Part shown: in pieces, positions 1 through 64,000 of the stretch
How the letters are laid out: the number at the start of each line of letters is the position of its first letter
Numbering within the stretch: position 1 is the stretch's first letter
Assembly: GCA_038885615.1 (NCBI GenBank)
Contig: JAVZZP010000002.1
Coordinates: 698-64,697 of the forward strand
Source: Candidatus Pacearchaeota archaeon
GTDB taxonomy: Archaea; Nanobdellota; Nanobdellia; Pacearchaeales; GW2011-AR1
Length of the DNA stretch: 64,000 nt
Direction of reading: 5' to 3'
The notes under the pieces: generated by a model
Seen by the model: only the letters and a program-made list of their open reading frames with translations
Told to the model about the DNA's origin: nothing
Database searches by the model: none
Position numbers and translations under genes: made by a program

Positions 1-1376
1 TTTTAAATGGTTTTATTGAGAGCAGTGGTAGTGGTGTTGTTTTGTCCAATGTTCAAAATTCCCTTGTCAGGAATGTCAGCTTTTCAGCTAACAGCGTCGG
101 GCTTAATTTGAGCGGTTCAAATAATTCTGTTGAGAATTCTAATTTCTTGAATAACGAGCTTGCTCTTTCTATGACTGGCAATAATCAGCTCCTTTTCTCT
201 AACTCTTTTGGAGAGATTAAATGGGTTGGCGACCTTGTTGTCGGCGGAAAAACTATGGTGAATAATTGTGAAGGCATGCCTTTCCCTGAGTGTTTTATAG
301 AAGTAACTAAATACTCAAGAATGGATAGTTCCACTATTTCAATAGGAAAGGGCAGCATAACAATAAGTTCTTTGCTTCTTAATGATAATCCTTCATTGAA
401 TTCGTCGGTTGTTGTGAAGTTCTACGATGCTTACAGAACTGGTTTTTCACCGAAATTCTTGGGAATGGGGGTTTCTGGAATAAGGTGCGACAATACGACA
501 AATCCTTCATGCTTCAACTCAACTTCGTTGATGGCTACGCCGGCGGTTTTCAACGCTTCTAATGTGGGAGATGGAAGAATCTCATTAGGTTTCATGCCTA
601 GATACAAGAAAGAGATTTCAGGCCATCAAGGTTGGAATTTGGTCGGGTTTTCTAATCCAGCTGTTAAGAGAGAGGAAAACTCTATTTATACTGATTTGGA
701 GATAAATCTTTCAAAAGGATGGAATATCGTGAATTATCCTGTTCCTAATGAAAGGAATTTCAGAGAAGTTGTTTTTATTGAGAATGCTAGCTTGGCGAAT
801 GCTTCAAGAGAGGGCAAAGTAAGGGGAGGGCTTGTTTATTACGGAAAAGCGGCCAATGAGAATGCTCCTTCTTTCAAGTTCGTCGGGGTGAGAAATTCAG
901 GCGAGAGCACTTTAAGAGAAAACAGGGGCTATTACATTTATGCAGAGGAAAACACAACATTAAAGCTTAAAGGAGTTGTCCCTGTCCAGCACGAAGCCGC
1001 AGTCAAAAACTACAAAGTCAAAATAGGCGACATCCACTTCATCAACAAGTCAAGCGGAGAGGTGAGAAATATAACGAGGGCGGTTGAGGTTTTGAATAAG
1101 AGTTTGTGTATACCTTCTAAGAATAATACTATTTCAAGAGAGGGAATGTGGTTTGGTTATGGTATTTGTTATTGCTTAATGAATAATCCCAACTTTTGTG
1201 GTTGGAGATATACAAATTCAACGATTTACTGGTGGGATGCTGCTGGCGGAAATCCAAAGAATGCTGACTTTCAAATGAAATCTTATGATAGATACACAGA
1301 TGAGTTAGATGCATCCAAAGGTGTTTTCGTGAAGTTTAATTATCCTGATTTAGCAATATTGCTTCCTGGCGAATAA
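1..1376 (+). CDS. secreted parallel beta-helix-repeat surface protein, 5' partial (frame open to window start)
   Basis: ORF 42..1376; same frame has no stop back to nt 3. Repetitive N/S/V-rich strands (NVSFSANSVGLNLSGSNNSVENSNF) resemble right-handed beta-helix (NosD/pectin-lyase-like) repeats. Many N-x-S/T sequons. Confidence 0.45.
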   Translation, partial: LNGFIESSGSGVVLSNVQNSLVRNVSFSANSVGLNLSGSNNSVENSNFLNNELALSMTGNNQLLFSNSFGEIKWVGDLVVGGKTMVNNCEGMPFPECFIEVTKYSRMDSSTISIGKGSITISSLLLNDNPSLNSSVVVKFYDAYRTGFSPKFLGMGVSGIRCDNTTNPSCFNSTSLMATPAVFNASNVGDGRISLGFMPRYKKEISGHQGWNLVGFSNPAVKREENSIYTDLEINLSKGWNIVNYPVPNERNFREVVFIENASLANASREGKVRGGLVYYGKAANENAPSFKFVGVRNSGESTLRENRGYYIYAEENTTLKLKGVVPVQHEAAVKNYKVKIGDIHFINKSSGEVRNITRAVEVLNKSLCIPSKNNTISREGMWFGYGICYCLMNNPNFCGWRYTNSTIYWWDAAGGNPKNADFQMKSYDRYTDELDASKGVFVKFNYPDLAILLPGE

Positions 1377-1526
1377 GATTAAGTGTATTAATAGTGATGA
1401 CTTGTAGGCAAGATTATATTTTATGACTAAACTTCTTAAGATTTAAAGAAATAAAAAATAAAAAATTCGCGCGCGGCTTTTTGTTTTTAACTTCTTAATA
1501 GTAACAACCGAAAAGTTTAAATACTT

Positions 1527-2279
1527 GTGTTTTTTTATTTATGTATGGCAAAGAAAAACTTGAAGAGCATAATCGCAGCAGGATTAGTTGGTGCTTCTAG
1601 TTTATTTTTACCTACAAAAGTAAAAAGCGATTTAGTAGATGTTTTCTTATATGAACCTTCTAGGGAAGATGTAGGAGGTTCAATGATGACCTTGCGAAAT
1701 ATGGAAGGCGGGGAGTTGGGTTATGATGACATAGATGATCCTTTTTGGCCTGGAAGACCTCCTGGAAGTCCTGATGTTTGGTTAAGAGTTTATTCTGATC
1801 AATGGAAAGTTTATTATAATGAATCTTCTTTTCCACCAATTCGTGTTGATGCTCGTCCTTATTCTGGTCCGGATGCGAATCAGCCATTTCCGTTGAGGGC
1901 GGATGTTCAGGGATTAGGAGAGGGAGAGACAATCAGCGCGAACAATTGTTATTTCACTTTCCAAGCTCAAAATGGTTATGGGACAAATGGCGGTTATAGA
2001 GATGAGGGATTGAGAGATATCTACACTTGGACTTTAAGTTTAAATCCAACTTATGCTCAATTCACAGACGGAAGCTACACAAAGAGCGGAAGCTTTGATT
2101 TGAGACAAGGCCAAACATTCAATACACCTGCTTTTAACATTTATAATGTTCCTGGAAACACAAAATTTCTTGAATGGACTTTACAAGCAATACCAGAGCC
2201 ATCTACAATAAGCTTTATTGGTCTAGCTGGTGGAGCAGCTCTTTTAGGTAGAAGATTAAGAAGAAAAAAAGAAAAATAA
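1527..2279 (+). CDS. secreted protein with C-terminal PEP-CTERM-like sorting signal
   Basis: N-terminal Sec-type hydrophobic segment (IIAAGLVGASSLFLP). C-terminus IPEPSTISFIGLAGGAALLGRRLRRKKEK = PEP motif + hydrophobic helix + Arg-rich tail. Confidence 0.5.
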   Translation: MFFYLCMAKKNLKSIIAAGLVGASSLFLPTKVKSDLVDVFLYEPSREDVGGSMMTLRNMEGGELGYDDIDDPFWPGRPPGSPDVWLRVYSDQWKVYYNESSFPPIRVDARPYSGPDANQPFPLRADVQGLGEGETISANNCYFTFQAQNGYGTNGGYRDEGLRDIYTWTLSLNPTYAQFTDGSYTKSGSFDLRQGQTFNTPAFNIYNVPGNTKFLEWTLQAIPEPSTISFIGLAGGAALLGRRLRRKKEK

Positions 2280-2913
2280 AGAAGCCGGCAGGGTTAAAGT
2301 TAGAGAAAGCTTGGTTTTTGGGGTTTTTATAAGGGATTAGAGAAAATCTTAATTCTTTAAATTTTCAGGAAAATGAATTTTATTTTGCAGGAAAAAGATA
2401 GGATTTGAGAAATAGGGTTTGAAAAAGTTTTCTTCTTGTTTAATTCGTGGAAATTATTTTTACAAAAAATTCTATGGAAAGAATGAAAACTAGAATAACA
2501 GAAAAGAATAAGTTATTCAAACTATAACAATTAATTTTGTTGTTTATCTTCCTCAGAAATAAGTTTATTTTAATGATATTCCTTTTTCTTTTGCTTTTTT
2601 TTATTGTAGATTTCATAAGGAGCAGCATTAGCAACATCAGGCTATCTTGAAAGAGTATGCTCTGTATAAATCTTTCCTTTGAATAGCTTCCAAAACAATG
2701 TTTGCATAGAAGATTACATCTTGTTGTTAAATTTATGTAACAAGAATGGGGAGAAGCATAAACTTCTTTAGATATTTTCTATGTTTTTGTATGATCAACC
2801 TTAAATCCTAGGAGAATCTAAATTAATTAATTTAATAAAGATAGTTAATATCATTTTCATATAATATAAATGCAAGAAGAAAATTCCTAGAAAGAGTTGT
2901 CTTTTTATTTTTA

Positions 2914-2984
2914 TGGACCTGCCGAGAATCGAACTCGGATCTTCTGACTGCCAGCCAGACGTTCTACCATTAGACCACAGGCCC
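2914..2984 (-). tRNA. tRNA-Ala (anticodon GGC)
   Basis: Minus-strand sequence GGGCCTG..CAGGTCCA folds as a cloverleaf. Anticodon loop CTGGCAG, T-arm CCGAG-TTCGATT-CTCGG, G3:U70 Ala identity pair. No encoded CCA, no intron. Confidence 0.8.
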
Positions 2985-3005
2985 ACTAGTTTTTTAAAAA
3001 AGAAA

Positions 3006-3018
3006 TCTATAAAAAGCT
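3006..3018 (-). promoter_or_regulatory. putative archaeal TATA box (TTTTTATAG on minus strand) about 25-30 nt upstream of tRNA-Ala
   Basis: A/T box at the canonical -26/-27 distance from the tRNA 5' end. Confidence 0.3.
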
Positions 3019-3036
3019 TTCATTTGTTTAAACTTA

Positions 3037-3384
3037 ATGGAAAAGGACTGCATTTTCTGCAAGATTGCGAAAGGAGAAATAAAAAGCGATATTTTTTTTG
3101 AGAGTGATAATTTTATTGCCATAAAAGACATTCATCCTATCTCTCAAGGACACTCTTTAATAATCTCAAAAAAGCATTATGAAAATGTCCTGGATTTTCC
3201 AAATCTTCTTGGAAATGAGTTAATTAGTGTTATAAAAGAGGTTTTTTTCAAGCTTCAAAAAGAAACAAGCTGCGAGGGCTTTAATGTTGTGCAGAATAAT
3301 TTTTTAGCAGCAGGTCAAGTTATTAATCACATACATTTTCATATTATTCCAAGAAAGAAAAACGACGGAGTTAAACTTAATTAA
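3037..3384 (+). CDS. HIT-family (histidine triad) nucleotide hydrolase
   Basis: CIFCKI N-terminus, GHSLIISKKH, histidine triad HIHFHIIP. Confidence 0.8.
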   Translation: MEKDCIFCKIAKGEIKSDIFFESDNFIAIKDIHPISQGHSLIISKKHYENVLDFPNLLGNELISVIKEVFFKLQKETSCEGFNVVQNNFLAAGQVINHIHFHIIPRKKNDGVKLN

Positions 3385-3713
3385 TGGACTTTAAAGAATA
3401 TCAGGAAAAAGCGAAAGAAACAGCAGTTTATCCTAAAACAGAACCTTCTTGGGTTTATCCTTTGCTTGGCTTGGCCGGAGAGAGCGGCGAGATTTTTGAA
3501 AAGTTAAAAAAAGTCATTCGCGACGAGAAAGGAAAAATTTCAGAGGAAAAAATTGAATTGCTAAAAAAAGAGATAGGAGATGTTTTGTGGTATTTAGCAA
3601 CACTTTCGACGGAACTCCGGCTTGATTTTAATGAAATAGCAGAAGAAAACATAAAAAAGCTTTTTTCAAGAAAAGAGAGAAATGTCCTTCATGGAAGCGG
3701 TGATTTAAGATAG
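3384..3713 (+). CDS. MazG-like nucleotide pyrophosphohydrolase
   Basis: LLGLAGESGEI...EIGDVLWYLATL motif of all-alpha NTP-PPase (MazG) fold. ATGA start/stop overlap with the HIT gene. Confidence 0.7.
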   Translation: MDFKEYQEKAKETAVYPKTEPSWVYPLLGLAGESGEIFEKLKKVIRDEKGKISEEKIELLKKEIGDVLWYLATLSTELRLDFNEIAEENIKKLFSRKERNVLHGSGDLR

Positions 3714-3771
3714 TTGATGAGGGTTAATTTTCTAATAGATGAAGAAAAAAATGCTTTGAACATTTGGAAAG

Positions 3772-4101
3772 TTGAAAACTCAGATGAGAATTTTTTTAGA
3801 TGCTTTAAAAAAATCATGGAAGAATATAGAAGATGAATTCTTTTGCAGAGCAGATAAAATTTTCAATAAAAAACTAAACGAAAAATTTAATTGTTATTTA
3901 ACGACAATAGAAAGATGCTCTTACGATATTAAAGAAAATTATTTTTTTGTTTCTTTTTTTTATTCTTTACCGAAAGCACTTTTGTCAATTGGTCATGAAA
4001 TTTTTCATTTTTATTTTCACAGATTTTATTTTAAAGAATTAGAGAAGAAAATAGGAAAAGATAAAACAAACGACTTTAAAGAGGTCTTAGCGGTTTATTA
4101 A
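3772..4101 (+). CDS. hypothetical small protein with HExxH motif (GHEIFH)
   Basis: ORF only; possible minimal metallopeptidase-like motif. Confidence 0.25.
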   Translation: MKTQMRIFLDALKKSWKNIEDEFFCRADKIFNKKLNEKFNCYLTTIERCSYDIKENYFFVSFFYSLPKALLSIGHEIFHFYFHRFYFKELEKKIGKDKTNDFKEVLAVY

Positions 4102-4253
4102 ATTTGGAGTTTAATGATTTGTTTTTAATTGAGGATAAAGGTTATGAAAAGCATAAAGATTTAAGAGAGTTCATTAAGGAGAAATGGTTAAAGAGAAAAA
4201 GCTTTGATTTCTTAATAAGCAATCTTTAAATATCTCTTTTTCTCTATAATTAT

Positions 4254-4556
4254 ATGGAAGAAAAGCTTGTTCGTGATAAGGTTCCAGAGATTATTGAAAA
4301 AGAGGGAAAAAAAGCAGTTTTTAGAAAAGCCTCCGACGGGGAATATTGGACAATGCTTAAAGTGAAACTAAAAGAAGAAGTTGAGGATTTTTTAGCAAAC
4401 CCGATTGAAGAAGGGCTTGTTGATATTTATGAAGTTATGAATGCTATTTATGATTTTATGAATGTGAAGAAAGAAAACTTGAAAGAGCTCGCAGAGAAAA
4501 AAAGAGAGGAAAAAGGTTCTTTTAAGGAGAGAGTTGTTTTAAAGAAAGTTGAATAA
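4254..4556 (+). CDS. all-alpha NTP pyrophosphohydrolase-like protein (MazG/PRA-PH superfamily)
   Basis: LVRDKVPEIIEKEG...EEVEDFL...LVDIYEVMNAIYDF pattern typical of house-cleaning NTP-PPases. Confidence 0.5.
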   Translation: MEEKLVRDKVPEIIEKEGKKAVFRKASDGEYWTMLKVKLKEEVEDFLANPIEEGLVDIYEVMNAIYDFMNVKKENLKELAEKKREEKGSFKERVVLKKVE

Positions 4557-4590
4557 AAAACTTAATAAACACTTTTTCTTTTGATTTTTT

Positions 4591-6339
4591 ATGATAACTC
4601 GCAAAGATTTAATAAAAAAATATTTGGACTTTTTCAAGGAGAAAGGGCACAAGGAAGTGCAAAATGCTTCTTTAGTTCCTGAAAATGACCCTTCTGTGCT
4701 TTTCACTACGGCAGGAATGCATCCTTTAGTGCCTTTTTTGCTCGGCGAAAAACATCCTTCGGGAAAAAGAATTTGCAATGTTCAAAGATGTGTAAGAACA
4801 GGCGACATTGATTCTGTCGGGGATAGTTATCATCACACTTTTTTTGAAATGCTTGGAAATTGGAGTTTAAACGATTATTGGAAAGAAGAGGCAATAAAAA
4901 TGACTTTTGAATTTCATACAAAGATTTTGAAAATTCCTCTTGAAAGATATGCTGTTTCAGTGTTTAATGGGGACGAAATTGCCCCTCGGGACGAAGAAAC
5001 AATAAAAATCTGGAAAAAACTTGGAATTAAAGAAGAAAGAATTGCTTTGCTTGGAAGAAGTGATAATTGGTGGGAAACAGCAGGAGCAGGTCCTTGCGGG
5101 CCTTGTACAGAGCAGTTTTTTTACAAAGGAAAAAATCCTCCGGAAGTTTTTAATCCAGAAGATAAAAATTGGGTTGAAATTGGCAACGATGTTTTAATGG
5201 AATATGTTAAAGACAAAGAAGGAAACTACAAAAAATCTTCTTTAAAAAATATTGATTTTGGCGGAGGAGTTGAAAGAACACTTGCTGTCTTAAATGGTTT
5301 GGAAGACAATTATTTAACAGATTGCTTTTTGCCAATAATAAGAAAAATAGAGGAATTATCTGGAAAAGAATATGGAAAAAATGAAGAGGAAACAAGAGCA
5401 ATGAGAATTATTGCTGATCATTTGAAGGCAAGTGTTTTTATTCTTGGCGACGGAGTTTTGCCTAGCAATGTTGAAAGGGGTTATGTCTTGAGAAGATTAA
5501 TAAGAAGAGCAATAAGATTTGGAAGAAGTTTAGGAATAAAAGAATTCACAAAAAAAGTTGCTTTGGCAGTTTTTGATATTTACGACGACTATGGCATTCT
5601 GAACAAAAATAAAATTTTCATTTTGGACGAGCTTGAAAAGGAGGAAAAAAGATTTTTAGAGACATTGGAAAAAGGAATAAAAGAGTTTGAAAAAATAACA
5701 GAAAAATCAAAAGAAATTTCAGGAAAGGACTCTTTTTTGCTTTACCAAAGTTTTGGTTTTCCGTTGGAATTGACAAAAGAGTTGGCAAAAGAAAAAGGAA
5801 TTTCCGTTGATGAAAAAACTTTTTATGAAGAATTAAAAAAACACCAAGAATTAAGTAGGAGTTTGTCGGCAGGAGTTTTCAAGTCGGGGCTTGCAGATGA
5901 TTCGGAAAAAACAAAAAAATTGCATACGGCAACGCATTTGCTAAATGAAGCTTTAAGAGTTGTTTTAAACGACAGAAACATTTGTCAAAAAGGAAGCAAC
6001 ATAACTCCTGAAAGATTAAGATTTGATTTCAATTTTCCGAGAAAGCTTACAAGCGAAGAATTGAAAAAAGTTGAAGATTTAGTCAATAAAAAAATACAAG
6101 AAGGTCTTAAAGTTGATTTCAAAGAGATGTCTGTGGAAGAAGCTAAAAAAATAGGCGCCCAAGGAGTTTTTGAGTCAAAATATGGTGATAAAGTGAAGGT
6201 TTATTTTATAGGCGATTTTTCAAAAGAAATTTGCGCAGGACCACACGTTTCTAACACAAAAGAGCTTGGCAAGTTTAAAATTATTAAGGAAGAATCATCA
6301 AGTGCAGGAGTTAGAAGAATTAAGGCAGTTTTGGAGTAG
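4591..6339 (+). CDS. alaS: alanyl-tRNA synthetase, short bacterial-type form (catalytic + editing domains, no C-Ala domain)
   Basis: N-terminus similar to bacterial AlaS (LVPENDPSVLFTTAGM; cf. E. coli LLFTNAGM). Editing-site HxxxH (HTATHLL) and CxxxH (CAGPHV). Only 582 aa. Confidence 0.85.
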   Translation: MITRKDLIKKYLDFFKEKGHKEVQNASLVPENDPSVLFTTAGMHPLVPFLLGEKHPSGKRICNVQRCVRTGDIDSVGDSYHHTFFEMLGNWSLNDYWKEEAIKMTFEFHTKILKIPLERYAVSVFNGDEIAPRDEETIKIWKKLGIKEERIALLGRSDNWWETAGAGPCGPCTEQFFYKGKNPPEVFNPEDKNWVEIGNDVLMEYVKDKEGNYKKSSLKNIDFGGGVERTLAVLNGLEDNYLTDCFLPIIRKIEELSGKEYGKNEEETRAMRIIADHLKASVFILGDGVLPSNVERGYVLRRLIRRAIRFGRSLGIKEFTKKVALAVFDIYDDYGILNKNKIFILDELEKEEKRFLETLEKGIKEFEKITEKSKEISGKDSFLLYQSFGFPLELTKELAKEKGISVDEKTFYEELKKHQELSRSLSAGVFKSGLADDSEKTKKLHTATHLLNEALRVVLNDRNICQKGSNITPERLRFDFNFPRKLTSEELKKVEDLVNKKIQEGLKVDFKEMSVEEAKKIGAQGVFESKYGDKVKVYFIGDFSKEICAGPHVSNTKELGKFKIIKEESSSAGVRRIKAVLE

Positions 6340-6428
6340 AAGGTTTATTATATAGGAAATTTTTTCTTTATTAATCTTTTTTTATAAAACGACCTGTGTT
6401 AATAGTTTATTAAAATCTTTTTCAGCCC

Positions 6429-7226
6429 CTAATAAATAAACTTTCTTCTTAGAATTTCTCTATTAACCTGTTCTCTTTTCATAAAATTTTCTTTATTTTT
6501 CAGGAATTTTCTTACAAACCAATTCATTTTTCCAGGCTCTCCTGCTAATGCCCTAGCAAAATTTTTTATTTCTTCTGCTGCCTTGCTTTTTGGATCTTTT
6601 ATTATTAAAGGTTGTTTGTAGAAGATACATTCTATCATTTTCTTCTCTTCAGGAATTTTTGCAACAACAGGCAAGGATGAGGCCCATTCCACTTCTTCGC
6701 AACTCATTTCATAAGGAACATTTTTTGTTCTATTTATAATGATTCCTTCTATTGGTGTACCTTGAGATTTCGCTATTTGAGCAGCTTTTAAACTTGTTGC
6801 TAGAGTTACTTTGTCAGGCGTTGTCACGACAAAAATCATCTCAGAAGCAGCAACTATCGGAACCATCTCGGAATAATGAGGTGAAGAGTCAATAATAATA
6901 TAGTCATATTTATTTTTTATTTTTTCTATGATTCTTTTCAATCTAAAAATGTCTGTTTTATCGTAGTGATCTAGGGCTGCTGGAACAACATCAACTCCAT
7001 AACTCTCATAGACTGCTCTTTGAAAGCTTTCGCCTTTTAGAAGGTCTTGAAGAGAATTTTTATGGGTTAAATCCAGGTAAAGAGCAACATTCGGGGCGGA
7101 AATATTTCCGTCGATTAAAAGAACTCTTTTTCCAAAGTCGTTTGCTAAAGAAATAGCCACTTCCAGAGAGATGGTTGTTTTTCCTACCCCTCCTTTTACT
7201 GAAACAAAAGAAATTACTCTCGCCAT
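6429..7226 (-). CDS. MinD/ParA-family P-loop ATPase
   Basis: Deviant Walker A VKGGVGKTT, SIMIBI-type architecture. Confidence 0.75.
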   Translation of the reverse strand: MARVISFVSVKGGVGKTTISLEVAISLANDFGKRVLLIDGNISAPNVALYLDLTHKNSLQDLLKGESFQRAVYESYGVDVVPAALDHYDKTDIFRLKRIIEKIKNKYDYIIIDSSPHYSEMVPIVAASEMIFVVTTPDKVTLATSLKAAQIAKSQGTPIEGIIINRTKNVPYEMSCEEVEWASSLPVVAKIPEEKKMIECIFYKQPLIIKDPKSKAAEEIKNFARALAGEPGKMNWFVRKFLKNKENFMKREQVNREILRRKFIY

Positions 7227-7376
7227 ATCACCTCTTTAAATAATTATTTTTTTGGCTTTTTAATGTTTTTGGTGAGTGTTTTTTTGATTAATCGCTGTTA
7301 GGCGCCCCGAACGAAGTGAGAGTGCAATGTGCCGACAACGAATTGAGGGAGAGTTGCGGGTCTAGGATTTTTGCTA

Positions 7377-7874
7377 TTAACAACATCCTGCCAATATTTC
7401 ATCAATACAACCACCGCAGGATTTATTTTTATCTTCAATTGTCTGTAAAAATTCCTCACAAGAAACTTCTTTAAATTCTCCATCTTTTTTCAACTCAAAT
7501 TTATTTTGATATTTGCCACATATACTTGCTGAGTGAATTCCGAGACACGCTTGTTTTGTTTCTTTGGGAAATGAAAATCCGCTTATTAACTCATTTTTTT
7601 TATATTTTATTGAATCAAAATAGCAATGTTCACTAAAACCATCGAAACAATTACCAAAATATTCTATTTTGTCTTTTTCTTTGCATATGTCTTTTACGCT
7701 CTGTGATATACTTTGAGACCAGACACTTTTCTTTGAGTTGAAAGAAAAAATATATAGTCCTCCAATTACAACAATCAATAACAGGGTAATTATTAGAATT
7801 GTAATTTTGTTTTTTATATTCATAATATACTTTAAGGAGGTTAATAAATGTTTGCAAAAATCCGTTAAAGCCAC
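7377..7874 (-). CDS. membrane-anchored Cys-rich hypothetical protein (likely true start MNIKNK)
   Basis: N-terminal TM (ITILIITLLLIVVIGGLYIF), about 12 Cys in ectodomain. Confidence 0.35.
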   Translation of the reverse strand: MALTDFCKHLLTSLKYIMNIKNKITILIITLLLIVVIGGLYIFSFNSKKSVWSQSISQSVKDICKEKDKIEYFGNCFDGFSEHCYFDSIKYKKNELISGFSFPKETKQACLGIHSASICGKYQNKFELKKDGEFKEVSCEEFLQTIEDKNKSCGGCIDEILAGCC

Positions 7875-8145
7875 GCAATTTCACTTAACCTCTATTACTT
7901 TTACTTTTTATCTGAATTAAAAAAATTAGAAAAAGAACTAAAAATAAGAAAATATTCTGAAAGAACAATTGAAAATACTTTATGAATAAACTACTAAAGT
8001 CAAAAAGCATAAAGAGTTTTTTCTAATATTAAGCTAGGCAGGAATCCTTTAAGAATAAACTATTTTGCTATAAATTTTAAAAAAGAATTTTATAAAAAAA
8101 ATTAGGCTTAGTGGTCAAAAAAACAAAAATATAAATACCTCTTGC

Positions 8146-8163
8146 GAACAACTATTTAAATAA
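8146..8163 (+). promoter_or_regulatory. putative TATA box (TTTAAATAA) about 25 nt upstream of topoisomerase ATG
   Basis: A/T box at -26 relative to ATG at 8184; implies a leaderless mRNA. Confidence 0.25.
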
Positions 8164-8183
8164 CCTATCAAAACTAATTTAAT

Positions 8184-10244
8184 ATGCCAGAAAAAAAAGC
8201 ATGTTTGATTATTACAGAGAAACCGCAAGCAGCAGAAAAGATAGCTTTTGCTCTTTCCGATGGAAAAGACAGAAAAATTAAAGAAAAAAGTGGCGTTAGT
8301 TATTTTGAATTTGAGAAAAACGGGGAAAAATTTTTTGTTGGTTGTGCTGCGGGGCATTTATTTGGTTTAAAGCAAAAAAACGGGAAAGGTGAATTTCCTT
8401 CTTTTGATATAGAGTGGGTTCCTTCTTATGAAACAAAAGAGGCCTCTTTTACAAAGAAATTTTATGATTTGCTTAAAAAATTAATTAAAAATTCAGATGA
8501 GTTTATTGTTGCTACTGACTATGATGTTGAAGGAGAAGTTATTGGTTGGAATGTTCTAAGGTTTTTAGGAAAAAAAGATTTAGACAAGCAGGCAAAGAGA
8601 ATGAAATTCTCGTCTTTAACAAAAGAAGAATTAAAAAAATCTTTTGAAAATCTTTTACCGACAATAAATTGGGGAGAAGCAGTAGCGGGAGAAACAAGAC
8701 ATTATTTAGACTGGTTTTATGGAATAAATCTTTCGAGAGGTTTGATGAAGGCCATTTCAGAAACAGGAAAATTTCAAATTTTATCTATCGGTAGAGTGCA
8801 AGGACCAGCATTAAAAATAATTTACGACAAAGAATTAGAAATAAGAAATTTTAAACCAGAACCTTATTGGCATGTTTTTATTAAAGTTAAAGATGGAAAA
8901 AATCAATATTTAGAACTACTATATGAAAAAGTTATTAGGGAGGAAAAAGAGCTTTCTAAGTTTAATCTGCTTAAAGGACAGAAAGGAATTGCAAAAACCG
9001 AATTTAAAGAAGAAAAAATTTCTCCACCACTACCTTTTGATTTAACAACTTTGCAGACAGAATGCTACAAAAATTTTGGTTTAACCCCCTCGCAAACGCT
9101 AAGAATTGCTCAAAATCTTTATTTAGAGGGTTTAATTTCTTATCCGAGAACATCTTCTCAAAAATTTCCTAATATAAATCTAAAGGAGATTTTAGAAAAA
9201 CTGAAATCTTACACTGATTTGGTTAAATTTGCTGTTCGTGAAAAACCAACAGAAGGAAAAAAAACCGATCCGGCTCATCCAGCAATTTATCCTACAGGTG
9301 AATTGAAAAAGTTGGAAGGAAAAGAAAGGCAGGTTTATGATTTAATTGTGAGAAGGTTTATTTCTTGTTTTTCTGAAGATGCCTCTGTTTTGAAAAAGAA
9401 AGTTTCTGTTAGTGTTTTAAATTTTGTTTTTTTAACTAATGGTGTTGAGTTTAAGAAAAAAGGCTGGATGTATGTCTATCCTTCTTCTGTTAAAGAGAAG
9501 GAAATTCCGACAATAGAAGGAGAAGTAGACATAAAAGAAATAAGAATAGAACAAAAACAAACCCAACCGCCAAATCGTTATAATCCTTCATCTTTAGTTA
9601 AAGAGCTTGAAAAAAGAAATCTAGGAACGAAGGCGACGAGAGCAGCAATAATAGAAACTCTTTATGATAGGGGCTATATAAAAGGAAATCAAATAGAGAT
9701 AACTCCCTTAGGAATTAAAGTTGTTGAAAGTTTGCTTCATGTTTCTCCTATAATCTTAGATGAAAAACTAACAAGAGAGTTTGAAAAAGAAATGGAAAAC
9801 ATTTCAAAAAAGAAGAAAAGTTGGTTTGATAGCCAGAAAAAAGTTATTGAAAAAGCAAAAGAAAACATTATTCAAATAACAAATTTAATGAAAGAAAACT
9901 TTAAGAAAATTGGCGAGGAGCTTTTAGAAGCAAGAAATGAAATAATAAAGAAAGAAAACGAGGAGAAAAATTTGACATTATGCCCTGTCTGTAAGAAGGG
10001 AAATTTAAGAATTTCTTTCAATAAAAATGCTAAAAGATTTTTTATTTCTTGTTCAAATTATCCTGAATGCAAAACAACTTTTTCTTTGCCGCCAAATTCT
10101 TTAATAAAACCTTCAAAAAACGAGCAAGGGGAAATGGAGATGTGTCCAGACTGCAAAGATTTCCCTTTAATGCTTTCATTAAAGAAAGGAAAGAGGCCTT
10201 GGAAGTTTTGTTTTAATCCCGCTTGTCCTGGGAAGAAGGTTTAA
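8184..10244 (+). CDS. type IA DNA topoisomerase (Topo I/III-like) with C-terminal Zn ribbons
   Basis: TOPRIM N-terminus, catalytic-Tyr region LISYPRTSSQ, C-terminal CPVCKKGN / CPDCKD zinc ribbons. Confidence 0.85.
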   Translation: MPEKKACLIITEKPQAAEKIAFALSDGKDRKIKEKSGVSYFEFEKNGEKFFVGCAAGHLFGLKQKNGKGEFPSFDIEWVPSYETKEASFTKKFYDLLKKLIKNSDEFIVATDYDVEGEVIGWNVLRFLGKKDLDKQAKRMKFSSLTKEELKKSFENLLPTINWGEAVAGETRHYLDWFYGINLSRGLMKAISETGKFQILSIGRVQGPALKIIYDKELEIRNFKPEPYWHVFIKVKDGKNQYLELLYEKVIREEKELSKFNLLKGQKGIAKTEFKEEKISPPLPFDLTTLQTECYKNFGLTPSQTLRIAQNLYLEGLISYPRTSSQKFPNINLKEILEKLKSYTDLVKFAVREKPTEGKKTDPAHPAIYPTGELKKLEGKERQVYDLIVRRFISCFSEDASVLKKKVSVSVLNFVFLTNGVEFKKKGWMYVYPSSVKEKEIPTIEGEVDIKEIRIEQKQTQPPNRYNPSSLVKELEKRNLGTKATRAAIIETLYDRGYIKGNQIEITPLGIKVVESLLHVSPIILDEKLTREFEKEMENISKKKKSWFDSQKKVIEKAKENIIQITNLMKENFKKIGEELLEARNEIIKKENEEKNLTLCPVCKKGNLRISFNKNAKRFFISCSNYPECKTTFSLPPNSLIKPSKNEQGEMEMCPDCKDFPLMLSLKKGKRPWKFCFNPACPGKKV

Positions 10245-10972
10245 ATCCACCCTCTCTTCCTTATTCCCCCATCATAAATCTCGAAGTCAATTTGTTTTTC
10301 TGGGAGAGAGCGATGTTTTCTCAAAATTAAAGTTCTTTTTTCGTTGGATTTTTTTAATTCTACTAGACATTTTGACCAATACTTTAATAAATCTCCCCCG
10401 ACCATTGAAACCTCTCTTTCTTTCTGCTCTTCTTCATTTTTAGGAAAAAGAGAATAAACTTGGTTTGTTAAAAGAATGGGAATTTTGTGTTTTCTTGAAA
10501 TTTCATTTAAAACTCTTAACTGTTCAGCCAATTTTTTATTTACTTTTTGTATTTCAGAGGTTATTTCTGTTTTTATAGCATCAGCTAGTTCAATTCTGTA
10601 GAGCATCGCAATGCTATCAACAATTATTAGAGAAATTTCGTTCTTAAGATATTTTGAGAGATTTTTGAATATTTCTTCTTGTTCTTTAAAAGAGGTGGGA
10701 GTTAAAACAAGTATGTTCTGCAAAACTTTTTGAGTTTCTTCTTTATTTTTGTTCAATATTTGATAAACTCTTTCTGTTGAAAAGCCGCCTTCAGTATCAA
10801 TAAATAAAACTTTATTACCTTTCTTTGCTTGAGAAACAGCACATAAAATACACAGGTTTGTCTTCCCGCTTCCGGCAGGCCCATAAAATGTAGTTATGAC
10901 ATCTTTTTCGTAGCCTCCATAAAAGAATTTGTTTAAGTCATAGCTACCAGTAGAGATTCTGTTGTCTTCCAT
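10241..10972 (-). CDS. radB: RadB/KaiC-like RecA-superfamily ATPase (archaeal RadA paralogue)
   Basis: GPAGSGKTNLC Walker A, FIDTEGGFSTERV; about 240 aa without N-terminal HhH domain. Confidence 0.7.
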   Translation of the reverse strand: MEDNRISTGSYDLNKFFYGGYEKDVITTFYGPAGSGKTNLCILCAVSQAKKGNKVLFIDTEGGFSTERVYQILNKNKEETQKVLQNILVLTPTSFKEQEEIFKNLSKYLKNEISLIIVDSIAMLYRIELADAIKTEITSEIQKVNKKLAEQLRVLNEISRKHKIPILLTNQVYSLFPKNEEEQKEREVSMVGGDLLKYWSKCLVELKKSNEKRTLILRKHRSLPEKQIDFEIYDGGIRKRGWI

Positions 10973-11055
10973 AAATTTAAATAATGGTCAGTGGATTTTA
11001 AAGGATTTGTATAATTCTTTTCTAAAAACCGAAAGATTTATAAAGTATATATTTT

Positions 11056-11571
11056 ATGTATATACATGTAAATTATACAAAAAAGCAATACAAAATGGAT
11101 ATATTTGACAATAAAATACTATGTAAAAAATGCGGAAAAGAGATGGAGAAAGTTTTAATTCAGAAAAACGGCTTTAATTTAAGAGCTGTGAAATGTTCTA
11201 AATGCAACGAGGTTGTTTATCATCCGGATGATTTAAGAGAGTACGAGGAATTTATGAAACTTAAAGAAAAAGAATTCAATGTTAAAATGAGGATGGTTGG
11301 GAATTCTTATGCGGTTTCAATTCCAAAAGAAATAGTTGATTTTATGAAAGAGCAAGAAAAAATAATGAATAATGTTGTTAGGATGTGTTTTGAGGAAGCA
11401 GGAAAAATAAGTTTAAAGTTTAATGTTTCTCCTGAAAACTCAAGAGTTGTCGGTTTTAAAGAGGCGAGAGTTATAAAAAATGGGAAACCTGTTTTTTATG
11501 CAAGAAGAATTTATGATTCTGCAAATCCTCAACTAAATAAAGCGGAGGTTTATAGGGATGACGAAGAGTGA
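11056..11571 (+). CDS. Zn-ribbon + SpoVT/AbrB-like swapped-hairpin domain protein (likely true start MDIFDNK near 11095)
   Basis: CKKCGKEM...CSKCNE zinc ribbon; [14 protein letters not shown] AbrB/MazE-like motif; overlaps cdc48 start by 14 nt. Confidence 0.4.
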
Positions 11572-13855
11572 AGAACTAAAGTTAAAGGTTGCTGAGGCAA
11601 TACAAGAAGATGTTTATAAAGGAATTGCCAGGATAGATAATAGCTTAATGAAAAAATTAGATTTGCAAAGAGGAGATATTATTTTAATCAGGGGTGGAAG
11701 AGAAAGTTTTGTTGTGGTGGATAGAGCATACCCTGCGGATGAAGGGGCGGGTTTAATAAGGATTGATGGAATTACAAGAAAAAACGCTAAAACAGGTATA
11801 GGTGAATTAGTTTCTATAAAAAAAGCTGACTTGAAGCCATTGAAAAAAATAATAATTGCTCCTGCCCAGCAAGGAATTATGGTTCAAGGGAGTGCAGACA
11901 ATTTTAGAAGATCTTTATTAGGAAGACCATTTGTCAAAGGAGACATTTTTGTAATGGGAACTGGAAGAAAGAAGAGGGATATTTTTAATGAGGAATTTGA
12001 AGGTTTCGATGACTTTTTTGGTGATTTATTTAGCCAGTTTGGAATGGGAATGCCTGCTTTGAGTCAAATAAGATTTGTTGTTGTTTCTACTTCTCCTAAT
12101 CAGCCGGGAATTGTCAGTGAAGACACTGAGATTGTTTTAAATCCCAAAGCAGTTGAAGTTAGTGAGACGGAAAGTGCTGTGCCACAAGTTACATATGAGG
12201 ATATTGGTGGTCTAACAGAAGAAGTTAAGAAAATAAGAGAGATGGTTGAACTGCCTTTAAAGCATCCAGAAATTTTTGCCCGTCTTGGAATTGAGCCACC
12301 GAAAGGAGTTTTGCTTTATGGGCCTCCTGGAACAGGTAAGACATTATTGGCAAAAGCAGTTGCAAACGAAAGTGAGGCAAATTTTATCTTATTGAATGGA
12401 CCTGAAATTATGTCTAAGTTTTATGGTGAGTCAGAAAAAAAAGTTAGAGATATCTTCGAAGAAGCAAGCAAAAATTCGCCGGCTATAATTTTTATTGATG
12501 AGATTGATGCTATTGCTCCAAAAAGAGAGGATGTTCAGGGAGAGGTTGAGAGAAGAGTTGTCTCTCAATTATTAACGATGATGGATGGTTTGCAGTCAAG
12601 AGGGAAGGTTATTGTTATTGGGGCAACAAATAGACCGAACGCTTTGGACCCTGCTTTAAGAAGGCCTGGAAGATTTGATAGGGAAATTGAAGTCGGTGTT
12701 CCAGACAGAGAGGGAAGATTACAGATTTTAAAGATTCATACTAGAGGGATGCCCTTAGATAAAGATGTTTCTTTAGAGGAACTTGCGAATAGAACCCATG
12801 GCTTCGTAGGAGCAGATCTTCAAGCTTTAACAAAAGAAGCTGCGATGTCTTGTTTAAGAAGGAATTTAGACAAGTTTAACTTAGATAAAGAAGAAGTAAT
12901 CCCAGAAAAAGTTTTGCAGTCTTTGAAAATTACAAAAGAGGATTTTGAAAACGCTCTGAAAGTTGTTCGCCCAAGTGCCATGAGAGAGGTTTTAGTTGAG
13001 ACTCCAAATGTGAAATGGGAAGATGTTGGTGGAATAGAGAGCACAAAAAGAGAGTTAAGAGAGGCAATAGAATGGCCTTTGAAATTTCCAGAAGCATTTA
13101 AAAGAATGGGAATTAGAGCACCGAAAGGAGTTTTGCTTTATGGACCTCCTGGAACAGGTAAGACATTATTGGCAAAAGCAGTTGCAAACGAAAGCGAGGC
13201 AAATTTTATACAGGTTAAGGGTCCTGAACTATTAAGCATGTGGGTTGGTAAGTCAGAGGAAGGAGTGAGAAAAGTTTTTGAAAGGGCAAGACAAGTTTCT
13301 CCTTGTGTTATATTCTTTGATGAGATTGACTCTTTAGCAGGAAGAAGAGGGCTTCATGAAGGCGGTTCAAAAGTTACGGAATCTGTTTTAAATCAAATGC
13401 TCGCAGAAATGGACGGGATTGAAGAATTGAGTAATGTTGTAGTTATAGGAGCAACAAATAGGCCTGATATGTTGGACCCTGCTTTGCTAAGACCTGGAAG
13501 ATTTGACAGAATTGTTTTTGTTCCTGTACCTGATGAAAAGGGCAGGTTGGATATTTTAAAGATTCACACAAGAAATACTCCGATAGAAAATAAAGAAAAA
13601 CTTATTGAAAAGTTGGCAAAAGAAACAGAGGGCTATACTGGTGCTGATTTAGAAGCTCTTGTAAGAGAAGCAGCAATGTTGGCTTTAAGAGAAAATAAAG
13701 AGGCAAAAGAAGTCAAAGAAGAGCATTTCAAGAAAGCTATGGAGAAAGTTGCGCCTTCTGTAACAAAAAGCGATTTAGAAAGGTACAAAAACATAGAGAA
13801 AAAATACTTGAGAAGTGCAAAATCTGCTCTTCCTGAAACAAGTTATACTGGTTAA
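11558..13855 (+). CDS. cdc48: CDC48/VCP-like AAA+ ATPase (two AAA domains)
   Basis: Two [17 protein letters not shown] Walker A modules, FIDEIDA/FFDEIDS Walker B, SRH regions. Confidence 0.9.
12297..12387. repeat. intragenic direct repeat copy 1 (cdc48 D1 P-loop region)
   Basis: About 91 nt identical to 13119..13209 except 2 mismatches. Confidence 0.7.
13119..13209. repeat. intragenic direct repeat copy 2 (cdc48 D2 P-loop region)
   Basis: See copy 1. Confidence 0.7.
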
Positions 13856-13908
13856 AAGTTATACTCAAAATCAATAAAATTTAAAAATTATTATTTGTTT
13901 ATCATTTT

Positions 13909-14409
13909 ATGCCAATTGATTATCTTGTTGAAATTTTTAAGCTGAATGGCGGAGGTAATCTAAGTGAAATTGAAAAGTACTGTCTTGTTTCAGATTTTCC
14001 TTTTTCTGTAGGCTTGGGCAGATGCGATATATCCTGTGAAGAAAATTCTATTTTTTTAGATTGTCCTAAGAGGATTTTGATAAAAGATTGTTCTGTTTCT
14101 TCTTCTCATGGAGTTATTAATTTTAGCAGCGACGGTTCTTTTTCTTATCATGATAATGGAAGTACTAATGGGAGCTATTTAGCTAGGAAGGATGGTGAAA
14201 GTTTAGTGATTGACCAAGAAAGAATTTCAAAGGTTTTTGGGAGAGATCTTTATATTGTTTTATCTCAGAGCATTCTTTTACACATTTACTCCCATACAAG
14301 AGATTATGCAAATACTCAAAGAATAAACAAACCAGAAGGACTTTTGCCTATAAATTCAAACCCTATTCCTTCTAAAAAAAGAAGTATTGTTATAAAACTC
14401 CCTAAATAA
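13909..14409 (+). CDS. FHA-domain-like protein
   Basis: GRCDI...SSSHGVI...HDNGSTNGSYL...FGRDLYIV pattern resembles FHA phosphopeptide-binding domain. Confidence 0.45.
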   Translation: MPIDYLVEIFKLNGGGNLSEIEKYCLVSDFPFSVGLGRCDISCEENSIFLDCPKRILIKDCSVSSSHGVINFSSDGSFSYHDNGSTNGSYLARKDGESLVIDQERISKVFGRDLYIVLSQSILLHIYSHTRDYANTQRINKPEGLLPINSNPIPSKKRSIVIKLPK

Positions 14410-14467
14410 TTTATTACTTTTATATGGTAACAAAAGAAAGATTTAAAAAGGTTTTTTTATACAAGAT

Positions 14468-14851
14468 ATGGGCTTAACAAATAATCAAAGGCAGAATAAA
14501 TTTGCTTCATGTTTGGATGATGTTGTTAGCGCTCTTTCTAGAAAGTTGAATAGGAATGTAGGAATACTAAGAGCAGACGACTCTTATATTTTTTATTTGC
14601 CACGTAATTTTGCAGGTCGTTTCAAAGAGCAGAAACACAGAATAGAGAAGGGTTTTCAGGATAATTATTTAGCAGAAATTAATCTAGATAAAGGTAGTTC
14701 TGTAATAGTAAAAGTAATAAACAGAAATGCAGGCTATCTCGTTGAGAATTTAATAAAAGGATACTGCGAAGAAGAAGGTTTTAATTTAGTAATTTTAGAA
14801 GATAAAAAAAATGAAAACTTATGTTATGCAGATTTTGAGAGGGCTAATTAG
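14468..14851 (+). CDS. hypothetical protein
   Basis: ORF only. Confidence 0.3.
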   Translation: MGLTNNQRQNKFASCLDDVVSALSRKLNRNVGILRADDSYIFYLPRNFAGRFKEQKHRIEKGFQDNYLAEINLDKGSSVIVKVINRNAGYLVENLIKGYCEEEGFNLVILEDKKNENLCYADFERAN

Positions 14852-15731
14852 TGGTAGTAGTATATTTTTTTCCTTCAAAGAAAACCAAAGTTTCTTCCGC
14901 TTGGCTTACAGGCATTTTTGATTTTTCAACAAGTATTGGAAAATTGTAAATAATTTTTTCTTTTTCGAGGAAAGATAAATATATTGATTTGAAACCTTCT
15001 TTTTCTAACCATCTTTTACAGAAAGGTTTTGTTTTATAATTCTCTTTAATAAACTCCAAAAGTTTTCTTGCTTCAATATTGCGCGGTTTTTTATTTTCTT
15101 CTATCAACATAAAAATTTCTGAAGGAGAACTTTCAATAACTTCCCCAATTCCTGTTGTTAAAAAAGGTTCAATTGCAATTGCTTTTTCTTTTAGCAAGGT
15201 TTCGTCTTTGTTTTTAATGTTTGGTATAGAAGGGTTTGCATGAATTTTATATTGTTCAAGAGAATGGCCTGTTAAATTTTTCACTATACTGAATTTTTTT
15301 TCTTTAAGTAAATCTGAAATTTTTTCCCCGATGTCACAGACTCTGCTTTCATAATTTATTTTTTCTATTGTTTCTTTTAAAATATTTTCATTAAGTTTAA
15401 TCATTTCCTCGAATTCTTTTTTTTCTGTTAAATCTAATGAAAAGGCCAAATCAGCAATAAAACCTTTGATTTCAACACCAAAATCAACTTTTAGCAATCC
15501 TCTTGCTTTTTTTTCATCTTTTAGAGAAGGGGTGTAATGAGCGGCAACCTCATTTAGAGATAGATTTACTGGAAAGGCGGGCTTTCCGTCGAGTTCTTCT
15601 ATGTTCTTTTCAATAAATTCTGCAATTTCAACTAAAAGCATGTCTTTTTCTATAAAGTTTTTTGCTTTTTCTCTCACTTCAGAAGCTATCTTTCCAGCTT
15701 TAATGTAACTTTCAAATTCTTCTTTCTTCAT
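14844..15731 (-). CDS. map: methionine aminopeptidase (M24, archaeal type 2)
   Basis: KIASEVREKA...NEVAAHYTP...FGVEIKGFIADLAFS pita-bread metal-site motifs. Confidence 0.8.
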   Translation of the reverse strand: MKKEEFESYIKAGKIASEVREKAKNFIEKDMLLVEIAEFIEKNIEELDGKPAFPVNLSLNEVAAHYTPSLKDEKKARGLLKVDFGVEIKGFIADLAFSLDLTEKKEFEEMIKLNENILKETIEKINYESRVCDIGEKISDLLKEKKFSIVKNLTGHSLEQYKIHANPSIPNIKNKDETLLKEKAIAIEPFLTTGIGEVIESSPSEIFMLIEENKKPRNIEARKLLEFIKENYKTKPFCKRWLEKEGFKSIYLSFLEKEKIIYNFPILVEKSKMPVSQAEETLVFFEGKKYTTTTN

Positions 15732-15763
15732 ATTTTTTCTGAAACAACAAATATTATAAAGTT

Positions 15764-16060
15764 TTGTTTTTTTATTATCATATGGGAGAAAATCTGCCTA
15801 TGTATAATTCAGGTGAGAAAGGTCTTTATCAAGAAGGTTTGATTAAACATCTCAAAGAGCAGAATAGATATTTGAGAAAAACCATAAGATCTATACTTGA
15901 AAAAATTGTTGGAAAAGAAATAAATTCAAATGAAGACATAGAATTATCAATGAGCTGTTTTTTTTCTTATTGGCCAGATATTCATAGAATAAGAGAGGAA
16001 TATAGTAAGGGGTACAATTCACCTAAAACAGCTGATGAAGAGCAAATAGACTTTTTCTAA
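15764..16060 (+). CDS. hypothetical protein
   Basis: ORF only. Confidence 0.3.
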   Translation: MFFYYHMGENLPMYNSGEKGLYQEGLIKHLKEQNRYLRKTIRSILEKIVGKEINSNEDIELSMSCFFSYWPDIHRIREEYSKGYNSPKTADEEQIDFF

Positions 16061-16539
16061 TTTTTTATTCTTCTCTCTTTTGGCAGATAATTATAAATTT
16101 TATTTTCTTTTATTTTTCCTGTCCCTATGAAATCATTTTTAAATTTTAAAGCAATAATCTCGCTTTTTATTTTTTCTTTTTGTTTTTCACTAAGAGCTAT
16201 TGCTTCTCCTTTGAACCATTGGTTTTTTTGTTCTTCGTCAATTTCAATTATTGATTTTTTTATTTGATCTTTGAAATAATGTAATGCATCAAGAGAAAGA
16301 CGAGTTTCTTTTATATTTTTTTTAATATTTACGATGTCTTTTATAGTATAAAGTCCAATTCCTTCAATCATAAAACTCCTCCATATTTTTTTTATTTCTT
16401 CTTTGTCAAGATGACCGCTAAACATTCTTATTTTTTCGCTTGTTCTTATGAATAAGTTTTCTGTTTTTAACTTGCCCAAATAAGACAATCTTTCTAGGAC
16501 TTCTTCTTTTTCTTTTTTGTTTAGAATTTCGATTTTCAT
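16057..16539 (-). CDS. hypothetical protein, possibly Nip7-like (C-terminal PUA-like segment)
   Basis: Size and C-terminal G-x-G-K beta-rich segment; 4-nt overlap with upstream kinase gene. Confidence 0.3.
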   Translation of the reverse strand: MKIEILNKKEKEEVLERLSYLGKLKTENLFIRTSEKIRMFSGHLDKEEIKKIWRSFMIEGIGLYTIKDIVNIKKNIKETRLSLDALHYFKDQIKKSIIEIDEEQKNQWFKGEAIALSEKQKEKIKSEIIALKFKNDFIGTGKIKENKIYNYLPKERRIKN

Positions 16540-17087
16540 TTTATTTTATTAATTATTTCTTCTACTATTTTTTCTGGAGTTTTATTTTCAGTATAAATAA
16601 TAATGTCACAGTTTTTCTTTAAAACTACTGGAAATCTTTTGTAGTTTTTTATTGTTTTGTACAACATAAAAAATTTATTATAATTTTTGAAATGTTTTCT
16701 TTTAGATTCTCTTTTAAATAAAATAATAATTGAGCTAAGGCTGATTTTTGAAGGAAGAAGCCCAACCACAAGAGATCTTTTTTTTGCTATTTCCATGACT
16801 TTTTTTGATGCTTCTTTAAATTTTTTTGAAGTAAAAGATCCACCAGAAAGATCAAAAACAAAATTTTTTTCTTTTTTGTATACTTTTTCTATTAGAGAAT
16901 ATCCTTTCTTCTCTATTATTTGGCTTATTTTTCCTGTTTTTATTGCCTTGTCTAAACCGCCTTCTTTTTTTAAAGCTTTGTTACCTATTTCATCTGAGGA
17001 AATATATTTTAGTTTTAGTTTTTTTGCTAGTAACTTTGATACCGTCGTTTTTCCTACAGAACGAGGACCGGTTATTGTAATTTTCAT
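16536..17087 (-). CDS. P-loop NMP kinase family protein (cytidylate kinase / Fap7-like)
   Basis: MKITITGPRSVGKTTVSKLLAKKL resembles archaeal CMP kinase / adenylate kinase 6 N-termini. Confidence 0.5.
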   Translation of the reverse strand: MKITITGPRSVGKTTVSKLLAKKLKLKYISSDEIGNKALKKEGGLDKAIKTGKISQIIEKKGYSLIEKVYKKEKNFVFDLSGGSFTSKKFKEASKKVMEIAKKRSLVVGLLPSKISLSSIIILFKRESKRKHFKNYNKFFMLYKTIKNYKRFPVVLKKNCDIIIYTENKTPEKIVEEIINKIK

Positions 17088-18097
17088 TTTTTCCTCAGCT
17101 TTGCTAAAAAAAATCCGTCGCTATCGTTATCTTGCGGATAGATTCTTTTGCAAAATTTAATTTTTTCATCGAATTTTTTTCCTTCCCATTCTAAAATACC
17201 TGGGCGTGTTTTCATCGGAATTTCGAAATCTTCAATTTCTAAATTAAAGTTTCTTAACATAAAATCAACAACTTCTTCGTTTTCTTCGGGTGTTAAAGTA
17301 CATGTCGAATAAACCAAGGTTCCACTTTCTTTTAGCAGAGGAATAGCAGAGGCACATATCTTTTTTTGTTGTTGCGACAAGTTTTTTATAAAATTTAAGT
17401 TCCATATTTCAATAGTGTGAGGGCTTTTTCTTATAGTTCCTTCGCCCGAACAAGGTACATCTAGAAGAATTTTGTCAAATTTTAATTTTATTTTTTTAGA
17501 CCATATCTTACAGAATTGAACAGCGTCTTTTCTTGTTACAATAGTGTTTGTAACACCACATTTTTCTAAGTTTGCATTTAGAATCATTGTTCTATCTATT
17601 GTTAAATCATTAGCAATTATTGTTCCTTTGTTTTTCATCATGGCAGCCATTTGTGTTGTTTTTGAACCTGGAGAAGCACATAAATCGAGTACTAGTTCAT
17701 TTTCTTTTGGGCCTAGTGCTATAGGAGACATCATTGAGGAAATGTCTTGTACATAATAATAACCCAAAACATGTTCGAGGGTTTTTCCTAATTCGCCAGG
17801 CTTTAGATTTGTTTCTTTTTCAATAATAAGAATTTCTGGATAGTTTTCAAAAGGTTGTTTTATTTTCCAACCATAAGAAATTAATCTTTTTTGTAGTTCA
17901 TTTGGAGAAATTTTAAGAGTGTTACATCTTATAGAATCTATTGCTTCTTTTTGGCAAAATTCCCAGAATTTTTTTCTGTCTTCTTCGTTTGGGAGAAGTT
18001 TTCTTATTCTCTCTTCGAAGAGAGGTTTCATTTGAAAGGTCTTTTCTGCCATTTTAAAACAATTTCTCCTGTTTTTCTTCATTAAAAGCTTTTTCAA
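17084..18097 (-). CDS. NOL1/NOP2/Sun-family RNA cytosine-C5 methyltransferase (probable true start near 18052)
   Basis: LDLCASPGSKT SAM motif, catalytic ILLDVPCSGEG and YSTCTL motifs. Confidence 0.85.
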   Translation of the reverse strand: MKKLLMKKNRRNCFKMAEKTFQMKPLFEERIRKLLPNEEDRKKFWEFCQKEAIDSIRCNTLKISPNELQKRLISYGWKIKQPFENYPEILIIEKETNLKPGELGKTLEHVLGYYYVQDISSMMSPIALGPKENELVLDLCASPGSKTTQMAAMMKNKGTIIANDLTIDRTMILNANLEKCGVTNTIVTRKDAVQFCKIWSKKIKLKFDKILLDVPCSGEGTIRKSPHTIEIWNLNFIKNLSQQQKKICASAIPLLKESGTLVYSTCTLTPEENEEVVDFMLRNFNLEIEDFEIPMKTRPGILEWEGKKFDEKIKFCKRIYPQDNDSDGFFLAKLRKK

Positions 18098-20405
18098 AAT
18101 TTATTCCAGATGTTTCTAAAATAGTTTTTGCTATCGGCTTTATTTGTTTTTCAACATAATGCTCATAATCAATTTTGTGTTTTAATTTTTGTATTGGTTC
18201 TGGGCCATTTGTTGTTATGTAATATTCTATGAGATTGCTTTCTAGAGAATCAAGTTGACGAGCAGCCTTTACATGCGGCGGAGTTGTTTTCGTGTATTCT
18301 TCTAGTTCTTTTCTTATTGATTTTCTGTAAACTAGTTCTTTGTCGAGTTTTCCTTCTTTTAATTTTTTGATATGTTCTTTGATAAATGGAATTGGATTTT
18401 CTTTTTTGAAAATTTTTATTAGCAATTCTTTTTGAAAATTTTTTGCAGCTTCTGTCCAATCTCCGCGAATTGCTTCAAGTCCAACAATTTCAAGCTCTTC
18501 TTTTCCATTTTTTTCAATTAAGCCAGCATATCTTTTTTTTGCTCCTCTTGTCTCTTCTTGTGCCCTCATTTGAGGGATAATTAAAGATAAATAGAAAGAA
18601 TCAAACTCTAGTTCAAGGAAAGATTTTCTATTGAATTTTTCTTTGACATATTTTTCATAAAAAGAGTTTATTTCTTTTGGTAGTTTTTCCGCTAGTTTTA
18701 TTGCTTCTTCTTTATTTAGTTTTGTATGCACAAAAATGCTATCTGTATCTCCATAAAGAACTTCAAAACCTTTTTCTTCTACTTTTTTGGCAGTCATTTT
18801 TATTATTTCTTGTCCAAAGTGGGTTATTGCATTCGCCATTCTTAAATCAAAATATCTGCAGTTAGGAGAAGCGAGAACACCAAAAAAAGAGTTCATTATG
18901 ATTTTTATTGCGTAATTTGAAAGCTCTCTTTTTTCTTTTTTTGCCTTTTCTCTTGCTTCGTGAAGTTTTCCAAGTATTTCTGGAAGAATTCCTTCTTGGT
19001 TTTTGAAACAAGCACCATTTGGAGAAACGATACAATTTTTTTCGGGTTTTTCTATAAAACTTGCAGGATCTATGTTGAATGTTTTTATTATTGAAGGATA
19101 AAGTGATTTAAAATCAAAAGTTAGAACATTTTCATAAATGCCTGGTTTTGGGGTCATTACATATCCCCCTTTGATTTTTTCTTCTTTTTGATTGTATTTT
19201 GTTGTTGGAGAAACAAGATTTCTTTTTCTAGCCTCTCTTATATATAAAGAATCAAAAGCAGCTATAGAACCTGTAAGTTTATTTAATTGTAAACCTGTCA
19301 ACTCACTTCTTTCTATTTCCAAGTCGATTATTTTAGCTTTTTCTAAGATTTCATAAACTAAAACACAATCATTTAGATTGTAGTCTATTAGTTTTTCTTT
19401 ATTTTTTTTGTATAGCTCTTCTATCTCTTTGTGCTTGTTCTTTTTGAAAGAAATTGTTTTACCCTTACCGAGAATTGCTTGTGAAACATCTTCTAGGGAA
19501 TAAGATTCTGCTTTTATTGATTTAATAAGAGGAGATTCTTGTATAAATGGGTCTTTAATAAGATTTAGTCCATCTAAAGCAATTCTTCCAGGAATTTCAG
19601 CGGTAGAATTTTTAAAGAAATTTTTTTCTATTCTTATTTTTGCTTCTTCCTTTTCTTTTCTTCCTATATCAAACAAAATTTTGTTTTTTTTGAAAATTTC
19701 TTTTAGATAAAACAAATCAAAATCTATAAGGTTCCATCCGGTTATTATATCCGGATCAAAAGAGATTATTTCTTTTTTTAAATCTTCAAGAAGTTTTTCT
19801 TCTTTTTCATAGTTCTGTGCATTTTTTATTTTTTCTTTTGATATGATAAAACTTTTTTGATAATTTTTAGAATATAAACTTACGCAATACAATTCTCCTC
19901 TTTCAGAGGTTTCAATATCTAGAGAGAGTACTTTTAATTTTGTTTTTTCTTCTGATGAAAATTTCTTTATTTCCGGTTCTATATAAAACCTATCAACTCT
20001 TTGTTCGCTATCTGTTTTATAATCTCCATACAATTCTATTCTTGAGAAAATGTCATTGTCAATTAAAAAGCGAGTGTTTGGCTTTAAGTCTGCTTCAAAA
20101 GTTTCTATTTTTAAACTATTTAATAACTTCAAGAATTCTTTTTGTTTTTCATAGTTTTTAAATACTATTTTAAGGCATTCTTTTCCAGAAAAAGTTTTCT
20201 CAGAAGTTCTTTCAATTTTTGCATCAAACCCTTTTAAGTCCCCTTGTATTTTCTTTTCATCTTCTTTTTTTATAAAAAAATACGGAAAAAAGCTTTTTTC
20301 AACGACGAAGCTATGTCCATTTGTTAAGCGACCATATAAATAAATGTAAGTTTTGTCTTCTTTTGTTTCGTAGTCAGAATAAACAATAAATCCTATTTGT
20401 TTCAT
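18054..20405 (-). CDS. polB: family B DNA polymerase
   Basis: Exonuclease motifs, SLYPSII and YGDTDS polymerase motifs, 783 aa, no intein. Confidence 0.9.
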   Translation of the reverse strand: MKQIGFIVYSDYETKEDKTYIYLYGRLTNGHSFVVEKSFFPYFFIKKEDEKKIQGDLKGFDAKIERTSEKTFSGKECLKIVFKNYEKQKEFLKLLNSLKIETFEADLKPNTRFLIDNDIFSRIELYGDYKTDSEQRVDRFYIEPEIKKFSSEEKTKLKVLSLDIETSERGELYCVSLYSKNYQKSFIISKEKIKNAQNYEKEEKLLEDLKKEIISFDPDIITGWNLIDFDLFYLKEIFKKNKILFDIGRKEKEEAKIRIEKNFFKNSTAEIPGRIALDGLNLIKDPFIQESPLIKSIKAESYSLEDVSQAILGKGKTISFKKNKHKEIEELYKKNKEKLIDYNLNDCVLVYEILEKAKIIDLEIERSELTGLQLNKLTGSIAAFDSLYIREARKRNLVSPTTKYNQKEEKIKGGYVMTPKPGIYENVLTFDFKSLYPSIIKTFNIDPASFIEKPEKNCIVSPNGACFKNQEGILPEILGKLHEAREKAKKEKRELSNYAIKIIMNSFFGVLASPNCRYFDLRMANAITHFGQEIIKMTAKKVEEKGFEVLYGDTDSIFVHTKLNKEEAIKLAEKLPKEINSFYEKYVKEKFNRKSFLELEFDSFYLSLIIPQMRAQEETRGAKKRYAGLIEKNGKEELEIVGLEAIRGDWTEAAKNFQKELLIKIFKKENPIPFIKEHIKKLKEGKLDKELVYRKSIRKELEEYTKTTPPHVKAARQLDSLESNLIEYYITTNGPEPIQKLKHKIDYEHYVEKQIKPIAKTILETSGINFEKAFNEEKQEKLF

Positions 20406-20444
20406 ATATTTTTATAAATAAATCTTTTTAAAATACTTTTTATT

Positions 20445-20948
20445 TTGTTTTTTATGGCTTCAAATACTAATTTGTCTTATATTGAACTAGAAAAAAAATT
20501 CAGGCATTTGATAAAGGACTTAATAAGAAGTTGGCCAGAAAGATATTGTTGTTTGGATTATAGACATCACTCTAAAATTGCTGATTCCATGCAGGATCAA
20601 AAATATAGGTTCGGTATAATTCCCCGTAGAGATGTTTCACCTAGGAATACAGGGCATTCTTTTGATTGTGGCCATTCTAGAATAGAACTTTTCTTGGGTG
20701 GAAATTTTGATGAAAGAGATTTGTTTGTGCCTAATTATTATAGGTGGGTTTTCTGTCCCTCTCTTTCAACAGATTTTTTTGTAGAGGGAATTAATGAACA
20801 ATTTAAGGAATATTGGCTAGCTTTTGGTAGGGAAGTTCTTTTTAGAAGAGATTTCTTTTCTTTTGTAGAGGGTTGTTTAGATATTGTTCAGGATAATCTT
20901 GCCGTTTTAAAAGACATTATTTCAAGAGAAAAGGAATATTTCTTTTAA
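20445..20948 (+). CDS. hypothetical protein (R/F/Y/W-rich, compositionally atypical)
   Basis: ORF only. Confidence 0.3.
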   Translation: MFFMASNTNLSYIELEKKFRHLIKDLIRSWPERYCCLDYRHHSKIADSMQDQKYRFGIIPRRDVSPRNTGHSFDCGHSRIELFLGGNFDERDLFVPNYYRWVFCPSLSTDFFVEGINEQFKEYWLAFGREVLFRRDFFSFVEGCLDIVQDNLAVLKDIISREKEYFF

Positions 20949-21001
20949 AATAACTTTTAATCTATATTAATTTTTAAAAAATATCTTTCTTTTATTTTTT
21001 T

Positions 21002-21364
21002 ATGGAATTTAAGTATGGTAAAGTATGGGAAATAGAAGACGATAAGGTGAGAGAATTAAATGAAAAAAGATGCGAGCTCAATGATCTTTCTTCAAGAATG
21101 GAAACGGCATATTCTTATTTTTATGCGACCGTTACTCCTACTAGTATAGAGAGGTATCTAAGTCAGATAGAAAATTTAGAGAATGAAATTAGCGGATTTA
21201 GAAAAGATAGGTTAAATCCCTTTGATAGAGCTGTTTTTATGGATATTTCGGGAAATGCAAGAAAACATAGGGCTTTATATGACTTTTATTACAATCAAGA
21301 AAAAAATATAGGACTAGAACAACTTTTAGATATTTTTTTGGTGATGGTACATAAAAGAGGCTAA
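21002..21364 (+). CDS. hypothetical protein, possibly the N-terminal part of a frameshift-split gene
   Basis: ORF. Frame of the downstream ORF opens 10 nt before this ORF's stop (see findings). Confidence 0.3.
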   Translation: MEFKYGKVWEIEDDKVRELNEKRCELNDLSSRMETAYSYFYATVTPTSIERYLSQIENLENEISGFRKDRLNPFDRAVFMDISGNARKHRALYDFYYNQEKNIGLEQLLDIFLVMVHKRG

Positions 21365-21576
21365 TCTCACTTAGAAGTAAAGGAGGTTTTCAATCAATAG
21401 ACTCCTTCGTTAAGGGGTTTTTTCCTTTTTGGAGTAGAGAGGTAAGAGATAACATTATCTTCTCTAGTTGTCAAAATATTTCAAAGTCATTTTCAGATTT
21501 AAGAGAATTTAAGTATCGTGAACTAGACAGAATAGCCAAAAGAGTAGCTTCGTGGTTTTCAGAAAGAGGAGCGGTT

Positions 21577-22320
21577 ATGAAAGAAAGAGAGCTAACTTAC
21601 GGTTTTTTGCCTTATGAAGAGGAAAATCAAGGAAAATTTGATAAAAACTCCGGAGCAATTCTAATAAATCCTACTAGCATTATAATATATAGAGAAGATA
21701 ACTCTTCATTTGGTATTAACTCTTCTCTGGCTATTCCTGTTTCTGTTCATGAATTATCACATAAAGTTCATACAGAGTACTCTTCAAAATTTTTTCCAAA
21801 TGGGTTAAATGACCGATTTTCAGAAGATAATTCTGGATTTTATGATTTACAGCAAGAAGGAAACGCAATGTTTAATGAGCAATTATTTTTGTCCGAAGGA
21901 GGTAAGTATTTTTTTGAGAAAGAATTAGCCTTGGCAAGAAAATATTTTAGAGCATATCTGCCTTTAAAAGCAGATTTTATTCTAGCAAGCATTTTGCGTC
22001 AAGAAGATGTTTTAGTTAATAAAACAAAAAGGAGCAAGAATTCCGAAGATTTTAAAGAAAAACTGGTTTTTTTGTCAGGCGTGAAGAGATATTCTATCGA
22101 TCAAGATTCTTTTAATTTTTGTTTGTCCGAGCTTTTTTCATTAGCAAATTATTCTGAAGGATTTTATAGAATGAAAAAACTAGATGACGATTTAAGAAAA
22201 AAAGGCGTTAGTGATGATTTAAGATTCTTTTCTAGATTTGCTGGTTTTTGGGCAGATTTTAATGCCTTTAGATATTTTGTCAATGATGTATTTGTGCCAG
22301 AGTTTTCTAGAGGAAATTAG
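21577..22320 (+). CDS. hypothetical protein with HExxH motif (VHELSHKVH), putative Zn-metallopeptidase-like
   Basis: HExxH motif. Reading frame is open for about 74 codons upstream of this ATG without any start codon. Confidence 0.35.
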   Translation: MKERELTYGFLPYEEENQGKFDKNSGAILINPTSIIIYREDNSSFGINSSLAIPVSVHELSHKVHTEYSSKFFPNGLNDRFSEDNSGFYDLQQEGNAMFNEQLFLSEGGKYFFEKELALARKYFRAYLPLKADFILASILRQEDVLVNKTKRSKNSEDFKEKLVFLSGVKRYSIDQDSFNFCLSELFSLANYSEGFYRMKKLDDDLRKKGVSDDLRFFSRFAGFWADFNAFRYFVNDVFVPEFSRGN

Positions 22321-22354
22321 AAAAATTAATAATCCCTTAATTCCTATTATTTTA

Positions 22355-23386
22355 ATGGGAGTACAAATAGCAGATATTATTCCTAGGAAAGAAATAGATA
22401 TTTCTCTTTTAAAAGGAAAGACAATTGCAGTTGATGCAATGAACACTCTTTATCAATTCTTAACTACGATAAGACAGCAAGACGGAACACCGCTGATGGA
22501 TTCTAAAGGCAAAATAACCTCTCATTTGTCAGGGCTTTTTTATAGAAATATTTCTTTGCTTAGCGAAGGAATAGAACTTGTTTATGTTTTTGATGGAAAA
22601 CCATCCGAGTTAAAAAGAAAAGAACTTGAAGAAAGAGCTGAAAGAAAAAAAGAAGCATTAGAAAAATATGAGGAAGCAAAAGAAAAAGGGGAAATAGAGG
22701 AGATGGCTAAATACTCAAGGCAGTTTGTTAGGATAAATGAAGAAATAATTAAAGAAAGCAAAGAACTTTTATCTGCCTTAGGAATTTCTTTTGTTGAGTC
22801 AATAAATGAGGGAGAAGCAGAAGCCTCTTTTTTGGCAAAATCTAACGTTGTATGGGCCTGTGCTTCACAGGACTATGATTCTTTACTTTATGGAACACCT
22901 AGGCTGATTAGAAATTTAACTCTTGCTAGAAAAAGAAGAACTTCTTCAGGAGTTTTGGTAGATGTTAATCTTGAGTTGATAGAGTTGCAGCATGTTTTAG
23001 AAACATTACAAATAGATAGAGATGGTTTGATTTGTTTAGGAATTATTGTTGGGACAGATTTTAATCCGGGTGGAATCAAAGGACTAGGTCAAAAAAAAGC
23101 TCTTGAAATTGTTAGAAAATACAAATATCCTGCATTGATTTTTGATTATCTGCAAAAAAGCGGAAAATATGTTATTGATTTTATTTGGACAGATATTTTT
23201 AAGGAATTTAAAGAATATAAAGGAAATAATATTTCAAGAGTAGAAAAGAAAAAAATTGATTTTGACAAAGTTAAGAAGATCCTTCTTGAGAGAGATTTTT
23301 CAGAAGAAAGAATAGACAATGCCTTAGAAAAACTTAAAGAGATTCAAGAACAGAAAAAGCAAGTTTCCCTTAAGGATTTTTTTTAG
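22355..23386 (+). CDS. fen: flap endonuclease FEN-1
   Basis: MGVQIADIIP N-terminus; XPG-N/XPG-I motifs (AVDAMNTLYQF, GEAEASFLAK); C-terminal PIP-like tail. Track ORF starts earlier at TTG 22238. Confidence 0.85.
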   Translation: MGVQIADIIPRKEIDISLLKGKTIAVDAMNTLYQFLTTIRQQDGTPLMDSKGKITSHLSGLFYRNISLLSEGIELVYVFDGKPSELKRKELEERAERKKEALEKYEEAKEKGEIEEMAKYSRQFVRINEEIIKESKELLSALGISFVESINEGEAEASFLAKSNVVWACASQDYDSLLYGTPRLIRNLTLARKRRTSSGVLVDVNLELIELQHVLETLQIDRDGLICLGIIVGTDFNPGGIKGLGQKKALEIVRKYKYPALIFDYLQKSGKYVIDFIWTDIFKEFKEYKGNNISRVEKKKIDFDKVKKILLERDFSEERIDNALEKLKEIQEQKKQVSLKDFF

Positions 23387-24183
23387 GGAGAATCTTCTTT
23401 TATTTCTTCTAAGATTTTTATTTCGAAGTTTATTTTATTGAATTCTTCATTTATATAAAAATCTCTTATCGAAGTAAAGTTATAAATTGAGTAAGTTATA
23501 GTTTTATTATTTTTATTTTCTTTTTTTTCTTCTACTTTAACATCGAATAAGTTTTTTGTTATGTTGTTCATACAATCCATGTCTTTTTTACATTCAAGTG
23601 TTTTGTGTATGTCGTAAAAAGGAAGAAGACCTATTTTTTTAAAAATTATCTCTGCATTCAATTTATCTTTTTTTGTAATTTCTGGTACTTTGAATTCTAT
23701 TTCTTTTAGTTTAATATTTATTTTTTCATCATCTAAAAATAAATCAAAGTTTAGGTCTTTTATTTTTTCTATTAAAATTTTTTTGTAAGTATAATTGTTT
23801 TTATTTTGAAAAGAGTTATATTCGTTAATTGCTTTTATTTTTAAGCAGTTTTTAGTTGCATTATTTAAACTTTCATTTATATCTTTTTTCATTTTATCAA
23901 AAAATAAAATCTCTTCAATTTCTTTTTCTTCGTAGAATTTTTTGTTTTTAGTTAAATTGTAGTAACTATAATATGTACATTCTTCAAGATATTTTTCTAA
24001 TCTATACTCCATGTCTTTTTTTTCCAGTTGAATTTCTTCTATACTATCATAGCCTTTCAATCTAAATTCAAACTTTTCATTGTATGAAGCAATTTTGACT
24101 AAAGCATAAACACAAATAATTAAAACCATTATTGTAAATATTACTATATCTAAGTTAGCTTTTTTATTTTTCATTTTTAGCAT
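23383..24183 (-). CDS. pilin-like protein with class-III-type signal peptide (KKA|NL + hydrophobic helix)
   Basis: N-terminus MLKMKNKKANLDIVIFTIMVLIICVYALV; last gene of a 6-gene minus-strand operon. Confidence 0.45.
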   Translation of the reverse strand: MLKMKNKKANLDIVIFTIMVLIICVYALVKIASYNEKFEFRLKGYDSIEEIQLEKKDMEYRLEKYLEECTYYSYYNLTKNKKFYEEKEIEEILFFDKMKKDINESLNNATKNCLKIKAINEYNSFQNKNNYTYKKILIEKIKDLNFDLFLDDEKINIKLKEIEFKVPEITKKDKLNAEIIFKKIGLLPFYDIHKTLECKKDMDCMNNITKNLFDVKVEEKKENKNNKTITYSIYNFTSIRDFYINEEFNKINFEIKILEEIKEDSP

Positions 24184-24800
24184 TCTTCTATGTAATATTT
24201 AATTAAAGCAAAAGATTTTTCTGGAAAGAAGAAACTATAACCGTAACTTAAATCTTCTATATCTGAAAATAATTTAAAATCAGTCTGGAAAGGATATTTT
24301 TTTCCTCTAGGGTATGAAAAACAATAATTTGCTCTTCCTTTTGAGTATGCAGAAACACCATCACCTATATAAGATAGCCCATTAACTATAAAAAAAGAAC
24401 TACAAATTTTGATTATTTTGTTTTTATCATTTAATCTTTTTAGATAGTCTTCCATTTTAGGATTTATTTTATTACTGCAAAATGGGTCAATCTTTTCTAT
24501 AAAATCTTCTGTCAAATAATAAAATTTTTTATTTTCCACTTCTTCTTCAAATAAATAAAAAAGTGCTCTTTGTTCCTCCTGTGATAAAAAAGCAGCTGTT
24601 CCTACAGTTTTTACATCATCTACAATGTTATTCTTTATGTCTTTAATATTTTTTAAGCCAGCAAAAAAAACAAAAATCATCAGAATAAAAAAAATAACTA
24701 TTGTTGCTACAAACCATGAGAGCGTACTTGAAATTTGTGCTTTTTTATTTTTTTTCATTTTAAACAAAACTTTTTTTATTTCCATGATTTTGAGAAGCAA
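24177..24800 (-). CDS. pilin-like protein (KKA|QI class-III-type signal, probable start MKKNKKAQ at about 24761)
   Basis: MKKNKKAQISSTLSWFVATIVIFFILMIFVFFAGL. Confidence 0.45.
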   Translation of the reverse strand: MLLKIMEIKKVLFKMKKNKKAQISSTLSWFVATIVIFFILMIFVFFAGLKNIKDIKNNIVDDVKTVGTAAFLSQEEQRALFYLFEEEVENKKFYYLTEDFIEKIDPFCSNKINPKMEDYLKRLNDKNKIIKICSSFFIVNGLSYIGDGVSAYSKGRANYCFSYPRGKKYPFQTDFKLFSDIEDLSYGYSFFFPEKSFALIKYYIEEC

Positions 24801-25272
24801 CCAATAACTCCACGATTAAGATTTCTTTTTTATTTTCTGTTTCGTTAAAGTAATTTACGAGAATTTTTGTTTGGGAGCAAGCAGGAAGGTATGGCCCTTT
24901 TTGTTTAATTGTGCAATCATTTTCATACGAGAACTGGCCGAATCTAAATTTTTTTATTTCAAATTCATATTCATTCTTTATTTTTAAATGTAAAAATCTT
25001 GTTGTATTTTTTTCTTCTTTAAAAGATTCTTTGTTTAAACCACATTCATCAAAAAACGCCCCCTCATTCCACAAAAGAACTTCATTTTTTAGATAACCAT
25101 TCTTTATAATGCAGTCTAAAATCTTTTGTTGAAGCATAGATATTTCTTGAGCTCTGACATCTATCGGAGAACTAAAATAATTTAGTGTAACTATTGTTAC
25201 AACTAGTCCAACTAATGCTAAAGAGACAAACCACCACAAAGAGAAAATTTTTTCATCGGCTTTTTTATTCAT
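24760..25272 (-). CDS. pilin-like protein (NKKA|DE class-III-type signal)
   Basis: MNKKADEKIFSLWWFVSLALVGLVVTIVTL. Confidence 0.45.
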   Translation of the reverse strand: MNKKADEKIFSLWWFVSLALVGLVVTIVTLNYFSSPIDVRAQEISMLQQKILDCIIKNGYLKNEVLLWNEGAFFDECGLNKESFKEEKNTTRFLHLKIKNEYEFEIKKFRFGQFSYENDCTIKQKGPYLPACSQTKILVNYFNETENKKEILIVELLVASQNHGNKKSFV

Positions 25273-25700
25273 TTTATTCCTATTAAAAGTTTTCCTCCTA
25301 TTGTCCTATTTTGATTATCTACATCTAAATGAATTTTTGTTAAACTCTCATCAATTTCTATTTTAGAGAAAAAATGATAAACAAAACCCCCTTCTTTCTT
25401 TGTTTTAATTTGAACAAAACTTTCTGTTGTATTTATTATTATCATTTCTTCCTGCATAAATTTTGAATCCATTCTATTTTTTTGAGCATTTTTTATTAAG
25501 TCAGTTATATTTATCTCAAAGAAATCCCCTCTTTCTGCCCTATTTAGCATTAACCCAATTTTTTTTGCATAAATTTCTTCATAACGGAGAGCCTCAGAAG
25601 AAACTCTGTTAACAAAAATGAGCATTAACGACATAAAAATTATATTTAGAACTATAAAAATAACAATAGGATAAATCATATCGGCTCTTTTATTTTTCAT
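25269..25700 (-). CDS. pilin-like protein (KRA|DM class-III-type signal)
   Basis: MKNKRADMIYPIVIFIVLNIIFMSLMLIFV. Confidence 0.45.
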   Translation of the reverse strand: MKNKRADMIYPIVIFIVLNIIFMSLMLIFVNRVSSEALRYEEIYAKKIGLMLNRAERGDFFEINITDLIKNAQKNRMDSKFMQEEMIIINTTESFVQIKTKKEGGFVYHFFSKIEIDESLTKIHLDVDNQNRTIGGKLLIGIK

Positions 25701-25737
25701 TTTTTTATAAATAAAACTAATATTATAAATTTAACTT

Positions 25738-26772
25738 TTAACCAAGGCTTGCAATATAAAATTCTCCTTTTTCGTTAAATTTTTTAAATCCCTCACTTGT
25801 GTAATCTAATAAAAAAACCCCTGCTGCATACTCTGCTTCCGGAAACATTCCTTCGACTTTTAAAGATTTTAAATGAATCCAGTCTCCTGCTCCCCAACCA
25901 GCAACGCCGCCGATCATCGCGCCAGCAAAAGGGTGCCCTGCCTTAAAACCTAATAATCCTCCAACAATTCCGCCAACAGAAGCACCTATAAGCGCCCCCA
26001 TTGCTGTCGGTCTTGCTTCAACATACATTATTGCTTGGGTTGTTGTTAGATTTATTTTAGTATTTAGAAAATCACTAATTAATTCACTACTCTGAGGATT
26101 TCCTGAACTAGTGCTTCCGCTTCCAGAAACGCTTTGACCAAAAAGGATATTCATTGTTTCCCCATCATAAGAATTTCTTAAAAAATCCCAATAAGAAACA
26201 TTCATTTGGGGATGTTTATATCTCAATAAGTAATCATTAAAACCTTCTAACTCTTTTAATTGGGGATTATTATCTTTTTCTGTAACTGTTTCATCAAATT
26301 TTATTCTTGAACATATTATTCCAACTGAACCAACAGATTTTTTTACAGTTATTTCTCTCTTGAAAATTGCATAAGCCCCCCTTCCTAACATGTCCCAGCA
26401 GTCAGCCATTTCTCGTGCAAGCAAAGTTTTTATCTGTTTTTCTGCTTTTTCTTTATCTTTGCTTATTCTATATGTAGAGTATTTTCCTTCCAAAGAACCA
26501 AAATCTTTCTGGCATTCTCCTTTAAGTGGCCACCTGTTTGTTGTTACACAAATTTTTTTTGTTTTGCATTTTAATTGAACTAAGTCTTTTGCTTGTGACT
26601 CTAAAATGCTGTCAGGAATTGTTCCCCTCAAAACAGCACTTGTCTTGCATGTTTCTCTGTCTAAGTCTTCTGTTTTAATTAATTGATAATAAGTTAAAGC
26701 AATAATAACAATTGTAACAATAACGATTATAATTGCCACAATCATTCCAACACTCATTTCTCCTTTTTTCAT
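25738..26772 (-). CDS. pilin-like protein (KKG|EM signal) with C-terminal glycine-zipper domain
   Basis: MKKGEMSVGMIVAIIIVIV; C-terminal GALIGASVGGIVGGLLGFKAGHPFAGAMIGGVAGWGAG (GxxxG repeats). Confidence 0.45.
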   Translation of the reverse strand: MKKGEMSVGMIVAIIIVIVTIVIIALTYYQLIKTEDLDRETCKTSAVLRGTIPDSILESQAKDLVQLKCKTKKICVTTNRWPLKGECQKDFGSLEGKYSTYRISKDKEKAEKQIKTLLAREMADCWDMLGRGAYAIFKREITVKKSVGSVGIICSRIKFDETVTEKDNNPQLKELEGFNDYLLRYKHPQMNVSYWDFLRNSYDGETMNILFGQSVSGSGSTSSGNPQSSELISDFLNTKINLTTTQAIMYVEARPTAMGALIGASVGGIVGGLLGFKAGHPFAGAMIGGVAGWGAGDWIHLKSLKVEGMFPEAEYAAGVFLLDYTSEGFKKFNEKGEFYIASLG

Positions 26773-26901
26773 ATTTCTCCACTAGTCAATTTTTTAATTA
26801 AAAAATATAAAGCGCCAGACAAGAGGACAGTAATTAAAAACCAGATTATATATTTTCCTAATTGTTCAAAATTGCCTTGGGATTTTTTTTGAAATTTTAT
26901 T

Positions 26902-27882
26902 CTAAATTTCATTTTTTATATCTTCTAATTTTTTTCTTATTTCAACAATTTTTTTGATTATAGGAGTTCTTTTTTCTTTTAATTTTTTATATTCTTCATC
27001 ACTTATCTCAGAACCTTTTAATCTTAAAATATATTTGCTAAAAAAACTTATTTTTTGTGATTCATAATTAGTTTTATATTCTATGAAAAGCTTATTAATT
27101 TCAACTGACTCTTTTTCCAATTCACTTAACTCATTTCTGATCTGTTGAATTTCATTTTTTTTATTTTCATTATTTATTGTTTTTTCCAATTCACTTAACT
27201 CATTTTTGATGTCACCTACATTTTTTAAAATTGCAATATGTAATTCATTTAGTGCACTATCAAGTTTTGAGCCACTTTCTGCTTCTAATAAAAAAGAATC
27301 TATAAATTTGTCAATCGTCCATTCTTTTTCTACTCTATTTTTTATAACTACCTCTTTTTCTTTTACTGTTATTTCTAATTCTGTTGGACTCTCTATATAT
27401 ATTGGGAGATTATTTGTATAACCTTCTTTTATTATGTTGATACTTTCTATAATCGTATTAATTATTCCTTCTGGAGGATTGTTATTAATTGTTATAACTT
27501 TTTTACTTGTTTTTTTACATATGCCTTTACTTTCACATTCTCTTAAAGAATTTTTTTTTGTTGCAATTGTTGGAGTTGGACAAATACAAACACAATTTTC
27601 TCCACATGTTTGTGGTTTTTGTTCAAAATTTTGATATGGCCAAGCCAAAATCCACCACCCCTTCGGACTCTCAATAAAAGCATAACCTACTTCTCCTTCT
27701 TTTAAGGAGTTAATAGTATCTTCGATTTCTCTCATCGCAACTTTTGCTTGTTCGTATTCTGTTTTTTGTATTAAAATTCCGATAAGTTTGAACATAAGAA
27801 ATATCATTAAAACAATTCCAATAACACCAAGAACAATTTTTCCAGCTTCTTCTCCGAACCAAAGCCCCTTTTTGTTTTTCAT
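26902..27882 (-). CDS. pilin-like protein (KKG|LW signal) with Cys-rich module and repetitive coiled-coil C-terminus
   Basis: MKNKKGLWFGEEAGKIVLGVIGIVLMIFLMF; CGENCVCICPTP; repeated NELSELEK units (24-bp DNA repeat at about 27114 and 27182). Confidence 0.4.
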   Translation of the reverse strand: MKNKKGLWFGEEAGKIVLGVIGIVLMIFLMFKLIGILIQKTEYEQAKVAMREIEDTINSLKEGEVGYAFIESPKGWWILAWPYQNFEQKPQTCGENCVCICPTPTIATKKNSLRECESKGICKKTSKKVITINNNPPEGIINTIIESINIIKEGYTNNLPIYIESPTELEITVKEKEVVIKNRVEKEWTIDKFIDSFLLEAESGSKLDSALNELHIAILKNVGDIKNELSELEKTINNENKKNEIQQIRNELSELEKESVEINKLFIEYKTNYESQKISFFSKYILRLKGSEISDEEYKKLKEKRTPIIKKIVEIRKKLEDIKNEI

Positions 27883-27923
27883 TAATTTATAGAGAAAAAA
27901 GGATTAATAAGGGTTTTGTTATA

Positions 27924-28771
27924 TCACTTTTCTTCTTTTTCTAGACGTCTGATTATTCTAAAACCAACATTATCTCCGAATAAATTCTTGGAAGGAGAGT
28001 AACCGTTATCATAATGGTTTGGAAAATAATTTTTCATTTTTTCTATGCTTTCATCTTCTCCAGGAGTAAAATTTATTCCAGGGGTTATGCAAATAAAACA
28101 AGGATCTCCATCTATCTCTATAAAGCTCCTATCTTCTCTCATTTCTTCATAATTCAAAAAGAAATCTTTTTTTAATCTTCTTAAATTAATATTGACAAAC
28201 TCTGCAGCATTTCCAAGCATATCATAAACTCCATACTGATTTGGTTTTAAGCTTTTTATTGGCATAATTTGGGTTGGTTTCTTTCCAGTATTTCTCTCAA
28301 CTCAGCCCATTCTCTTAAGTTTAGAGCTCCTCTGCTATTTTCCATTTCTTTTACTCTTCTTTCTAAGTCTTTATCAACCCAAAAGATGTTTGCTATTTCT
28401 CTATTTGTTTCTCCATAAATTCCTTCTTTTGGAATATTTTCTCCTCGCCAAGCAAGAAGCCATTCGCCAGCTGTAGGAATTCTATAGTTTTTTCCTGTTC
28501 TTGCAGAAAGATACTCAACAAAACGCAAAGCATTTAGAAAGCTAATTCTTTTCACAGGCATATTCGGATTTCTTATATTTTCAGGTACGCCTCCTTTTCG
28601 GTTATAAGTATCTTCTTTAGGATCATAACCTCTATCTCTTTCTAGATATGCTAACCATTGCCCTATTGTAATTTCACTCTCGCTTATCCAAAAAGGATCA
28701 ACACTTTCAATAAAAGTTTCACCCAAAGGATTCCTGAAAAGTTCTACTTCTCCTCCTTTGAAATAAAGCAT
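27924..28771 (-). pseudogene. formylglycine-generating-enzyme (FGE/SUMF1)-domain lipoprotein gene, disrupted (frameshift plus upstream in-frame stop)
   Basis: ORFs 28256..28771 (RIPTAGEWLLAWRGEN) and 27924..28265 (YGVYDMLGNAAEFV) are two halves of one FGE domain in different frames. An unlisted 45-codon lipobox leader (MEDLKKLGLIGILVASLLTSPICGC, starts about 29040) ends at a TAA. Confidence 0.55.
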
Positions 28772-29085
28772 TTTTATATTTAAATCAGCAAAGTTTTCAA
28801 CATAGTCTTTTCTTTCATCTCTTAGGGCAGATCTCTTTCTATGCCGCTCAATAATTTTTTGTGAAGATTTTTTTGGCGAGGTTGTTTCTTCTTTAGCAGT
28901 TGCTTAAGTTTGATATTCCGTTTTTTCTCTTGTTTCGGATAGTGTTTTTTCTTCCGTATTTTTTCCGCAACCACAAATTGGAGAAGTTAAAAGAGAAGCT
29001 ACCAAGATTCCTATAAGGCCTAACTTCTTTAAATCTTCCATTTTTTTAGAATTATTTTTAAAAATAAAAAAATAACAATATTTTT

Positions 29086-29886
29086 ATGGGTTTCAGGAAA
29101 ACTCTTACAGATATTGTAGGCAGGGGATTATTAGCAGGAACACTTCTTTTTAGTCCGATAAATAGTTATGCCCAACAACAAAGAAAAGCAGAAATTTCGT
29201 CAAGACAACAATATTCTGTTGAAGTTAGTAGAGAAAATCCCGAATTTTCTTTTGAAGTTCCGATGGACTTATACAGAGATACAACAACAAAAAGATTTTC
29301 TGAAGGAAACTTTCCAATTTATTTTGAAGGAAGAATGGATTATGATACAGGTACTTTTTATTTTTCTTATAGTGCTGGAAAAATGACAGAGGAAGGACCT
29401 TTGCTTGGAAAAAGAAATATTGAAGAAGCAAAAAAACTGCCCCCATACAATGTTCCTTTTTTAGATAATGACAAAACAAGAGCTTATTTTGTTTCAACTG
29501 GAGAGAATATTTTTTTGAGTAATTTGAAACAGTGGGAATGGGTTCATAATGGAAAGAATAATCCTCAAAGAGTTTTAATGGATTTTGCTGATACTCCTGC
29601 AGGAAGAATTTTTATGTGGGCAGCCAATAAAGGAGTTGATTATTTAGTTGATAAAGGGGATGCTTTTTTGACAGGAGGTTTGAATCTCGTTCCTTATCTT
29701 GGAGAAGTGGGGGAAGAACTAACTTCCGACTTAATAGACGAATTTGAACTTGGCCCATTAAAAAATTTAAAAAAATATCTTGAAAAAAGAGCAGAGGAAG
29801 CAAAAGAAAGAGAAAAGGTTGAATATAAACTGCATTTTCTAAAGAACGAAAAGCACTTTCTTTTTCTCTTTCTTTTGCTTCACTAA
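29086..29886 (+). CDS. secreted hypothetical protein
   Basis: Signal-like N-terminus (GRGLLAGTLLFSPINSYAQQ). Confidence 0.35.
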   Translation: MGFRKTLTDIVGRGLLAGTLLFSPINSYAQQQRKAEISSRQQYSVEVSRENPEFSFEVPMDLYRDTTTKRFSEGNFPIYFEGRMDYDTGTFYFSYSAGKMTEEGPLLGKRNIEEAKKLPPYNVPFLDNDKTRAYFVSTGENIFLSNLKQWEWVHNGKNNPQRVLMDFADTPAGRIFMWAANKGVDYLVDKGDAFLTGGLNLVPYLGEVGEELTSDLIDEFELGPLKNLKKYLEKRAEEAKEREKVEYKLHFLKNEKHFLFLFLLLH

Positions 29887-29912
29887 AATCTTCTACTGCA
29901 AGGGCTTTCGAA

Positions 29913-30269
29913 ATGACCTTGAGAAATGATGGTTTTGAAGACGAGAAAGTTGCTTTTTTAATAAAATCCTTGCCTGTAGAAAATAAATCAAGAGATTATG
30001 GAACAATTCATGGAGAGATTAGAGACATTGGGATTATTGTTAGCTTACCTTCGCTTGTTGATTTTAATAATTTTTTAGGAACTTGGGAAGTGGCTGACGG
30101 TGTTGGAGCAGGAAGGTATATGAGAAATGCGGTTTATGTTTTAGATATAGATAAGATTACCTTGATTGAAGGATCAAATAAAGATTCAATGCCTTTTGGT
30201 ACTAAAAAAGTTTTTGATAAAAGAACAATTGTTTTTTTCCACCAGAATCATTCAAAGCTGCTTTTTTAA
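29913..30269 (+). CDS. hypothetical protein
   Basis: ORF only. Confidence 0.3.
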   Translation: MTLRNDGFEDEKVAFLIKSLPVENKSRDYGTIHGEIRDIGIIVSLPSLVDFNNFLGTWEVADGVGAGRYMRNAVYVLDIDKITLIEGSNKDSMPFGTKKVFDKRTIVFFHQNHSKLLF

Positions 30270-30289
30270 GAAGTTTATCCCCCAATAGA

Positions 30290-31261
30290 ATGTGGATGAC
30301 TTTTAGTCGTTTTGATAATGAAGAAGAGTTTAGATCTTTTAGAGCTTCCGACTTAGAAAGGTTGTTTGAAGAAGATAGGGTGGAATTGAGATTGGCTGGA
30401 GGGAGAAAATTGTTTTCATCAGAACAAGAAAAAGAATTGGAGAAGTTGGAGGGGGTTTGGGCATTATCTAAAGAAAATGATAACGGAAAAAAGATTGTTT
30501 TCTTAAAAAAACCCCACATAATTCTTTTTGCTAGAGAAGATGAACCTTCAATAGTTTCTAGATATTCTGGATTTGAAAAGGATAGCAGAGGTTATTTTAG
30601 ATTTGATATTCTTAATGATTTCTTAAACGAGGGAGAAATTATGGAAGCACAAAGTCTTTTTTTTGAACCTCGCACTAAAATGGATAGGGAATTTATAACT
30701 CTTCATTTGAGAATAGAAGAGGAGGATATGGCTTTTGAGTTTAATAAAGAGAATATAAATGTAGAAAATCTTCGGTACTATTTTTATCCAAACCTATCAA
30801 GAAACATGCTCAATAAGGATTTCGTTATTGTTGGAATGAATTATCCGCTATTAAATAAAAAATTAAGGGGCGATTTTGGGACTATTTCTTTGGCAGAGGG
30901 AGGTAAGTTTGTTGTTCCTAAAAAGAGCGATCATCCTTTAGAAGATGGTAAACCTTTTACAATAGAAGAAGTTAGGTCTTTCAGAGGGTTGCCTTTTTTA
31001 TTTGTGAATGGAAGAAAAAAAGTAGAAGTTAACCATCCTGCTAAAGGGACTTTAGAAATATCTGTTTCGATGAATGGAGTTTTAACAGCTGACAAAGATG
31101 GATCTCCTATTTTTTCTATGTGTTTTACCGACTTTAATGAAGAAAATAACCTTACAAGAAATTTATCTGAAAAAGAAAACAATGAGGTCGTTTTAGAAAA
31201 ACTTCGAATAGCTGCAGGAGCTAGTTTTTTAGATGGTTATTATATCCTTAGTGAGAAGTAA
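30290..31261 (+). CDS. hypothetical protein
   Basis: ORF only. Confidence 0.3.
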   Translation: MWMTFSRFDNEEEFRSFRASDLERLFEEDRVELRLAGGRKLFSSEQEKELEKLEGVWALSKENDNGKKIVFLKKPHIILFAREDEPSIVSRYSGFEKDSRGYFRFDILNDFLNEGEIMEAQSLFFEPRTKMDREFITLHLRIEEEDMAFEFNKENINVENLRYYFYPNLSRNMLNKDFVIVGMNYPLLNKKLRGDFGTISLAEGGKFVVPKKSDHPLEDGKPFTIEEVRSFRGLPFLFVNGRKKVEVNHPAKGTLEISVSMNGVLTADKDGSPIFSMCFTDFNEENNLTRNLSEKENNEVVLEKLRIAAGASFLDGYYILSEK

Positions 31262-31350
31262 CACTTAATCTTCTTATGATTTCATCGTAATCGACTTTAT
31301 AGGAACTAATTTCCATTAGTCTGTTTCTATTTTTAAGGAGGATATTTTTT

Positions 31351-31620
31351 CTAAGAATCCAAGATTATCATTTGGACTCTCAACATTCTTCCACTTTGAT
31401 AAAATATTATTTTTTCTCCTTCAAAAACTTTATTATCTCGATTGGCGGATCTCCACACGTCTTTTTTTATGTATTTAAAATTGTTTCTGGCTCCAATTAC
31501 ATCTTTATAGTATCTAACTGCCCAAGCTCTTTCTCCGATTTCTTTATTAAGTTTATTTATTTCTTCTTGAGCAAAGGTTTCTATATTGTCTGTTGATCTT
31601 TTTTCAACTATTTCAATCAT
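31351..31620 (-). CDS. hypothetical small protein
   Basis: ORF only. Confidence 0.25.
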   Translation of the reverse strand: MIEIVEKRSTDNIETFAQEEINKLNKEIGERAWAVRYYKDVIGARNNFKYIKKDVWRSANRDNKVFEGEKIIFYQSGRMLRVQMIILDS

Positions 31621-31707
31621 TTGTTCATATATTTTTCTTCTTTCATTGCCAAATTTAATTTCTTTTTTCAGGAAATCTTCTAAGGTTCTATTATACTCTG
31701 CTTGTTT

Positions 31708-32745
31708 TTAAGGAGATCTTTTACCAAGAAAAGTATTATTTATCTCAGAGTAGTTTAAAAAAATATTTGTTTTGCAACCATATGGTTTTCCAGAAATATC
31801 TTTTAAAATATTATCTGGCATCTTTAATTCTTCTGGTTTAATATAATTTGAATAAATTCCCGTTATCCAAGATTTTCCTTCAATAGTACAATAAATAATT
31901 ATTCTTCCATCTTCAGAAATTTCCCCTACTGAGGATAATCTTCGTCCCCTAGCAGTAGTTAATTGCCCAAAATAAAGAAAGATTCTATCATTTTCTTTTT
32001 TTAAATAAAATTTGTCAACATTATTTCTTAATAATCCAAATACTAGATAGTCTTTAAGGTTTATAATTAAGTATTCTTCTTTTTTTTCTAAAATCCTCCT
32101 TCTAGTTTCTCCCCTCAAATCAACTATTCTTGGTTCTTCAACGCCCCAATAAATTAAGTTTAGCTTTCTTTCTAGGTCATCCCACGCCTCTTTTTTTTGG
32201 CAGACATAATTTGGGCCGCCCAAACCTTTTATTGTTGAGTTGTCTAAAAGAATAAGAGCTTTAAATAATTCTTCTCCTGTTTCCAACTCCTTTTTTAGAA
32301 CTTCTAAAAATTTAGAGCTTCCTCTAGTGAAAACAGAGTTATCAATATATATTTTTCTTTCGTGCGGGCCATTGAGAATATTTGAGCCAAGATATACTTC
32401 TCTAAAAGGTAAGGGTAGATTAATTATAATTTTGTCTCCTCCAACAACCCATTGTATTTCTGTCCTTTTGTAATTGCCACTTTCTTTTATATAAAAAAAA
32501 GAATTACTTGTTCCACTTTTAAATCTCCCAACTTCTTCATATCCATCTGGGCAAATATCAACTTGAATATTGTCTGGTACAATTTCTATATCTTCCCCAT
32601 CATTTCTTTGGTATTCTGGAAGATTTTTTATCCAGAGGTCAATCCTAGTTCTAAAAAGAAAGAAAGCAACCAGCAAGACGACCAGTATTACTACTATAAA
32701 AATTATAATAGGATCGCTTTGTAATTGTGCTTTTTTCTTTCCCAT
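31708..32745 (-). CDS. pilin-like secreted protein (KKA|QL class-III-type signal)
   Basis: MGKKKAQLQSDPIIIFIVVILVVLLVAFFLF. Confidence 0.4.
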   Translation of the reverse strand: MGKKKAQLQSDPIIIFIVVILVVLLVAFFLFRTRIDLWIKNLPEYQRNDGEDIEIVPDNIQVDICPDGYEEVGRFKSGTSNSFFYIKESGNYKRTEIQWVVGGDKIIINLPLPFREVYLGSNILNGPHERKIYIDNSVFTRGSSKFLEVLKKELETGEELFKALILLDNSTIKGLGGPNYVCQKKEAWDDLERKLNLIYWGVEEPRIVDLRGETRRRILEKKEEYLIINLKDYLVFGLLRNNVDKFYLKKENDRIFLYFGQLTTARGRRLSSVGEISEDGRIIIYCTIEGKSWITGIYSNYIKPEELKMPDNILKDISGKPYGCKTNIFLNYSEINNTFLGKRSP

Positions 32746-32748
32746 TTA

Positions 32749-32920
32749 TTCTCTTCCCCCAAATCTAAGAAAACCTTTGAAGTAATCTATTCCGTTAGAT
32801 AATTTTCCCCTTAATGCAAATATTATCAATAAAATTATTATCAATACTATTATCCCTAATATGAACCATCCTGTAAACTCTTGTGGCATTGAAAGAGCTC
32901 TTTTTTTAGATTTTTTCATA
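32749..32920 (-). CDS. small pilin-like protein (57 aa, below ORF-track cutoff; KRA|LS signal)
   Basis: Hand translation: MKKSKKRALSMPQEFTGWFILGIIVLIILLIIFAL...; stop TAA abuts ATG of 31708..32745. Confidence 0.3.
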
Positions 32921-32990
32921 TTTTTTATAAAAAATTTAGCTTAATAAATCTTTAGAAAAAGCTTATATATCTATTTTTTGATTTAAATTA

Positions 32991-33512
32991 ATGGAAAAGA
33001 TTAAGGCATATTTTTCTTCGGGCAAAATATTCTCGAACACAAAAGAAGCATTTTCTCTTTTAGAAGAAAGCTGTTTCGGAGAAAAAGATGGAGAAAAAGT
33101 TTTTTATTCTTCATTTGAATCGGTTTTTCTTTTAGAGGAAGGAAAAATGATTTTATCTAAAATTAATGAAAAAGAAATGTTTGTTGAAGAATTAATTGCT
33201 TTTTTCGAGAAAAAAGATAAAAGTTTTTCTTTAAAATACTTAGTTTTTAAGGATTTAAGAAATAAAGGGTATGTTGTTAAGAGCGCTTTAAAATTTGGAG
33301 CCGATTTTAGAGTTTATGAAAAAGGAAAAAAAGTTAGCGAAGAACATGCAAAATGGTTGGTTTCTGTTTTTTCAGAGCATGAAAAAATTTCATTTAAGGA
33401 TTTTTTTGCTAAGAATAGGGTTGCTCATTCAGTTAATAAAATTTTACTTTTAGCAATAGTTGATGATGAGAACGATGTTTCTTATTATGAAAATTTATGG
33501 AGGAGATTATGA
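32991..33512 (+). CDS. endA: tRNA-splicing endonuclease (homotetramer-type EndA)
   Basis: Catalytic-domain motif LRNKGYVVKSALKFGADFRVYEKG...HAKWLV (Tyr/His/Lys triad). Confidence 0.75.
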   Translation: MEKIKAYFSSGKIFSNTKEAFSLLEESCFGEKDGEKVFYSSFESVFLLEEGKMILSKINEKEMFVEELIAFFEKKDKSFSLKYLVFKDLRNKGYVVKSALKFGADFRVYEKGKKVSEEHAKWLVSVFSEHEKISFKDFFAKNRVAHSVNKILLLAIVDDENDVSYYENLWRRL

Positions 33513-34489
33513 CAATAAATGTTTCTTCTGTCAAGCAGAAAATAATTGAATACTTAAGAGAAAGAGGGCCTTCCTTACCTGTAAATTTAACGAAAATTAG
33601 CGGAATGAGCTTAACTTTTACTTCTGCCATTCTTTCTGAATTGTTGGCAGAAAGAAAAATAAAAATTTCAAACTTGAAAGTTGGTTCTTCTCCATTATAC
33701 TATTTGGAGGGTCAAGAAGAAAAACTTGAGAATTTTATTGATAACTTAAAGCCCGTTGAGAAAGATGCTTTTTTGAAACTGAAACAAAATAGAATTTTAG
33801 AGGATGAAAAACAAAGTCCTCAAATAAGGGTTGCTCTTCGTTCTATTAAAGATTTTGCTGTTCCTGTAAGAGTTGGAGAAAAACTTTTTTGGAAGTACCA
33901 TCTTTTGTCTGACGAGAAAGCAAAAGAAGCAATAGGCGGGGAGAAGAAAGAAGAAGTGGCAGTAGGCCAGGAGAGGGTTATTGGTCAAAGCATTTGGAAT
34001 GACATAAAAAAGGAATTTTCAAGGGAAGAAGTAGAGGATATTATAAGAAAAAGAGTTGCCGAAATTGTTGAAAAAATAAAAGAAGAAACTTTAGTTAATG
34101 AAGCGAAAAAAGAAGCGGAAGAAGCAAAGGAAGAGGGGGCAATTGAAAAACATGCTATCAAAGAAAAAAGAAGACCGCAAAAAAAGAAAAAGACAAACCC
34201 TCTTTTTGATTTTTCTAAAAAAGCAATTGAAGAGAAAGGTTTTGTTATAAAAGAAATACTTAAAGACACAAAAGATAAGGTTCTTTTAGTTTGTTCTATA
34301 GAAAGTAAAAATTACTTGGTTTTTGTGTATGGCAAAAAAAGTGTTGATGACAAGGAAATATTTAAGGATTACAAAAAGTATTATCAGAATTATGATGGAT
34401 TTTTTTTGTTTGTTCGAGAAGAAAAAAAGCAAGTTTTAGATATAAAAAAGAAGTTTTTTGAAGACATAAAGGAAATTTTTTCTTTTTAG
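33497..34489 (+). CDS. winged-helix protein, possibly TFE-alpha-like (no Zn ribbon), with K/E-rich linker
   Basis: N-terminal wH (IIEYLRERGP...SAILSELLAERKIKISNLKVGSSPLYYL); weak similarity only. Confidence 0.3.
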   Translation: MEEIMTINVSSVKQKIIEYLRERGPSLPVNLTKISGMSLTFTSAILSELLAERKIKISNLKVGSSPLYYLEGQEEKLENFIDNLKPVEKDAFLKLKQNRILEDEKQSPQIRVALRSIKDFAVPVRVGEKLFWKYHLLSDEKAKEAIGGEKKEEVAVGQERVIGQSIWNDIKKEFSREEVEDIIRKRVAEIVEKIKEETLVNEAKKEAEEAKEEGAIEKHAIKEKRRPQKKKKTNPLFDFSKKAIEEKGFVIKEILKDTKDKVLLVCSIESKNYLVFVYGKKSVDDKEIFKDYKKYYQNYDGFFLFVREEKKQVLDIKKKFFEDIKEIFSF

Positions 34490-34529
34490 GATTAGTAAAA
34501 TTTAAAAATACCTTTTTTAATGAATTTTC

Positions 34530-34739
34530 ATGGGAAGAATTAAATCAAAGCTAGTAAAAAAAAGTGCAGAGGATTTTATTTCTGCCTCTCCCGAATTATT
34601 TACTAAAAGTTTTGAAGAGAATAAAAAAATACTTGGAAATACAATGCCTAGCAAAAAGATAAGAAATCAAATTGCAGGTTATATTGCAAGAATTAAGAAA
34701 AGAGAGTTTAAATTAATTGAACATGGCAGTACAAACTGA
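34530..34739 (+). CDS. rps17e: ribosomal protein eS17
   Basis: MGRIKSKLVKKSA...SKKIRNQIAGYIARIKK matches the eS17 family. Confidence 0.85.
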   Translation: MGRIKSKLVKKSAEDFISASPELFTKSFEENKKILGNTMPSKKIRNQIAGYIARIKKREFKLIEHGSTN

Positions 34740-35046
34740 AAACAAAACGCAGGAAGTGAAAGAAAAACAAATTGAGAAGGGGGTTGTTCTAGTTGGAAGC
34801 AAACCTTTAATGAAATATGTAAGTGCAGTTGTTCTTCAGTTCAATACTGAAAACTTAAAACAAGTTACGATAAGGTCTAGGGGAAAATTTATTTCCAAAG
34901 CGGTTGATGTTGCAGAAGTTGTAAGAAATAAGTTCCTAAAAGACAAAAATCTTAAATCAAAAGTTTCAATCGGTACAGAAAACTTCACGGATAAGGCCGG
35001 AAAGCAGCTTTCTATTTCTACAATCGAAATTGTTTTGGAAGTTTAA
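34717..35046 (+). CDS. albA: DNA/RNA-binding protein Alba
   Basis: VVLVGSKPLMKYVSAVVLQFN...VTIRSRGKFISKAVDVAEVVRNKF matches the Alba/Sso10b family; overlaps eS17 by 23 nt. Confidence 0.85.
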   Translation: MNMAVQTENKTQEVKEKQIEKGVVLVGSKPLMKYVSAVVLQFNTENLKQVTIRSRGKFISKAVDVAEVVRNKFLKDKNLKSKVSIGTENFTDKAGKQLSISTIEIVLEV

Positions 35047-35456
35047 TTATTAAGAAATTAATTAGGCAGAATAAGGTCTAATATTTTTCAAAAATTATTC
35101 TTATGTTTTAATTAAGAAGTATATACAAAATTTCAGTTAAATTTAAAAAGTTCAATTATTTTTTTAATATATGCAAAGCCAATATATGCCTAAGAGCTGT
35201 ATTAAAGGAAGATTTTCCTTAGTTGGCTTTGTGACAATTCTAGGGGCCCATTATTGATTTTTTCGGGGCCTTTAGATATCACGAATTCTTTATTAATTAC
35301 ATCGCAGGGAGGGTATCTCAAGGTCTCTTAAAATCAGTAAGGTTTTCTAGAAAATTAAAAGAGGGAGGAGAAAATGAGAGAAGAAGAATGGGAGATAGAA
35401 GGGCTTGATGAATGGGAAGAAGAAGTGCTTAGAAGAGTGCATATGATAGAAGAGAA

Positions 35457-35732
35457 TTAATTCTTTTGTTTTTTTGAATTGTATTTTTTATCTATTTTAG
35501 ATTCGATTCTCTCTAATTTTTTTTCTATATAGTTGATTTTTTCATATATTTTTTGAATTTTTGATAATTTTTTGAATTTGATAATTTCGGTTATTGTTAA
35601 AAAGATTATATAAATAATTATAACTAATCCAACTCCTTGAAGGAACTTTATGATATAATACACTTCTGGAATTTCTTTTATTTGTTTTATAAAATCTGAT
35701 AAAATATTGCCCAGTATTTCTTTTTCACCCAT
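35457..35732 (-). CDS. small membrane protein, hypothetical
   Basis: One TM (GVGLVIIIYIIFLTITEII) + K-rich coiled tail. Confidence 0.3.
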   Translation of the reverse strand: MGEKEILGNILSDFIKQIKEIPEVYYIIKFLQGVGLVIIIYIIFLTITEIIKFKKLSKIQKIYEKINYIEKKLERIESKIDKKYNSKKQKN

Positions 35733-35745
35733 TATTTCTCTAGTT

Positions 35746-35762
35746 AAGAAAAGTTTATAAGT
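35746..35762 (+). promoter_or_regulatory. archaeal BRE/TATA promoter for tRNA-Met (GAAAAG + TTTATAAG)
   Basis: TATA centred about 28 nt upstream of tRNA 5' end. Confidence 0.4.
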
Positions 35763-35784
35763 TATTCGTTTTTCACTATTTTAC

Positions 35785-35856
35785 GGCTCTGTAGCTTAGT
35801 GGTAGAGCGCCGCTCTCATAAGGCGGAGGTCGCGAGTTCAATTCTCGCCAGAGCCA
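35785..35856 (+). tRNA. tRNA-Met/Ile2 (anticodon CAT), elongator-type
   Basis: GGCTCTG acceptor stem, D-arm GCTTAGTGGTAGAGC, anticodon loop CTCATAA, T-arm GGTCGCGAGTTCAATTCTCGCC; no intron, CCA not encoded. Confidence 0.8.
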
Positions 35857-35894
35857 TTCGCAAGATTTTTAATGTCCTATTTTTATATTGTTTT

Positions 35895-37424
35895 ATGGAG
35901 AATAAAAGAGGTGCTATTAAAAATATTTTGCTTGTTATAGTTTTGAACTTTTTTGTTGTTTTCTCTTCAGCGCAAAATGAGATCTCTATAAATTCGCGAT
36001 TAAATGACTTGGACGCAGAGTTTTTTATTAAATTTTTAGATGAATGTAGCAGTGACCCTTTTGATTCATATGATTTTATTTTGCCTCCTCTTATAGATGA
36101 TTATTCGCTTCTTTTTTCAAGATATAAGCAAGAGAATATTAATCTTTCTGTTGATTGTTGGAATCCTCGAGGAACAATGAACAAAACTCTTGATTTGGTT
36201 TATAAAGTTGTAAGCCCTGCGAATCAAACAGGAGAACTTTTTTTTTATTGGGATCCTTCTGATTTTTCTGGGCAGTATTTTAGAACAAATCCTGTTTTAG
36301 TTGATTTAGAAACAGGGCAAAGAATTAATATGTCTTCGCAATCTTCTGCTTCTTTTTCAAATTCTCAAAGAGAGAGAAATCTTTTTTTAGAGATGTATTT
36401 TGAGGGGTGCGGTGATGGAATAATAAATTTAGATGAGCATTGTGATGGACAAAATCTCGGAGGAAAAACCTGTGTTTCTTTGGGCTATGCCGGAGGAAAT
36501 TTAAGTTGTAATCCAAGCACTTGCCGTTTTGACCTCAGGCAATGTTTTGATGAGCAGGGAAACTTTCCTTCGAATGATGGTGGAGGTTCTGGTGGGGGCG
36601 GCGGTTCGGTACGAGAAGAAAAAAAATGCATAGACGAATGCGTACTTGGTTCTAGAAGATGTGTTTCAAACTCAAGTTTAAGGGTTTGTGGGGACTTTAA
36701 TGGAGATAATTGCACAGAATGGGGCAACGAAGAAAAATGCTTAGGAATTTCTCCTTTTTGTAAAGATGGATTTTGCTATGGTTGCTTGTCTGATAGAGAT
36801 TGCAGAGATGGTTTTTGTATTAATGGAAAATGTGAGATAAATTGTAACTTAACATGTAAGGATTTAGGTTACGAGTGCGGAGAATACTTTTTTTGTGGAA
36901 AGATTGTTAGTTGTGGGAATTGTTCTTCAGGTTTTTGTAATAAAGGAAGGTGTTCTAAATTGCCTGAAGATATTTCTAAATTAAAGGAAGGTGATTGTGA
37001 AGCAGATTTTTTATGTTCTCCTTGGTCTGAATGCAAAGTTTTTTTTGATTTTGAAAAGGTAATTTTGGGAAAAGATTGGTTCAAAGGAAAAAAAGAAAGA
37101 GTTTGCTTTGATAAGAATAAGTGTTATTCAGGTTTTATTGAGAAAGAAGATTGTTACCTTAAAAGGGAAGTTTTTTTTAGAGAGGTAACCTTGTGCGGAA
37201 AAAAATATATAGAGATTTATGATAAGAAGACAAATGAGCTTATTTCTAGGTTGACTGATTCTAGATATTCAAAAAAGTCGCTGGTCGAAATTTTTTTGTT
37301 GCCGGAGGTTTCTTTTCTTTGCGAAGAAGATAGGGAGTATTATAAAATATCTTTGTTTGATAGAGTAATGTTTTTTCTTAATTTAAGAAAGGTTTTGGGG
37401 GTTTTTGAATGGATAAAAGGATAA
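35895..37424 (+). CDS. secreted Cys-rich repeat protein (myxococcus-type CGDG...CDG repeats, EGF-like modules, Gly-Ser linker)
   Basis: Track ORF 35799.. reads through the tRNA; real start is MENKRG. Signal peptide, then CGDGIINLDEHCDGQN, GGGSGGGGGS, many C-x-C modules. Confidence 0.5.
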   Translation: MENKRGAIKNILLVIVLNFFVVFSSAQNEISINSRLNDLDAEFFIKFLDECSSDPFDSYDFILPPLIDDYSLLFSRYKQENINLSVDCWNPRGTMNKTLDLVYKVVSPANQTGELFFYWDPSDFSGQYFRTNPVLVDLETGQRINMSSQSSASFSNSQRERNLFLEMYFEGCGDGIINLDEHCDGQNLGGKTCVSLGYAGGNLSCNPSTCRFDLRQCFDEQGNFPSNDGGGSGGGGGSVREEKKCIDECVLGSRRCVSNSSLRVCGDFNGDNCTEWGNEEKCLGISPFCKDGFCYGCLSDRDCRDGFCINGKCEINCNLTCKDLGYECGEYFFCGKIVSCGNCSSGFCNKGRCSKLPEDISKLKEGDCEADFLCSPWSECKVFFDFEKVILGKDWFKGKKERVCFDKNKCYSGFIEKEDCYLKREVFFREVTLCGKKYIEIYDKKTNELISRLTDSRYSKKSLVEIFLLPEVSFLCEEDREYYKISLFDRVMFFLNLRKVLGVFEWIKG

Positions 37425-38182
37425 AAAATTTTGTTGAAAGCGCTTATAGAATGGGCAAAGATGAAAAATATGTTAGAGATTATCTTTTTGGAAAAATTAA
37501 AGACATAGAACTTAATGAAGCGTTAGAATATTTTAATAGTTTATCTAAAAAAAAGAAGAAATTGGTTTTTTTTAGTGTGATTTACTCTATTATAAGGGTT
37601 TTCTTTCTTTATATTTCTTTTTTAGCGGTAAGATTTCTTGTCTTTTTGAGAAATTCTCTTTCAAAAGAGAAGATAGCAGAAGTTGATTTTAGGCAATTTG
37701 AGGAGGAAATAAAAATAAAGAACATTTTTGAGAAAATAAAAAATTGGTTTCTTAAAAAAAGTGAAAAAGAAAAGAAGAAGATTTTGTTGATTTCGGCGCT
37801 TTTTTTGTTTTTTTTAGGATTATTGATTTATGCAAATTTTTTTTATTATATGAAATGCCCAAATGAAACTTGTTTTAGGGACAGGATGGAGAGATGCGAG
37901 AGAGCCAAATATGAAAGCAAAGATTTTATTTTGTTATTTAATAGAATTTATGGAAGAGATTTAGATAGTTGCAATTCAAGAGTTGCATTTTATGATAAGC
38001 AAAAAAATAAGAAGCTTGTTATGGAATGCTCTACCCCTCTAAGAGAAAGAAATCTTCCTTACTCGAGAATTGAGTATTGTACTGGAGAATTAAGAGAATA
38101 TATTCAGGAAAAAATGATTAATGAACTGCAATCAACTGTTAGCGAAAACATTTTAGAGTTAAATCATTTTTTTAGGAACTAA
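37409..38182 (+). CDS. membrane protein, hypothetical
   Basis: Two hydrophobic segments; ATG overlaps upstream stop. Confidence 0.3.
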   Translation: MDKRIKNFVESAYRMGKDEKYVRDYLFGKIKDIELNEALEYFNSLSKKKKKLVFFSVIYSIIRVFFLYISFLAVRFLVFLRNSLSKEKIAEVDFRQFEEEIKIKNIFEKIKNWFLKKSEKEKKKILLISALFLFFLGLLIYANFFYYMKCPNETCFRDRMERCERAKYESKDFILLFNRIYGRDLDSCNSRVAFYDKQKNKKLVMECSTPLRERNLPYSRIEYCTGELREYIQEKMINELQSTVSENILELNHFFRN

Positions 38183-39882
38183 TGGAAGAAATAATAAAGT
38201 TGAGCTTGGTTTTTTTGATTGTTCTTATAGTTTCAGTTATATTTAAAGCCCTTAAACAGCCCCTTATAATATCTTACATTTTCTCAGGTGTTTTAATTGG
38301 GCCGATTTTTTTTAATTTAGTCTCTTCTGAAAGCACTTTAAGAGTTTTTTCAGAGTTTGGAATTGCATTTTTATTGTTTATGGTAGGTCTAAATTTAAAT
38401 CCAACTATAGTAAGAGAGGTTGGAAAAGTTTCTTTGGTTACTGGAATTGGGCAAATTGTTTTTACCTCGGTAATTGGTTTTTTCATTTGCAAGGCACTTG
38501 GGTTTTCTGTTATAGCTTCTTTGTATATATCCATTGCGCTTACTTTTTCTTCAACAATTATTATTATGAAGCTTCTTTCAGATAAAGATGCCTTAGAGAA
38601 ACTTTATGGCAGAATTTCAATTGGTTTTTTAATTGTGCAAGATTTGGTTGCAGTGATTATTTTGATTTTTGTTTCTTCTTTTTCTAAAAATGTTGGCACT
38701 TTAAGCTCTTTCGCTTTTATTTTTTTGAAAGGAATGCTGGTTTTTTTTCTTCTGACTATTTTTGGAAAGATTGTTTTGAAAAGAATAGAGAATTTTCTTG
38801 CTAGTTCTCAGGAGTTTTTGTTTTTATTTTCAATTGTTTTTGGTTTATCAATTGCAGGTCTTTTTAATTATATTGGGGTTGGTTTAGAAGTAGGAGCTTT
38901 AATAGGAGGAATTATCTTGTCAAGATACTCTTTTGCTTTTGACGTTAGCTCTAAAATGAAGCCATTAAGAGATTTTTTTCTTATTTCTTTTTTTGTCCTT
39001 TTAGGTTCTGAGATGGTTTTGTCTAATATGTCTGGCCTTCTTTGGCCATCAATTATTTTCTCTCTTTTTATTCTGATAGGAAATCCATTAATAGTTATAG
39101 CTCTTATGGGTTATTTAGGTTATAGTAAAAAAACAGGTTTTATGGCAGGTCTTACGGTAGCGCAAATTTCTGAATTCTCACTTATTTTGATAGCAATGGG
39201 TGTTAGAGCAGGACATATTGTAATAGAAAAAGTTGGTGGTAGTTTTATTCATATTCCTTCTTTAGTTTCAATTGTGGGTATGGTGACCATAGCAGGTTCA
39301 AGTTATATGATTTTATATTCAGAAAAAATTTACAAAATTTTAGAAAGACCGCTTTCAATTTTTGAAAGAAAAAATATAAAAGAAAAAGAAATTCTTGGGA
39401 GAACTTTTTATGATTATGTTTTAATAGGTGAGAACAGGGTTGGTTTTTCAATAATGGAATATTTCTTAGAGAAAAAGAAAAATTATTTGATTATAGATTT
39501 TAATCCAGTTAGGGTTAAGAAATTAAAAGAGAAAGGAATTAATTGTGTTTATGGAGATGTTTCTAACGCCGCGCTTATAGAAGATCTTTATTTAGACAAG
39601 GCAAAGATGGTTGTTTCTACTGTTCCCGATGTTGATACAAACCTAACGCTTGTTTCAAAAATTAGAGAAAAGAACAAAGACATAATTATTATTGCTACTT
39701 GTAGCAGGGTTTCAGAAGTTAACTCCCTGTATAAAGTAGGTGCGGATTTTGTTATTGTCCCTAATGTTGTAGCTGGAGAAAGATTGGCTGAGCTAATAAG
39801 AAGTTTTGATTTAAATAAGAAAGATTATGAAAAATTGATGAAAAAACAGCTTAAAAATTTAGAAAAAAGATTAAAATATTAA
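38182..39882 (+). CDS. CPA2-family cation:proton antiporter (Kef-type) with C-terminal RCK/TrkA-N domain
   Basis: About 12 TM N-terminal domain; YVLIGENRVG...IIDFNP...GINCVYGDVSN Rossmann RCK. Confidence 0.8.
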   Translation: MEEIIKLSLVFLIVLIVSVIFKALKQPLIISYIFSGVLIGPIFFNLVSSESTLRVFSEFGIAFLLFMVGLNLNPTIVREVGKVSLVTGIGQIVFTSVIGFFICKALGFSVIASLYISIALTFSSTIIIMKLLSDKDALEKLYGRISIGFLIVQDLVAVIILIFVSSFSKNVGTLSSFAFIFLKGMLVFFLLTIFGKIVLKRIENFLASSQEFLFLFSIVFGLSIAGLFNYIGVGLEVGALIGGIILSRYSFAFDVSSKMKPLRDFFLISFFVLLGSEMVLSNMSGLLWPSIIFSLFILIGNPLIVIALMGYLGYSKKTGFMAGLTVAQISEFSLILIAMGVRAGHIVIEKVGGSFIHIPSLVSIVGMVTIAGSSYMILYSEKIYKILERPLSIFERKNIKEKEILGRTFYDYVLIGENRVGFSIMEYFLEKKKNYLIIDFNPVRVKKLKEKGINCVYGDVSNAALIEDLYLDKAKMVVSTVPDVDTNLTLVSKIREKNKDIIIIATCSRVSEVNSLYKVGADFVIVPNVVAGERLAELIRSFDLNKKDYEKLMKKQLKNLEKRLKY

Positions 39883-39913
39883 CCTTTTTAAACCTTTTTT
39901 TCTTTATTTTTTT

Positions 39914-42900
39914 ATGAAAAAGAGAGTGGTTTTTTCAAAAGTGTTATTATTTAGCCTATTTGTGCTAGTTTTTTTAGGTTTTTCCTTCGGAGCTTACACA
40001 ATAACAAAAATCTATAACTACACAGCAGAAGCTGTTTTAAATAATACAAAAGCAAATAATAATTTTCTTCATTTAGAGATTAATAATAGTGTTGAAAAAT
40101 ATTCTAATTTTAATGGTTTGTCTAATAATTACATAGGTTTGGGAAATATTAATGCTTATAAAATACCTTCTAAAACAATATCAGCTTGGATTTATAGAAT
40201 TAATGGAGGGACGCACGGAGTTTTTTCCTCTGCAAATAATAATTATTTCGTTGCAATTACAGGAACACAACCATATATAAATTATGCTAATTCAACAGAA
40301 AGCCAGAAACAATATTATGCTCCACCAAATTCTGCACCTTTAAATCAATGGAACCATATTGTTTGGGTTTATGATGTTAATGAGAGTAATGTCATAACAA
40401 GAATTTATGTTAATGGAAATTTAGTCTATAATAACACTCAAACAGACGGCTATTCTTCTACTTATGGAACTAATTTTGTAATAGGTGCTTTTAGTCCTTC
40501 TGTTATAAATTTTAATGGGAGCATAGATGATTTAGCTTTTTTTAATAGAGCTTTAAACCAAACAGAAATTCAAGAGCTATATAATTTAGGTAGAATAAAT
40601 TGTCCTTGTAATATTAGCGGAATAGTTAGTTTATGGGATTTTGATAATAATTTAAATGATTACACAGATAAAATAAGCGGATATAATGGTGTTAAATATG
40701 GGAATGTTTTTATACAAGCAGATGAAAGTTTGCCGGGAAATCATCCTTATGGCTCTCTTGTAGCTTATTGGAGTTTTGATGGAGATACAAATAACATATC
40801 TTATGATTTAAGTGGGAATAACTTAAATAGTGTTTATTATAATGGTTTAGTTAATAATAATTCCTGCAGTTTAGGTTATGGGAATTGCTTAACATTTGAT
40901 GGAGTTAATGATTATTTAGGAATAACAAATACGGCTTTTAATATATCAACATTTTCAGCAAGTTTATGGGTTTATATTGCTAATGAAACTACAAATAATC
41001 AAGGGATAGTTGGTATAGATAATGGTTATTATAATGGCTGGAGATGTGTTTATCTAAACACTAAAAGAATAGTTTGTCAGTTTGGAAGAGGAAGTCCAAA
41101 TACACCTTATGATTTATATTCTCCTATAAACTCTTTTCAAGCTAATAATTGGAATCATTTAGTTGTTACAAGGAATGTAAGTGGAAATGTTTCTATTTAC
41201 ATAAATGGGAATTTTTCTTCTTCGGGAATAAGCACTAACTTCACCTTAAACCAAGCTAATTTTAGATTAGGAGTAGATTTTGGCGGAATAAGTTATCTTA
41301 ATGGTTCTATTGATGAATTTATGTTTTTTAATAAAGCTTTAACACCAATAGAAGTTCAAAATATTTACAATAATCAATCACAAAGGTTTAAAAATAATGG
41401 AACGGCAACATTAAACTCAATACAACTAAATGAAACAGGAAACAATTTATTAAATTGGAAAATAAACAGCACGCAATTATTTAATACAAAGATTTATGGA
41501 AGTATTGGGGAATGTAATAATCAAACAAGTTTTTGTGGAAATAATACAGCAAACTATACATTTAAAGATGAAGTTGAGTTTATTAATGGAGAAGCAAACT
41601 TCACAATAAACACAAGTACAACAAACATTCTTCCAAGATTAAGGTTAGAAAGTCCGGGATTTTATACTCCGTATATTTTTACAAGTTCTGATTTTATAAT
41701 ATTCTCTCTGAAAGTTAATTTTTCCGGTGATACAACTAAAGAAGGAAATTTTTCGCAGGATTGGATTTATGCTAAAGTAGAGGGAGATCTTACAGGAGAT
41801 GTCAATATAACTCTATGGAATTCCTCTGGTTTAGTTGATTTTTTTATCGGAACAGAAAAGAATTTTACAAATCTTCAAGAAGATGCTTATTTTTTGAATG
41901 CAACAATAAAAGACATCGCCAACCAAACATTTTCAACAGAGACAAGAAAGATAATTTTAGACAGGACTCCTCCAACTGTTTTTATATTAGAACCAACAAA
42001 TAATTATTATTCTAATTCGAGCTCAAACTCTTTTAGATTTAATCTTTCAGATGAGCTTTCAGGGCTTAAAAACATTAGCTTAAGAATCTATAATTCTTCA
42101 GATGTTGTAAATACAACTTTTAAAGAAATTGCTGGCTACACAAAAGAAGAAGAAATAAATATTTCCTTAAATGACGGAGAATACTTATGGTATATAGATG
42201 TTTATGATACGGCAGAAAATTCTTTTGTTAGTCAAAACTATAGCTTAATAATAGACACTTCTTCTCCGAAGTTTTATAACTTAACTTACACTCCCAGCTA
42301 TTTAGGAGAAATAGACCCAAATACAACAATAACTTTCACTATAAATGCAACAGATGAAAGAACAAACATTTCTTCTGTAATACTAGAGATAAGAAATGAA
42401 ACTGATTCCCAATGGTATAACTTTCCCATGAACTTAATAGAAGGGGATTCTATTTCAGGTATTTACCAATACAACTTTACAACTTCTGAAGAAGAAACAA
42501 ACTACACTTTCAGAATATTTGCCAATGACTCTTCAAACAACATAAACAGAACTCAAGACATTTTCATAAGGTCGGAGTGGGACTGCACGTGGAATTTAAC
42601 AATAGAAGGATTAACAGGGAGCCATGTATTTGGCTTCAACCAAATAAAAGAAATAGGAAACATAACTTTCATAAATGATGGAGACAAAGAATACAAAAAT
42701 AACTCAGGTTGTTACATAAAATTCTCTCTTGAATACAATTCAACAATGATTGGTGAGTTCAGCTGGACATATATATCAAGGGCATTGCTTTCAGGTTATT
42801 ATCCTGGCTTAAGATTTAACCAAAGCTCTAATTGGGTTACTCCTTTTGATTTAGTAATAGAAAACAAAACAAATTTAACTCTTCCAATTTTAGGAGTTTT

Positions 42901-44776
42901 TCCTTCTGTTAGCTCTCCTTTAGAAGAATCTCCTGTTTTAAGAATTGACTCAAATATAACAGATACACTATTTAACAAAAACTATGAAACAATAAAAATA
43001 AACATGACAATAGCACAACCAGGAGCTTATTTAAGAAGGCCTGTTATAACTGAAAGCAAATCAGGAGTTATTTATTTAACAACCTCTTTATATGGAAATT
43101 ACACTAATTATACTTTCTACACAGAAAACATGGGTGGAACTGGAAATGAGAACTTTACTGCCTATAATGTTACACTAAACTGGAGCTTCCCATCTTCTTT
43201 TGTTTTAAGTTCTAATTCTTCAAGAGTTGTTGAAAACATGACTTATTCAGGAGTTTATGAATATCTAACAACAGAAGTTAATTGGGAAGAAAGCATAAAG
43301 AGCCTAGAAGAAGGTGTCTATAAAGTTTGTGCTTCTACTTTTGGTTATAAGAAAGAAAATGAAAATTATTCTTTAATACAGCATGCTAACGATGAAGTCA
43401 TCTTGGAGAATTGCTTAGATTTGTTTGTTTATTGCTATTCTCAGCCAGATGGAGTTTGTATTTCCTCATGCACTCATCTTAAAGATCCTGATTGTCCTGT
43501 TCCACAACAAACAAGCGCTGGAGGCTCTGGCGGAGGTAGTGGTAGCGGTGGAGGAAAGCAAGAAAAATCAGAAGCACAATTTGAATTAGTTATAGGAAAG
43601 CAGCAAGAGTTTATTCTTCCAATAAAGAACAAATATCCTCAGCCATTAACAAACTTAAAGATTTCTGTAGCAGGAATAAACTCTGAATTTATAGAAATAG
43701 TTCCAAAAGAAATAGAAAGAATAGAAGGAAATAAAGAATTTAATTTAACAATAAAAATAACTGCTCCAGCTTATTTTAAGGAAGGAAATTACACTTTAAG
43801 ATTTAAGATAGATGGATTTGTACAAACAAACCAGACAAAGTCGCCATATACAGAAACAAAATTAGTAACTTTGTATTTCTTAGACCTATCAAGAGAAGAT
43901 GCTTTAAAACTATTAGAAGAAGCAAACAAATTCATAGAAGAGATGAACAAGTCAAATCTTTATTTAAGAGAAGTTCTTTCTTTATTAGAAGAGATGAAAA
44001 AGAACTTGGAAGAAACAAAGTTTTCTTCTTTAAAGAGAAATTATGAAGAACTAAAGCTAATCTATGAAAGTGCTTTAGAAGCATTAAAGCTAAAACAAGA
44101 ACTTGAGCTATTAATAAAAGAAGCAAAGAACAATGGAATTAAAGTAATGGAAACAGAAAAGACATTTTTCTTGGCAGAAGCTGCTTTTAACAGAGGGGCA
44201 TTTAAAGAAGCTTCAGAGAAGTTTAAGCAAGCTAAATTAACCTATGCTGTTGAAACAAAAGGAGAGTTTAATCTTTATTATTATGTTAAGAACAATCCTT
44301 TAAGATCTGCTTCTATTCTAGCTTCTTTTTTAGTTTTAAGCTATTCTGCAGGTTTATTGACTAAAAGAGCTTTATTAAAAAGAAAACTTAAGCTATTGAA
44401 ACAAGAAGAATTGCTTTTGCTTGAACTAATGAAAACTGTTCAGAGAGAGTGCTTTGAGCTAGGCCATATGTCTATAGATGAGTATCAAACAGCAATGGCA
44501 CAATACGAAGAAAGATTAGGCCAGTGTGTTGAAGAAGAAATAAGAGCAGAAACCTCTTTAGCTCATTTAGGAAAAATAAAAGGCAAGAAAAAAGCACTAA
44601 ATCAAGAAAAAGAAAGATTAACAGAACTAATTAAGAAAACACAGGAGAAATACCTTGTTAAAGGAGAGATGGACACAAGAGTTTATTATTCAATGATAAA
44701 GAGCTATTCAAGAAGATTGACACAGGTTGAAGAAGAGCTTGCTTCTATTGAGTTGAAAGAGTGGATGAGGAGATAA
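39914..44776 (+). CDS. giant surface protein (1620 aa): signal peptide, two LamG/ConA-like lectin domains, sequon-rich beta domains, GS linker, coiled coil, TM, cytoplasmic coiled-coil tail
   Basis: WNHIVWVYD...GSIDDLAFFNRALNQTEIQELY and WNHLVVTRN...GSIDEFMFFNKALTPIEVQNIY (LamG); >100 N-x-S/T; SAGGSGGGSGSGGGK; TM SASILASFLVLSYSAGLL. Confidence 0.6.
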   Translation: MKKRVVFSKVLLFSLFVLVFLGFSFGAYTITKIYNYTAEAVLNNTKANNNFLHLEINNSVEKYSNFNGLSNNYIGLGNINAYKIPSKTISAWIYRINGGTHGVFSSANNNYFVAITGTQPYINYANSTESQKQYYAPPNSAPLNQWNHIVWVYDVNESNVITRIYVNGNLVYNNTQTDGYSSTYGTNFVIGAFSPSVINFNGSIDDLAFFNRALNQTEIQELYNLGRINCPCNISGIVSLWDFDNNLNDYTDKISGYNGVKYGNVFIQADESLPGNHPYGSLVAYWSFDGDTNNISYDLSGNNLNSVYYNGLVNNNSCSLGYGNCLTFDGVNDYLGITNTAFNISTFSASLWVYIANETTNNQGIVGIDNGYYNGWRCVYLNTKRIVCQFGRGSPNTPYDLYSPINSFQANNWNHLVVTRNVSGNVSIYINGNFSSSGISTNFTLNQANFRLGVDFGGISYLNGSIDEFMFFNKALTPIEVQNIYNNQSQRFKNNGTATLNSIQLNETGNNLLNWKINSTQLFNTKIYGSIGECNNQTSFCGNNTANYTFKDEVEFINGEANFTINTSTTNILPRLRLESPGFYTPYIFTSSDFIIFSLKVNFSGDTTKEGNFSQDWIYAKVEGDLTGDVNITLWNSSGLVDFFIGTEKNFTNLQEDAYFLNATIKDIANQTFSTETRKIILDRTPPTVFILEPTNNYYSNSSSNSFRFNLSDELSGLKNISLRIYNSSDVVNTTFKEIAGYTKEEEINISLNDGEYLWYIDVYDTAENSFVSQNYSLIIDTSSPKFYNLTYTPSYLGEIDPNTTITFTINATDERTNISSVILEIRNETDSQWYNFPMNLIEGDSISGIYQYNFTTSEEETNYTFRIFANDSSNNINRTQDIFIRSEWDCTWNLTIEGLTGSHVFGFNQIKEIGNITFINDGDKEYKNNSGCYIKFSLEYNSTMIGEFSWTYISRALLSGYYPGLRFNQSSNWVTPFDLVIENKTNLTLPILGVFPSVSSPLEESPVLRIDSNITDTLFNKNYETIKINMTIAQPGAYLRRPVITESKSGVIYLTTSLYGNYTNYTFYTENMGGTGNENFTAYNVTLNWSFPSSFVLSSNSSRVVENMTYSGVYEYLTTEVNWEESIKSLEEGVYKVCASTFGYKKENENYSLIQHANDEVILENCLDLFVYCYSQPDGVCISSCTHLKDPDCPVPQQTSAGGSGGGSGSGGGKQEKSEAQFELVIGKQQEFILPIKNKYPQPLTNLKISVAGINSEFIEIVPKEIERIEGNKEFNLTIKITAPAYFKEGNYTLRFKIDGFVQTNQTKSPYTETKLVTLYFLDLSREDALKLLEEANKFIEEMNKSNLYLREVLSLLEEMKKNLEETKFSSLKRNYEELKLIYESALEALKLKQELELLIKEAKNNGIKVMETEKTFFLAEAAFNRGAFKEASEKFKQAKLTYAVETKGEFNLYYYVKNNPLRSASILASFLVLSYSAGLLTKRALLKRKLKLLKQEELLLLELMKTVQRECFELGHMSIDEYQTAMAQYEERLGQCVEEEIRAETSLAHLGKIKGKKKALNQEKERLTELIKKTQEKYLVKGEMDTRVYYSMIKSYSRRLTQVEEELASIELKEWMRR

Positions 44777-44777
44777 A

Positions 44778-45437
44778 TTATTCTTTAATTTCTTCTTCTT
44801 TTTTGTTTGAGTTTTCTGATTTTTTTTGAACTTTTTCTTTATAACTTTTCAATTCATTGTATGTATCTATTAGAGGGTTCATTAATTTTGACATTGTTCC
44901 ATGAATATTATCTAGGTCTTTTTGAATTATCTTTGAGTTTTCTTCAAATTGACCGATTTTTCCAATTATTGCTTTTTGTAGGAAATCAAAACTATCCTCT
45001 ATTCTTTTTAGTCTTTCTTTTAAATTTTCTATTTCTTTTGCTAGATAAATATTCTCTTTTTTTAATGAATTCATACCTTCAATTAACTCCTTCATTTTTT
45101 TAGAAACAATTTGTTCTACTATTTCTGTCGTAGTATCTGCTGAGAATCCTTCAGAATAAGTTGGATATTGATAATACTCTTGACCGTATTGGGCATATTG
45201 TTCTTGCTGTCCGCCGTCGTAATTATAGTAACTTCCAGTAGCATTTTCTTGATTATAGCTCCCACTTTCTTGATATCCTTGTATATTGCTTGAGTTTATA
45301 GCGTTTTTTATTGCTGCTTGTGATGCAGCATCATTTATTTCAGCCATTGAGAAACCCTCTTCTTGAAGCATTTGATATATTTCATTCTCACTTTTGCCTT
45401 CTTTTTTTAGTTGATTATACCTTTCTAGAGCACCCAT
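44778..45437 (-). CDS. coiled-coil protein with Q/N/Y-rich low-complexity (prion-like) segment
   Basis: GYQESGSYNQENATGSYYNYDGGQQEQYAQYGQEYYQYPTY followed by heptad-rich C-terminus. Confidence 0.4.
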   Translation of the reverse strand: MGALERYNQLKKEGKSENEIYQMLQEEGFSMAEINDAASQAAIKNAINSSNIQGYQESGSYNQENATGSYYNYDGGQQEQYAQYGQEYYQYPTYSEGFSADTTTEIVEQIVSKKMKELIEGMNSLKKENIYLAKEIENLKERLKRIEDSFDFLQKAIIGKIGQFEENSKIIQKDLDNIHGTMSKLMNPLIDTYNELKSYKEKVQKKSENSNKKEEEIKE

Positions 45438-45442
45438 TTATT

Positions 45443-45793
45443 TTAGTTTTCTTTATTTTTAATTTTTTCTAAATATTCTTCTAGATCTTTTCTTCTTATA
45501 AATTCTAGTGGTTGGAAGTCCTTTAACATTCTTTCTATAAGTATCAAATCTTCTTTTTTTACAAATTTTGTTGTTTCTTCAAATATTGAATCTGCTTTTC
45601 TTTTTACGCTTTCAACTTTTAATTTAAGGTCCATATTCTCTTTCTCTATTTTTTCAATTCTTTTATCAAATTCCTCTTTTATTTCTATTAAACTTCTTGC
45701 CAACAAGTTTATTTTTTCTTTTAGTGATTCTATTTTTTCTTCTAATGAGGAGATTATAGCTCCCGCATCATAGTATTCACTTTCACCCGCCAT
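45443..45793 (-). CDS. small coiled-coil protein
   Basis: Heptad-rich; 5 nt upstream of 44778..45437 on same strand. Confidence 0.35.
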   Translation of the reverse strand: MAGESEYYDAGAIISSLEEKIESLKEKINLLARSLIEIKEEFDKRIEKIEKENMDLKLKVESVKRKADSIFEETTKFVKKEDLILIERMLKDFQPLEFIRRKDLEEYLEKIKNKEN

Positions 45794-45875
45794 AATATTA
45801 AAGGTTTTTTTTAATTTAAATAGTTTCTTATTTTTAGATAGAAAATGTTTTATACCTAGAATATTTTGTTTTTGT

Positions 45876-48119
45876 ATGTTTAAGGATAAATCTTTATTTT
45901 CAACGGAAATAATCAGAAAAGAAGGTGAAAATATTCTTTATATTAATTTTATTGGTTTAGAATTTACTCCCTCTCTTGTAAACTCTCCCGAGATAATGGC
46001 AAGAGTCATCGATATTTTATCGCAAAACCCGAATGTTTCTAGAATGGTCTTTGTTTCTTACAAAAATTATAATTTTAATTTTGAGCAAGTTAACATGCTT
46101 TTAGAATTGGCGGATTTTTATAACTTTTTAATGCAAAAAGAAAAGATTCTCTCGAGTAAAAAGCTTTCATTAGTAAAAGATCCTCAAAGAGCTTTTAATT
46201 TTTTATCTGATTTTTTAATAAATCGTCTTAAACAAGATCCTGTTTTGGCATTTAAGTTATTAGAAGAGGAAATGAATTTTGTTGAAAAATTTGATGAGAA
46301 TTATTTTAATCTTTTAGACGGAATACATGAAAAATTTTCCAAACTAAAGCTAATTACAGTACTTGGAAATTATATTTATGATAGTTCTTTTAAGGGAAGA
46401 GAAATTTACTCAAAAATTTTTTATCCAGAGATAACTCCAAATTTCATTTTTTCCAGGGTTTTGTCAAAAATTCCTTCAGAATCAGAAATAGTAGATGAAT
46501 ATTCTATAGGAACTAATTTTGATAGGAGCATTGTTACCATAATAAAAGATAAGGAAAGTGCAAGATATGTTTATCATTTGTCTTGTCCCGAATATTCTCT
46601 GAAGGAAAGTTATCAGATTTTGCTTCTATCCGCTAAAAAGGTTTTATCAGAACATAAACCAACAACAGAAGAGTTTAACGATTTTGAAAGAACGAGACAG
46701 GTTTTTTTCAATGTTGCTAAAGATTTGTTAAGAGATTTATCTTCTTCTCAGGGAATTCCAATAAATAGTTCTGACATGGATCTTTTAGCTTCTATTCTTG
46801 TTAGAAATACTATTGGTTTTGGCATATTAGAGATAATACTGCAAGATGAGAATGTTCAAGACATTTTGATAAACTCCCCCACTTCAGCCTCTCCCGTTTT
46901 TATAAAACACAATAATTTTGATGAATGCTCTTCAAATATTTTTGTTTCTTACGAAGACGTAGAATCTTGGGCAGCAAAATTTAGGATGCTCTCTGGAAGG
47001 GCATTAGACGAGGCACACCCTATTTTAGATTGCTCTTTAAATTTAGAAAAAGCAAGTGCGAGGGTCGCGATTGTCCAGCAGCCTCTTTCCTCTTCAGGAA
47101 TATCTTACTCTTTAAGAAGACATAGGGATAAGCCATGGACTTTGCCTCTTTTTATAAAAAATAAGACTATAAATGGTCTTTGTGCGGGTTTGCTCTCTTT
47201 TTTAGTTGATGGTGCTAGAACGATGCTTGTTGCTGGGGCAAGGAGTTCAGGAAAGACATCTTTGCTTGGTAGTTTGATGATAGAAATCATGCCAAAGTAT
47301 AGAATAATTACAGTTGAAGATACTATCGAACTACCGGTTTTACCAATGAAAAGATTAGGGTATGACATATTGTCTATGAAAGTAAGAAGCGCTTTGACAG
47401 GAGAATCCAATGAGGTCTCAGCAGAAGAAGGAATTAGGGCCTCTTTAAGGTTGGGCGATTCGGCACTTATTGTCGGTGAAATAAGAAGCGAAGAAGCAAA
47501 ATCTTTGTATGAGGCGATGAGGGTTGGTGCTTTAGCAAACGTTGTAGCAGGTACAATTCATGGTGTTTCTCCATATGGAGTATTTGACAGAGTTGTAAAT
47601 GACCTCAATGTTCCTATCACTAGCTTTAAGGCTACGGATTGTATAATTATTGTAAATCCTATAAAAACTCCCGATGGTATGAGATCTATGAGAAGATTGC
47701 TTCAATTGACAGAAGTAAGAAAACATTGGAACAAAGATCCTTTAGATGAAGGCGGTTTTGTTGATTTAATGAAATATGACGTTGAAAAAGACCAACTGCT
47801 TCCTTCGGATGATTTAATTAACGGGGATTCTGAGATAATAAAATCAATAGCTTCAAATGTCAAGGGGTGGGCTGGAAAGTGGGATGCAGTATGGGAGAAT
47901 ATTTTATTAAGACAAAAAATAAAAGAGGAATTAGTTTCTTTATCAGAAAAAACAAAAATAAATGATTTTTTAGAAGCGGAGTTTGTTGTTAAATCAAATA
48001 ATGAATTCCATGAGATTTCCCAAAAAGTAAGAGAAGAACTTGGTTCTTTGTCTTCGGAAGATATTTTTTCAAGATGGAAAGAGTGGCTTGAAAAAGAGGC
48101 TAAAAAGTTTAATCTTTAA
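45876..48119 (+). CDS. type IV pilus/archaellum-family assembly ATPase (FlaI/TadA/VirB11 superfamily) with long N-terminal domain
   Basis: Walker A GARSSGKTS, FlaI-type RIITVEDTIEL, His-box LIVGEIRSEEA. Confidence 0.8.
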   Translation: MFKDKSLFSTEIIRKEGENILYINFIGLEFTPSLVNSPEIMARVIDILSQNPNVSRMVFVSYKNYNFNFEQVNMLLELADFYNFLMQKEKILSSKKLSLVKDPQRAFNFLSDFLINRLKQDPVLAFKLLEEEMNFVEKFDENYFNLLDGIHEKFSKLKLITVLGNYIYDSSFKGREIYSKIFYPEITPNFIFSRVLSKIPSESEIVDEYSIGTNFDRSIVTIIKDKESARYVYHLSCPEYSLKESYQILLLSAKKVLSEHKPTTEEFNDFERTRQVFFNVAKDLLRDLSSSQGIPINSSDMDLLASILVRNTIGFGILEIILQDENVQDILINSPTSASPVFIKHNNFDECSSNIFVSYEDVESWAAKFRMLSGRALDEAHPILDCSLNLEKASARVAIVQQPLSSSGISYSLRRHRDKPWTLPLFIKNKTINGLCAGLLSFLVDGARTMLVAGARSSGKTSLLGSLMIEIMPKYRIITVEDTIELPVLPMKRLGYDILSMKVRSALTGESNEVSAEEGIRASLRLGDSALIVGEIRSEEAKSLYEAMRVGALANVVAGTIHGVSPYGVFDRVVNDLNVPITSFKATDCIIIVNPIKTPDGMRSMRRLLQLTEVRKHWNKDPLDEGGFVDLMKYDVEKDQLLPSDDLINGDSEIIKSIASNVKGWAGKWDAVWENILLRQKIKEELVSLSEKTKINDFLEAEFVVKSNNEFHEISQKVREELGSLSSEDIFSRWKEWLEKEAKKFNL

Positions 48120-48143
48120 TAGAAGAATTTATTAAGCTGTTTT

Positions 48144-50354
48144 TTGTCTTATCTTAAAAGAGGGAAGATGGATTCAAAAGAATTGATCAGGGCCTATGAA
48201 AATAGGTTAAGTGAGGAGATTAATAATTTTAGTAATGAAGGATATAGTACAAGTTATAAAGAATTTCTGAAAAGTTATGAGGTGCCTTTGTCTTCTTATG
48301 AAAGATGGTGCAAGGCCTTAGGAAACATTGTTAAACTAAACCCCTCTAAAAAAGAAGAAGAAAAAATTCAAAAATTCATTCAACAAGCGCATTTAAATAT
48401 AACTCCTTCAGAAGCACTTTCTTTTTCTTTTATGTCTTTTTTTGTTATTTTCATCTTAGGGTTTTTTTTGGTTTTGGGTTATTGGTATCTTTTTACCAGT
48501 GGAAATTTTGACGATTTTCCTTTCGGGGTTTTTCTTCTTATTTTGTTTTGTTCTATATTTATTTTTTATTTTACTTATGGAATGCCTGAGAGATTGGCTT
48601 TTTTGTGGAGATTAAAGGCAAGCACTCAGATGGTGCCTGCTGTTCTATACACCGTTATATACATGAAGAATACTTCTAATTTTGAGAAAGCTATCGCTTT
48701 TGCTGCGCAACATTTGGATCCACCTCTTGCTTTGGATTTTAAAAAAATATTTTGGAATGTGGAAGTAGGAAAATATAAAAATGTCAAGGAGAGCGTTGAT
48801 GCCTATTTAGAAGAGACATGGAGAGGATATTCTTTAGAATTTATAGAGGCCTTTCAGCTAATTGAGTCTAGTTTGTATGAGCCAAATGAAGAAAGGAGAA
48901 TTTCTTTTTTGGAAAGGGCTTTGCAAGTTATTTTAGACGGAGTTTATGACAGAATGTTAAGATACACACATGAAGTAAAATCTCCTTTGACAAACATTTA
49001 TATGTTAGGGATTATTTTGCCTACACTTTCTTTGGCGATAATTCCTTTGGCTTCGGCGATGCTTCAGGGCTTTATTAAAGCAGCACATTTGTTTTTTTTG
49101 TTTAATGTTATTGTGCCTTTTGGGGTTTTTTATTTGACCTGGAATGTTATAAGCAAGAGACCTGGTGGTTATGGAAATAGCTCTTATTTAGAAAAAAATC
49201 CTTTGTACTATAAGTATATCGATAAATCTGCTTATGTCAAGGCTTTCTTTTTAGTTTTTCCTTTATTGTTAATAGGTTTTATTCCATTAATTTTTATGCA
49301 TACTCCTCTTTACGAGTGGATTGGTCTAGAAAGCAGAGAAATTCTCTTAGAGAAAATAGGATTAGGTTTTTTTGGAAAAAATACAGGAGTTTTTGGTTTT
49401 ATAAATACAAGCGAGGGTTTTAAAGGACCATTTAGTTTTATTTCAGTTATCTTTTCTTTGTTTATACCTCTTTCTATTGCATTGTTTTTTATTACTGCTT
49501 TTAAAATAAGAACAGAAGAACTTATCAGAGAAAGAAAGCGTTATAAAGAAGTTGAAGAGAGTTTTACTTCTTCTTTATTTCAATTAGGCAACAGGCTTGG
49601 AGATGGTATGCCTGCAGAAATTGCATTTGGTAAGGTTGCAGAAACCTCTAAAGGAAGTTCTTCAGAGGGATTTTTTTTAGCAGTAGAACAGAATATAACT
49701 TCTTTGGGGATGTCAGTTAGAGATGCAATATTTGATGAAAATCGTGGTGCGATTATATTTTACCCTTCTTCTTTGATTGCTATTTCTATGAAAATAATGG
49801 TTGAATCAGTAAGAAAAGGATTGCAGATTGCAGCTAGAAGTTTGTTGTCTATAGCAGAATATGTAAAGAATATGAAGAAAGTTACAGATAGGATGAAAGA
49901 TTTATTGGCAGATATTGTTTCAGATATGAAATCAAATATGACTTTTTTAGCTCCCTTGCTTTCAGGAATTATTATAGGGCTTTCTGTTATGATTACTTCA
50001 ATTTTGTTAATACTTAAAAATTTTACTTCAGTTGTTGGCGGTGAGGCAGGAAATATCGGGAGTTTTGGTGAGGGCGGTCTAGCCAGCATTATTAAGATGT
50101 TTAATGTTGAGGAAATGATTCCACCTTTTTGGTTGCAGATTATCATAGGAATTTATCTTATTCAAATAATATTTATTTTAACATCTACTTTAGTTGCTAT
50201 TAGTGAAGGAGAAGATGATTTGGAAAGAACTTATCAAACTGCAAAAAATCTTCAAACAGGAATTACTCTTTATTTTGTTATTGCTTTAATTTCAATTTTA
50301 ATCTTGTCCTTTGTTGGGGCAGTTGTTTTAAAAGGAGTTTTAAGTGAGGGATAG
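48144..50354 (+). CDS. polytopic membrane platform protein (FlaJ/TadC-like, T2SS-F family)
   Basis: 736 aa, at least 8 TMs in two clusters; immediately downstream of the ATPase. Confidence 0.55.
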   Translation: MSYLKRGKMDSKELIRAYENRLSEEINNFSNEGYSTSYKEFLKSYEVPLSSYERWCKALGNIVKLNPSKKEEEKIQKFIQQAHLNITPSEALSFSFMSFFVIFILGFFLVLGYWYLFTSGNFDDFPFGVFLLILFCSIFIFYFTYGMPERLAFLWRLKASTQMVPAVLYTVIYMKNTSNFEKAIAFAAQHLDPPLALDFKKIFWNVEVGKYKNVKESVDAYLEETWRGYSLEFIEAFQLIESSLYEPNEERRISFLERALQVILDGVYDRMLRYTHEVKSPLTNIYMLGIILPTLSLAIIPLASAMLQGFIKAAHLFFLFNVIVPFGVFYLTWNVISKRPGGYGNSSYLEKNPLYYKYIDKSAYVKAFFLVFPLLLIGFIPLIFMHTPLYEWIGLESREILLEKIGLGFFGKNTGVFGFINTSEGFKGPFSFISVIFSLFIPLSIALFFITAFKIRTEELIRERKRYKEVEESFTSSLFQLGNRLGDGMPAEIAFGKVAETSKGSSSEGFFLAVEQNITSLGMSVRDAIFDENRGAIIFYPSSLIAISMKIMVESVRKGLQIAARSLLSIAEYVKNMKKVTDRMKDLLADIVSDMKSNMTFLAPLLSGIIIGLSVMITSILLILKNFTSVVGGEAGNIGSFGEGGLASIIKMFNVEEMIPPFWLQIIIGIYLIQIIFILTSTLVAISEGEDDLERTYQTAKNLQTGITLYFVIALISILILSFVGAVVLKGVLSEG

Positions 50355-50499
50355 CAAAAACTATTTAAACTTTTTTTTTATTTTAACTTTATGGATTATG
50401 GCATTCCAGAAAAGAGGAGAACAAAAAAGGATTTGAAGTTAAAGAGAAAATATAGAGTTTATAAAAAAGGCGGTCAATTCAGAGATCAAAATATAAATA

Positions 50500-51315
50500 A
50501 TGGAAGCTGAAATTTTTTTCTTTATTTTAGTTTTGCTCTTCATTGCTTCTTTGCAGGATTTTAAAAGAAGAGAGATTGATGTTTGGTTGAACTTATTTAT
50601 TTTCTTTTGTGGTCTTTCTTTTGTTATCTTCAAATCATTTTTTTACAATGAAGTTGCATATTTAGTCAATTTTTCTTTTTTGTTAGTTTTTGTTTTTATT
50701 TTAGCTCATTTAATTTATTTTGGAAAAGTTTTTGCTGGCGGAGATTGTTCTTTGCTTTTTTGTCTTTCTCCTTTTTTCGTATCAATAGACTTTTTTAGTA
50801 GTTTTAAGAATTTCTTATTTTTTTTTGTAGTACTTTTTGCTTTGGGTTCTTTTTATGGTTTTTTTTGGAGTTTTTCTCTTTTTGTTAAGAATTTTGCATT
50901 TGTAAGAAAAAAATTGTTTTCTGGTAGGGTTTTAATCTCCTCGGCTTTTATTTTTCTTTTTTTATTTTTGTCCTTCTTTTTTAAAGAGTTTATTTTTATT
51001 TTTTTTATCGGATTTTTTTTATTTTTTAGTTATTTATTTTTAAAGTTGGAAAAAGAGCTTTTTATCAAGGAAGTTTTAACGAAGGATTTAAGAGAAGGAG
51101 ATTGGCTTGAAAAAGATTTGAGGGTCAATGGAAAAATTATTAAAAGCACATTTGATGGTCTTTCAAAAAAAGATATTTACTTTTTAAGAAATAACTTAAG
51201 AAAGGTTAAGATAAAAGACGGAATTCCCTATGGTTTTGCTTTTTTTCTTGCCTGGATAGCCTATTACTTTTTAGATTTTATTATGGAATTCTTGGTTTCA
51301 AAATTGGTAATCTAG
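50500..51315 (+). CDS. prepilin/preflagellin peptidase (FlaK/PibD family, A24-like aspartyl protease)
   Basis: ASLQDFKRREID (cf. FlaK ASVQDFRSREIE) and AGGD second catalytic Asp motif; multi-TM. Confidence 0.7.
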   Translation: MEAEIFFFILVLLFIASLQDFKRREIDVWLNLFIFFCGLSFVIFKSFFYNEVAYLVNFSFLLVFVFILAHLIYFGKVFAGGDCSLLFCLSPFFVSIDFFSSFKNFLFFFVVLFALGSFYGFFWSFSLFVKNFAFVRKKLFSGRVLISSAFIFLFLFLSFFFKEFIFIFFIGFFLFFSYLFLKLEKELFIKEVLTKDLREGDWLEKDLRVNGKIIKSTFDGLSKKDIYFLRNNLRKVKIKDGIPYGFAFFLAWIAYYFLDFIMEFLVSKLVI

Positions 51316-51892
51316 ATTTTTCAGAAGTTTTTTTTTGAGGATTTTTATTCTTTTGTTTTTTTTCAATTTTAAGCTCTTCTTGAATTTTTTTAAGCTCTTC
51401 TTCAGAAGCCCTTTTTCTTTCTTTTTCATTTCCATAAATTGGTATGACTTCTATTAGAGAATGCCCCATTAATTTTGTGGGATTGATTTTTATTTCTTTT
51501 GGTTTGTATTTCTTTTTTATTTTTGAGAAAATTTTCTTTGCTATTGAAAATGTAGTTTGTGGTATTTTTTCTATTTCTAGGTGTTTTTTAGGAATAACTA
51601 ATGAATGTCCTTCACTTAAAGGATTTATTTCAAGAACGGCAATGTTTTCTTTATCTTCATATAATATAAAAGAGGGGATTTTTTTGTTTGTTATATTACA
51701 AAAAATACAATGGGAAGATTCTTGCGTTTGTTGTTCATTATACATTTCGTTTTGTTTTAGAAAAACTTCAAGCTCTTGCTTGTTCATTGAAAGAATTTTT
51801 TCTTTTATAAAATCTCTTTTGTCCTCTGGGAAATTTTTCAACTGAGACAGAAGTTGCTCTTTTATTTGTTTTTCTTGTTCGTCTGTTAGCAT
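51281..51892 (-). CDS. HIT-like fold protein with degenerate triad and K/E-rich tail
   Basis: CIFCNI and EGHSLVIPKKH as in HIT proteins, but triad reads GHSLIEV. Confidence 0.4.
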   Translation of the reverse strand: MLTDEQEKQIKEQLLSQLKNFPEDKRDFIKEKILSMNKQELEVFLKQNEMYNEQQTQESSHCIFCNITNKKIPSFILYEDKENIAVLEINPLSEGHSLVIPKKHLEIEKIPQTTFSIAKKIFSKIKKKYKPKEIKINPTKLMGHSLIEVIPIYGNEKERKRASEEELKKIQEELKIEKKQKNKNPQKKTSEKSRLPILKPRIP

Positions 51893-51934
51893 AAAATAAA
51901 TAGGGCATTTGTGGTTTTAAACTTATTGTTAGTT

Positions 51935-52228
51935 CTATTCTAACGCCCTTCTATAATCAACAACATCAACAGAAGAAATTCCTTTTATATTCCTTAGAGA
52001 ATCTTCCAAAGGAGAGGATTCTTCATTTTCATCAAGCATAATTACACTATTAAGAGATTTTAATCCAAAAGCAATTGGTTGTTCGCTTATTGAAAGAAGC
52101 TTCCCCTTATTTTTTTCTGCTGTTTCTTTTATTTTTTCTTTTAACTCTTCGAGGTTGGAACTAGGGCTCTCGGGCATTATTTTATAGGTTATTAACACTT
52201 TTCCCATTTTAAGGACCTTTAAAACCAC
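51935..52228 (-). CDS. elongation factor 1-beta (aEF-1beta); probable true start MGKVL at about 52207
   Basis: KIMPESPSSNLEELKEKIK...EQPIAFGLKSL...ISSVDVV matches aEF-1beta. Confidence 0.85.
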   Translation of the reverse strand: MVLKVLKMGKVLITYKIMPESPSSNLEELKEKIKETAEKNKGKLLSISEQPIAFGLKSLNSVIMLDENEESSPLEDSLRNIKGISSVDVVDYRRALE

Positions 52229-52358
52229 ATTTTTTACATTTGTATTCTATTGAAAGGCCGCGACATCTCATACACCGGACTATTTTGTTATCGCATTTCG
52301 GGCACTCAAAAATAACTACTTCTGTTCCTTCATAATTACATGAGTCGCATTTTACCAT
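52209..52358 (-). CDS. Zn-ribbon protein (49 aa, COG2888-like translation-associated), not in ORF track
   Basis: Hand translation MVKCDSCNYEGTEVVIFECPKCDNKIVRCMRCRGLSIEYKCKKCGFKGP; conserved neighbour of aEF-1beta in archaea. Confidence 0.5.
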   Translation of the reverse strand: MVKCDSCNYEGTEVVIFECPKCDNKIVRCMRCRGLSIEYKCKKCGFKGP

Positions 52359-52434
52359 AAAGAAATTTTTTTAAGATAGTTTATAAATGTTATTGTTCAA
52401 CAATATTTAAAAACTCTTCTTTTTTAGGAGTGAT

Positions 52435-53361
52435 ATGCAAAATTATAATCTTCTTTTAAAAAGAATTTCTTCCCAAACAGGGATTTCTGAAGAAGAGATA
52501 GAGAAAAAAATTGAGATGAAAATAGCTAAACTTTCTGGCTTAATTTCTAAGGAAGGCGCGGCCCAGATTGTTGCTAGTGAGTTGGGGGTTAATTTTGAAA
52601 ATATTGACTTAAAAATAGCTGAACTAATGCCCGGAATGAAGAAAGTAAATTTGCTTGTCAAAGTAGTAAAGATTTTTCCAGTAAGGGTTTTTAATAAGAA
52701 TGGGAGAGAAGGAAAAGTTGCTAATCTCATAGTTGCGGATGATAGTGGTTCCGGGAGAGTTGTTTTATGGGATGCAAACCATATAAAGCTAGTAGAAGAC
52801 GGAGAAATAAAAGAAGAAGATACAATTGAAATAAAAAATGCCTCCATAAGAGATTCTGAAATTCATTTAGCTTCTTTTTCAAACATAAAAAAAAGTTCTT
52901 TGTTAATCAATGAAGTAAAGATAAACATGGCCCCCATAGAAAAAAAGATTTTAGAATTAAAGCAAGGAGATAATGTTAAATTAAGAGGAACCGCGGTCCA
53001 AATTTTCCCCCCTAGATTCTTTTTTGTTTGTCCAGAATGTAAAAGAAAAGTTGTAAAAACAGAAGAAGGTTTTTTTTGTGACAAGCACGGAAAAATTAAT
53101 CCAACAGAAAGATCCTTGATTAGCTTTGTTTTAGACGACGGAACAGATAATATAAGGGTTATTTTGTTTTCTGAAAACTTATCAAAGATAGCGGATGAGG
53201 AAGAATTAAAAAATGAAGAAGGATTTAACAGGTTTAAAGAAAACTTTTTAGGGGAGGAACTAGAGATTTCTGGTTTTGTTAAAAAAAATATCTTGAGTGG
53301 CAGTTTAGAGGTCAGTTCAAATACTATAGGTTTTTTAGATTTAGACAAAATTTTATCTTAG
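52435..53361 (+). CDS. RPA-like single-stranded DNA-binding protein (OB folds + Zn ribbon)
   Basis: Two OB-fold-like segments, CPECKRKV...CDKHG zinc ribbon. Confidence 0.65.
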   Translation: MQNYNLLLKRISSQTGISEEEIEKKIEMKIAKLSGLISKEGAAQIVASELGVNFENIDLKIAELMPGMKKVNLLVKVVKIFPVRVFNKNGREGKVANLIVADDSGSGRVVLWDANHIKLVEDGEIKEEDTIEIKNASIRDSEIHLASFSNIKKSSLLINEVKINMAPIEKKILELKQGDNVKLRGTAVQIFPPRFFFVCPECKRKVVKTEEGFFCDKHGKINPTERSLISFVLDDGTDNIRVILFSENLSKIADEEELKNEEGFNRFKENFLGEELEISGFVKKNILSGSLEVSSNTIGFLDLDKILS

Positions 53362-54326
53362 TTTTTTTTGTGGGTAATTATGCTTATGGTTGAATAAAGA
53401 ATTAAAGGCCCAATTAATATTCCAAAAATTCCAAATAATTTTATACCTCCAAGAACCCCCAAAAACATTATAATCGGGTTTATTTTTGATTTTTTTGAAG
53501 CTATCGCATTTCTTAAAAAACTATCTATAGGGTACGATATTATTATTCCGTAGATTAAAATTAGAAAAGAGAAAAGATAGTTCCCTAATAACAAATTATA
53601 AACAAATGAAGGAAGCCAAACTACTGCAGGGCCCAAGATAGGAACAAAAGCAAGAAAGAAAATAATTACGGAGAGAGATAAGGAATATTTAAAACCCAAT
53701 AAACTGAAAAAAATGAAGGAAAAGACGCTTTCTATTACTGCAATTATTAGTGATGTTTTTGTTATAGAATCAAAAATTTCTTTAGTTTTATAAAAAATTT
53801 CTTCTTTGTTCTCGAAGGGAAGAATCTCATAGAATTCTTTTTCAATTTTTTCCCAATATACAAGAATAAAATAGCTAAATAAAAAGATGAGTATTATATT
53901 GATGAACTCTTTAATCAGAGCAAATAAGATTTTAGATAAAAAAACTATAGCTTGTTCGGCATAATTTTCTATTGTTGACGTAATATCTAGAGAAATATTA
54001 TATGATTTTGCTTTCCAATTAATTTTTTCAAATATTTCTTCTAGAGTTTTTTCTTCAATTAAGTTGTTTATTTGAGAATAAACTGTTTGTCCAATAAAAA
54101 AAATGACTATAGAAAGAATTGCGGCGGATAATAAAATGCAAATTAGTGAACTAACATTAGGGTTAATTTTTCCAGAGAGTTTTTTATGCAGGGGCAATAA
54201 GATGTAAGCCAATACAAAAGATGAGAGGGTTGCTGCTATAAAATCTTTTATAATAAGATAACTATAAAATAAAAGGATAAGGGAGAATCCTAAAAATAAA
54301 ATCTTATTTAGCTCTTTTTTTTCCAT
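53358..54326 (-). CDS. AI-2E/UPF0118-family membrane transporter
   Basis: 8 TMs, C-terminal LGVLGGIKLFGIFGILIGPLIL signature. Confidence 0.55.
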   Translation of the reverse strand: MEKKELNKILFLGFSLILLFYSYLIIKDFIAATLSSFVLAYILLPLHKKLSGKINPNVSSLICILLSAAILSIVIFFIGQTVYSQINNLIEEKTLEEIFEKINWKAKSYNISLDITSTIENYAEQAIVFLSKILFALIKEFINIILIFLFSYFILVYWEKIEKEFYEILPFENKEEIFYKTKEIFDSITKTSLIIAVIESVFSFIFFSLLGFKYSLSLSVIIFFLAFVPILGPAVVWLPSFVYNLLLGNYLFSFLILIYGIIISYPIDSFLRNAIASKKSKINPIIMFLGVLGGIKLFGIFGILIGPLILYSTISIITHKKN

Positions 54327-54338
54327 TATTTTTTTAAT

Positions 54339-54833
54339 TTGTCAAAGTTTTTAAAGTTTGTTTATTTTTCTAGTGATATGTTGTTTAGAACACATTTTGT
54401 ATTTTCACTTTTTATTTTTTTGATTAGTTTTAGAAATTTCGACAATTTATTTTTGTTTTCTTTATTTTTTCTTTTTGCAGTTCTTTTTGTTGATGTTGAT
54501 TCAAAAGATAGCAAAATGGGAAAAATTTTATTTTTTAGACCTCTTCAACTTTTTTTAAAACACAGGGGTGTTTTTCATAGTTTGTTTTTTTGTTTTGTTT
54601 TATATTTCTTATTTTATTTTTTAGTCGGGGAGAGTGCTGCTTTTGGTTTTTTTCTAGGTTTTTCAAGCCATCTCATTTTAGATTGTTTAACACTGCAAGG
54701 GGTTATGCTTTTTTGGCCAATTTCTAAAAAACGGATTAAGGGGTTTTTTAAAACAGGCGGAATTTCCGAACAGATTTTGTTTTCTTTTTTTCTTTTGTTT
54801 GATATTTATCTCGTCGGCAAAATCTTTTTTTAA
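54339..54833 (+). CDS. membrane-bound metal-dependent hydrolase (DUF457/YdjM-like)
   Basis: THFVFS...VDVDSKD...HRGVFHSL...SHLILDCLTLQGVMLFWP. Confidence 0.55.
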   Translation: MSKFLKFVYFSSDMLFRTHFVFSLFIFLISFRNFDNLFLFSLFFLFAVLFVDVDSKDSKMGKILFFRPLQLFLKHRGVFHSLFFCFVLYFLFYFLVGESAAFGFFLGFSSHLILDCLTLQGVMLFWPISKKRIKGFFKTGGISEQILFSFFLLFDIYLVGKIFF

Positions 54834-54886
54834 CCTCTATTTTAAAGAATATAAAAGTTTATAAAATACTCCAAGGTGTTCTTTTT

Positions 54887-55924
54887 ATGGCAGAAGATCT
54901 TGAAAAAATAAAAGAAGCTCTTTCTGATGAAGAAAAATCGAAGAAAAAAAAGAAAAAAGAGGAAGATGAGCCAAAATTAACTGATGTTCCAGGGATCGGT
55001 CCAGGAACTGTTGCTAAGCTTGAAGCAGCTGGAATTTATGACTTAATGGGGCTGGCTGTTTTGGGGCCGTCTGAGTTGGCAGAGCTTGCTGGTTTGGGGG
55101 AAGCGAGTGCAAGAAAAGCAATTCAGGCAGCAAGAAAAATGATGAATTTGGGTTTTTCAGATGGCCTTGAATTTTCTGAAAAAAGAAAAGAGATTTTTTA
55201 TATTACTACTGGAAGTAAAAACCTAGATAACCTTCTGGGTGGAAGAGGAATTGAAACAAAAGCAATAACAGAGGCATACGGAGCATTTGGCAGTGGGAAG
55301 ACACAACTTGGTTTGTCTCTTGCTGTCAATGTTCAATTGCCTGTTGAAAAAGGAGGAGCAAATGGAAAGGCAGTTTTTATAGACACTGAGGGAACATTTA
55401 GACCTGAAAGAATAAAACAACTAGCAGAAAGGTATGGAGCAAATCCTGATAAAGTTTTAAAAAATATTTTGGTTGCAAGAGCTTTTAATTCAGATCATCA
55501 GATTTTGTTGCTTGATAAGGTTAATGAATTAATAAAAGATGGCGAGCCAATAAGATTGATTATTGTTGATTCTTTGACAGCGCATTTCAGGGCAGAGTTT
55601 TCTGGGAGAGGGCAATTAGCAGATAGGCAACAAAGATTAAATAAATATTTGCATCAACTTTTAAAATTAGCTGAGCAACATAATTTGGCCGTTTATGTTA
55701 CAAATCAGGTTATGGCAGATCCTGCGCAAATGTTTGGGGATCCGACAAAAGCAGTAGGAGGAAATATTGTTGCACACGCTTCAACTTATAGAATTTATTT
55801 AAGAAGAGGGAAAAAAGATACAAGAGTTGCTAAATTAATAGATTCTCCTAATTTGCCTGATAACGAGACTGTTTTTGCAGTTGATACACAAGGTTTGAAA
55901 GATGTTGAAGGCGTTGGGGAATAG
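54887..55924 (+). CDS. radA: RadA recombinase
   Basis: N-terminal HhH (LTDVPGIGPGTVAKLEAAG), Walker A GAFGSGKTQ, FIDTEGTFRPERI. Confidence 0.9.
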   Translation: MAEDLEKIKEALSDEEKSKKKKKKEEDEPKLTDVPGIGPGTVAKLEAAGIYDLMGLAVLGPSELAELAGLGEASARKAIQAARKMMNLGFSDGLEFSEKRKEIFYITTGSKNLDNLLGGRGIETKAITEAYGAFGSGKTQLGLSLAVNVQLPVEKGGANGKAVFIDTEGTFRPERIKQLAERYGANPDKVLKNILVARAFNSDHQILLLDKVNELIKDGEPIRLIIVDSLTAHFRAEFSGRGQLADRQQRLNKYLHQLLKLAEQHNLAVYVTNQVMADPAQMFGDPTKAVGGNIVAHASTYRIYLRRGKKDTRVAKLIDSPNLPDNETVFAVDTQGLKDVEGVGE

Positions 55925-56246
55925 TTTTGTCAAGGAGCATACTTATAGGTGATAAATTTTGTGCAACATATAACTTCTAAAAGAGCTAATGGTTAACTTT
56001 TAATGATTTTTTATTTTTAAAAACTGGTTTTTTGATTTCAATATTATTTATTAAGTGTTGTTTTTTGTTTTATATACCCTTGTTAATGTTTGCTGATATC
56101 TTATATTTTTGGCATATAATTTGGCTTTAAAAATGAGCGGAAGGAAAGCTTTCTTCTGCAGAAAAGCCAATTTTTTGATAAGCTTATTAGTTTTTTAGGG
56201 CGGAAAAGCTTATAACTTTTTTTATTAAGAATAAGGAGGTTAGTTA

Positions 56247-56498
56247 ATGGAAGTAAAAGCAGGCATTCCTTTAGGAGTAAGAATTCTTGCAGTATTTCTT
56301 TATTGTTTTTCTCCACTCTTCTTATTAATAAGTTTTTTCTTTTTTTTTGTTTCTAATATAATTAAAAATTTTTTATTAGAAAGCAATATTTCTTCCTCTA
56401 AAAAATTTTATTTTTTTACGGCCAACATTTCTATTTTCGCAGTAATATTTTTTTTTCTTAGCACTATCTTACTTTTTTTTGGCCAAAGGATTATTTAA
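56247..56498 (+). CDS. small membrane protein, hypothetical
   Basis: SD AAGGAGGT 6 nt upstream; two TMs. Confidence 0.25.
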   Translation: MEVKAGIPLGVRILAVFLYCFSPLFLLISFFFFFVSNIIKNFLLESNISSSKKFYFFTANISIFAVIFFFLSTILLFFGQRII

Positions 56499-56717
56499 AG
56501 GCTGGCCTTTAGCGAGGCTACTTTCTATACTGTTGTTTCTAGGTAATTTTTTTGTTTCAATTTTTTTATTTTTCGTGGAATTTTTTAGAATTTTTTGTTT
56601 TTATTCTTATTATAAATCTCTCTTTTTTAATTTATTTTTTATTTAGCAAAAAAGTGAAAGAATTTTTTCAATAACTTTTTTCAAAACTCTTTTAAAACCC
56701 TCTTTCTTTAATTTTTT

Positions 56718-58310
56718 ATGGATTTGAACACTTTGTGGTTTATTTTAGTTGGGGTCGTTCTTTTTATTTTTGGAATTGAGAATTTTAGCAGCGAGATTCA
56801 GCGAGGGGCTGGAAGCTGGCTCAATAATATTTTAAAAAAGGCAACAAAGAATCGTTGGTATGGTGCTTTTTTTGGTTTTTTGACAACTGCCTTAGTTAAT
56901 TCCAGCACTGCCACAACCTTGATTGCCGTTGGTTTGGTAAATGCTGGGTTGATTTCTTTTGCCCAATCTTTGCCTTTAATTTTTGGGGCAAATATTGGTT
57001 CTACAATAACGGCGCAATTAATTGCTTTCAAAATAACAAGGTATGCTTTTATTTTTTTGATTTTTGGTTTTGTTTTAAGCTTTTTTAGAAAAACAAAATT
57101 TGTAGGCAAATCTCTTTTTTATTTTGGTTTGGTCTTTTTTGCTTTTAATTTAATTTCCGAAGCAGTCGCCCCATTTTCAAAAGATCCTGAAGTTATAAAA
57201 ATTTTTTATTCTTATAATAATTTTTATTTGTTAATCTTAATTGGCTTTTTGTTTACTGCAATTGTTAATTCTAGTGCTCTAACTTTAGGAACAATTATTG
57301 TTTTAGCTTTCAATGGTTTTTTTGGTTTAAATGAGGCCTTTCCTTTAATTTTAGGGGCTAATCTTGGAACAACACTAACATCTTTTGTTGCTTCTTTCAG
57401 AATGGATTTGCATGCAAAAAGAGTTGCTTTTTCGCATATTCTTTTTAATGTTTTAGGAGTTTTTTTAATAATTCCATTTTCCATGCCTTTTTTGAAGTTT
57501 ATCGTTTTTTTAGGAGGAGATATAGGCAGGCAAGTTGCAAATGCGCATCTTTTTTTTAATCTTTTTGTAGCATTATTTTTTCTTTTTCTTTTGAATCCTT
57601 TTAAAAGAATTATTGAAGTTTTAGTAAGGGGAAACGAAGAAGAAATTGTTCTAACTCCAAAGTATTTAACCGGAGAAAAAATTCCCGAGAAGAAAAGCGA
57701 GGTTTTTTCTTTAGTGGAAAAAGAACTTAAATATGCTATGGAAATAAATGAGAAAATATTGATTTATTCTAAAGAATATCTGACCAAAGGAGAAGAAAAA
57801 ACTTTAAGAAAATTAGAAAAACTTTGCAGACTTTCTAATGTTGTTACCTCAAAAATAGGTGAGACTTTGTTTAAGTTTTCTGTTAGAAAATTAACAGATG
57901 AGGAGGCAAAGAAAGTTTTGTATTTGATAAGGTTAGTTAATGCGAGCGAGCAGTTGGGAGATTTAGCAGGCGATTTGGCTTTTCTTCCAGAAAAATTAAG
58001 AGAGAAAAACTTGCCCCAAAGAGCAGATATAAAAAAGATAAGTTTGCTTTTTGATTTATCAATTGATTTATTAAAAAAAATAAATTCCGGCTTCCCAAGA
58101 GGTTTAGATAAAAAAGAGTTTAATCGTCTTCATAGCGATAAGATTGTTAAACTATTAGATAAGCAATATTCTTCTAATATTGATGAGTTGAAAAAAGAAG
58201 ATTATTCTGAGGGAAGCTTTTTTGTTGAGGCCTCTTCAATTCTCGAAGAAATTCTTTTTAAGATAAGAGAGATAACTCTTTTGTGTAATGATTTATCAAA
58301 GTTAGAGTAA
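56718..58310 (+). CDS. Na+/phosphate cotransporter family protein (NptA-like) with C-terminal PhoU-like domain
   Basis: Duplicated GANIGST / GANLGTT motifs, helical C-terminal domain. Confidence 0.75.
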   Translation: MDLNTLWFILVGVVLFIFGIENFSSEIQRGAGSWLNNILKKATKNRWYGAFFGFLTTALVNSSTATTLIAVGLVNAGLISFAQSLPLIFGANIGSTITAQLIAFKITRYAFIFLIFGFVLSFFRKTKFVGKSLFYFGLVFFAFNLISEAVAPFSKDPEVIKIFYSYNNFYLLILIGFLFTAIVNSSALTLGTIIVLAFNGFFGLNEAFPLILGANLGTTLTSFVASFRMDLHAKRVAFSHILFNVLGVFLIIPFSMPFLKFIVFLGGDIGRQVANAHLFFNLFVALFFLFLLNPFKRIIEVLVRGNEEEIVLTPKYLTGEKIPEKKSEVFSLVEKELKYAMEINEKILIYSKEYLTKGEEKTLRKLEKLCRLSNVVTSKIGETLFKFSVRKLTDEEAKKVLYLIRLVNASEQLGDLAGDLAFLPEKLREKNLPQRADIKKISLLFDLSIDLLKKINSGFPRGLDKKEFNRLHSDKIVKLLDKQYSSNIDELKKEDYSEGSFFVEASSILEEILFKIREITLLCNDLSKLE

Positions 58311-58347
58311 GCTTTTAATACTTACATTATTTAATTAATATTGAAAG

Positions 58348-61300
58348 ATGGTGAATAAAAAGTCTCTTGGTTTAATTTTGTTATTTGGAATGTTATTCTT
58401 TTTAGCTTTTTTTGTTTTTGCTGTACAATGGAATGAAGGTATTGAAAATTTTCAAGCTTTAGAAGATTATTTATATTTTTATAATGTTTCTCTGAATGTC
58501 ACCAATGTTTCTTGGAATTTAGAGATATCATTTATACCTGACCAAACAGATTCTATTCAGTGGGATAATGGAGCAACAATTTTAAATTTTACAAGTTTAG
58601 AACAGATACCCTGGTTTTTTTATAATTACTCCTCTTTTATTTTGAGAATAAATTCAACATTAGATAATCAGAGTGGAAAATTTCGTATTTTGTTTAGAGC
58701 AAAAGACAATGAAACCCTTGCAGGAGTTAATAATTATCTTTTTTTTATCATTAACGCAACAAACGACGCACCGGTTTTTTTAAATCTTCAAAATTTTTTG
58801 AATCCTTACAATACAAGTGCACCTGTTGGTGGAAGTTCTTTTTTTAATGTGAGTTTTAGTGGTTGGGATGAGGAAGTCCATTATCCATTAGAGATCACAA
58901 GCTTAAATTTTTTAGAATGTGCTAAGGCGCCTTGGACGAACACCTCAAATTGTTTTTTAGAAAATTCTTTTTATAGTATTGGAAATACAACTTTAATAAT
59001 TAATTTTACTAATCTAACAAAAGAAAATGTTGGAATTTATAATTTAAGTGTTTGTATCAAGGATAACATAAATTCAACAATTAATTATCCTATTTATAGG
59101 GTTTCTGATTATAATGAAAACAAGACATCTTGTCAAAATTTTTCTTTAAATGTTTTTTATTATTTAAGTATCGATGCTTCTAATTGTTCAGGGCTTTCTT
59201 TGGTTGAAGGACAAGATCTTTTTTGCTACATTAATGTTACGACGAAAAAATCTTCTGAAAGTTTTAATATATGGAGCAATGCTTTTTTGAATTTTTCAAA
59301 TGCGGATTCTTTTATAAATCAGCTGACTGGAAAAGATTGGTTTTTATCTTTGAATCAAAATAACTCGCAAGATTTTTTTAAACAAGTTTTTATTAATATA
59401 ACTAATCTGACTAAAATAAACGTCGGAAATTGGACTATAAATGTAAGTGTTAATTTAACAGACGGAAGTTTTGCTTCGCAAAATATTTCTTTTTTCGTAA
59501 ATAAAACAAATTTTGTACCGGTTTTTCTTTTTAATTTTTCTAATCCAGATAATAAAACAGCAGTTAATTCTTTAGCTTATTTTAATTTTTCTTTTTACGA
59601 CGAGGATTTTTTAATCCCGGACAAAAAATTTTATAATGAGACAATAAACTTGACAATAAGAGTCTTTAATAATTTTTCCGGAGAAGAAGTTTTTTGGCAG
59701 AATTTTACAAATAGAACTTTTGTTTATCAGGGAAATTCTTCTTATTCTAATCAGAGTTTAATTTTTACTTCAAATATAAGTCAGGTTGGAATTTGGAGAA
59801 TTAATTTTAGTTATTTGGATAAAGAAGGAAATTATGGGGAGGAAAATTTTTTCTTTGAAGTTTTAAGCAATCAACCACCAATGTGGAATCAAACAATTAT
59901 CTATGTAACCTGTTTGGTTAATTCTACAGAATCAACTACCGATTTTTGTCTCCAAAACATTAATTTAACAAACTCTTCCAATGGTTTTTTATATGCTTAT
60001 GATTTAGATAACGACACTATGGGTTTTTCTGTTATTGGGCAAGCGCCGCCAAGTTTTAGCCTAACACAAAACGGAATTTTAAATTTTAAGCCTTGGAAAA
60101 GAGATGTTTCAATTTACAGGGGGAATTGGGATTTTAATTTGAGTGTTTCTGATCCTTATTTTACAAATTCTAGTTTAAGATTCATAATAAATGTTTCAAA
60201 TGTAAATTCATTACCGAGAATAGAAAATTTAAGCTACCCTCTTTCTACAGATGAAAACAATTTAACTTTAATTTCTTTTAGAGTTTATGATGATGATTTG
60301 TTGATACCTCTGGGTTATACTTCCCCTCGAGAAGGCAATTTTACTTTTTCAAAAATTTCTTATGCTTTGTCAGGGCAACAAAATTTATCTCTTTCAGATT
60401 TTTCAGATTGGTCCCATTTAATAGACGGAAGTTCAAACAATTTTTTAGTTAATTTTTCATTTACTCCGAACAAATCACATGTTGGAAATCACACAATAAA
60501 CATAAGCGTTTATGACAGATTTGGAATTTCAACTTTGAATTGGACAGCTTTTAATATAACTGTTTTTGGAATAAACAACAAGCCAGAGTTTTCGCAAAAT
60601 TTAACTAATATTAGCACCGCTATAGGAAGAAACTTTTATTTAAAAGTCAATGCGACCGATATTGAAGATGGGGATGATTCCCAAGGAAATTTAGTTTTTA
60701 ATTATTCTTTACTAAGTAGAACTTTTTGGGGCAGAAATACGAAAACAGAAAGAATTTTTGATTGCGAAGGTTGTTTTAATTTTACGAGAGGAATTTTTAA
60801 TTTAAGTTTAAATCAAAGTCATGCTGGTGTTTATGCTATAAATGTTAGCGTTATGGATAGGGGATATTCAAATAAACCAAATGAAACTTCTTGGCAGGTT
60901 TTTTGGCTTTTCTTTTATGATTATCCAGAAATATTATCTCCGGCAGAAAATTTCCAGTTTAATTTTTCAGAGAACTCAACACAGAATTTTATTTTTTTAG
61001 CTAACCATTCTGTCGGAGATCCTCTGGTTTATGAGATTTATGTTGACAGGGTAAAATGTGCTTACCAAAATCCAAACTCTTGTATTTATGAGAATCTTAC
61101 TAGAGTTGGTCAAACAATCTATCTTGGAAATGGAATAAATGAGTACAACTTTTCAAGATATTTTGGTTTTGATGAGGAAACATATGGAAATTTAAAGAAT
61201 CTAACGTTGGTTGTTTATCCTGCTAGCGAAAGCTTGGACAACAAATCGCTTCTGAATTCTTCTAGAAATTTCAAGCTTAATATAACGCATGTTAATTTTC

Positions 61301-62361
61301 CACCAAATATATCAAATATAGGTGCTCATGGGAGTACTTATGGCACTACGACACCTATTAGAATTAATATGTCTCAATATGTTTTTGATTATGATAAGGA
61401 AGATTCTTTTTATAAAGAGAATTTAACATACTATATACAAAGCACTTCTTCAAGAAGTGAAATTTATTTAGGTTCTACTGATAGCGGAGATTTTTTATTG
61501 CCCAAAATTACAAATAATAGTTTAATAGAATTGTATGCTTTAAAGGAACTTTCAGAAACACTTTATGTTATTGCTAATGACTCTTCTAATAATTCTGTTA
61601 GAAGCAATAATTTTTCAGTTGTTTTTTCTTCACCAAATGTTCAGCAGGTTCAGGTGCCCTCTTCTGGCGGAGGAAGTTCAGCAACTCAAACGAAATTTGT
61701 TTCTTTATCTATTAGTGTTCCTACAGTTATTAGAGCAAAACTTAATGACTCTTTGGAAGTTCCGATAATAATAAGCAATAGCGGGGAAATGAAAATTTCT
61801 CAAATAAATATTGTTTCTGGTTTTAAGCAAATTTCAGATGAAAAAATAATGATTAATCTATCTTCTGATTTTATTGAGTCACTTGATATAGGTCAGTCAA
61901 AAAATATTACGGCATACCTTAAGGTAGACGCTAGAAGAGCAGGAAGATATTTGGCTTTTATAAACGCCTCTTCAAACAATCCTAGAATTTTTCAGGAAGC
62001 AAATTTTTACATAGAAATAGAAACGATTCCCGGAGTAAATGTTGAAGAAGTGTTGGTTTTTACCGAGAAGATATTGGCAGACAATCCGGAGTGTGCAGAG
62101 CTTAGGGAAAGGGTAAGAGAAGTTGAGAAATTAAGGGAAAACGGAGATTTTGAAAAAGCTATTAAATTGGCAAATGAAATTGTTGATTCTTGCAAAAAAA
62201 CAATATCTCAAAAAAGAAATTTTATTATTTTTCAGAGAGAAGTTCCTAAAGTTATTTTTATTTTAGCTTCTTCAATAGTAATAATTTTTATTGCATTTAT
62301 TTCCTTTATTATTTATAAAAGAGTTAAATTTAATAAGTCAATTAAAGAGGAATATATATGA
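58348..62361 (+). CDS. giant surface protein (1337 aa): signal peptide, sequon-rich beta domains, GS linker, C-terminal TM anchor
   Basis: MVNKKSLGLILLFGMLFFLAFFVFA; >120 N-x-S/T; SSGGGSSATQ; TM VIFILASSIVIIFIAFISFIIY + KRVKFNKS tail. Confidence 0.55.
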   Translation: MVNKKSLGLILLFGMLFFLAFFVFAVQWNEGIENFQALEDYLYFYNVSLNVTNVSWNLEISFIPDQTDSIQWDNGATILNFTSLEQIPWFFYNYSSFILRINSTLDNQSGKFRILFRAKDNETLAGVNNYLFFIINATNDAPVFLNLQNFLNPYNTSAPVGGSSFFNVSFSGWDEEVHYPLEITSLNFLECAKAPWTNTSNCFLENSFYSIGNTTLIINFTNLTKENVGIYNLSVCIKDNINSTINYPIYRVSDYNENKTSCQNFSLNVFYYLSIDASNCSGLSLVEGQDLFCYINVTTKKSSESFNIWSNAFLNFSNADSFINQLTGKDWFLSLNQNNSQDFFKQVFINITNLTKINVGNWTINVSVNLTDGSFASQNISFFVNKTNFVPVFLFNFSNPDNKTAVNSLAYFNFSFYDEDFLIPDKKFYNETINLTIRVFNNFSGEEVFWQNFTNRTFVYQGNSSYSNQSLIFTSNISQVGIWRINFSYLDKEGNYGEENFFFEVLSNQPPMWNQTIIYVTCLVNSTESTTDFCLQNINLTNSSNGFLYAYDLDNDTMGFSVIGQAPPSFSLTQNGILNFKPWKRDVSIYRGNWDFNLSVSDPYFTNSSLRFIINVSNVNSLPRIENLSYPLSTDENNLTLISFRVYDDDLLIPLGYTSPREGNFTFSKISYALSGQQNLSLSDFSDWSHLIDGSSNNFLVNFSFTPNKSHVGNHTINISVYDRFGISTLNWTAFNITVFGINNKPEFSQNLTNISTAIGRNFYLKVNATDIEDGDDSQGNLVFNYSLLSRTFWGRNTKTERIFDCEGCFNFTRGIFNLSLNQSHAGVYAINVSVMDRGYSNKPNETSWQVFWLFFYDYPEILSPAENFQFNFSENSTQNFIFLANHSVGDPLVYEIYVDRVKCAYQNPNSCIYENLTRVGQTIYLGNGINEYNFSRYFGFDEETYGNLKNLTLVVYPASESLDNKSLLNSSRNFKLNITHVNFPPNISNIGAHGSTYGTTTPIRINMSQYVFDYDKEDSFYKENLTYYIQSTSSRSEIYLGSTDSGDFLLPKITNNSLIELYALKELSETLYVIANDSSNNSVRSNNFSVVFSSPNVQQVQVPSSGGGSSATQTKFVSLSISVPTVIRAKLNDSLEVPIIISNSGEMKISQINIVSGFKQISDEKIMINLSSDFIESLDIGQSKNITAYLKVDARRAGRYLAFINASSNNPRIFQEANFYIEIETIPGVNVEEVLVFTEKILADNPECAELRERVREVEKLRENGDFEKAIKLANEIVDSCKKTISQKRNFIIFQREVPKVIFILASSIVIIFIAFISFIIYKRVKFNKSIKEEYI

Positions 62362-63329
62362 AAAAAGAGGTTGATTTAAATGAAGTTCCAGTTTTTATTG
62401 AAAGAATAGACAGAGAGTTGAGCAAAATAATAGTTGGCCAGAAGGGAATTTTTAAAGATATTTTCAGAGCAGTTCTTTGCGAAGGGCATGTTCTTTTGGA
62501 AGGAGTTCCAGGAATTGCCAAAACTTTAATGATTCAATCTTTAGCTAAAATTTTGGGTTGCAACGCCAATAGAATTCAATTTACAGTAGATCTATTGCCA
62601 ACAGATATTCTTGGAATTACTATGTATAATGAAATGGAAAAAAATTTTGAAATAGTTAAAGGACCGATTTTTGCTAATTTTTTAATTGCTGACGAGATAA
62701 ATAGGAGTCCGCCGAAAACACAATCTGCTTTGTTGGAAGCAATGCAGGAAAGGAAAGTTTCTATTGGAAAAACAGATTTTCCTTTGCCAAGGCCTTTTTT
62801 TGTTATGGCAACACAGAATCCGATAGAACAATCAGGCGTTTATCCTTTGCCAGAGGCGCAAGTAGATAGGTTTTTGTTTAAGCTTATTATGAAATATCCT
62901 AACAGCGAAGAAGAAGAAAAAATATTGGAAACAAACATTACAACAAAAAATTTTAATGATTATGACTTAAAGGCAGTTTTAAGCCCAGAAAAAATTATTG
63001 ATTTGCAAAAAAAAGTTAAGAATGTTTATTGTTCTCCGGAAGTTAAGAGGTATATTGTGGATATTGTTCAATTAACAAGAGAGAAAAATACTGAAATTTC
63101 AAAGTATTTGGTTTATGGTGCTAGTCCAAGGGCTTCTATTTCTTTGTATATTGCTGCTAAAGCAGAAGCATTAATGAACGGGCGAAATTATGTGGTTCCA
63201 GAAGATGTTAAGAATGTTGCTCATGTTGTTTTAAGACACAGGCTAATTTTGAGTTTTGAGGCAGAGGCAGATAAAATATCCTCTGATGAAATTGTTGATT
63301 ATTTAATAAAAAATGTTCCAGCACCATGA
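62358..63329 (+). CDS. MoxR-family AAA+ ATPase
   Basis: LLEGVPGIAKT Walker A, DEINRSPPKTQSALLEAMQE. Confidence 0.85.
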   Translation: MKKEVDLNEVPVFIERIDRELSKIIVGQKGIFKDIFRAVLCEGHVLLEGVPGIAKTLMIQSLAKILGCNANRIQFTVDLLPTDILGITMYNEMEKNFEIVKGPIFANFLIADEINRSPPKTQSALLEAMQERKVSIGKTDFPLPRPFFVMATQNPIEQSGVYPLPEAQVDRFLFKLIMKYPNSEEEEKILETNITTKNFNDYDLKAVLSPEKIIDLQKKVKNVYCSPEVKRYIVDIVQLTREKNTEISKYLVYGASPRASISLYIAAKAEALMNGRNYVVPEDVKNVAHVVLRHRLILSFEAEADKISSDEIVDYLIKNVPAP

Positions 63330-63330
63330 A

Positions 63331-64000
63331 ATGGAAAACAAGGTTTTGCAAATTGACTACAAAAAAGAATCTGTTGCTTTTGAAAAAATTTTAAAGAAGT
63401 TTCAGCTAAAAAAAATAATCTATAGGACTCTATTTAAGGGCAAGGGTTTAGAATTTGATGGTTATAGGTTTTTTTTACCGGATGACGATTATTATCAGAT
63501 AGATTGGAAAGCTAGTTTGCGTGTAGGAAAAAAGATGATTAAGCAATATAGAGAAGAAAGAGATGTTTCTGTTTTTTTTCTTGTTGATTGTTCTTCTAGC
63601 GTTCTATTTGGGAGCGGGGATTTATTGAAAGCAGAATACATCGGAAAAATTGTTTGTGTTCTTTCTGATTTGGTAGTTAATAGTGGAGATAAAGCATCTT
63701 TGATAATGTTCTCAGACAAATTAGTAAGGTTTGTTCCTCCCTCATCTAAGAAAGAGCAGGTCTTAATTTTTCATAAATTTCTTTCTGATTTGAACAATTA
63801 CGGGGGAGAATTTGATTTAGAGAGACTTTTGAACTATCTAGCAAGCATAGTCGGTTTTTCTTCTTCTAATTCTTTTGTTTTAATTTCTGATTTTCTTTAT
63901 TTGAAAAGAGGTTTTGAAAAAATAATTCCTTCATTATTAAAGAAAGGAGATTTTTTTTCTATAATGGTTAGAGATAAATTTGATGAAATTCTTCCAAAAG
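63331..64000 (+). CDS. DUF58-family protein (MoxR partner), 3' partial
   Basis: Hand translation MENKVLQIDYKK...GKGLEFDGYRFFLPDDDYYQIDWKAS (DUF58 signature); frame open to window end; not in ORF track (no stop). Confidence 0.65.
   Translation, partial: MENKVLQIDYKKESVAFEKILKKFQLKKIIYRTLFKGKGLEFDGYRFFLPDDDYYQIDWKASLRVGKKMIKQYREERDVSVFFLVDCSSSVLFGSGDLLKAEYIGKIVCVLSDLVVNSGDKASLIMFSDKLVRFVPPSSKKEQVLIFHKFLSDLNNYGGEFDLERLLNYLASIVGFSSSNSFVLISDFLYLKRGFEKIIPSLLKKGDFFSIMVRDKFDEILPK

Follow-up and report, generated by a model that had tools for sequence, protein, structure and literature searches.

The open reading frame (ORF) at positions 1527..2279 on the forward strand of the 64-kb stretch of DNA analysed here (the window) is present as originally predicted. 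GTG 1527 is an in-frame codon upstream of ATG 1545, and the ATG is the likelier start of the gene, giving a product of 244 aa (MAKKNLKS...) that is identical to NCBI MEM4181873.1, named 'PEP-CTERM sorting domain-containing protein [Candidatus Pacearchaeota archaeon]'. An archaeal genome context had been proposed for this ORF, and the gene content of the window is indeed archaeal, as seen from CDC48, a family-B DNA polymerase (PolB), FEN1 and RadA/Rad51. The features around the ORF are as follows.

42..1376, + strand: 3' part of the gene for a giant secreted surface protein, the partner (ORF list, NCBI MEM4181872.1)
1499..1523, + strand: BRE/TATA-like putative promoter element (sequence, recurrence at other loci)
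1545..1628, + strand: Sec-type signal peptide MAKKNLKSIIAAGLVGASSLFLPTKVKS (read from sequence)
1629..2189, + strand: beta-sandwich ectodomain of ~190 aa, unnamed family (AF2 model, family search)
2190..2279, + strand: PEP-CTERM-type tripartite tail (sequence, HMM scores, family comparison)
3772..4101, + strand: small ORF with an HExxH motif (HEIFH), outside the sorting signal (sequence)

The signal peptide has a Lys-rich n-region followed by a hydrophobic core, and a lipobox Cys is absent on inspection. This layout, ending in ...(N/A)AD, is common to the family alignment, and the cleavage site of the 244-aa protein is a predicted one. The ectodomain has the conserved core RVYSDQ...DARPYSGPDANQPFPLRADVQG and matched no Pfam domain in a Pfam scan. 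With a 25-sequence alignment, AF2 modelled it as all-beta over residues 29-215 (pLDDT 77.8); an earlier AF2 model of the protein was poor (pLDDT 53). Foldseek returned no real structural neighbours in the PDB (TM <= 0.2) and no convincing ones in BFVD (best TMq 0.37), and the fold gave no lead to a function.

The partner protein, MEM4181872.1, is 690 aa long and partial at the contig end. Its head is of the DUF285/BspA-LRR type, its middle is a NosD-like beta-helix, and the module at its C-terminus is conserved. It carries 3.6 N-x-S/T sequons per 100 aa and lacks a membrane anchor of its own. The family gene was found in five AT-rich contigs, namely the window and loci L001, L006, L017 and L019, of which all but L019 are demonstrably archaeal. 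L001 is of archaeal type by an ArgRS and an S13_N-type ribosomal protein, L006 is a Pacearchaeota contig, and L017 carries TFS_arch (91 bits, cut-off 64.75) and an archaeal-type signal peptidase I; L019 is AT-rich and shares the partner gene, and a diagnostic archaeal gene is absent from it. In L001, L006 and L019 homologues of the partner adjoin the family gene, in L017 one lies three genes off, and their heads vary between loci, being either GLUG repeats or DUF285/BspA-LRR.

Directly upstream of the gene, TAGTAACAACCGAAA (1499-1513) is followed by TTTAAATA (1516-1523). At four loci (the window, L001, L006 and L017) the exact 15-mer stands once 5' of the family gene, and this BRE/TATA-like element would be expected to function as a promoter. 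The TATA-like box starts 29 nt 5' of ATG 1545, so the mRNA would be leaderless or have a very short leader. The small downstream ORF (3772..4101) has no Pfam or NCBIfam match. Elsewhere in the window, ORF 58348-62361 encodes another native giant surface protein with a plain C-terminal transmembrane (TM) anchor, which indicates that C-terminal anchoring is normal in this organism.

The C-terminal tail and its gene family

The C-terminus of the ORF reads ...TLQAIPEPSTISFIGLAGGAALLGRRLRRKKEK. It contains I-PEP-ST, then the hydrophobic helix TISFIGLAGGAALLG, then the basic cluster RRLRRKKEK, which is the PEP motif, TM helix and Arg cluster described in the original prediction and now also seen as conserved in the family. 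PEP occupies residues 217-219 (nt 2193-2201), 28 residues before the C-terminal end, the hydrophobic stretch residues 221-235 (nt 2205-2249) and the basic cluster residues 236-244 (nt 2250-2276), with the stop codon at 2277-2279. A helix is predicted by AF2 at residues 221-243.

TIGR02595, the HMM suggested at the outset as a check, scores the 244-aa protein at 16.5 bits, just above its curated cut-off of 16 (E = 0.011), and PF07589 falls just under its own (19.3 bits against 20.7). The PepA model NF033554 gives 24.6 bits over residues 136-241, mostly tail, and does not reach its 80-bit cut-off. No NCBIfam model of the archaeal PGF-, PEF-, VPXXXP-, PIP-, PEFG- or CGP-CTERM signals matched the protein at E <= 1, where only PEP-CTERM-type models were returned, in agreement with the original reading that the tail is not of the PGF-CTERM form. 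Archaeal CTERM models were likewise absent from the NCBIfam families matched by 25 family members.

An exhaustive search of 1.84 billion representatives yielded 22 clusters, making this a tiny, unnamed family. Fourteen of 25 members end in a [IV]PEP-x-[TS] / TM / Arg tail with an invariant motif core and with PEP placed 25-34 residues from the C-terminus, and TIGR02595 is matched by 12 of the 25 (best E = 1.3e-5). Among the copies from archaeal-type contigs the motif is kept even though the proteins are only 30-35% identical, and PEP is unchanged in three of the four full-length ones. In the copy from a sister Pacearchaeon (P0002, labelled hypothetical at NCBI) the motif is altered to PEAP, which fits relaxed constraint on the motif. 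Judged from these sequences, the tail is more than a chance resemblance, and its conservation in 14/25 members is more convincing than the HMM scores. No second tail of the PEP-CTERM type was seen among the ~60 genes of the window.

Direction of gene transfer

The family gene has a native codon GC3 in each of the five AT-rich contigs. Gene and host genes compare as 0.25 vs 0.18-0.30 in the window, 0.30 vs 0.15-0.22 in L001, 0.27 vs 0.18-0.28 in L017 and 0.21 vs 0.19-0.24 in L019. By contrast, nine bacterial contigs (mostly from Verrucomicrobia) hold a gene that, in full or in its 5' half, is far AT-richer than its flanks (0.26 vs 0.43-0.50 in L004, 0.43 vs 0.72-0.78 in L005, 0.27 vs 0.76 in L012, 0.43 vs 0.72-0.85 in L018 and 0.43 vs 0.57-0.68 in L020; the gene itself has 0.28 in L011 and 0.29 in L015). 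The L002 allele has a GC3 of 0.20-0.40 in its first 120 codons and 0.72-0.75 in the remainder. Such GC-adapted 3' halves in several Verrucomicrobial alleles (L002, L014) indicate that the family has long been resident in bacteria too. The window begins with 2.3 kb of raised overall GC (38-39%). This was considered as a sign of import and rejected, since GC3 shows it to be an effect of amino-acid composition.

The Verrucomicrobial contig L004 carries a ~3-kb island (about 8.6-11.6 kb of the locus) in which the family gene lies with Pacearchaeota-type genes. The partner gene is represented there by a 3' fragment (41% identity, E = 7e-34) and window ORF 3772-4101 by a homologue (60% identity, E = 2e-34), and a degenerate copy of the archaeal-type upstream 15-mer is also kept. 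This content indicates that the L004 event ran from archaeon to bacterium. At the DNA level, Pacearchaeota L006 and Verrucomicrobial L005 are 91% identical over 216 nt, and the window is 77% identical to Verrucomicrobial L012 over 446 nt and 79% identical to Pacearchaeon L001. The Verrucomicrobial loci have a conserved GC-rich element upstream, for which Rfam gave no match.

The native archaeal GC3, the partner synteny, the 15-mer, the AT-rich bacterial copies and the L004 block together show that recent transfers ran from archaeon to bacterium. This is the reverse of the original suggestion of a horizontally acquired bacterial-style protein, which the native GC3, conserved partner, 15-mer and L004 island contradict for the visible events. 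Composition, a co-transferred block of neighbours and a carried-over promoter show that the gene or its 5' half moved repeatedly out of AT-rich archaea and into bacteria that use PEP-CTERM, chiefly Verrucomicrobia of hot springs. The family is a long-term resident of DPANN archaea and not a recent bacterial import, while the tail module may have an ancient bacterial origin. Two further possibilities found no support: a tRNA-Ala gene (2913-2985) as integration site, since the pair is native and is syntenic elsewhere without a tRNA, and virus-borne transfer, since no relative of the family was found in 2.9 million viral contigs.

The strongest alternative is capture of the gene by Pacearchaeota from a bacterium with PEP-CTERM and exosortase, for example one of the Verrucomicrobia, leaving PEP vestigial and the tail a mere TM anchor in the archaeon. 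The closest named relatives of the window protein are Verrucomicrobial, a neighbour-joining tree nests both full-length Pacearchaeota sequences among Verrucomicrobial ones, and the family shows weak HMM similarity to the bacterial PEP-CTERM families PepA, FxDxF and NF038129. The known distribution of PEP-CTERM points the same way, being described only in diderm (outer-membrane) bacteria, Verrucomicrobia included (Haft 2023, bioRxiv 10.1101/2023.06.07.544157), as do the PEAP motif of P0002, the GC-rich 3' halves of L002 and L014 as traces of long Verrucomicrobial residence, and a window with neither a sortase nor a second tail. However, by GC3 the gene is native in every one of the five AT-rich contigs and foreign in every bacterial one. 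Deep members (30-35% identity) also occur together with the same partner in AT-rich contigs, in L017 with the 15-mer, the direction of the L004 event is fixed, and PEP persists in 3/4 full-length copies from archaeal-type contigs. We therefore regard capture as unlikely.

It is more improbable that archaea and bacteria have had the family for equally long, with a mobile element or virus shuttling it and imparting its own AT-rich signature, so that neither DPANN archaea nor bacteria would be its source. The bacterial contexts are patchy and variable, with an IS200-type transposase adjoining the gene in L018, a toxin-antitoxin pair adjoining it in L020, and a terminase and a LexA/ImuB/DnaE2 cassette close to the L004 island. 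However, the viral contigs hold no relative, the archaeal flanks are housekeeping and surface-protein genes in conserved synteny rather than mobile-element genes, and the material carried into L004 consists of archaeal chromosomal neighbours.

An assembly or binning artefact that misjoined ~2.3 kb of bacterial DNA to an archaeal contig is highly improbable. Several observations would fit it: the distance of the pair from the contig end is ~0.7-3 kb and its upstream gene is annotated as partial, its GC is 38-39% against ~30% elsewhere, many family copies sit at contig ends, and L012 has an overlap of exactly 127 nt with L014, resembling an assembly-graph branch. However, the gene GC3 of 0.25 matches that of host genes (total GC reflecting a Gly/Pro/Ala/Arg-rich composition), an archaeal-type promoter lies directly 5' of the gene, assemblies made independently from different data sets (L001, L006, L017, L019) also link the pair to other archaeal genes, and the L004 island links the partner fragment, the ORF 3772-4101 homologue and the family gene just as in the window.

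Probable surface anchoring and a possible sortase

The best overall explanation is that the gene encodes a DPANN-resident, Sec-exported beta-sandwich protein that is anchored C-terminally and partners a giant surface protein, and we give this reading a probability of about 0.55. The Sec signal peptide would export the ~190-aa all-beta ectodomain of this Pacearchaeota (DPANN) cell-surface protein, and the PEP / TM helix / Arg-Lys tail would stop transfer and hold the protein in the cytoplasmic membrane. The architecture itself is shown; the topology would be N-out, C-in. In DPANN archaea the gene would be expressed from the conserved BRE/TATA-type promoter and would be genetically paired with the giant, N-glycosylation-sequon-rich beta-helix protein. 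Since the partner has no anchor, the small protein would most likely serve as its stalk or membrane anchor, the two together forming an adhesin or an S-layer-like structure of two components. This arrangement of anchor plus canopy is proposed from synteny.

PEP-CTERM substrates are expected to occur strictly alongside an exosortase of the same genome, and archaeosortase substrates alongside a cognate archaeosortase (ArtA-F). The original statement that the window holds no exosortase or archaeosortase gene was upheld when six-frame ORFs of at least 60 aa were searched with an exosortase HMM and a consensus query (--max), which gave a best match of E = 0.045 in the window, and none was found in any fetched archaeal locus. 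The query was a pseudo-consensus that scores 101.7 bits on TIGR04178 and recovers real plasmid exosortases; the HMM was built from these. A single 7-TM ORF in the window (50500-51315) has roughly the expected size, and it was inspected as a candidate and rejected as FlaK/prepilin-peptidase-like, and no EPS locus was found near the gene. Among 5.8 billion proteins, an AT-styled exosortase query found 128 with PF09721, of which 127 have no organism label, so that this result is silent on DPANN. We found no solved exosortase structures and no literature linking archaeosortase, exosortase or PEP-CTERM with DPANN, and these terms are absent from the supplements of two comparative-genomics studies of DPANN. 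Archaeosortases are described only in halophiles and methanogens (bioRxiv 10.1101/2023.06.07.544157; PMC6098224).

The conserved motif nevertheless suggests sortase processing, since [IV]PEP-x-[TS] is invariant across archaeal-context copies at 30-35% identity. It is possible, at slightly less than even odds, that the tail is recognised and cleaved by an enzyme of the exosortase/archaeosortase family encoded beyond the window. If there is no cognate enzyme, the tail would be a plain C-terminal anchor. A bolder proposal, which we consider tentative and on balance rather unlikely, is that DPANN archaea run genuine PEP-CTERM-type sorting, in which an unrecognised sortase anchors the base of a giant adhesin, and that the transfers mark a physical association of Pacearchaeota with bacteria.

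To our knowledge, almost nothing is known of DPANN cell surfaces and attachment machinery, and the small protein is a concrete candidate for holding giant adhesin-like proteins on DPANN cells. With a conserved PEP-type signal in a DPANN-resident family, this class of surface-protein processing would extend to ultrasmall, host-dependent archaea, and genuine PEP-CTERM-type sorting there would be the first outside diderm bacteria. Apart from the sortase question, one surface-protein gene has been transferred repeatedly from archaea to bacteria, a rare direction. These transfers name Verrucomicrobia as testable candidates for physical contact with Pacearchaeota, for which we know of no hosts. If the proposal holds, the recent flow (91% DNA identity, a 3-kb archaeal block in a bacterial chromosome) would mark a Pacearchaeota-bacteria association, possibly a host relationship.

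Comparison with known sorting and surface-layer systems

With bacterial PEP-CTERM/exosortase (XrtA, XrtB) substrates such as PepA of Zoogloea resiniphila, the protein shares an N-terminal signal peptide, an ectodomain that is beta-rich and non-enzymatic and, at the C-terminus, a [VI]PEP, TM helix and Arg cluster; it just passes TIGR02595. Its similarity to PepA is weak, confined to the last ~100 residues and far under the model cut-off, and its ectodomain belongs to a separate, unnamed family. The host here is a monoderm DPANN archaeon without an outer membrane, and neither an exosortase nor an EPS locus is nearby. One such protein was found in the 64 kb of the window, whereas typical PEP-CTERM genomes carry the tail on several to many proteins, often at least 20 (Haft, bioRxiv 10.1101/2023.06.07.544157).

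An archaeal surface protein whose C-terminal signal is tripartite also features in the archaeosortase A/PGF-CTERM system, exemplified by Haloferax volcanii's S-layer glycoprotein. In this species, ArtA-dependent cleavage of the PGF-CTERM tail is coupled to the attachment of a lipid (PMC6098224), and processing of this type is what we propose for the Pacearchaeota protein. However, the motif here is PEP and not PGF, PEF or PEFG, and the documented archaeosortase hosts do not include DPANN. Related archaeal signals have motifs close to PEP: PEF-CTERM, with ArtC as its partner, and PEFG-CTERM.

The S-layer of Sulfolobales is built from SlaA, a very large outer protein that is glycosylated and unanchored, and SlaB, a small exported protein with a C-terminal TM segment, encoded by adjacent genes. 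The big protein here differs in being beta-helix and adhesin-like with variable heads, and we infer its pairing from synteny. The layout of the gene pair is nevertheless alike, which we take as a functional analogy and not as a claim of homology.

A PEP-type tail in a very small protein family

The original prediction placed a PEP motif, a TM helix and a basic cluster at the C-terminus of 1527-2279, and the ORF is indeed present on the plus strand, with a translated C-terminus of ...TLQAIPEPSTISFIGLAGGAALLGRRLRRKKEK. GTG 1527 is merely the first in-frame start past a stop codon; translation from ATG 1545 gives 244 aa and matches NCBI MEM4181873.1 exactly, a protein encoded on a 69,451-bp contig and annotated 'PEP-CTERM sorting domain-containing protein [Candidatus Pacearchaeota archaeon]'. 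The suggested TIGR02595 (NCBIfam) search gives a marginal pass (16.5 bits, cut-off 16), and PF07589 (Pfam) scores 19.3 bits against a cut-off of 20.7. Judged alone, the tail is a borderline PEP-CTERM match.

Relatives were compared to assess the tail as a family trait. A word-indexed search returned only six (57-68% identity; three labelled Pacearchaeota, three Verrucomicrobia), and a profile search run exhaustively over 1.84 billion cluster representatives returned 22 clusters. The family is real yet very small, and no Pfam domain covers it. PEP lies 25-34 residues from the C-terminus in 14 of 25 family sequences, preceded by I or V (14/14) and followed by any residue and then T (13/14) or S (1/14), and TIGR02595 matches 12 of the 25; the other members are fragments or carry a Flg_new_2-like extension in place of the tail. 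This pattern indicates that the window tail is an authentic, family-typical PEP-CTERM signal rather than a chance resemblance. AlphaFold2, run on the 25-sequence alignment, confidently predicts an all-beta domain (residues 29-215, mean pLDDT 77.8) and a C-terminal helix (221-243). Foldseek against PDB and BFVD gave no meaningful structural neighbour of the ectodomain, and 'beta-sandwich ectodomain' is the only functional clue in the predicted fold.

The window (~30% GC) is archaeal, as first proposed: it encodes CDC48, a family-B DNA polymerase, FEN1/XPG and RadA. A six-frame scan of the window revealed no second ORF with PEP followed by a hydrophobic helix and basic cluster, and the sole multi-TM ORF of exosortase-like size is FlaK/prepilin-peptidase-like (50500-51315). 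An exosortase HMM, made from three real exosortases and a consensus (itself scoring 101.7 bits on TIGR04178), was run unfiltered on all ORFs of at least 60 aa from the window and all retrieved loci; the best match had E = 0.045. The reported lack of a sortase in the window therefore stands, as does every other factual statement made from the sequence. The FlaK-like gene belongs to a type-IV-pilus/archaellum-like block (45876-51315), and pilin-like ORFs lie elsewhere in the window:

45876-48119, T2SSE-family ATPase
48144-50354, FlaJ/TadC-like protein, 10 TM
50500-51315, FlaK/prepilin-peptidase-like protein, 7 TM
23383-27882, minus strand, run of small pilin-like ORFs, each with a single N-terminal TM segment

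The window's alanyl-tRNA synthetase (4591-6339) looks unusually short at 582 aa, with catalytic and tRNA_SAD domains, and may be truncated or split.

Distribution of the family and direction of transfer

Genomic context was examined at 14 loci. Five are AT-rich contigs (28-35% GC): the window, L001 (GCA_038886595.1; ArgRS and an S13_N-type ribosomal protein), L006 (GCA_026414385.1), L017 (a signal peptidase I of archaeal type, and transcription factor S, which reaches 91 bits on TIGR01384 where the cut-off is 64.75) and L019, where no diagnostic archaeal gene was found and the two flanking genes encode surface proteins of the window kind. The L017 and L019 members (P0010 and P0019) are only ~30-35% identical to the window protein and branch far from it in a neighbour-joining tree. 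The remaining nine (L002/L003, L004, L005, L011, L012+L014, L013, L015, L018 and L020; 44-65% GC) carry typical bacterial genes such as cbb3 oxidase, LexA/ImuB/DnaE2, GH20, sulfatase and LeuA. One additional member is labelled Marinimicrobia; viral contigs yielded no relative.

Codon composition (GC3) of the family gene was compared with that of neighbouring genes or, for L011 and L015, with contig GC. It resembles the neighbours in the window, L001, L017 and L019, all archaeal-type, and is far below its surroundings in every bacterial contig tabulated.

Table. GC3 of the family gene and its surroundings
Locus; family gene; neighbours or contig
Window; 0.25; 0.18-0.30
L001; 0.30; 0.15-0.22
L017; 0.27; 0.18-0.28
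L019; 0.21; 0.19-0.24
L004; 0.26; 0.43-0.50
L005; 0.43; 0.72-0.78
L012; 0.27; 0.76
L018; 0.43; 0.72-0.85
L020; 0.43; 0.57-0.68
L011; 0.28; contig 58% GC
L015; 0.29; contig 53% GC

At 39%, the window gene has an elevated total GC that reflects a Gly/Pro/Ala/Arg-rich protein, not foreign codon usage.

Verrucomicrobial alleles are compositional mosaics in which the 5' half is AT-rich and resembles archaeal DNA, whereas the 3' half is GC-rich like the host:

L002, 9848-10714
L012, 9962-10426, with L014, 1-1179
L005, 3-515

In L002, GC3 is 0.20-0.40 over the first 120 codons and 0.72-0.75 thereafter. L012 and L014, two large contigs from one metagenome, share an overlap of exactly 127 nt within the family gene, and GC3 rises across them (0.27, 0.55, 0.77). 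The switch falls within the most conserved core, DARPYSGPDANxPFPLRADVQG, and the mosaics suggest repeated homologous replacement by archaeal DNA. At the DNA level, Pacearchaeota L006 and Verrucomicrobial L005 are 91% identical over their shared 216 nt, and the window gene resembles the Verrucomicrobial L012 segment (77% over 446 nt) as closely as it does another Pacearchaeon (79%).

L004, a 54.5-kb Verrucomicrobial contig, contains a ~3-kb AT-rich island that includes the family gene, a 3' fragment of the gene for the large upstream surface protein (E = 7e-34 and 41% identity against window 42-1376), the archaeal upstream element described below in still recognisable form and, between fragment and family gene, a longer homologue (9248-9919, 223 aa) of window ORF 3772-4101 (60% identity, E = 2e-34). 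That small window ORF encodes an HExxH motif (HEIFH) and matches nothing in Pfam or NCBIfam. The island is a piece of Pacearchaeota chromosome inside a bacterium.

Thus, the visible transfers, and these events only, ran from AT-rich DPANN archaea to bacteria, several times, some of them as 5'-half replacements in a resident allele. The suggestion of a bacterial import is reversed for the observable events by GC3, the island and the mosaics. The GC-adapted 3' halves show that Verrucomicrobia are likewise long-time holders of the family, and Pacearchaeota nest among Verrucomicrobia in the neighbour-joining tree; the family and its PEP tail may therefore have arisen in either domain. As an unexpected by-product, the analysis uncovered repeated movement of a surface-protein gene from archaea to bacteria.

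Two further features were observed near family genes. A conserved ~400-nt GC-rich non-coding element lies directly 5' of the gene in three Verrucomicrobial contigs, with no convincing ORF and, for the L013 copy, no Rfam match:

L011, ~9500-9970
L012, ~9450-9950
L013, ~1-570

In L001, an out-of-frame 85-aa ORF (4354-4611) overlaps the region coding for the tail of P0002, a Pacearchaeota homologue, and resembles the C-terminal '...DLxxW...FFRV' domain ending L004 10866-11603, L014 and P0013; probably it is what is left of an alternative C-terminal arrangement.

A conserved surface-protein partner and a proposed anchor

A very large secreted protein precedes the family gene in all five AT-rich contigs; the two are direct neighbours except in L017, where they lie three genes apart. 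Over some 450 C-terminal residues it shows homology to window ORF 42-1376 (61% identity in L006; 26% in L017 and L019, E about 1e-27 to 1e-28). The middle is beta-helix/NosD-like and the head exchangeable: L001 and L017 have GLUG repeats there, the window's contig DUF285/BspA-LRR. These partners contain 3.6-4.4 N-x-S/T sequons per 100 aa, versus 0.4-0.5 in cytosolic proteins, and show no C-terminal anchor. About 30 nt upstream of the family start codon, the window, L001, L006 and L017 each have a single exact copy of the 15-mer TAGTAACAACCGAAA, followed by TTTAAATA or CTTAAATA. Its layout is that of an archaeal BRE/TATA promoter with a leaderless mRNA, suggesting a promoter role.

Two further giant, sequon-rich surface proteins are encoded in the window (regions 39914-44776 and 58348-63329):

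39914-44776, 1620 aa, Laminin_G_3 domains, 4.4 N-x-S/T per 100 aa
58348-62361, 1337 aa, 6.7 N-x-S/T per 100 aa, plain C-terminal TM anchor, no PEP or PGF motif
62358-63329, MoxR-type AAA ATPase following the 1337-aa protein

The listed GTG start of a 541-aa Cys-rich secreted protein (35799-37424) overlaps a tRNA-Met gene (35785-35856), so translation must really begin at a later codon (MENKRGAIKN...). L019 has a Cys-rich protein of similar kind, encoded just after the family gene.

The window protein combines a signal-peptide-like N-terminus, a beta ectodomain and the PEP/TM/basic tail, and both its pairing with an anchorless giant protein and its archaeal-type promoter element are conserved. 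It would be exported by Sec and kept in the membrane by its C-terminal helix, with the Arg/Lys cluster inside, and could there serve as the membrane-proximal anchor of its adhesin-like or S-layer-like partner. We consider this anchor role likely (probability about 0.8), with or without processing of the tail. C-terminal anchoring is ordinary in this organism, since the 58348-62361 protein is held by a plain TM helix.

Of the four full-length copies in archaeal-type contigs, three keep the PEP motif unchanged despite ectodomains only 30-35% identical, which favours use of the motif; if bacteria are recipients rather than donors, the constraint on PEP must act in archaea. Against this, P0002, a close relative, has PEAPT in place of PEPST through two point changes beside an identical ectodomain, no sortase gene lies nearby, and the tail is the only one in 64 kb. 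Sortase processing in the archaeon, and with it the suggested archaeosortase substrate of unusual type, is a tentative proposal, its odds somewhat short of even; the original interpretation is thus supported in part.

Comparison with known sorting systems

PEP-CTERM/exosortase systems have been described from Pseudomonadota, Cyanobacteriota, Verrucomicrobiota and other outer-membrane bacteria, where one genome often encodes 20 or more substrates; for archaeosortases, the described hosts are halophiles and methanogens (Haft 2023, bioRxiv 10.1101/2023.06.07.544157; PMC6098224). In the literature searched, we found no link between either kind of system and DPANN. The window tail fits the structural definition of PEP-CTERM, whereas its host is not a diderm bacterium. 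Neither the window protein nor its family matches any archaeal CTERM model, consistent with the predicted PEP rather than PGF-CTERM form, and at 24.6 bits against a cut-off of 80 the window protein is not PepA. The proposed anchor and partner arrangement would be analogous to that of SlaB and SlaA. The window protein is PEP-CTERM-like in architecture and its place in a functional PEP-CTERM/exosortase system putative; the finding is a sorting signal of PEP type in a protein family that resides in DPANN archaea.

Follow-up and report, generated by a model that had tools for sequence, protein, structure and literature searches.

The closest described systems are the archaeal type IV pilins (EpdA-E of Methanococcus maripaludis, AapA/B and UpsA/B of Sulfolobus, and PilA1-6 of Haloferax), in which a hydrophobic helix comes directly after a short basic leader with [KR][GA] at its end. 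Their genes lie in operons with several pilin genes, and these operons are linked to genes for a T2SSE-type ATPase, an A24 peptidase and a polytopic platform protein. In bacterial type II secretion systems (GspH-I-J-K) and type IVa pili (FimU-PilV-W-X-E), a group of neighbouring genes encodes pilin-like proteins of various sizes, one of which is much larger than the rest; the GspHIJK and FimU-PilVWX sets are presumed to start or cap the fibre. FlaF and FlaG of the archaellum are pilin-like and N-terminally anchored, and stay at the membrane/S-layer, outside the fibre. Conserved cysteines are common in archaeal type IV pilus components (PMC4858521). A census of type IV pili in archaea published in 2016 does not extend to the Pacearchaeota and Woesearchaeota lineages, and the cognate pilins of nanoarchaea were not identified in it (PMC4858521).

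The window (the whole 64-kb stretch of DNA that was analysed) contains a gene, hereafter the target, whose product matches, at 100% identity, a protein from a Candidatus Pacearchaeota MAG that is annotated as a "hypothetical protein". The target shares with the archaeal pilins both the basic leader with its hydrophobic helix and the setting in a multi-pilin operon linked to assembly machinery, but it has no sequence or profile similarity to the described pilin families, its large head of about 300 residues has no fold match, and this head carries a conserved two-helix hydrophobic hairpin, of which no description was found for archaeal pilins. Its operon resembles the bacterial sets in the joint encoding of pilin-like proteins of different sizes; the bacterial proteins, however, have E at position +5, whereas the target family has E/D at +1, and they have no membrane hairpin in the head and no detectable homology to the target. 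FlaF and FlaG differ in being small β-sandwich proteins with one membrane helix, without sequence or predicted-fold similarity to the target, and no archaellum-specific genes are present at the target locus. The features of the target gene are as follows.

25738..26772, minus strand: target gene, 344-aa ORF with ATG start; prepilin-type, Gly-zipper hairpin inserted in a Cys-rich head
26761..26772, minus strand: leader MKKG, family-wide motif, with predicted prepilin-peptidase cleavage after Gly4
26683..26760, minus strand: hydrophobic N-terminal helix, residues 5-30, an alpha1N-like transmembrane segment (by KD19, dG and AlphaFold)
26017..26682, minus strand: head-domain core, residues 31-252 (by six family-invariant Cys, the EMADCWDMLGRG motif, conservation and pLDDT)
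25876..26016, minus strand: inserted hairpin, residues 253-299 (by GxxxG statistics, helix/turn/helix geometry, charge bias, GC and pLDDT)
25741..25875, minus strand: C-terminal segment, residues 300-344, predicted to fold back onto the head (motifs GIFLxDY..EGF and C-terminal FxIAS conserved)

Leader peptide and protein family

The N-terminus of the target, MKKG-EMSVGMIVAIIIVIVTIVIIAL (MKKG-EMSV, then about 22 hydrophobic residues), is of prepilin type and has no lipobox Cys. It matches a FlaFind-type pattern, [KRDE][GA][ALIFQMVED][ILMVTAS]x3, and is class-III-like, as noted in the first-pass annotation. The leader motif K-[KR]-[GA]-[ED]-[ILMV]-[TS] is found family-wide: among 160 aligned members, the first position is K in 127, the second K or R in 146, the third G or A in 149 (G in 100, A in 49), and the fourth E or D in 121 (E in 84, D in 37), with a basic leader that is mostly 3-12 residues long. 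The helix that follows is strongly hydrophobic, with KD19 up to 3.19 (3.43 at the best-placed window) and an additive dG of -5.5 on the scale of Hessa et al. 2005; AlphaFold predicts this helix over residues 7-30 and continues it to residue 50. The MKKG leader would most likely be cut off by the A24 peptidase encoded at 50500-51315.

The target belongs to an unannotated family of 2,449 representatives at 50% identity, whose members are encoded in Pacearchaeota, Woesearchaeota and Nanoarchaeota MAGs. Neither the target nor its operon neighbours match the pilin models of Pfam and NCBIfam. The pilus-like system appears to be confined to the Pacearchaeota/Woesearchaeota/Nanoarchaeota branch of the DPANN archaea.

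Pilin-like operon and assembly machinery

Relatives of the target are encoded in a nine-gene pilin-like operon flanked on one side by an ATPase gene and a platform-like gene and on the other by an A24 prepilin peptidase gene; the usual order in distant genomes is ATPase, platform-like, p57, p345, g1, g2, target, g4, g5, g6, A24 peptidase. The corresponding genes of the window are listed here, with their occurrence at loci of the target family.

32746..32919, minus strand: p57, 57-aa helix-only pilin-like ORF; first operon gene in relatives (37 loci, usually right after the platform-like gene)
31708..32745, minus strand: p345, pilin-like protein of 345 aa; relatives have its homologue as second gene of the operon (14 loci, 1.5-5 kb upstream of the target)
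26902..27882, minus strand: g1, 326-aa pilin-like protein with KKG + TM, 6 Cys and a coiled-coil C-terminal half (alongside the target in 58/69 loci)
26769..26912, minus strand: g2, 47-aa helix-only pilin-like ORF (homologues in 14 loci)
25269..25700, minus strand: g4, 143-aa pilin-like protein, KRA-D + TM (46/69 loci)
24760..25272, minus strand: g5, 170-aa pilin-like protein, KKA-D + TM (58/69 loci)
24177..24800, minus strand: g6, pilin-like protein; likely true start MKKNKKA-QISS at ~24758 (31/69 loci)
23383..24183, minus strand: g7, 266-aa pilin-like protein, KKA-N + TM; last operon gene, adjoining FEN1 (15/69 loci)
45876..48119, plus strand: T2SSE assembly ATPase, TadA/FlaI-like (PF00437, E=2.6e-13)
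48144..50354, plus strand: 736-aa polytopic membrane protein adjoining the ATPase, putative TadC/FlaJ-type platform
50500..51315, plus strand: A24 prepilin (type IV leader) peptidase (PF01478 at 30.4 bits; cut-off 26.5)

All of the partner families in the operon have KK[GA]-hydrophobic N-termini. The stop codon of g2 overlaps the start codon of the target (ATGA), which indicates co-translation, and about 3.8 kb separate p345 from g1 in the window. The helix-only p57 is a candidate for the major pilin. In this genome the operon neighbours the genes for FEN1 and PolB.

The ATPase matches the TadA and FlaI models at E of about 1e-38, below their cut-offs. The platform-like protein has about 10 hydrophobic segments and two soluble domains; it has no PDB match, and its matches to T2SSF (PF00482) are below the Pfam threshold (E=0.41 for the protein of the window; 2 of 12 homologues match, the best at 1.3e-4). 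These matches do not place the protein in T2SSF at threshold, but its topology and its position beside the ATPase gene both agree with a platform protein of this type. Near the target family genes of 69 loci, the platform-like gene is present in 36, the ATPase gene in 28 (within 10 kb), and the peptidase gene, downstream of the operon, in 18. In the window, these three genes are located at 45.9-51.3 kb, about 20 kb from the operon.

The target has a prepilin-type signal, its operon neighbours are all of prepilin type, and its locus is linked across genomes to the genes of a T2SSE ATPase, an A24 peptidase and a platform-like protein. We infer from this that it serves a type IV pilus-like system as an accessory subunit made with a class III (prepilin-type) signal peptide, in agreement with the pilin-like character first proposed for it. 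A different interpretation, that the target is an ordinary membrane or cell-envelope protein with three transmembrane helices and an uncleaved signal anchor, its neighbours being merely similar envelope proteins, could draw on the lack of any match to a Pfam or NCBIfam pilin model, on a head without fold match to solved pilins, and on the position of the operon in the window, beside FEN1 and PolB and some 20 kb from the ATPase gene. It would leave unexplained why 160 members and all partner families conserve the K-[KR]-[GA]-[ED] motif with a constant spacing to the hydrophobic stretch that follows it, as well as the location of the operon between the ATPase/platform-like genes and the peptidase gene in many distant genomes; moreover, archaeal pilins evolve too fast for profile detection (PMC4858521). 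An envelope protein unrelated to pili is considered very unlikely.

Head domain and predicted return of the C-terminus

In the AlphaFold model of the target (whole-model pTM 0.77), the helix of residues 7-50 leads into an α/β head, the core of which has block pLDDT values mostly above 85. Six cysteines of the head (residues 42, 69, 75, 87, 125 and 154) are family-invariant, and the total number of cysteines in family members is predominantly even, mostly 6, 8, 10 or 12, which together point to an extracytoplasmic head, probably stabilised by three disulfides. No fold match for the head, solved pilins included, was found at E<0.1 among the solved structures of the PDB and the viral structures of BFVD by Foldseek with two AlphaFold models (best E-values 0.3-1.6, TM-scores about 0.1), and a sequence-profile search of the PDB identified no relative.

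The amphipathic tail that the first-pass annotation placed after the glycine-rich repeats does not appear as a free tail in the AlphaFold model, in which it forms a helix and two β-strands (315-322 and 336-339) that rejoin the head, with block-mean pLDDT of 78, 90 and 79 over residues 311-340. The chain departs from the head after the β-strand of residues 245-252, and rejoins it at the strand of residues 315-322 via a predicted helix (295-305). In this model, the hairpin is an insertion between two β-strands of the six-cysteine head, to which the last 45 residues return. The return of the tail is supported by the co-occurrence of a core-strand cysteine (Cys 151) and a tail cysteine (Cys 335): both are present in 112 of 160 sequences (70%), neither in 45 and only one in 3, a pattern for which the Fisher p-value takes sequences as its units and which may reflect one or few evolutionary events.

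The glycine-rich hairpin

The inserted hairpin consists of a boundary at RPT, helix 1 (TAMGALIGASVGGIVGGLLGF), the turn KAGHP, and helix 2 (FAGAMIGGVAGWGAG) followed by DW. The peptide originally quoted as a stack of GxxxG repeats, GALIGASVGGIVGGLLGFKAGHPFAGAMIGGVAGWGAG, corresponds exactly to residues 259-296. The GxxxG run (residues ~256-297) is real, with 9 GxxxG motifs versus 4.02±1.42 in 20,000 shuffles (p=0.00095), a secondary enrichment at lag 8, and (G/A/S)xxxGxxxG stripes on two adjacent helices, but its attribution to the C-terminal 70 residues was mistaken, since it ends 47 residues before the C-terminus. The DNA that encodes the hairpin (25876-26016) is 55% GC, compared to 30% for the 64-kb window, which argues that the glycine and alanine content is kept up against the mutational bias.

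The hairpin is retained in all 21 close homologues of the target, the check for the same fusion in relatives having thus been borne out, and at least two hydrophobic segments are found in the hairpin region of 59 of 68 intact genomic copies. Throughout the family, it comprises two small-residue-rich helices of about 18 residues each with a very short turn between them; the family insert is 44% G/A/S/T, with a mean maximum KD19 of 1.67. Glycine is spaced periodically family-wide (observed/expected 1.79 at lag 4 and 1.53 at lag 8), and this periodicity is individually significant in 35% of members, whereas a hydrophobic, small-residue-rich hairpin is family-wide. The glycine zipper of the target is its clade's version of a family-wide hairpin insertion. 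Of the nine pilin-like proteins of the operon, the target alone contains another strongly hydrophobic region, g6 having a single weak segment just above the threshold. The first-pass annotation had itself offered a deflating explanation, a second ordinary transmembrane anchor with no conservation; the hairpin may well be a transmembrane anchor, yet a very large family has conserved it in presence, position and composition. A literature search for a glycine zipper in an archaeal pilin yielded no published description, only unrelated mentions, and the same search for DPANN pilin operons also gave unrelated mentions only.

Comparison with the YMGG and Gly-zipper_Omp profiles, which had been suggested as a check, did not place the hairpin in a known family, all matches to Gly-zipper Pfam families being below gathering scores (PF13441, 20.1 versus 28.9 bits; PF05433, 16.8 versus 24.2 bits; PF13488, 12.4 versus 25 bits). 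Like the target hairpin, the domains of PF05433, PF13441 and PF13488 (e.g. E. coli SlyB, PDB 7ojf) have two (G/A/S)xxxG-striped helices with a short turn; they belong, however, to bacterial outer-membrane lipoproteins, whereas the target is an archaeal prepilin-type protein without a lipobox. Weak matches that cover just this stretch (PF13441, E=5e-4; PF05433, E=0.0066; NF053611 YiaD, E=2.8e-4; SlyB 7ojf, E=0.4) would speak for a hairpin that is a true homologue of the bacterial SlyB/Pcp/17-kDa antigen, YMGG or YiaD domains, horizontally acquired and fused to a pilin. This origin is extremely improbable: the scores are under the curated cut-offs (for YiaD, 20.6 versus 175), few of 40 diverse family members reach E<=0.01 (4 with PF13441, 2 with PF05433, 2 with PF13488, and no more than 2 with any other Gly-zipper model), and two thirds of family members have a hydrophobic insert that lacks the zipper periodicity. 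The simplest course is then that the zipper arose in situ, out of a hairpin that was already there, and that the matches reflect composition. Judged from these sequence comparisons, the resemblance to the Gly-zipper Pfam domains is convergent or compositional, because only a minority of the family matches their models. A horizontal SlyB/YMGG-type origin was rejected on the ground that the hairpin predates zipper periodicity within the family.

Proposed membrane placement of the hairpin

AlphaFold assigns the hairpin a pLDDT below 50, too low to fix its placement relative to the N-terminal helix. Its median additive dG in the family is +3.8, versus -4.6 for the N-terminal helix. Helix 1 of the target (additive dG +2.35) is within the range of genuine transporter TM helices encoded in the same window, which have a median dG of +1.6, with 47% above +2. 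Helix 2 is weakly hydrophobic (KD19 0.83 in the target; family median additive dG about +6.9). The positive dG of the hairpin had been considered as an argument against membrane integration, and was dropped after this calibration, which gave no discrimination for helix 1.

The charges around the hairpin are asymmetric: per residue, K/R amount to 0.198 and D/E to 0.015 in the turn, compared to about 0.10 and about 0.12 in the two flanks. A turn that is rich in K/R and nearly free of acidic residues, between balanced flanks, is a positive-inside signature, and favours a hairpin in the archaeon's own membrane over one that inserts into a host. Of the turns, 61% contain one or more K/R without any acidic residue, and 32% are uncharged.

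The reading to which we assign the highest probability, roughly 50%, is that the target is an accessory pilin-like subunit whose hairpin spans the archaeon's own membrane, and which acts at the base of the pilus. The N-terminal hydrophobic helix would lie in the cytoplasmic membrane with the head (~220 residues) outside the cell, and the hairpin would cross the same membrane such that its two ends are outside and its turn is cytoplasmic, giving the mature protein three membrane helices. The glycine faces could then allow very tight helix packing with alpha1 of the other eight pilin-like proteins (including the two helix-only mini-pilins) or with other copies of the target, which would nucleate or anchor the filament from its base in the membrane and not serve as a bulk subunit of the fibre. 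FlaF and FlaG offer a precedent, by functional analogy, for a membrane-retained pilin-like protein of such machinery. To our knowledge, every minor pilin described so far is withdrawn from the membrane and becomes part of the fibre, and a membrane-retained subunit would be an exception. The low pLDDT of the hairpin, the weak hydrophobicity of helix 2 and the uncharged turns of 32% of members also count against a hairpin in the own membrane, as do, for the role at a pilus base, the sub-threshold T2SSF score of the platform-like protein and the lack of fold similarity between the head and solved pilins.

The first-pass annotation had instead suggested a tip protein that inserts into a host membrane. 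In this interpretation, the target would be a tip subunit, extracted from the membrane with a priming complex, and its marginally hydrophobic zipper hairpin would insert or oligomerize in the membrane of the host. The operon is of the multi-gene pilin-like kind that forms tip or priming complexes in bacteria, the hydrophobicity of the hairpin is below that of the N-terminal helix, implying a low cost of extraction, and the hairpin is unstructured relative to the head in the AlphaFold model; glycine zippers are generally typical of oligomeric membrane-inserting proteins. In addition, DPANN archaea are host-attached, with pili implicated in the contact (PMC9938205). No sign of a tip location or of insertion into a host membrane was found, and the charge distribution does not favour this suggestion, as a K/R-rich, nearly acid-free turn would have to cross a foreign bilayer. 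Calibrated hydrophobicity fails to set the hairpin apart from ordinary TM helices, zipper periodicity is significant in 35% of members compared to a universal hairpin, and no similarity to pore-forming toxins, fusogens or membrane-inserting glycine-zipper proteins (e.g. VacA-type channels, contact-dependent Gly-zipper bacteriocins) was found in sequence or fold. Overall, a host-inserting tip subunit seems unlikely, and the specific version in which the hairpin is a deployable element, exposed at the fibre tip after extraction of the priming complex and inserting, possibly as an oligomer, into the host membrane, is distinctly unlikely.

Alternatively, the hairpin may be a protein-protein element that is not embedded in lipid and adds two pilin-like helices to a thin fibre's helical core; the target would then cap the fibre or adapt it to its large head. 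Such a fibre is consistent with the conserved helix-only ORFs of the operon (37 loci for p57, 14 for g2), as it is with helices of ~18 residues, near the length of the hydrophobic part of the mini-pilins, small-residue stripes at lag 4 and lag 8 that suit tight helix-helix packing, and the fact that the target is the sole operon member with a clear second hydrophobic region. A hairpin within the fibre core is nevertheless unlikely: it leaves the positive-inside bias of the turn unexplained, and a mini-pilin as the major subunit is an assumption.

Implications for DPANN cell surfaces

Pacearchaeota and Woesearchaeota are abundant, uncultured and host-dependent, and pili are the main suspects for attachment to the host and exchange with it. 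A conserved locus is now defined in these archaea, in which nine pilin-like genes, including two for helix-only mini-pilins, are grouped with those for an ATPase, a platform-like protein and a prepilin peptidase, and the target family would merit its own protein-family entry. If the hairpin were deployable, it would provide an anchoring or channel-forming step in the contact of Pacearchaeota/Woesearchaeota symbionts with their hosts. Whether it anchors the pilus in the symbiont or engages another membrane, the hairpin is a concrete candidate for a key step at the DPANN cell surface.

A glycine-zipper hairpin in the head of a prepilin-type protein

The protein under study is very probably (probability about 0.85) a prepilin-type accessory subunit of a type IV pilus-like system specific to DPANN archaea; a 'hypothetical protein' from a Candidatus Pacearchaeota MAG matches it with 100% identity:

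25738-26772, minus strand: prepilin-type protein, 344 aa

Its N-terminus reads MKKG-EMSVGMIVAIIIVIVTIVIIAL, and the N-terminal motif (K, K/R, G/A, E/D, I/L/M/V, T/S) is strongly conserved in its family. The first-pass annotation described a C-terminal glycine zipper followed by an amphipathic tail. The zipper is real: the quoted peptide is exact (residues 259-296), and residues 256-297 contain nine GxxxG pairs, where shuffles of the same composition give 4.02±1.42 (p=0.00095); the periodicity peaks again at lag 8. The DNA encoding this hairpin is 55% GC versus 30% for the window, so its Gly and Ala codons have been kept against mutational bias.

The geometry requires revision. AlphaFold models from two runs (pTM 0.72 with 21 sequences, 0.77 with 40) contain an N-terminal helix (residues 7-50), an α/β head modelled with confidence (pLDDT of at least 90 for 139 residues), a β-strand (245-252), a low-confidence stretch (259-310) and, at the C-terminal end, a β-strand (315-322), a helix (325-332) and a strand (336-339); across residues 311-340 the block means of pLDDT are 78, 90 and 79. 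Because strands and a helix are modelled at 315-339, the 'tail' returns to the head, from which the zipper is an excursion. Extra cysteines at core-strand position 151 and tail position 335 independently support this return: both occur in 112 sequences (70% of the family), neither in 45 and only one in 3, counted as sequences and not as independent events. Invariant or nearly so among 160 aligned members are Cys 42, 69, 75, 87, 125 and 154, along with W126, G130, G132, Y181 and Y194. Most members have an even total of cysteines (chiefly 6, 8, 10 or 12), the pattern expected of an extracytoplasmic, fully disulfide-bonded domain (disulfides predicted). No relative of the head was found in the PDB by sequence and fold searches, or in BFVD.

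Distribution and evolution of the hairpin

The same architecture recurs in relatives: a word-indexed search retrieved 21 homologues, nearly all full length, and a profile run against 1.84 billion cluster representatives yielded 2,449 proteins at E≤1e-3, of which 455 reach E≤1e-30; most of the matches span the whole profile. All source names seen were 'hypothetical protein' except one 'uncharacterized membrane protein'. The 63 loci located by a genome scan belong to Pacearchaeota, Woesearchaeota or Nanoarchaeota MAGs or to MAGs titled only 'archaeon', with a single exception (L023; DAOTCN010000002.1, a 379-kb contig) titled 'Candidatus Paceibacterota bacterium'. The gene set of this exception is archaeal (ATPase with E=9e-283, platform-like gene, operon and A24 peptidase, in the usual order), and the MAG is probably archaeal and mislabelled.

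Essentially all family members possess the insert between two head strands (mean length 76 residues; 44% G/A/S/T; mean of maximum KD19 1.67), with at least two hydrophobic segments in 59 of 68 intact genomic copies and median lengths of 18, 3 and 18 residues for helix 1, turn and helix 2. GxxxG is enriched family-wide (observed/expected 1.79 at lag 4 and 1.53 at lag 8), but taken one by one just 35% of members show significant periodicity, and in many distant ones GxxxG occurs 0-2 times. With periodicity in a minority and the hairpin near-universal, the window's zipper is a clade-level elaboration of a hairpin that is older, hydrophobic and rich in small residues. Tandem paralogues in one related genome (L069) show the hairpin to be separable as a module: the first (7027-7971) has a strong Gly-zipper hairpin, and the second (8012-8887) has a degenerate, non-hydrophobic segment with core and C-terminal motif intact.

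Pfam Gly-zipper models, a check that the first-pass annotation proposed, match the hairpin below gathering scores and in few of 40 diverse members; the protein is not a member of these families, the matches being resemblance. Horizontal acquisition of the domain from bacterial Gly-zipper lipoproteins is scarcely credible.

Predicted topology

The hairpin turn carries 0.198 K/R versus 0.015 D/E per residue, whereas the 12-residue flanks are balanced (K/R and D/E of 0.115/0.118 before the hairpin and 0.092/0.116 after); in 61% of turns K/R is present and acidic residues are absent. Together with the basic leader, this is consistent with a predicted positive-inside topology, in which the leader would lie inside, the N-terminal helix would lead out to an external head, helix 1 would return inward to an internal turn, and helix 2 would lead out to an external tail. 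On a crude additive Hessa scale, the best hairpin helix has a median of +3.8 versus -4.6 for the N-terminal helix. Genuine transporter transmembrane helices in the window have a median of +1.6 with 47% above +2, and therefore helix 1 of the 344-aa protein (+2.35; helix 2 is weaker) is compatible with membrane integration. What distinguishes the hairpin from those helices is its small-residue content (0.42 versus 0.21). A tip subunit inserting into a host membrane, as the first-pass annotation suggested, is unlikely.

The operon and its pilus machinery

The same-strand pilin-like neighbours g1, g2 (47 aa), g4, g5, g6 and g7 each open with a basic leader, then K-K/R-[GA] and a hydrophobic stretch, and stop and start codons of adjacent ORFs overlap or almost abut. 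When window proteins were searched against the ORFs of 69 related loci, g1 and g5 each co-occurred with the 344-aa protein in 58, g4 in 46 and g6 in 31; nearby machinery comprised the platform-like gene (36 loci), ATPase (28) and peptidase (18). Gene order is fixed in more distant genomes: T2SSE-type ATPase, 736-aa polytopic protein, p57, p345, g1, g2, the 344-aa protein, g4, g5, g6, (g7), A24 prepilin peptidase. The window (~30% GC, archaeal by its FEN1 and family-B DNA polymerase) has the machinery at 45876-51315 and the operon relocated beside FEN1 and the polymerase:

18054-20405: family-B DNA polymerase
22238-23386: FEN1
48144-50354, plus strand: platform-like polytopic protein, 736 aa

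The first two operon genes, p57 (32746-32919) and p345 (31708-32745), are split from g1 by a block of ~3.8 kb (27924-31700); the three are contiguous in relatives L001 and L003. Within the block, adjacent ORFs 27924-28265 and 28256-28771 match consecutive parts of an FGE-sulfatase domain and are probably a frameshifted pseudogene; plus-strand ORFs (29086-31261) have no Pfam match.

The 736-aa protein, always near the ATPase, is highly conserved: distant MAGs share ~50% identity, and 36 loci match with E about 1e-230. Neither Pfam nor the PDB gives a match at threshold and its T2SSF hits are only weak, so it looks like a very divergent TadC/FlaJ-type platform. Just upstream of the ATPase, 39914-44776 (plus strand) encodes a protein of 1,620 aa that contains two stretches of Laminin_G_3 (concanavalin-like lectin) type and matches DUF7035 below threshold (24.8 bits, cut-off 27); it may be a surface adhesin tied to the pilus locus, and a homologue adjoins the gene for the 344-aa protein in locus L028. 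Elsewhere, the ORF at 58348-62361 (plus strand; 1,337 aa) matches nothing in Pfam at E≤0.01, and tRNA-Met (35785-35856, plus strand) overlaps the listed GTG start of a 541-aa ORF (35799-37424, plus strand), of which the true start is therefore probably further downstream.

Of the nine pilin-like products, the 344-aa protein alone shows a clear second hydrophobic region; the one such segment in g6 is weak and barely above threshold. Two helix-only, pilin-like mini-ORFs on the minus strand, 32746-32919 (57 aa) and 26769-26912 (47 aa), consist of a basic leader, a single hydrophobic helix and roughly 10-25 further residues as a tail; the former is kept in 37 related loci, usually directly after the platform-like gene. 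Their products are Flp-sized and thus candidate major pilins for a fibre that would be very thin. That the hairpin forms part of the helical core in such a mini-pilin fibre is an unlikely alternative.

A proposed role at the fibre base

In its workings the system resembles the type IV pilus systems of archaea and bacteria. The protein is pilin-like in signal motif, peptidase and machinery linkage; as to fold, the modelled helix and α/β head stand beside the lack of a PDB or BFVD relative. An envelope protein unrelated to pili would suit that lack, but is improbable alongside the motif and linkage. Searches of the published literature found neither this operon nor a pilin whose head contains a membrane hairpin; a 2016 census of type IV pili in archaea was unable to identify the cognate pilins of nanoarchaea (PMC4858521).

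With leader cleavage, disulfides, topology and location all predicted, there is an even chance that the following holds in full: the hairpin would span the archaeon's own membrane with two helices, its glycine faces would pack tightly against other pilin helices, and such packing would place the protein, as nucleator or anchor, at the fibre's membrane-embedded base. That the hairpin is instead a pilus-borne element inserting into host membranes is rather improbable, but if true it would be of high interest.

What the first reader, a model, noticed from the sequence alone, without database searches (positions are those of the whole stretch)
39914..44776. 1620-aa LamG-containing, sequon-saturated surface protein with an unusual TM-then-coiled-coil cytoplasmic tail
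The architecture is: signal peptide, 2 LamG/ConA-like lectin domains, multiple beta domains with >100 N-x-S/T sequons, a Gly-Ser linker, an extracellular coiled coil, one TM, then an about 130-aa cytoplasmic coiled-coil tail. The tail suggests coupling to an intracellular partner. The adjacent minus-strand coiled-coil genes (44778..45793) and the pilus ATPase follow immediately, so a functional link is plausible.
Basis: partly seen in the sequence, partly recalled or inferred. Interest (0 to 1): 0.6.

Follow-up and report, generated by a model that had tools for sequence, protein, structure and literature searches.

The report
DPANN adhesin with conserved cytoplasmic tail
This gene encodes a large sugar-coated surface protein of a tiny symbiotic archaeon whose membrane anchor and inner tail are shared by hundreds of otherwise different surface proteins, and relatives point to a small ATPase cassette, not the neighbouring pilus genes, as its likely inside partner.

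Summary
The ORF (39914..44776, +, 1620 aa) is real. It comes from a Candidatus Pacearchaeota MAG. Confirmed features are a Sec-type signal peptide, two LamG domains, Ig-like domains, a Gly/Ser linker, one TM helix and a 137-aa C-terminal tail. Two details need correcting. There are 71 sequons, not more than 100, though that is still about 2.5 times chance. The tail is helical but not a canonical coiled coil.

The last 434 aa form an undescribed module of beta-sandwich, helical ectodomain, TM and tail. It matches 706 protein clusters, always at the C-terminus and always below unrelated head domains. Every locus recovered came from DPANN archaea. The tail is the most conserved part.

Sequon depletion and the positive-inside rule across 114 members place the tail in the cytoplasm.

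The proposed pilus link fails. None of 35 loci carrying relatives of the pilus ATPase has such a gene. Only 1 of 35 module loci has the ATPase. The closest syntenic relative carries an aspartyl-tRNA synthetase gene at this position.

The two coiled-coil genes are conserved partners of the pilus ATPase.

In relatives the recurrent partners are a ~300-aa paralogue of the module, a 2-TM protein and a dedicated KaiC-like ATPase. The paralogue is fused to the giant protein in two lineages. This cassette is absent from the window.

The parts
39914..44776 (+). Whole gene: 1620-aa type I membrane surface glycoprotein (LamG head, conserved stalk, anchor and tail)
   Evidence: ORF list and translation. 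Identical to an NCBI protein annotated 'LamG-like jellyroll fold domain-containing protein [Candidatus Pacearchaeota archaeon]'.
39914..39994 (+). Sec-type signal peptide (aa 1-27)
   Evidence: The only strongly hydrophobic N-terminal stretch (KD >2 over aa 3-30). It ends in SFG/AYT. By reading, it has no prepilin-type motif.
40166..40573 (+). LamG / ConA-like domain 1 (aa 85-220)
   Evidence: Pfam Laminin_G_3, E 1.6e-23, 84 bits
40898..41359 (+). LamG / ConA-like domain 2 (aa 329-482)
   Evidence: Pfam Laminin_G_3, E 6.8e-24, 85 bits
42038..42553 (+). Ig-like beta domains (aa 709-880)
   Evidence: Big_13, DUF7035, DUF7743 and Big_7 matches, E 3e-10 to 7e-5 when the segment is scanned alone
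42182..43471 (+). Family-conserved stalk (aa 757-1186), ending in a Cys-rich knot
   Evidence: tblastn aligns aa ~757-1186 to the region just upstream of the module in most related loci, at 26-35% identity
43517..43555 (+). Gly/Ser linker AGGSGGGSGSGGG (aa 1202-1214)
   Evidence: Read from the translation. A Gly-rich linker sits at the same place in homologues. AF2 pLDDT is below 50 here.
43556..43882 (+). NEW3/CARDB-like beta-sandwich (aa 1215-1323)
   Evidence: Pfam NPCBM_assoc, E 0.0013. AF2 strands, pLDDT 81-87. Foldseek matches to PapD/FimC-type Ig folds, E 3e-6.
43892..44257 (+). Extracellular helical domain (aa 1327-1448), ending in the conserved ALETKGEFN motif
   Evidence: Five AF2 helices, pLDDT 84-92. 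Heptad periodicity z 3-4.4. Homologous to the ectodomain of the ~300-aa partner protein (hhalign 98.3%).
44306..44362 (+). Single transmembrane helix (aa 1465-1483)
   Evidence: Best hydrophobic 19-mer after the ETKGE motif (KD 1.55; family mean 1.99). K+R is 2 before and 7 after the TM in this protein; the family means are 1.75 and 5.2.
44363..44773 (+). Cytoplasmic tail domain (aa 1484-1620): juxtamembrane basic helix plus three helices
   Evidence: AF2 tail-only model, pLDDT 85. Most conserved region of the module. Sequons are depleted about 20-fold relative to the ectodomain across 114 members. No Pfam, NCBIfam or PDB relative.
44405..44521 (+). Tail repeat 1 (aa 1498-1536; LLELMKTVQRECFELGHMSIDEYQTAMAQYEERL)
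   Evidence: Highest conservation in the module (top-residue frequency 0.65; 13 of 39 columns at or above 80%). The same motif occurs once in the small partner.
44618..44731 (+). Tail repeat 2 (aa 1569-1606; LTELIKKTQEKYLVKGEMDTRVYYSMIKSYSRRL)
   Evidence: By reading, 16 of 42 positions are identical to repeat 1. Conserved family-wide.
44778..45793 (-). Not part of the feature: two soluble coiled-coil proteins (219 aa and 116 aa) belonging to the pilus ATPase locus
   Evidence: Homologues lie next to the ATPase gene, on the opposite strand, in 13 of 35 ATPase loci, and none of those 35 loci has a module gene.
45876..51315 (+). Not part of the feature: type IV pilus-like core (747-aa T2SSE/FlaI-like ATPase, 736-aa polytopic membrane protein, A24 prepilin peptidase)
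   Evidence: Pfam T2SSE and Peptidase_A24. NCBIfam TadA/FlaI-like. The locus is syntenic in L038 without the surface-protein gene.

Best explanation
The gene encodes a modular, heavily N-glycosylated adhesin-type surface protein of a Pacearchaeota (DPANN) archaeon. A variable head, here two LamG lectin-like domains plus Ig-like domains, sits on a conserved C-terminal stalk, anchor and tail module. Every locus recovered with this module came from DPANN archaea.

Shown here:
- The module is a beta-sandwich, a helical ectodomain, one TM helix and a ~135-aa cytoplasmic helical domain built from a duplicated motif.
- It occurs at the extreme C-terminus of hundreds of proteins with unrelated heads.
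- The tail is its most conserved part.
- The topology is N-out/C-in.

Inferred:
- The module pairs in the membrane with a ~300-aa paralogue that has the same helical ectodomain, TM and one tail repeat.
- Together with a small 2-TM protein, this presents the tails to a dedicated single-domain KaiC-like ATPase.
- That would couple what the head binds outside (probably host or substrate glycans) to an ATP-dependent switch inside. The coupling could be signalling or control of clustering and activity of the adhesins.

The window copy is an 'orphan' paralogue. It lacks the cassette nearby and would use one encoded elsewhere in the genome. Its position next to the pilus genes is incidental.
For: Module family:
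- The 434-aa C-terminus matches 706 representative clusters (293 at E<=1e-30). Among the 150 listed hits, nearly all matches end at or near the C-terminus of proteins of 259-5389 aa.
- Heads differ between members: LamG, Beta_helix/NosD, DUF4625 or none.
- All 35 GTDB loci are from DPANN archaea, and several genomes have 3-4 copies.

Tail conservation:
- In A1, 26 of 41 invariant columns lie in the tail.
- Over 154 members, the top-residue frequency is 0.57 in the tail and 0.45 in the ectodomain parts.
- Paralogues within one genome share 98-99% identical DNA at the 3' end of the module.

Topology:
- In 114 members, 43.5% of Asn in the ectodomain lie in sequons, against 6.1% in the tail.
- K+R counts are 1.75 before and 5.2 after the TM.

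Partner cassette:
- The small paralogue lies directly downstream in 13 of 35 module loci.
- A dedicated KaiC-like ATPase (E about 1e-131 to 1e-137) is present in 11 of 35.
- The paralogue is fused to the giant protein in L016 (Nanohalarchaeota) and L025 (Aenigmatarchaeota).
- hhalign of module against paralogue gives 98.3% probability, E 2.5e-14.
- Starting from the paralogue, 5 of 5 long-contig loci have paralogue, 2-TM protein and KaiC-like ATPase. Giants are adjacent in L073 and L077 and not adjacent in L074 and L076; L075 starts too close to its contig end to tell.
- The ATPase has an intact Walker A motif, GGPGSGKT.
Against: - No small paralogue, 2-TM protein or dedicated KaiC-like ATPase is present in the 64-kb window; only RadA and RadB are. 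Their presence in this genome is unverified.
- Physical interaction between tail and ATPase is inferred only from gene order and two fusions. No complex prediction or experiment was possible.
- 22 of 35 module loci lack the cassette nearby. Many of these are contig fragments.
- The adhesin role of the head rests on domain type only.
- KaiC-like ATPases are common in archaea, and adjacency can reflect co-regulation without contact.
Confidence: 0.6

Rival explanations
1. Pilus-coupled adhesin. The cytoplasmic tail engages the adjacent coiled-coil proteins and the type IV pilus ATPase, so that the surface protein works with the pilus.
For: - In the window the gene ends 1 nt before the 219-aa coiled-coil gene, which converges on it. 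The ATPase, membrane-platform and prepilin peptidase genes follow.
- One other locus, L026, has the order module gene, 219-aa homologue, ATPase.
Against: - None of 35 loci with relatives of this ATPase (36-80% identity) contains a module gene, while 13 retain the coiled-coil genes.
- Only 1 of 35 module loci has the ATPase.
- L038 is syntenic on both sides but has an aspartyl-tRNA synthetase gene in place of this gene.
- The gene is transcribed towards the coiled-coil genes, which lie on the opposite strand, so it cannot share a transcription unit with them.
- It has a Sec-type signal, not a prepilin signal.
Confidence: 0.05
2. Passive stalk and anchor. The module only holds the protein in the membrane and oligomerises it, like SlaB or tetrabrachion-type stalks. 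The tail is an oligomerisation plug with no signalling or ATPase partner.
For: - The order beta-sandwich, helical region, C-terminal TM resembles known archaeal S-layer anchors (my own knowledge).
- The ectodomain helices show heptad periodicity.
- Most module loci lack the cassette nearby.
- DPANN surface proteins with Ig folds and a C-terminal TM helix are already described (bioRxiv 10.1101/2023.10.27.564410).
Against: - The cytoplasmic tail, not the stalk, is the most conserved region.
- A paralogue sharing the TM and tail motif, together with a strongly conserved ATPase, forms a cassette in 5 of 5 loci examined. The paralogue is fused to the giant protein twice.
- SlaB-type anchors have no sizeable cytoplasmic domain (my own knowledge).
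Confidence: 0.2
3. Dedicated export, insertion or quality-control machine. The paralogue, the 2-TM protein and the KaiC-like ATPase form an assembly system that handles these very long glycoproteins. The tail is the recognition tag for that machine.
For: - The gene-order and fusion evidence is the same as for the best explanation.
- RecA/KaiC-superfamily ATPases can act as motors (my own knowledge).
- One shared tag on many different cargo proteins fits a handling system.
Against: - The proteins carry ordinary Sec signal peptides and a stop-transfer TM, so no extra export route is needed.
- The tail is C-terminal, so it emerges only after the ectodomain has been translocated.
- No channel-like polytopic component is present in the cassette.
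Confidence: 0.12

Closest known systems
LamG/ConA-like giant surface proteins of DPANN archaea (e.g. SPEARE-type proteins of Nanohaloarchaeota; LamG proteins listed in PMC9563170)
   Same: Large secreted or anchored proteins with LamG lectin-like domains in episymbiotic archaea, presumed to mediate cell-cell contact.
   Different: Previous descriptions concern the heads. I found no report of the shared C-terminal beta-sandwich/helical/TM/cytoplasmic-tail module or of its ATPase cassette.
Nanobdella aerobiophila surface proteins with Ig-like folds, many N-glycosylation sites and a C-terminal TM helix (bioRxiv 10.1101/2023.10.27.564410)
   Same: The same general class: DPANN, N-glycosylated, Ig-fold-rich, C-terminally anchored.
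   Different: No conserved cytoplasmic domain or KaiC-like partner is described there. Homology to the present module was not tested.
SlaB / tetrabrachion-type archaeal S-layer stalks
   Same: Beta-sandwich domains followed by a helical stalk and a C-terminal TM anchor (my own knowledge).
   Different: - Those stalks have no cytoplasmic domain.
- No similarity was detected: the Foldseek top hits are PapD-like Ig folds only, and the PDB profile search found nothing.
- The present family is multi-copy with variable heads, unlike a single lattice protein.
ArlX-ArlH (FlaX-FlaH) of the archaellum: a membrane protein with a cytoplasmic helical domain scaffolding a KaiC-like ATPase
   Same: It works like this in outline: a single-pass membrane protein whose cytoplasmic helices would engage a single-domain KaiC-like ATPase (my own knowledge for ArlX-ArlH; cassette evidence).
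   Different: - The partner ATPase scores 47 bits against the ArlH model, whose cut-off is 215.
- No ArlI/ArlJ genes lie in the cassette.
- The membrane partners here have large ectodomains.
KaiC-like ATPases as proposed archaeal signal-transduction hubs (Makarova, Galperin and Koonin 2017, cited in PMC6393860)
   Same: A single-domain KaiC-like ATPase encoded with membrane-associated input proteins.
   Different: That paper could not be read here, so whether it covers this particular DPANN cassette is unknown.

Membership tests
Laminin_G_3 (PF13385) ConA-like lectin domain proteins | Match to the Pfam model above the gathering score | tested here: met
   Two domains, 84.0 and 85.2 bits against a cut-off of 27.6
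DPANN C-terminal anchor-tail module family (unnamed, defined here) | Full-length similarity to the ~430-aa module, located at the extreme C-terminus | tested here: met
   Among the 150 listed hits most cover query residues ~2-434 and end at or near the protein's C-terminus; 293 clusters at E<=1e-30
DPANN C-terminal anchor-tail module family (unnamed, defined here) | Conserved tail residues and the duplicated Q-x-x-[FY]...G-x-[MI]-[SD]...Y...Y..RL motif | tested here: met
   All 41 invariant columns of A1 are present in the window protein; both repeats are present
DPANN C-terminal anchor-tail module family (unnamed, defined here) | N-out/C-in topology with a glycosylated ectodomain and an unglycosylated tail | tested here: met
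   71 sequons before the TM and 0 after it. Family-wide, 4.58 against 0.23 sequons per 100 aa. K+R is 2 before and 7 after the TM. This is statistical inference, not experiment.
Giant-protein / small-paralogue / 2-TM / KaiC-like ATPase cassette | Small paralogue, 2-TM protein and dedicated KaiC-like ATPase encoded next to the module gene | tested here: not met
   HMMs of all three find nothing specific in the 64-kb window; only RadA, RadB and Cdc48 match weakly. The window copy is an orphan paralogue.
Type IV pilus system component (pilin or pilus-associated adhesin) | Class III (prepilin) signal peptide | tested here: not met
   The N-terminus is a classical Sec signal with a 20-residue hydrophobic core and an SFG/A site (by reading). 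Pilin-like N-termini occur in other window genes.
Type IV pilus system component (pilin or pilus-associated adhesin) | Conserved co-localisation with the pilus ATPase and platform genes | tested here: not met
   0 of 35 ATPase loci and 1 of 35 module loci
SlaB-like S-layer anchor | Sequence or fold similarity to SlaB, and absence of a cytoplasmic domain | tested here: not met
   No PDB sequence match, no SlaB among the Foldseek hits, and a 137-aa cytoplasmic domain is present
SHOCT domain (PF09851); resemblance of the G-x-h-S/T-x-x-E-Y motif recalled from memory | Match to the Pfam SHOCT model | tested here: not met
   Pfam scan of the tail alone at E<=5 lists no SHOCT hit
ArlH (archaellum KaiC-like ATPase), tested on the cassette ATPase of relatives | Score above the NCBIfam ArlH cut-off | tested here: not met
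   47.3 bits against a cut-off of 215. It is also below the cut-offs of all named KaiC subfamilies.

The most novel reading that the evidence does not exclude
DPANN archaea may possess a lineage-wide adhesion-receptor system. In it, many interchangeable adhesin heads share one anchor whose cytoplasmic tail, paired with a small paralogue and a 2-TM protein, is read or driven by a dedicated KaiC-like ATPase. This would be an integrin-like outside-in or inside-out coupling that controls attachment to the host cell. Concerted evolution of the tail among paralogues (98-99% identical 3' ends) would keep all heads compatible with a single cytoplasmic hub.
Probability: 0.3. Interest if true: 0.8.

Novelty: new variant of a known kind. 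Interest (0 to 1): 0.6.

Why it matters
How DPANN episymbionts recognise and hold on to their hosts is an open question. Their large surface proteins are usually listed only as 'LamG proteins' or 'hypothetical'.

A single conserved anchor and tail underlies hundreds of different heads, and a small, strongly conserved ATPase cassette travels with it. Together these give a concrete, testable handle. The tail, its ~300-aa paralogue, the 2-TM protein and the KaiC-like ATPase can be expressed and tested for binding. The module can also serve as a sequence tag to catalogue the adhesin repertoire of any DPANN genome.

The work also corrects a plausible but wrong inference. Adjacency to pilus genes in a compact genome is not a functional link here.

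Tried and rejected
- **Pilus link.** Tested in both directions and rejected.
- **Second cassette in the window.** The minus-strand run 14844..20405 looked like a similar gene series, but it encodes PolB, RsmB, a kinase, a PUA domain and an M24 peptidase. The 1337-aa protein at 58348 is followed by MoxR and DUF58, which is a different system.
- **Other recurrent neighbours of module genes.** These are primase, PCNA, Rad50/Mre11 and eIF2B, i.e. housekeeping genes reflecting local synteny only.
- **Known families for the module or tail.** Pfam, NCBIfam, the PDB sequence profile and Foldseek PDB gave nothing beyond the Ig-like beta-sandwich. A weak Foldseek match of the tail to the cytosolic domain of OST1/ribophorin I (8whn, E 0.43) is not significant.
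- **SHOCT-like reading of the tail motif.** Not supported by Pfam.
- **Source record.** The source contig could not be retrieved by exact-protein look-up. The 2017 KaiC-hub paper is not held.
- **Literature.** Searches found no description of the module or cassette.
Full report
**The observation**

The ORF at 39914..44776 on the + strand is real and encodes 1620 aa. The protein is identical to an NCBI entry annotated 'LamG-like jellyroll fold domain-containing protein [Candidatus Pacearchaeota archaeon]' on a 69-kb MAG contig. The window has about 30% G+C and carries archaeal housekeeping genes such as RadA, PolB and Cdc48.

- a Sec-type signal peptide;
- two Laminin_G_3 domains at aa 85-220 and 329-482 (84 and 85 bits);
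- weak Ig-like matches at aa 709-880;
- a Gly/Ser linker at aa 1202-1214;
- a NEW3/CARDB-like beta-sandwich at aa 1215-1323;
- a helical ectodomain at aa 1327-1448;
- one TM segment at aa 1465-1483;
- a 137-aa tail.

Two details are wrong or loose. There are 71 N-x-S/T sequons, not more than 100. The enrichment is still real, with 70 in aa 1-1330 against 28.5 +/- 4.4 in shuffles. The tail is helical but is not a canonical coiled coil. AlphaFold2 gives four helices separated by conserved loops (pLDDT 85), and hydrophobic 3.5-residue periodicity is absent over the tail (z -0.3). It is present in the extracellular helices (z 3-4.4).

**What the C-terminus is**

The top full-length homologues have different N-terminal parts (LamG, Beta_helix/NosD, DUF4625 or none) but the same C-terminal ~430 aa. 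An exhaustive phmmer search with aa 1187-1620 found 706 representative clusters at E<=1e-3, 576 at <=1e-10 and 293 at <=1e-30. Among the 150 listed hits, most cover nearly the whole query, and nearly all end at or near the C-terminus of proteins of 259-5389 aa. The region is therefore a conserved module, not a low-complexity coiled coil.

It has no Pfam or NCBIfam model and no relative in the PDB by sequence profile. By fold, only its beta-sandwich matches anything, namely PapD/FimC-like Ig folds. The tail-only model has no significant match (best E 0.26).

A scan of GTDB species representatives returned 35 loci. All are from DPANN archaea: Pace-, Woese-, Nano-, Aenigmat-, Undin- and Nanohal-archaeota. 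Several genomes contribute 3-4 loci. tblastn shows that the conserved part often extends upstream to about aa 757 of the window protein.

**Topology and conservation**

I used 114 family members in which the ETKGE motif and the TM segment could be located.
- In the ectodomain, 43.5% of Asn lie in sequons (4.58 sequons per 100 aa; S+T fraction 0.20).
- In the tail, 6.1% of Asn lie in sequons (0.23 per 100 aa; S+T fraction 0.095).
- The 15 residues before the TM carry 1.75 K+R on average, and the 15 after it carry 5.2.

Both lines place the tail in the cytoplasm.

The tail is also the best-conserved part of the module. In alignment A1, 26 of 41 invariant columns lie in it. Over 154 members the mean top-residue frequency is 0.57 in the tail and 0.65 in its first repeat. 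It is 0.45 in the beta-sandwich, 0.45 in the ectodomain helices and 0.41 around the TM.

The tail contains an internal duplication. LLELMKTVQRECFELGHMSIDEYQTAMAQYEERL and LTELIKKTQEKYLVKGEMDTRVYYSMIKSYSRRL share 16 of 42 positions by reading. Paralogues within one genome can share 98-99% identical DNA over the tail-coding 500-600 bp while their downstream genes differ (L009, L024, L030). Many contigs break inside the module.

**The pilus hypothesis**

The downstream genes do form a type IV pilus-like core: a 747-aa T2SSE/FlaI-like ATPase, a 736-aa polytopic protein and an A24 prepilin peptidase. The 219-aa and 116-aa coiled-coil genes are transcribed divergently from the ATPase.

The test was run in both directions.
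- From the module side, only L026 of 35 loci has the ATPase and a 219-aa homologue nearby. The locus with the most similar module (L003, 78% identity) does not.
- From the ATPase side, 35 metagenomic loci carry relatives of the ATPase at 36-80% identity. Thirteen of them keep homologues of the 219-aa and/or 116-aa genes next to the ATPase gene, on the opposite strand. None contains a module gene.
- The closest locus, L038, is syntenic on both sides (541-aa, 257-aa, Na+/H+ antiporter ... 219-aa, 116-aa, ATPase, platform, peptidase, HIT). It has an aspartyl-tRNA synthetase gene where the window has the surface-protein gene.

The coiled-coil genes therefore belong to the pilus locus, and the surface protein does not.

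**What travels with the module**

Clustering ORFs from the 35 module loci revealed three recurrent neighbours.
- A 286-346-aa protein sits directly downstream on the same strand. It has a signal peptide, a helical ectodomain, one TM and a tail carrying one copy of the same motif (LIxxTQKDYFxxGKISEGxYxIRTKKFAELIRDIDRQIPLL). It is present in 13 of 35 loci.
- A 150-200-aa protein has a conserved N-terminal domain and two TM segments. It is present in 5 loci.
- A 256-357-aa single-domain KaiC-like ATPase (Pfam PF06745, E 9e-44) is present in 11 loci, with E about 1e-131 to 1e-137 against its own profile. This score clearly separates it from RadA and RadB.

Profile-profile comparison shows that the small protein is a paralogue of the module's helical ectodomain, TM and first tail repeat (98.3% probability, E 2.5e-14 over 208 columns). 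In L016 (Nanohalarchaeota) and L025 (Aenigmatarchaeota) the small protein is fused to the C-terminus of the giant protein and is followed by the ATPase. Such a fusion argues for physical association.

Starting from the small protein (at least 152 homologues; those that carry a name are called 'hypothetical' or 'uncharacterised'), all 5 long-contig loci examined have the order small protein, 2-TM protein, KaiC-like ATPase.
- L073 has one adjacent giant and L077 has two in tandem.
- L074 and L076 have no adjacent giant.
- L075 starts too close to its contig end to tell.
- None has pilus genes.

The ATPase has an intact Walker A motif (GGPGSGKT) and is very strongly conserved. It falls below the NCBIfam cut-offs for ArlH and for all named KaiC subfamilies. 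The three-gene cassette is therefore the constant element. Module-bearing giants may lie beside it or elsewhere in the genome.

The 64-kb window contains no copy of the cassette, so the window gene is an orphan paralogue.

**Most likely mechanism**

Shown: the protein is a type I, N-glycosylated surface protein with a lectin-type head. It stands on a DPANN-specific anchor whose cytoplasmic domain is under the strongest constraint.

Inferred from paralogy, gene order and two fusions: the anchor pairs with the small paralogue, and probably the 2-TM protein, in the membrane. The assembled tails then engage the KaiC-like ATPase. This would couple binding outside the cell to an ATP-dependent switch inside it.

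I cannot tell whether the coupling is outside-in signalling, inside-out control of adhesin state or clustering, or a biogenesis function. I give the signalling or regulation reading about 0.6, a passive anchor 0.2, a handling machine 0.12 and the pilus link 0.05.

**Comparison with what is known**

DPANN surface proteins with LamG domains, or with Ig folds and a C-terminal TM helix, are already described in general terms (PMC9563170; bioRxiv 10.1101/2023.10.27.564410). KaiC-like ATPases have been proposed as archaeal signalling hubs (cited in PMC6393860). ArlX-ArlH is a functional analogue, from my own knowledge.

I found no description of this module, of its paralogue or of the cassette. The 2017 KaiC paper could not be read, so prior mention there cannot be excluded.

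I therefore rate the finding a new variant of a known kind: a membrane-anchored archaeal adhesin with a previously unrecognised, family-defining cytoplasmic domain and an associated ATPase cassette.

**Verdict**

The 'intracellular partner' idea is supported in principle, but the wrong partner was named. Interest is 0.6. The window gene itself is one orphan member, but it opens a DPANN-wide system that can be tested directly.

Noticed in passing
window 44778-45793 (-) with 45876-48119 (+): The 219-aa and 116-aa soluble coiled-coil proteins are conserved neighbours of this long (747-aa) T2SSE/FlaI-like ATPase, encoded on the opposite strand. Homologues are present in 13 of 35 related ATPase loci. 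They may be uncharacterised accessory components of a DPANN pilus machine.
   Followed up: partly
window 23383-27882 (-) and 31708-32745 (-): A run of small and medium genes without Pfam matches has N-termini that look like prepilin (class III) signals, e.g. MKKNKKAQISSTLSWFVATIVIFFIL and MGKKKAQLQSDPIIIFIVVILVV. These are candidate pilins for the pilus core encoded 12-20 kb away.
   Followed up: no
window 58348-64000 (+): A second sequon-rich 1337-aa secreted protein is followed by a MoxR AAA+ ATPase (62358-63329) and a DUF58/vWA protein (63313 onwards). This resembles the MoxR-vWA 'novel secretion or membrane-remodelling' neighbourhood predicted by Makarova et al. 2015 (PMC5898192).
   Followed up: partly
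window 35799-39882 (+); L038 412-4458: The upstream genes keep the same order in the closest relative. They are a 541-aa secreted Cys-rich protein with its own Gly-rich linker, a 257-aa membrane protein and a Na+/H+ antiporter with a TrkA_N domain. The surface-protein gene sits at a synteny break, so it looks like an insertion or replacement there.
   Followed up: partly
L009 2420-3026, L024 1-607, L030 1-527 (one Woesearchaeota MAG): Three module copies in one genome share 98-99% identical DNA over the tail-coding end but have different downstream genes. About half of all module loci start at a contig break inside the module. This suggests gene conversion or head swapping at the module, although assembly or strain artefacts are not excluded.
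   Followed up: partly
L016 1-6198 and L025 3-3668: In a Nanohalarchaeota MAG and an Aenigmatarchaeota MAG the ~300-aa paralogue is fused to the C-terminus of the giant protein, giving two TM segments and two tails. The KaiC-like ATPase gene follows directly.
   Followed up: partly
tail model mb47a6ad0ea98 (window aa 1455-1620): The tail-only Foldseek hits include the cytosolic helical domain of OST1/ribophorin I from an Asgard archaeon (8whn, E 0.43) and the human OST complex chain 8b6l_O. OST1/ribophorin I is another single-pass protein with a luminal beta-sandwich, a TM helix and a cytosolic helical bundle. The matches are not significant.
   Followed up: no
L026 2043-2938: In the only other locus where module gene and pilus ATPase are neighbours, two extra genes lie between the coiled-coil genes and the ATPase: a nucleotidyltransferase (MNT-like) and a 137-aa protein with no Pfam match.
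   Followed up: no
P0214: One module-bearing protein is labelled 'Ignavibacteria bacterium' in NCBI. It lies on a 3.6-kb contig and is probably a binning error, because every other named source is a DPANN archaeon.
   Followed up: no
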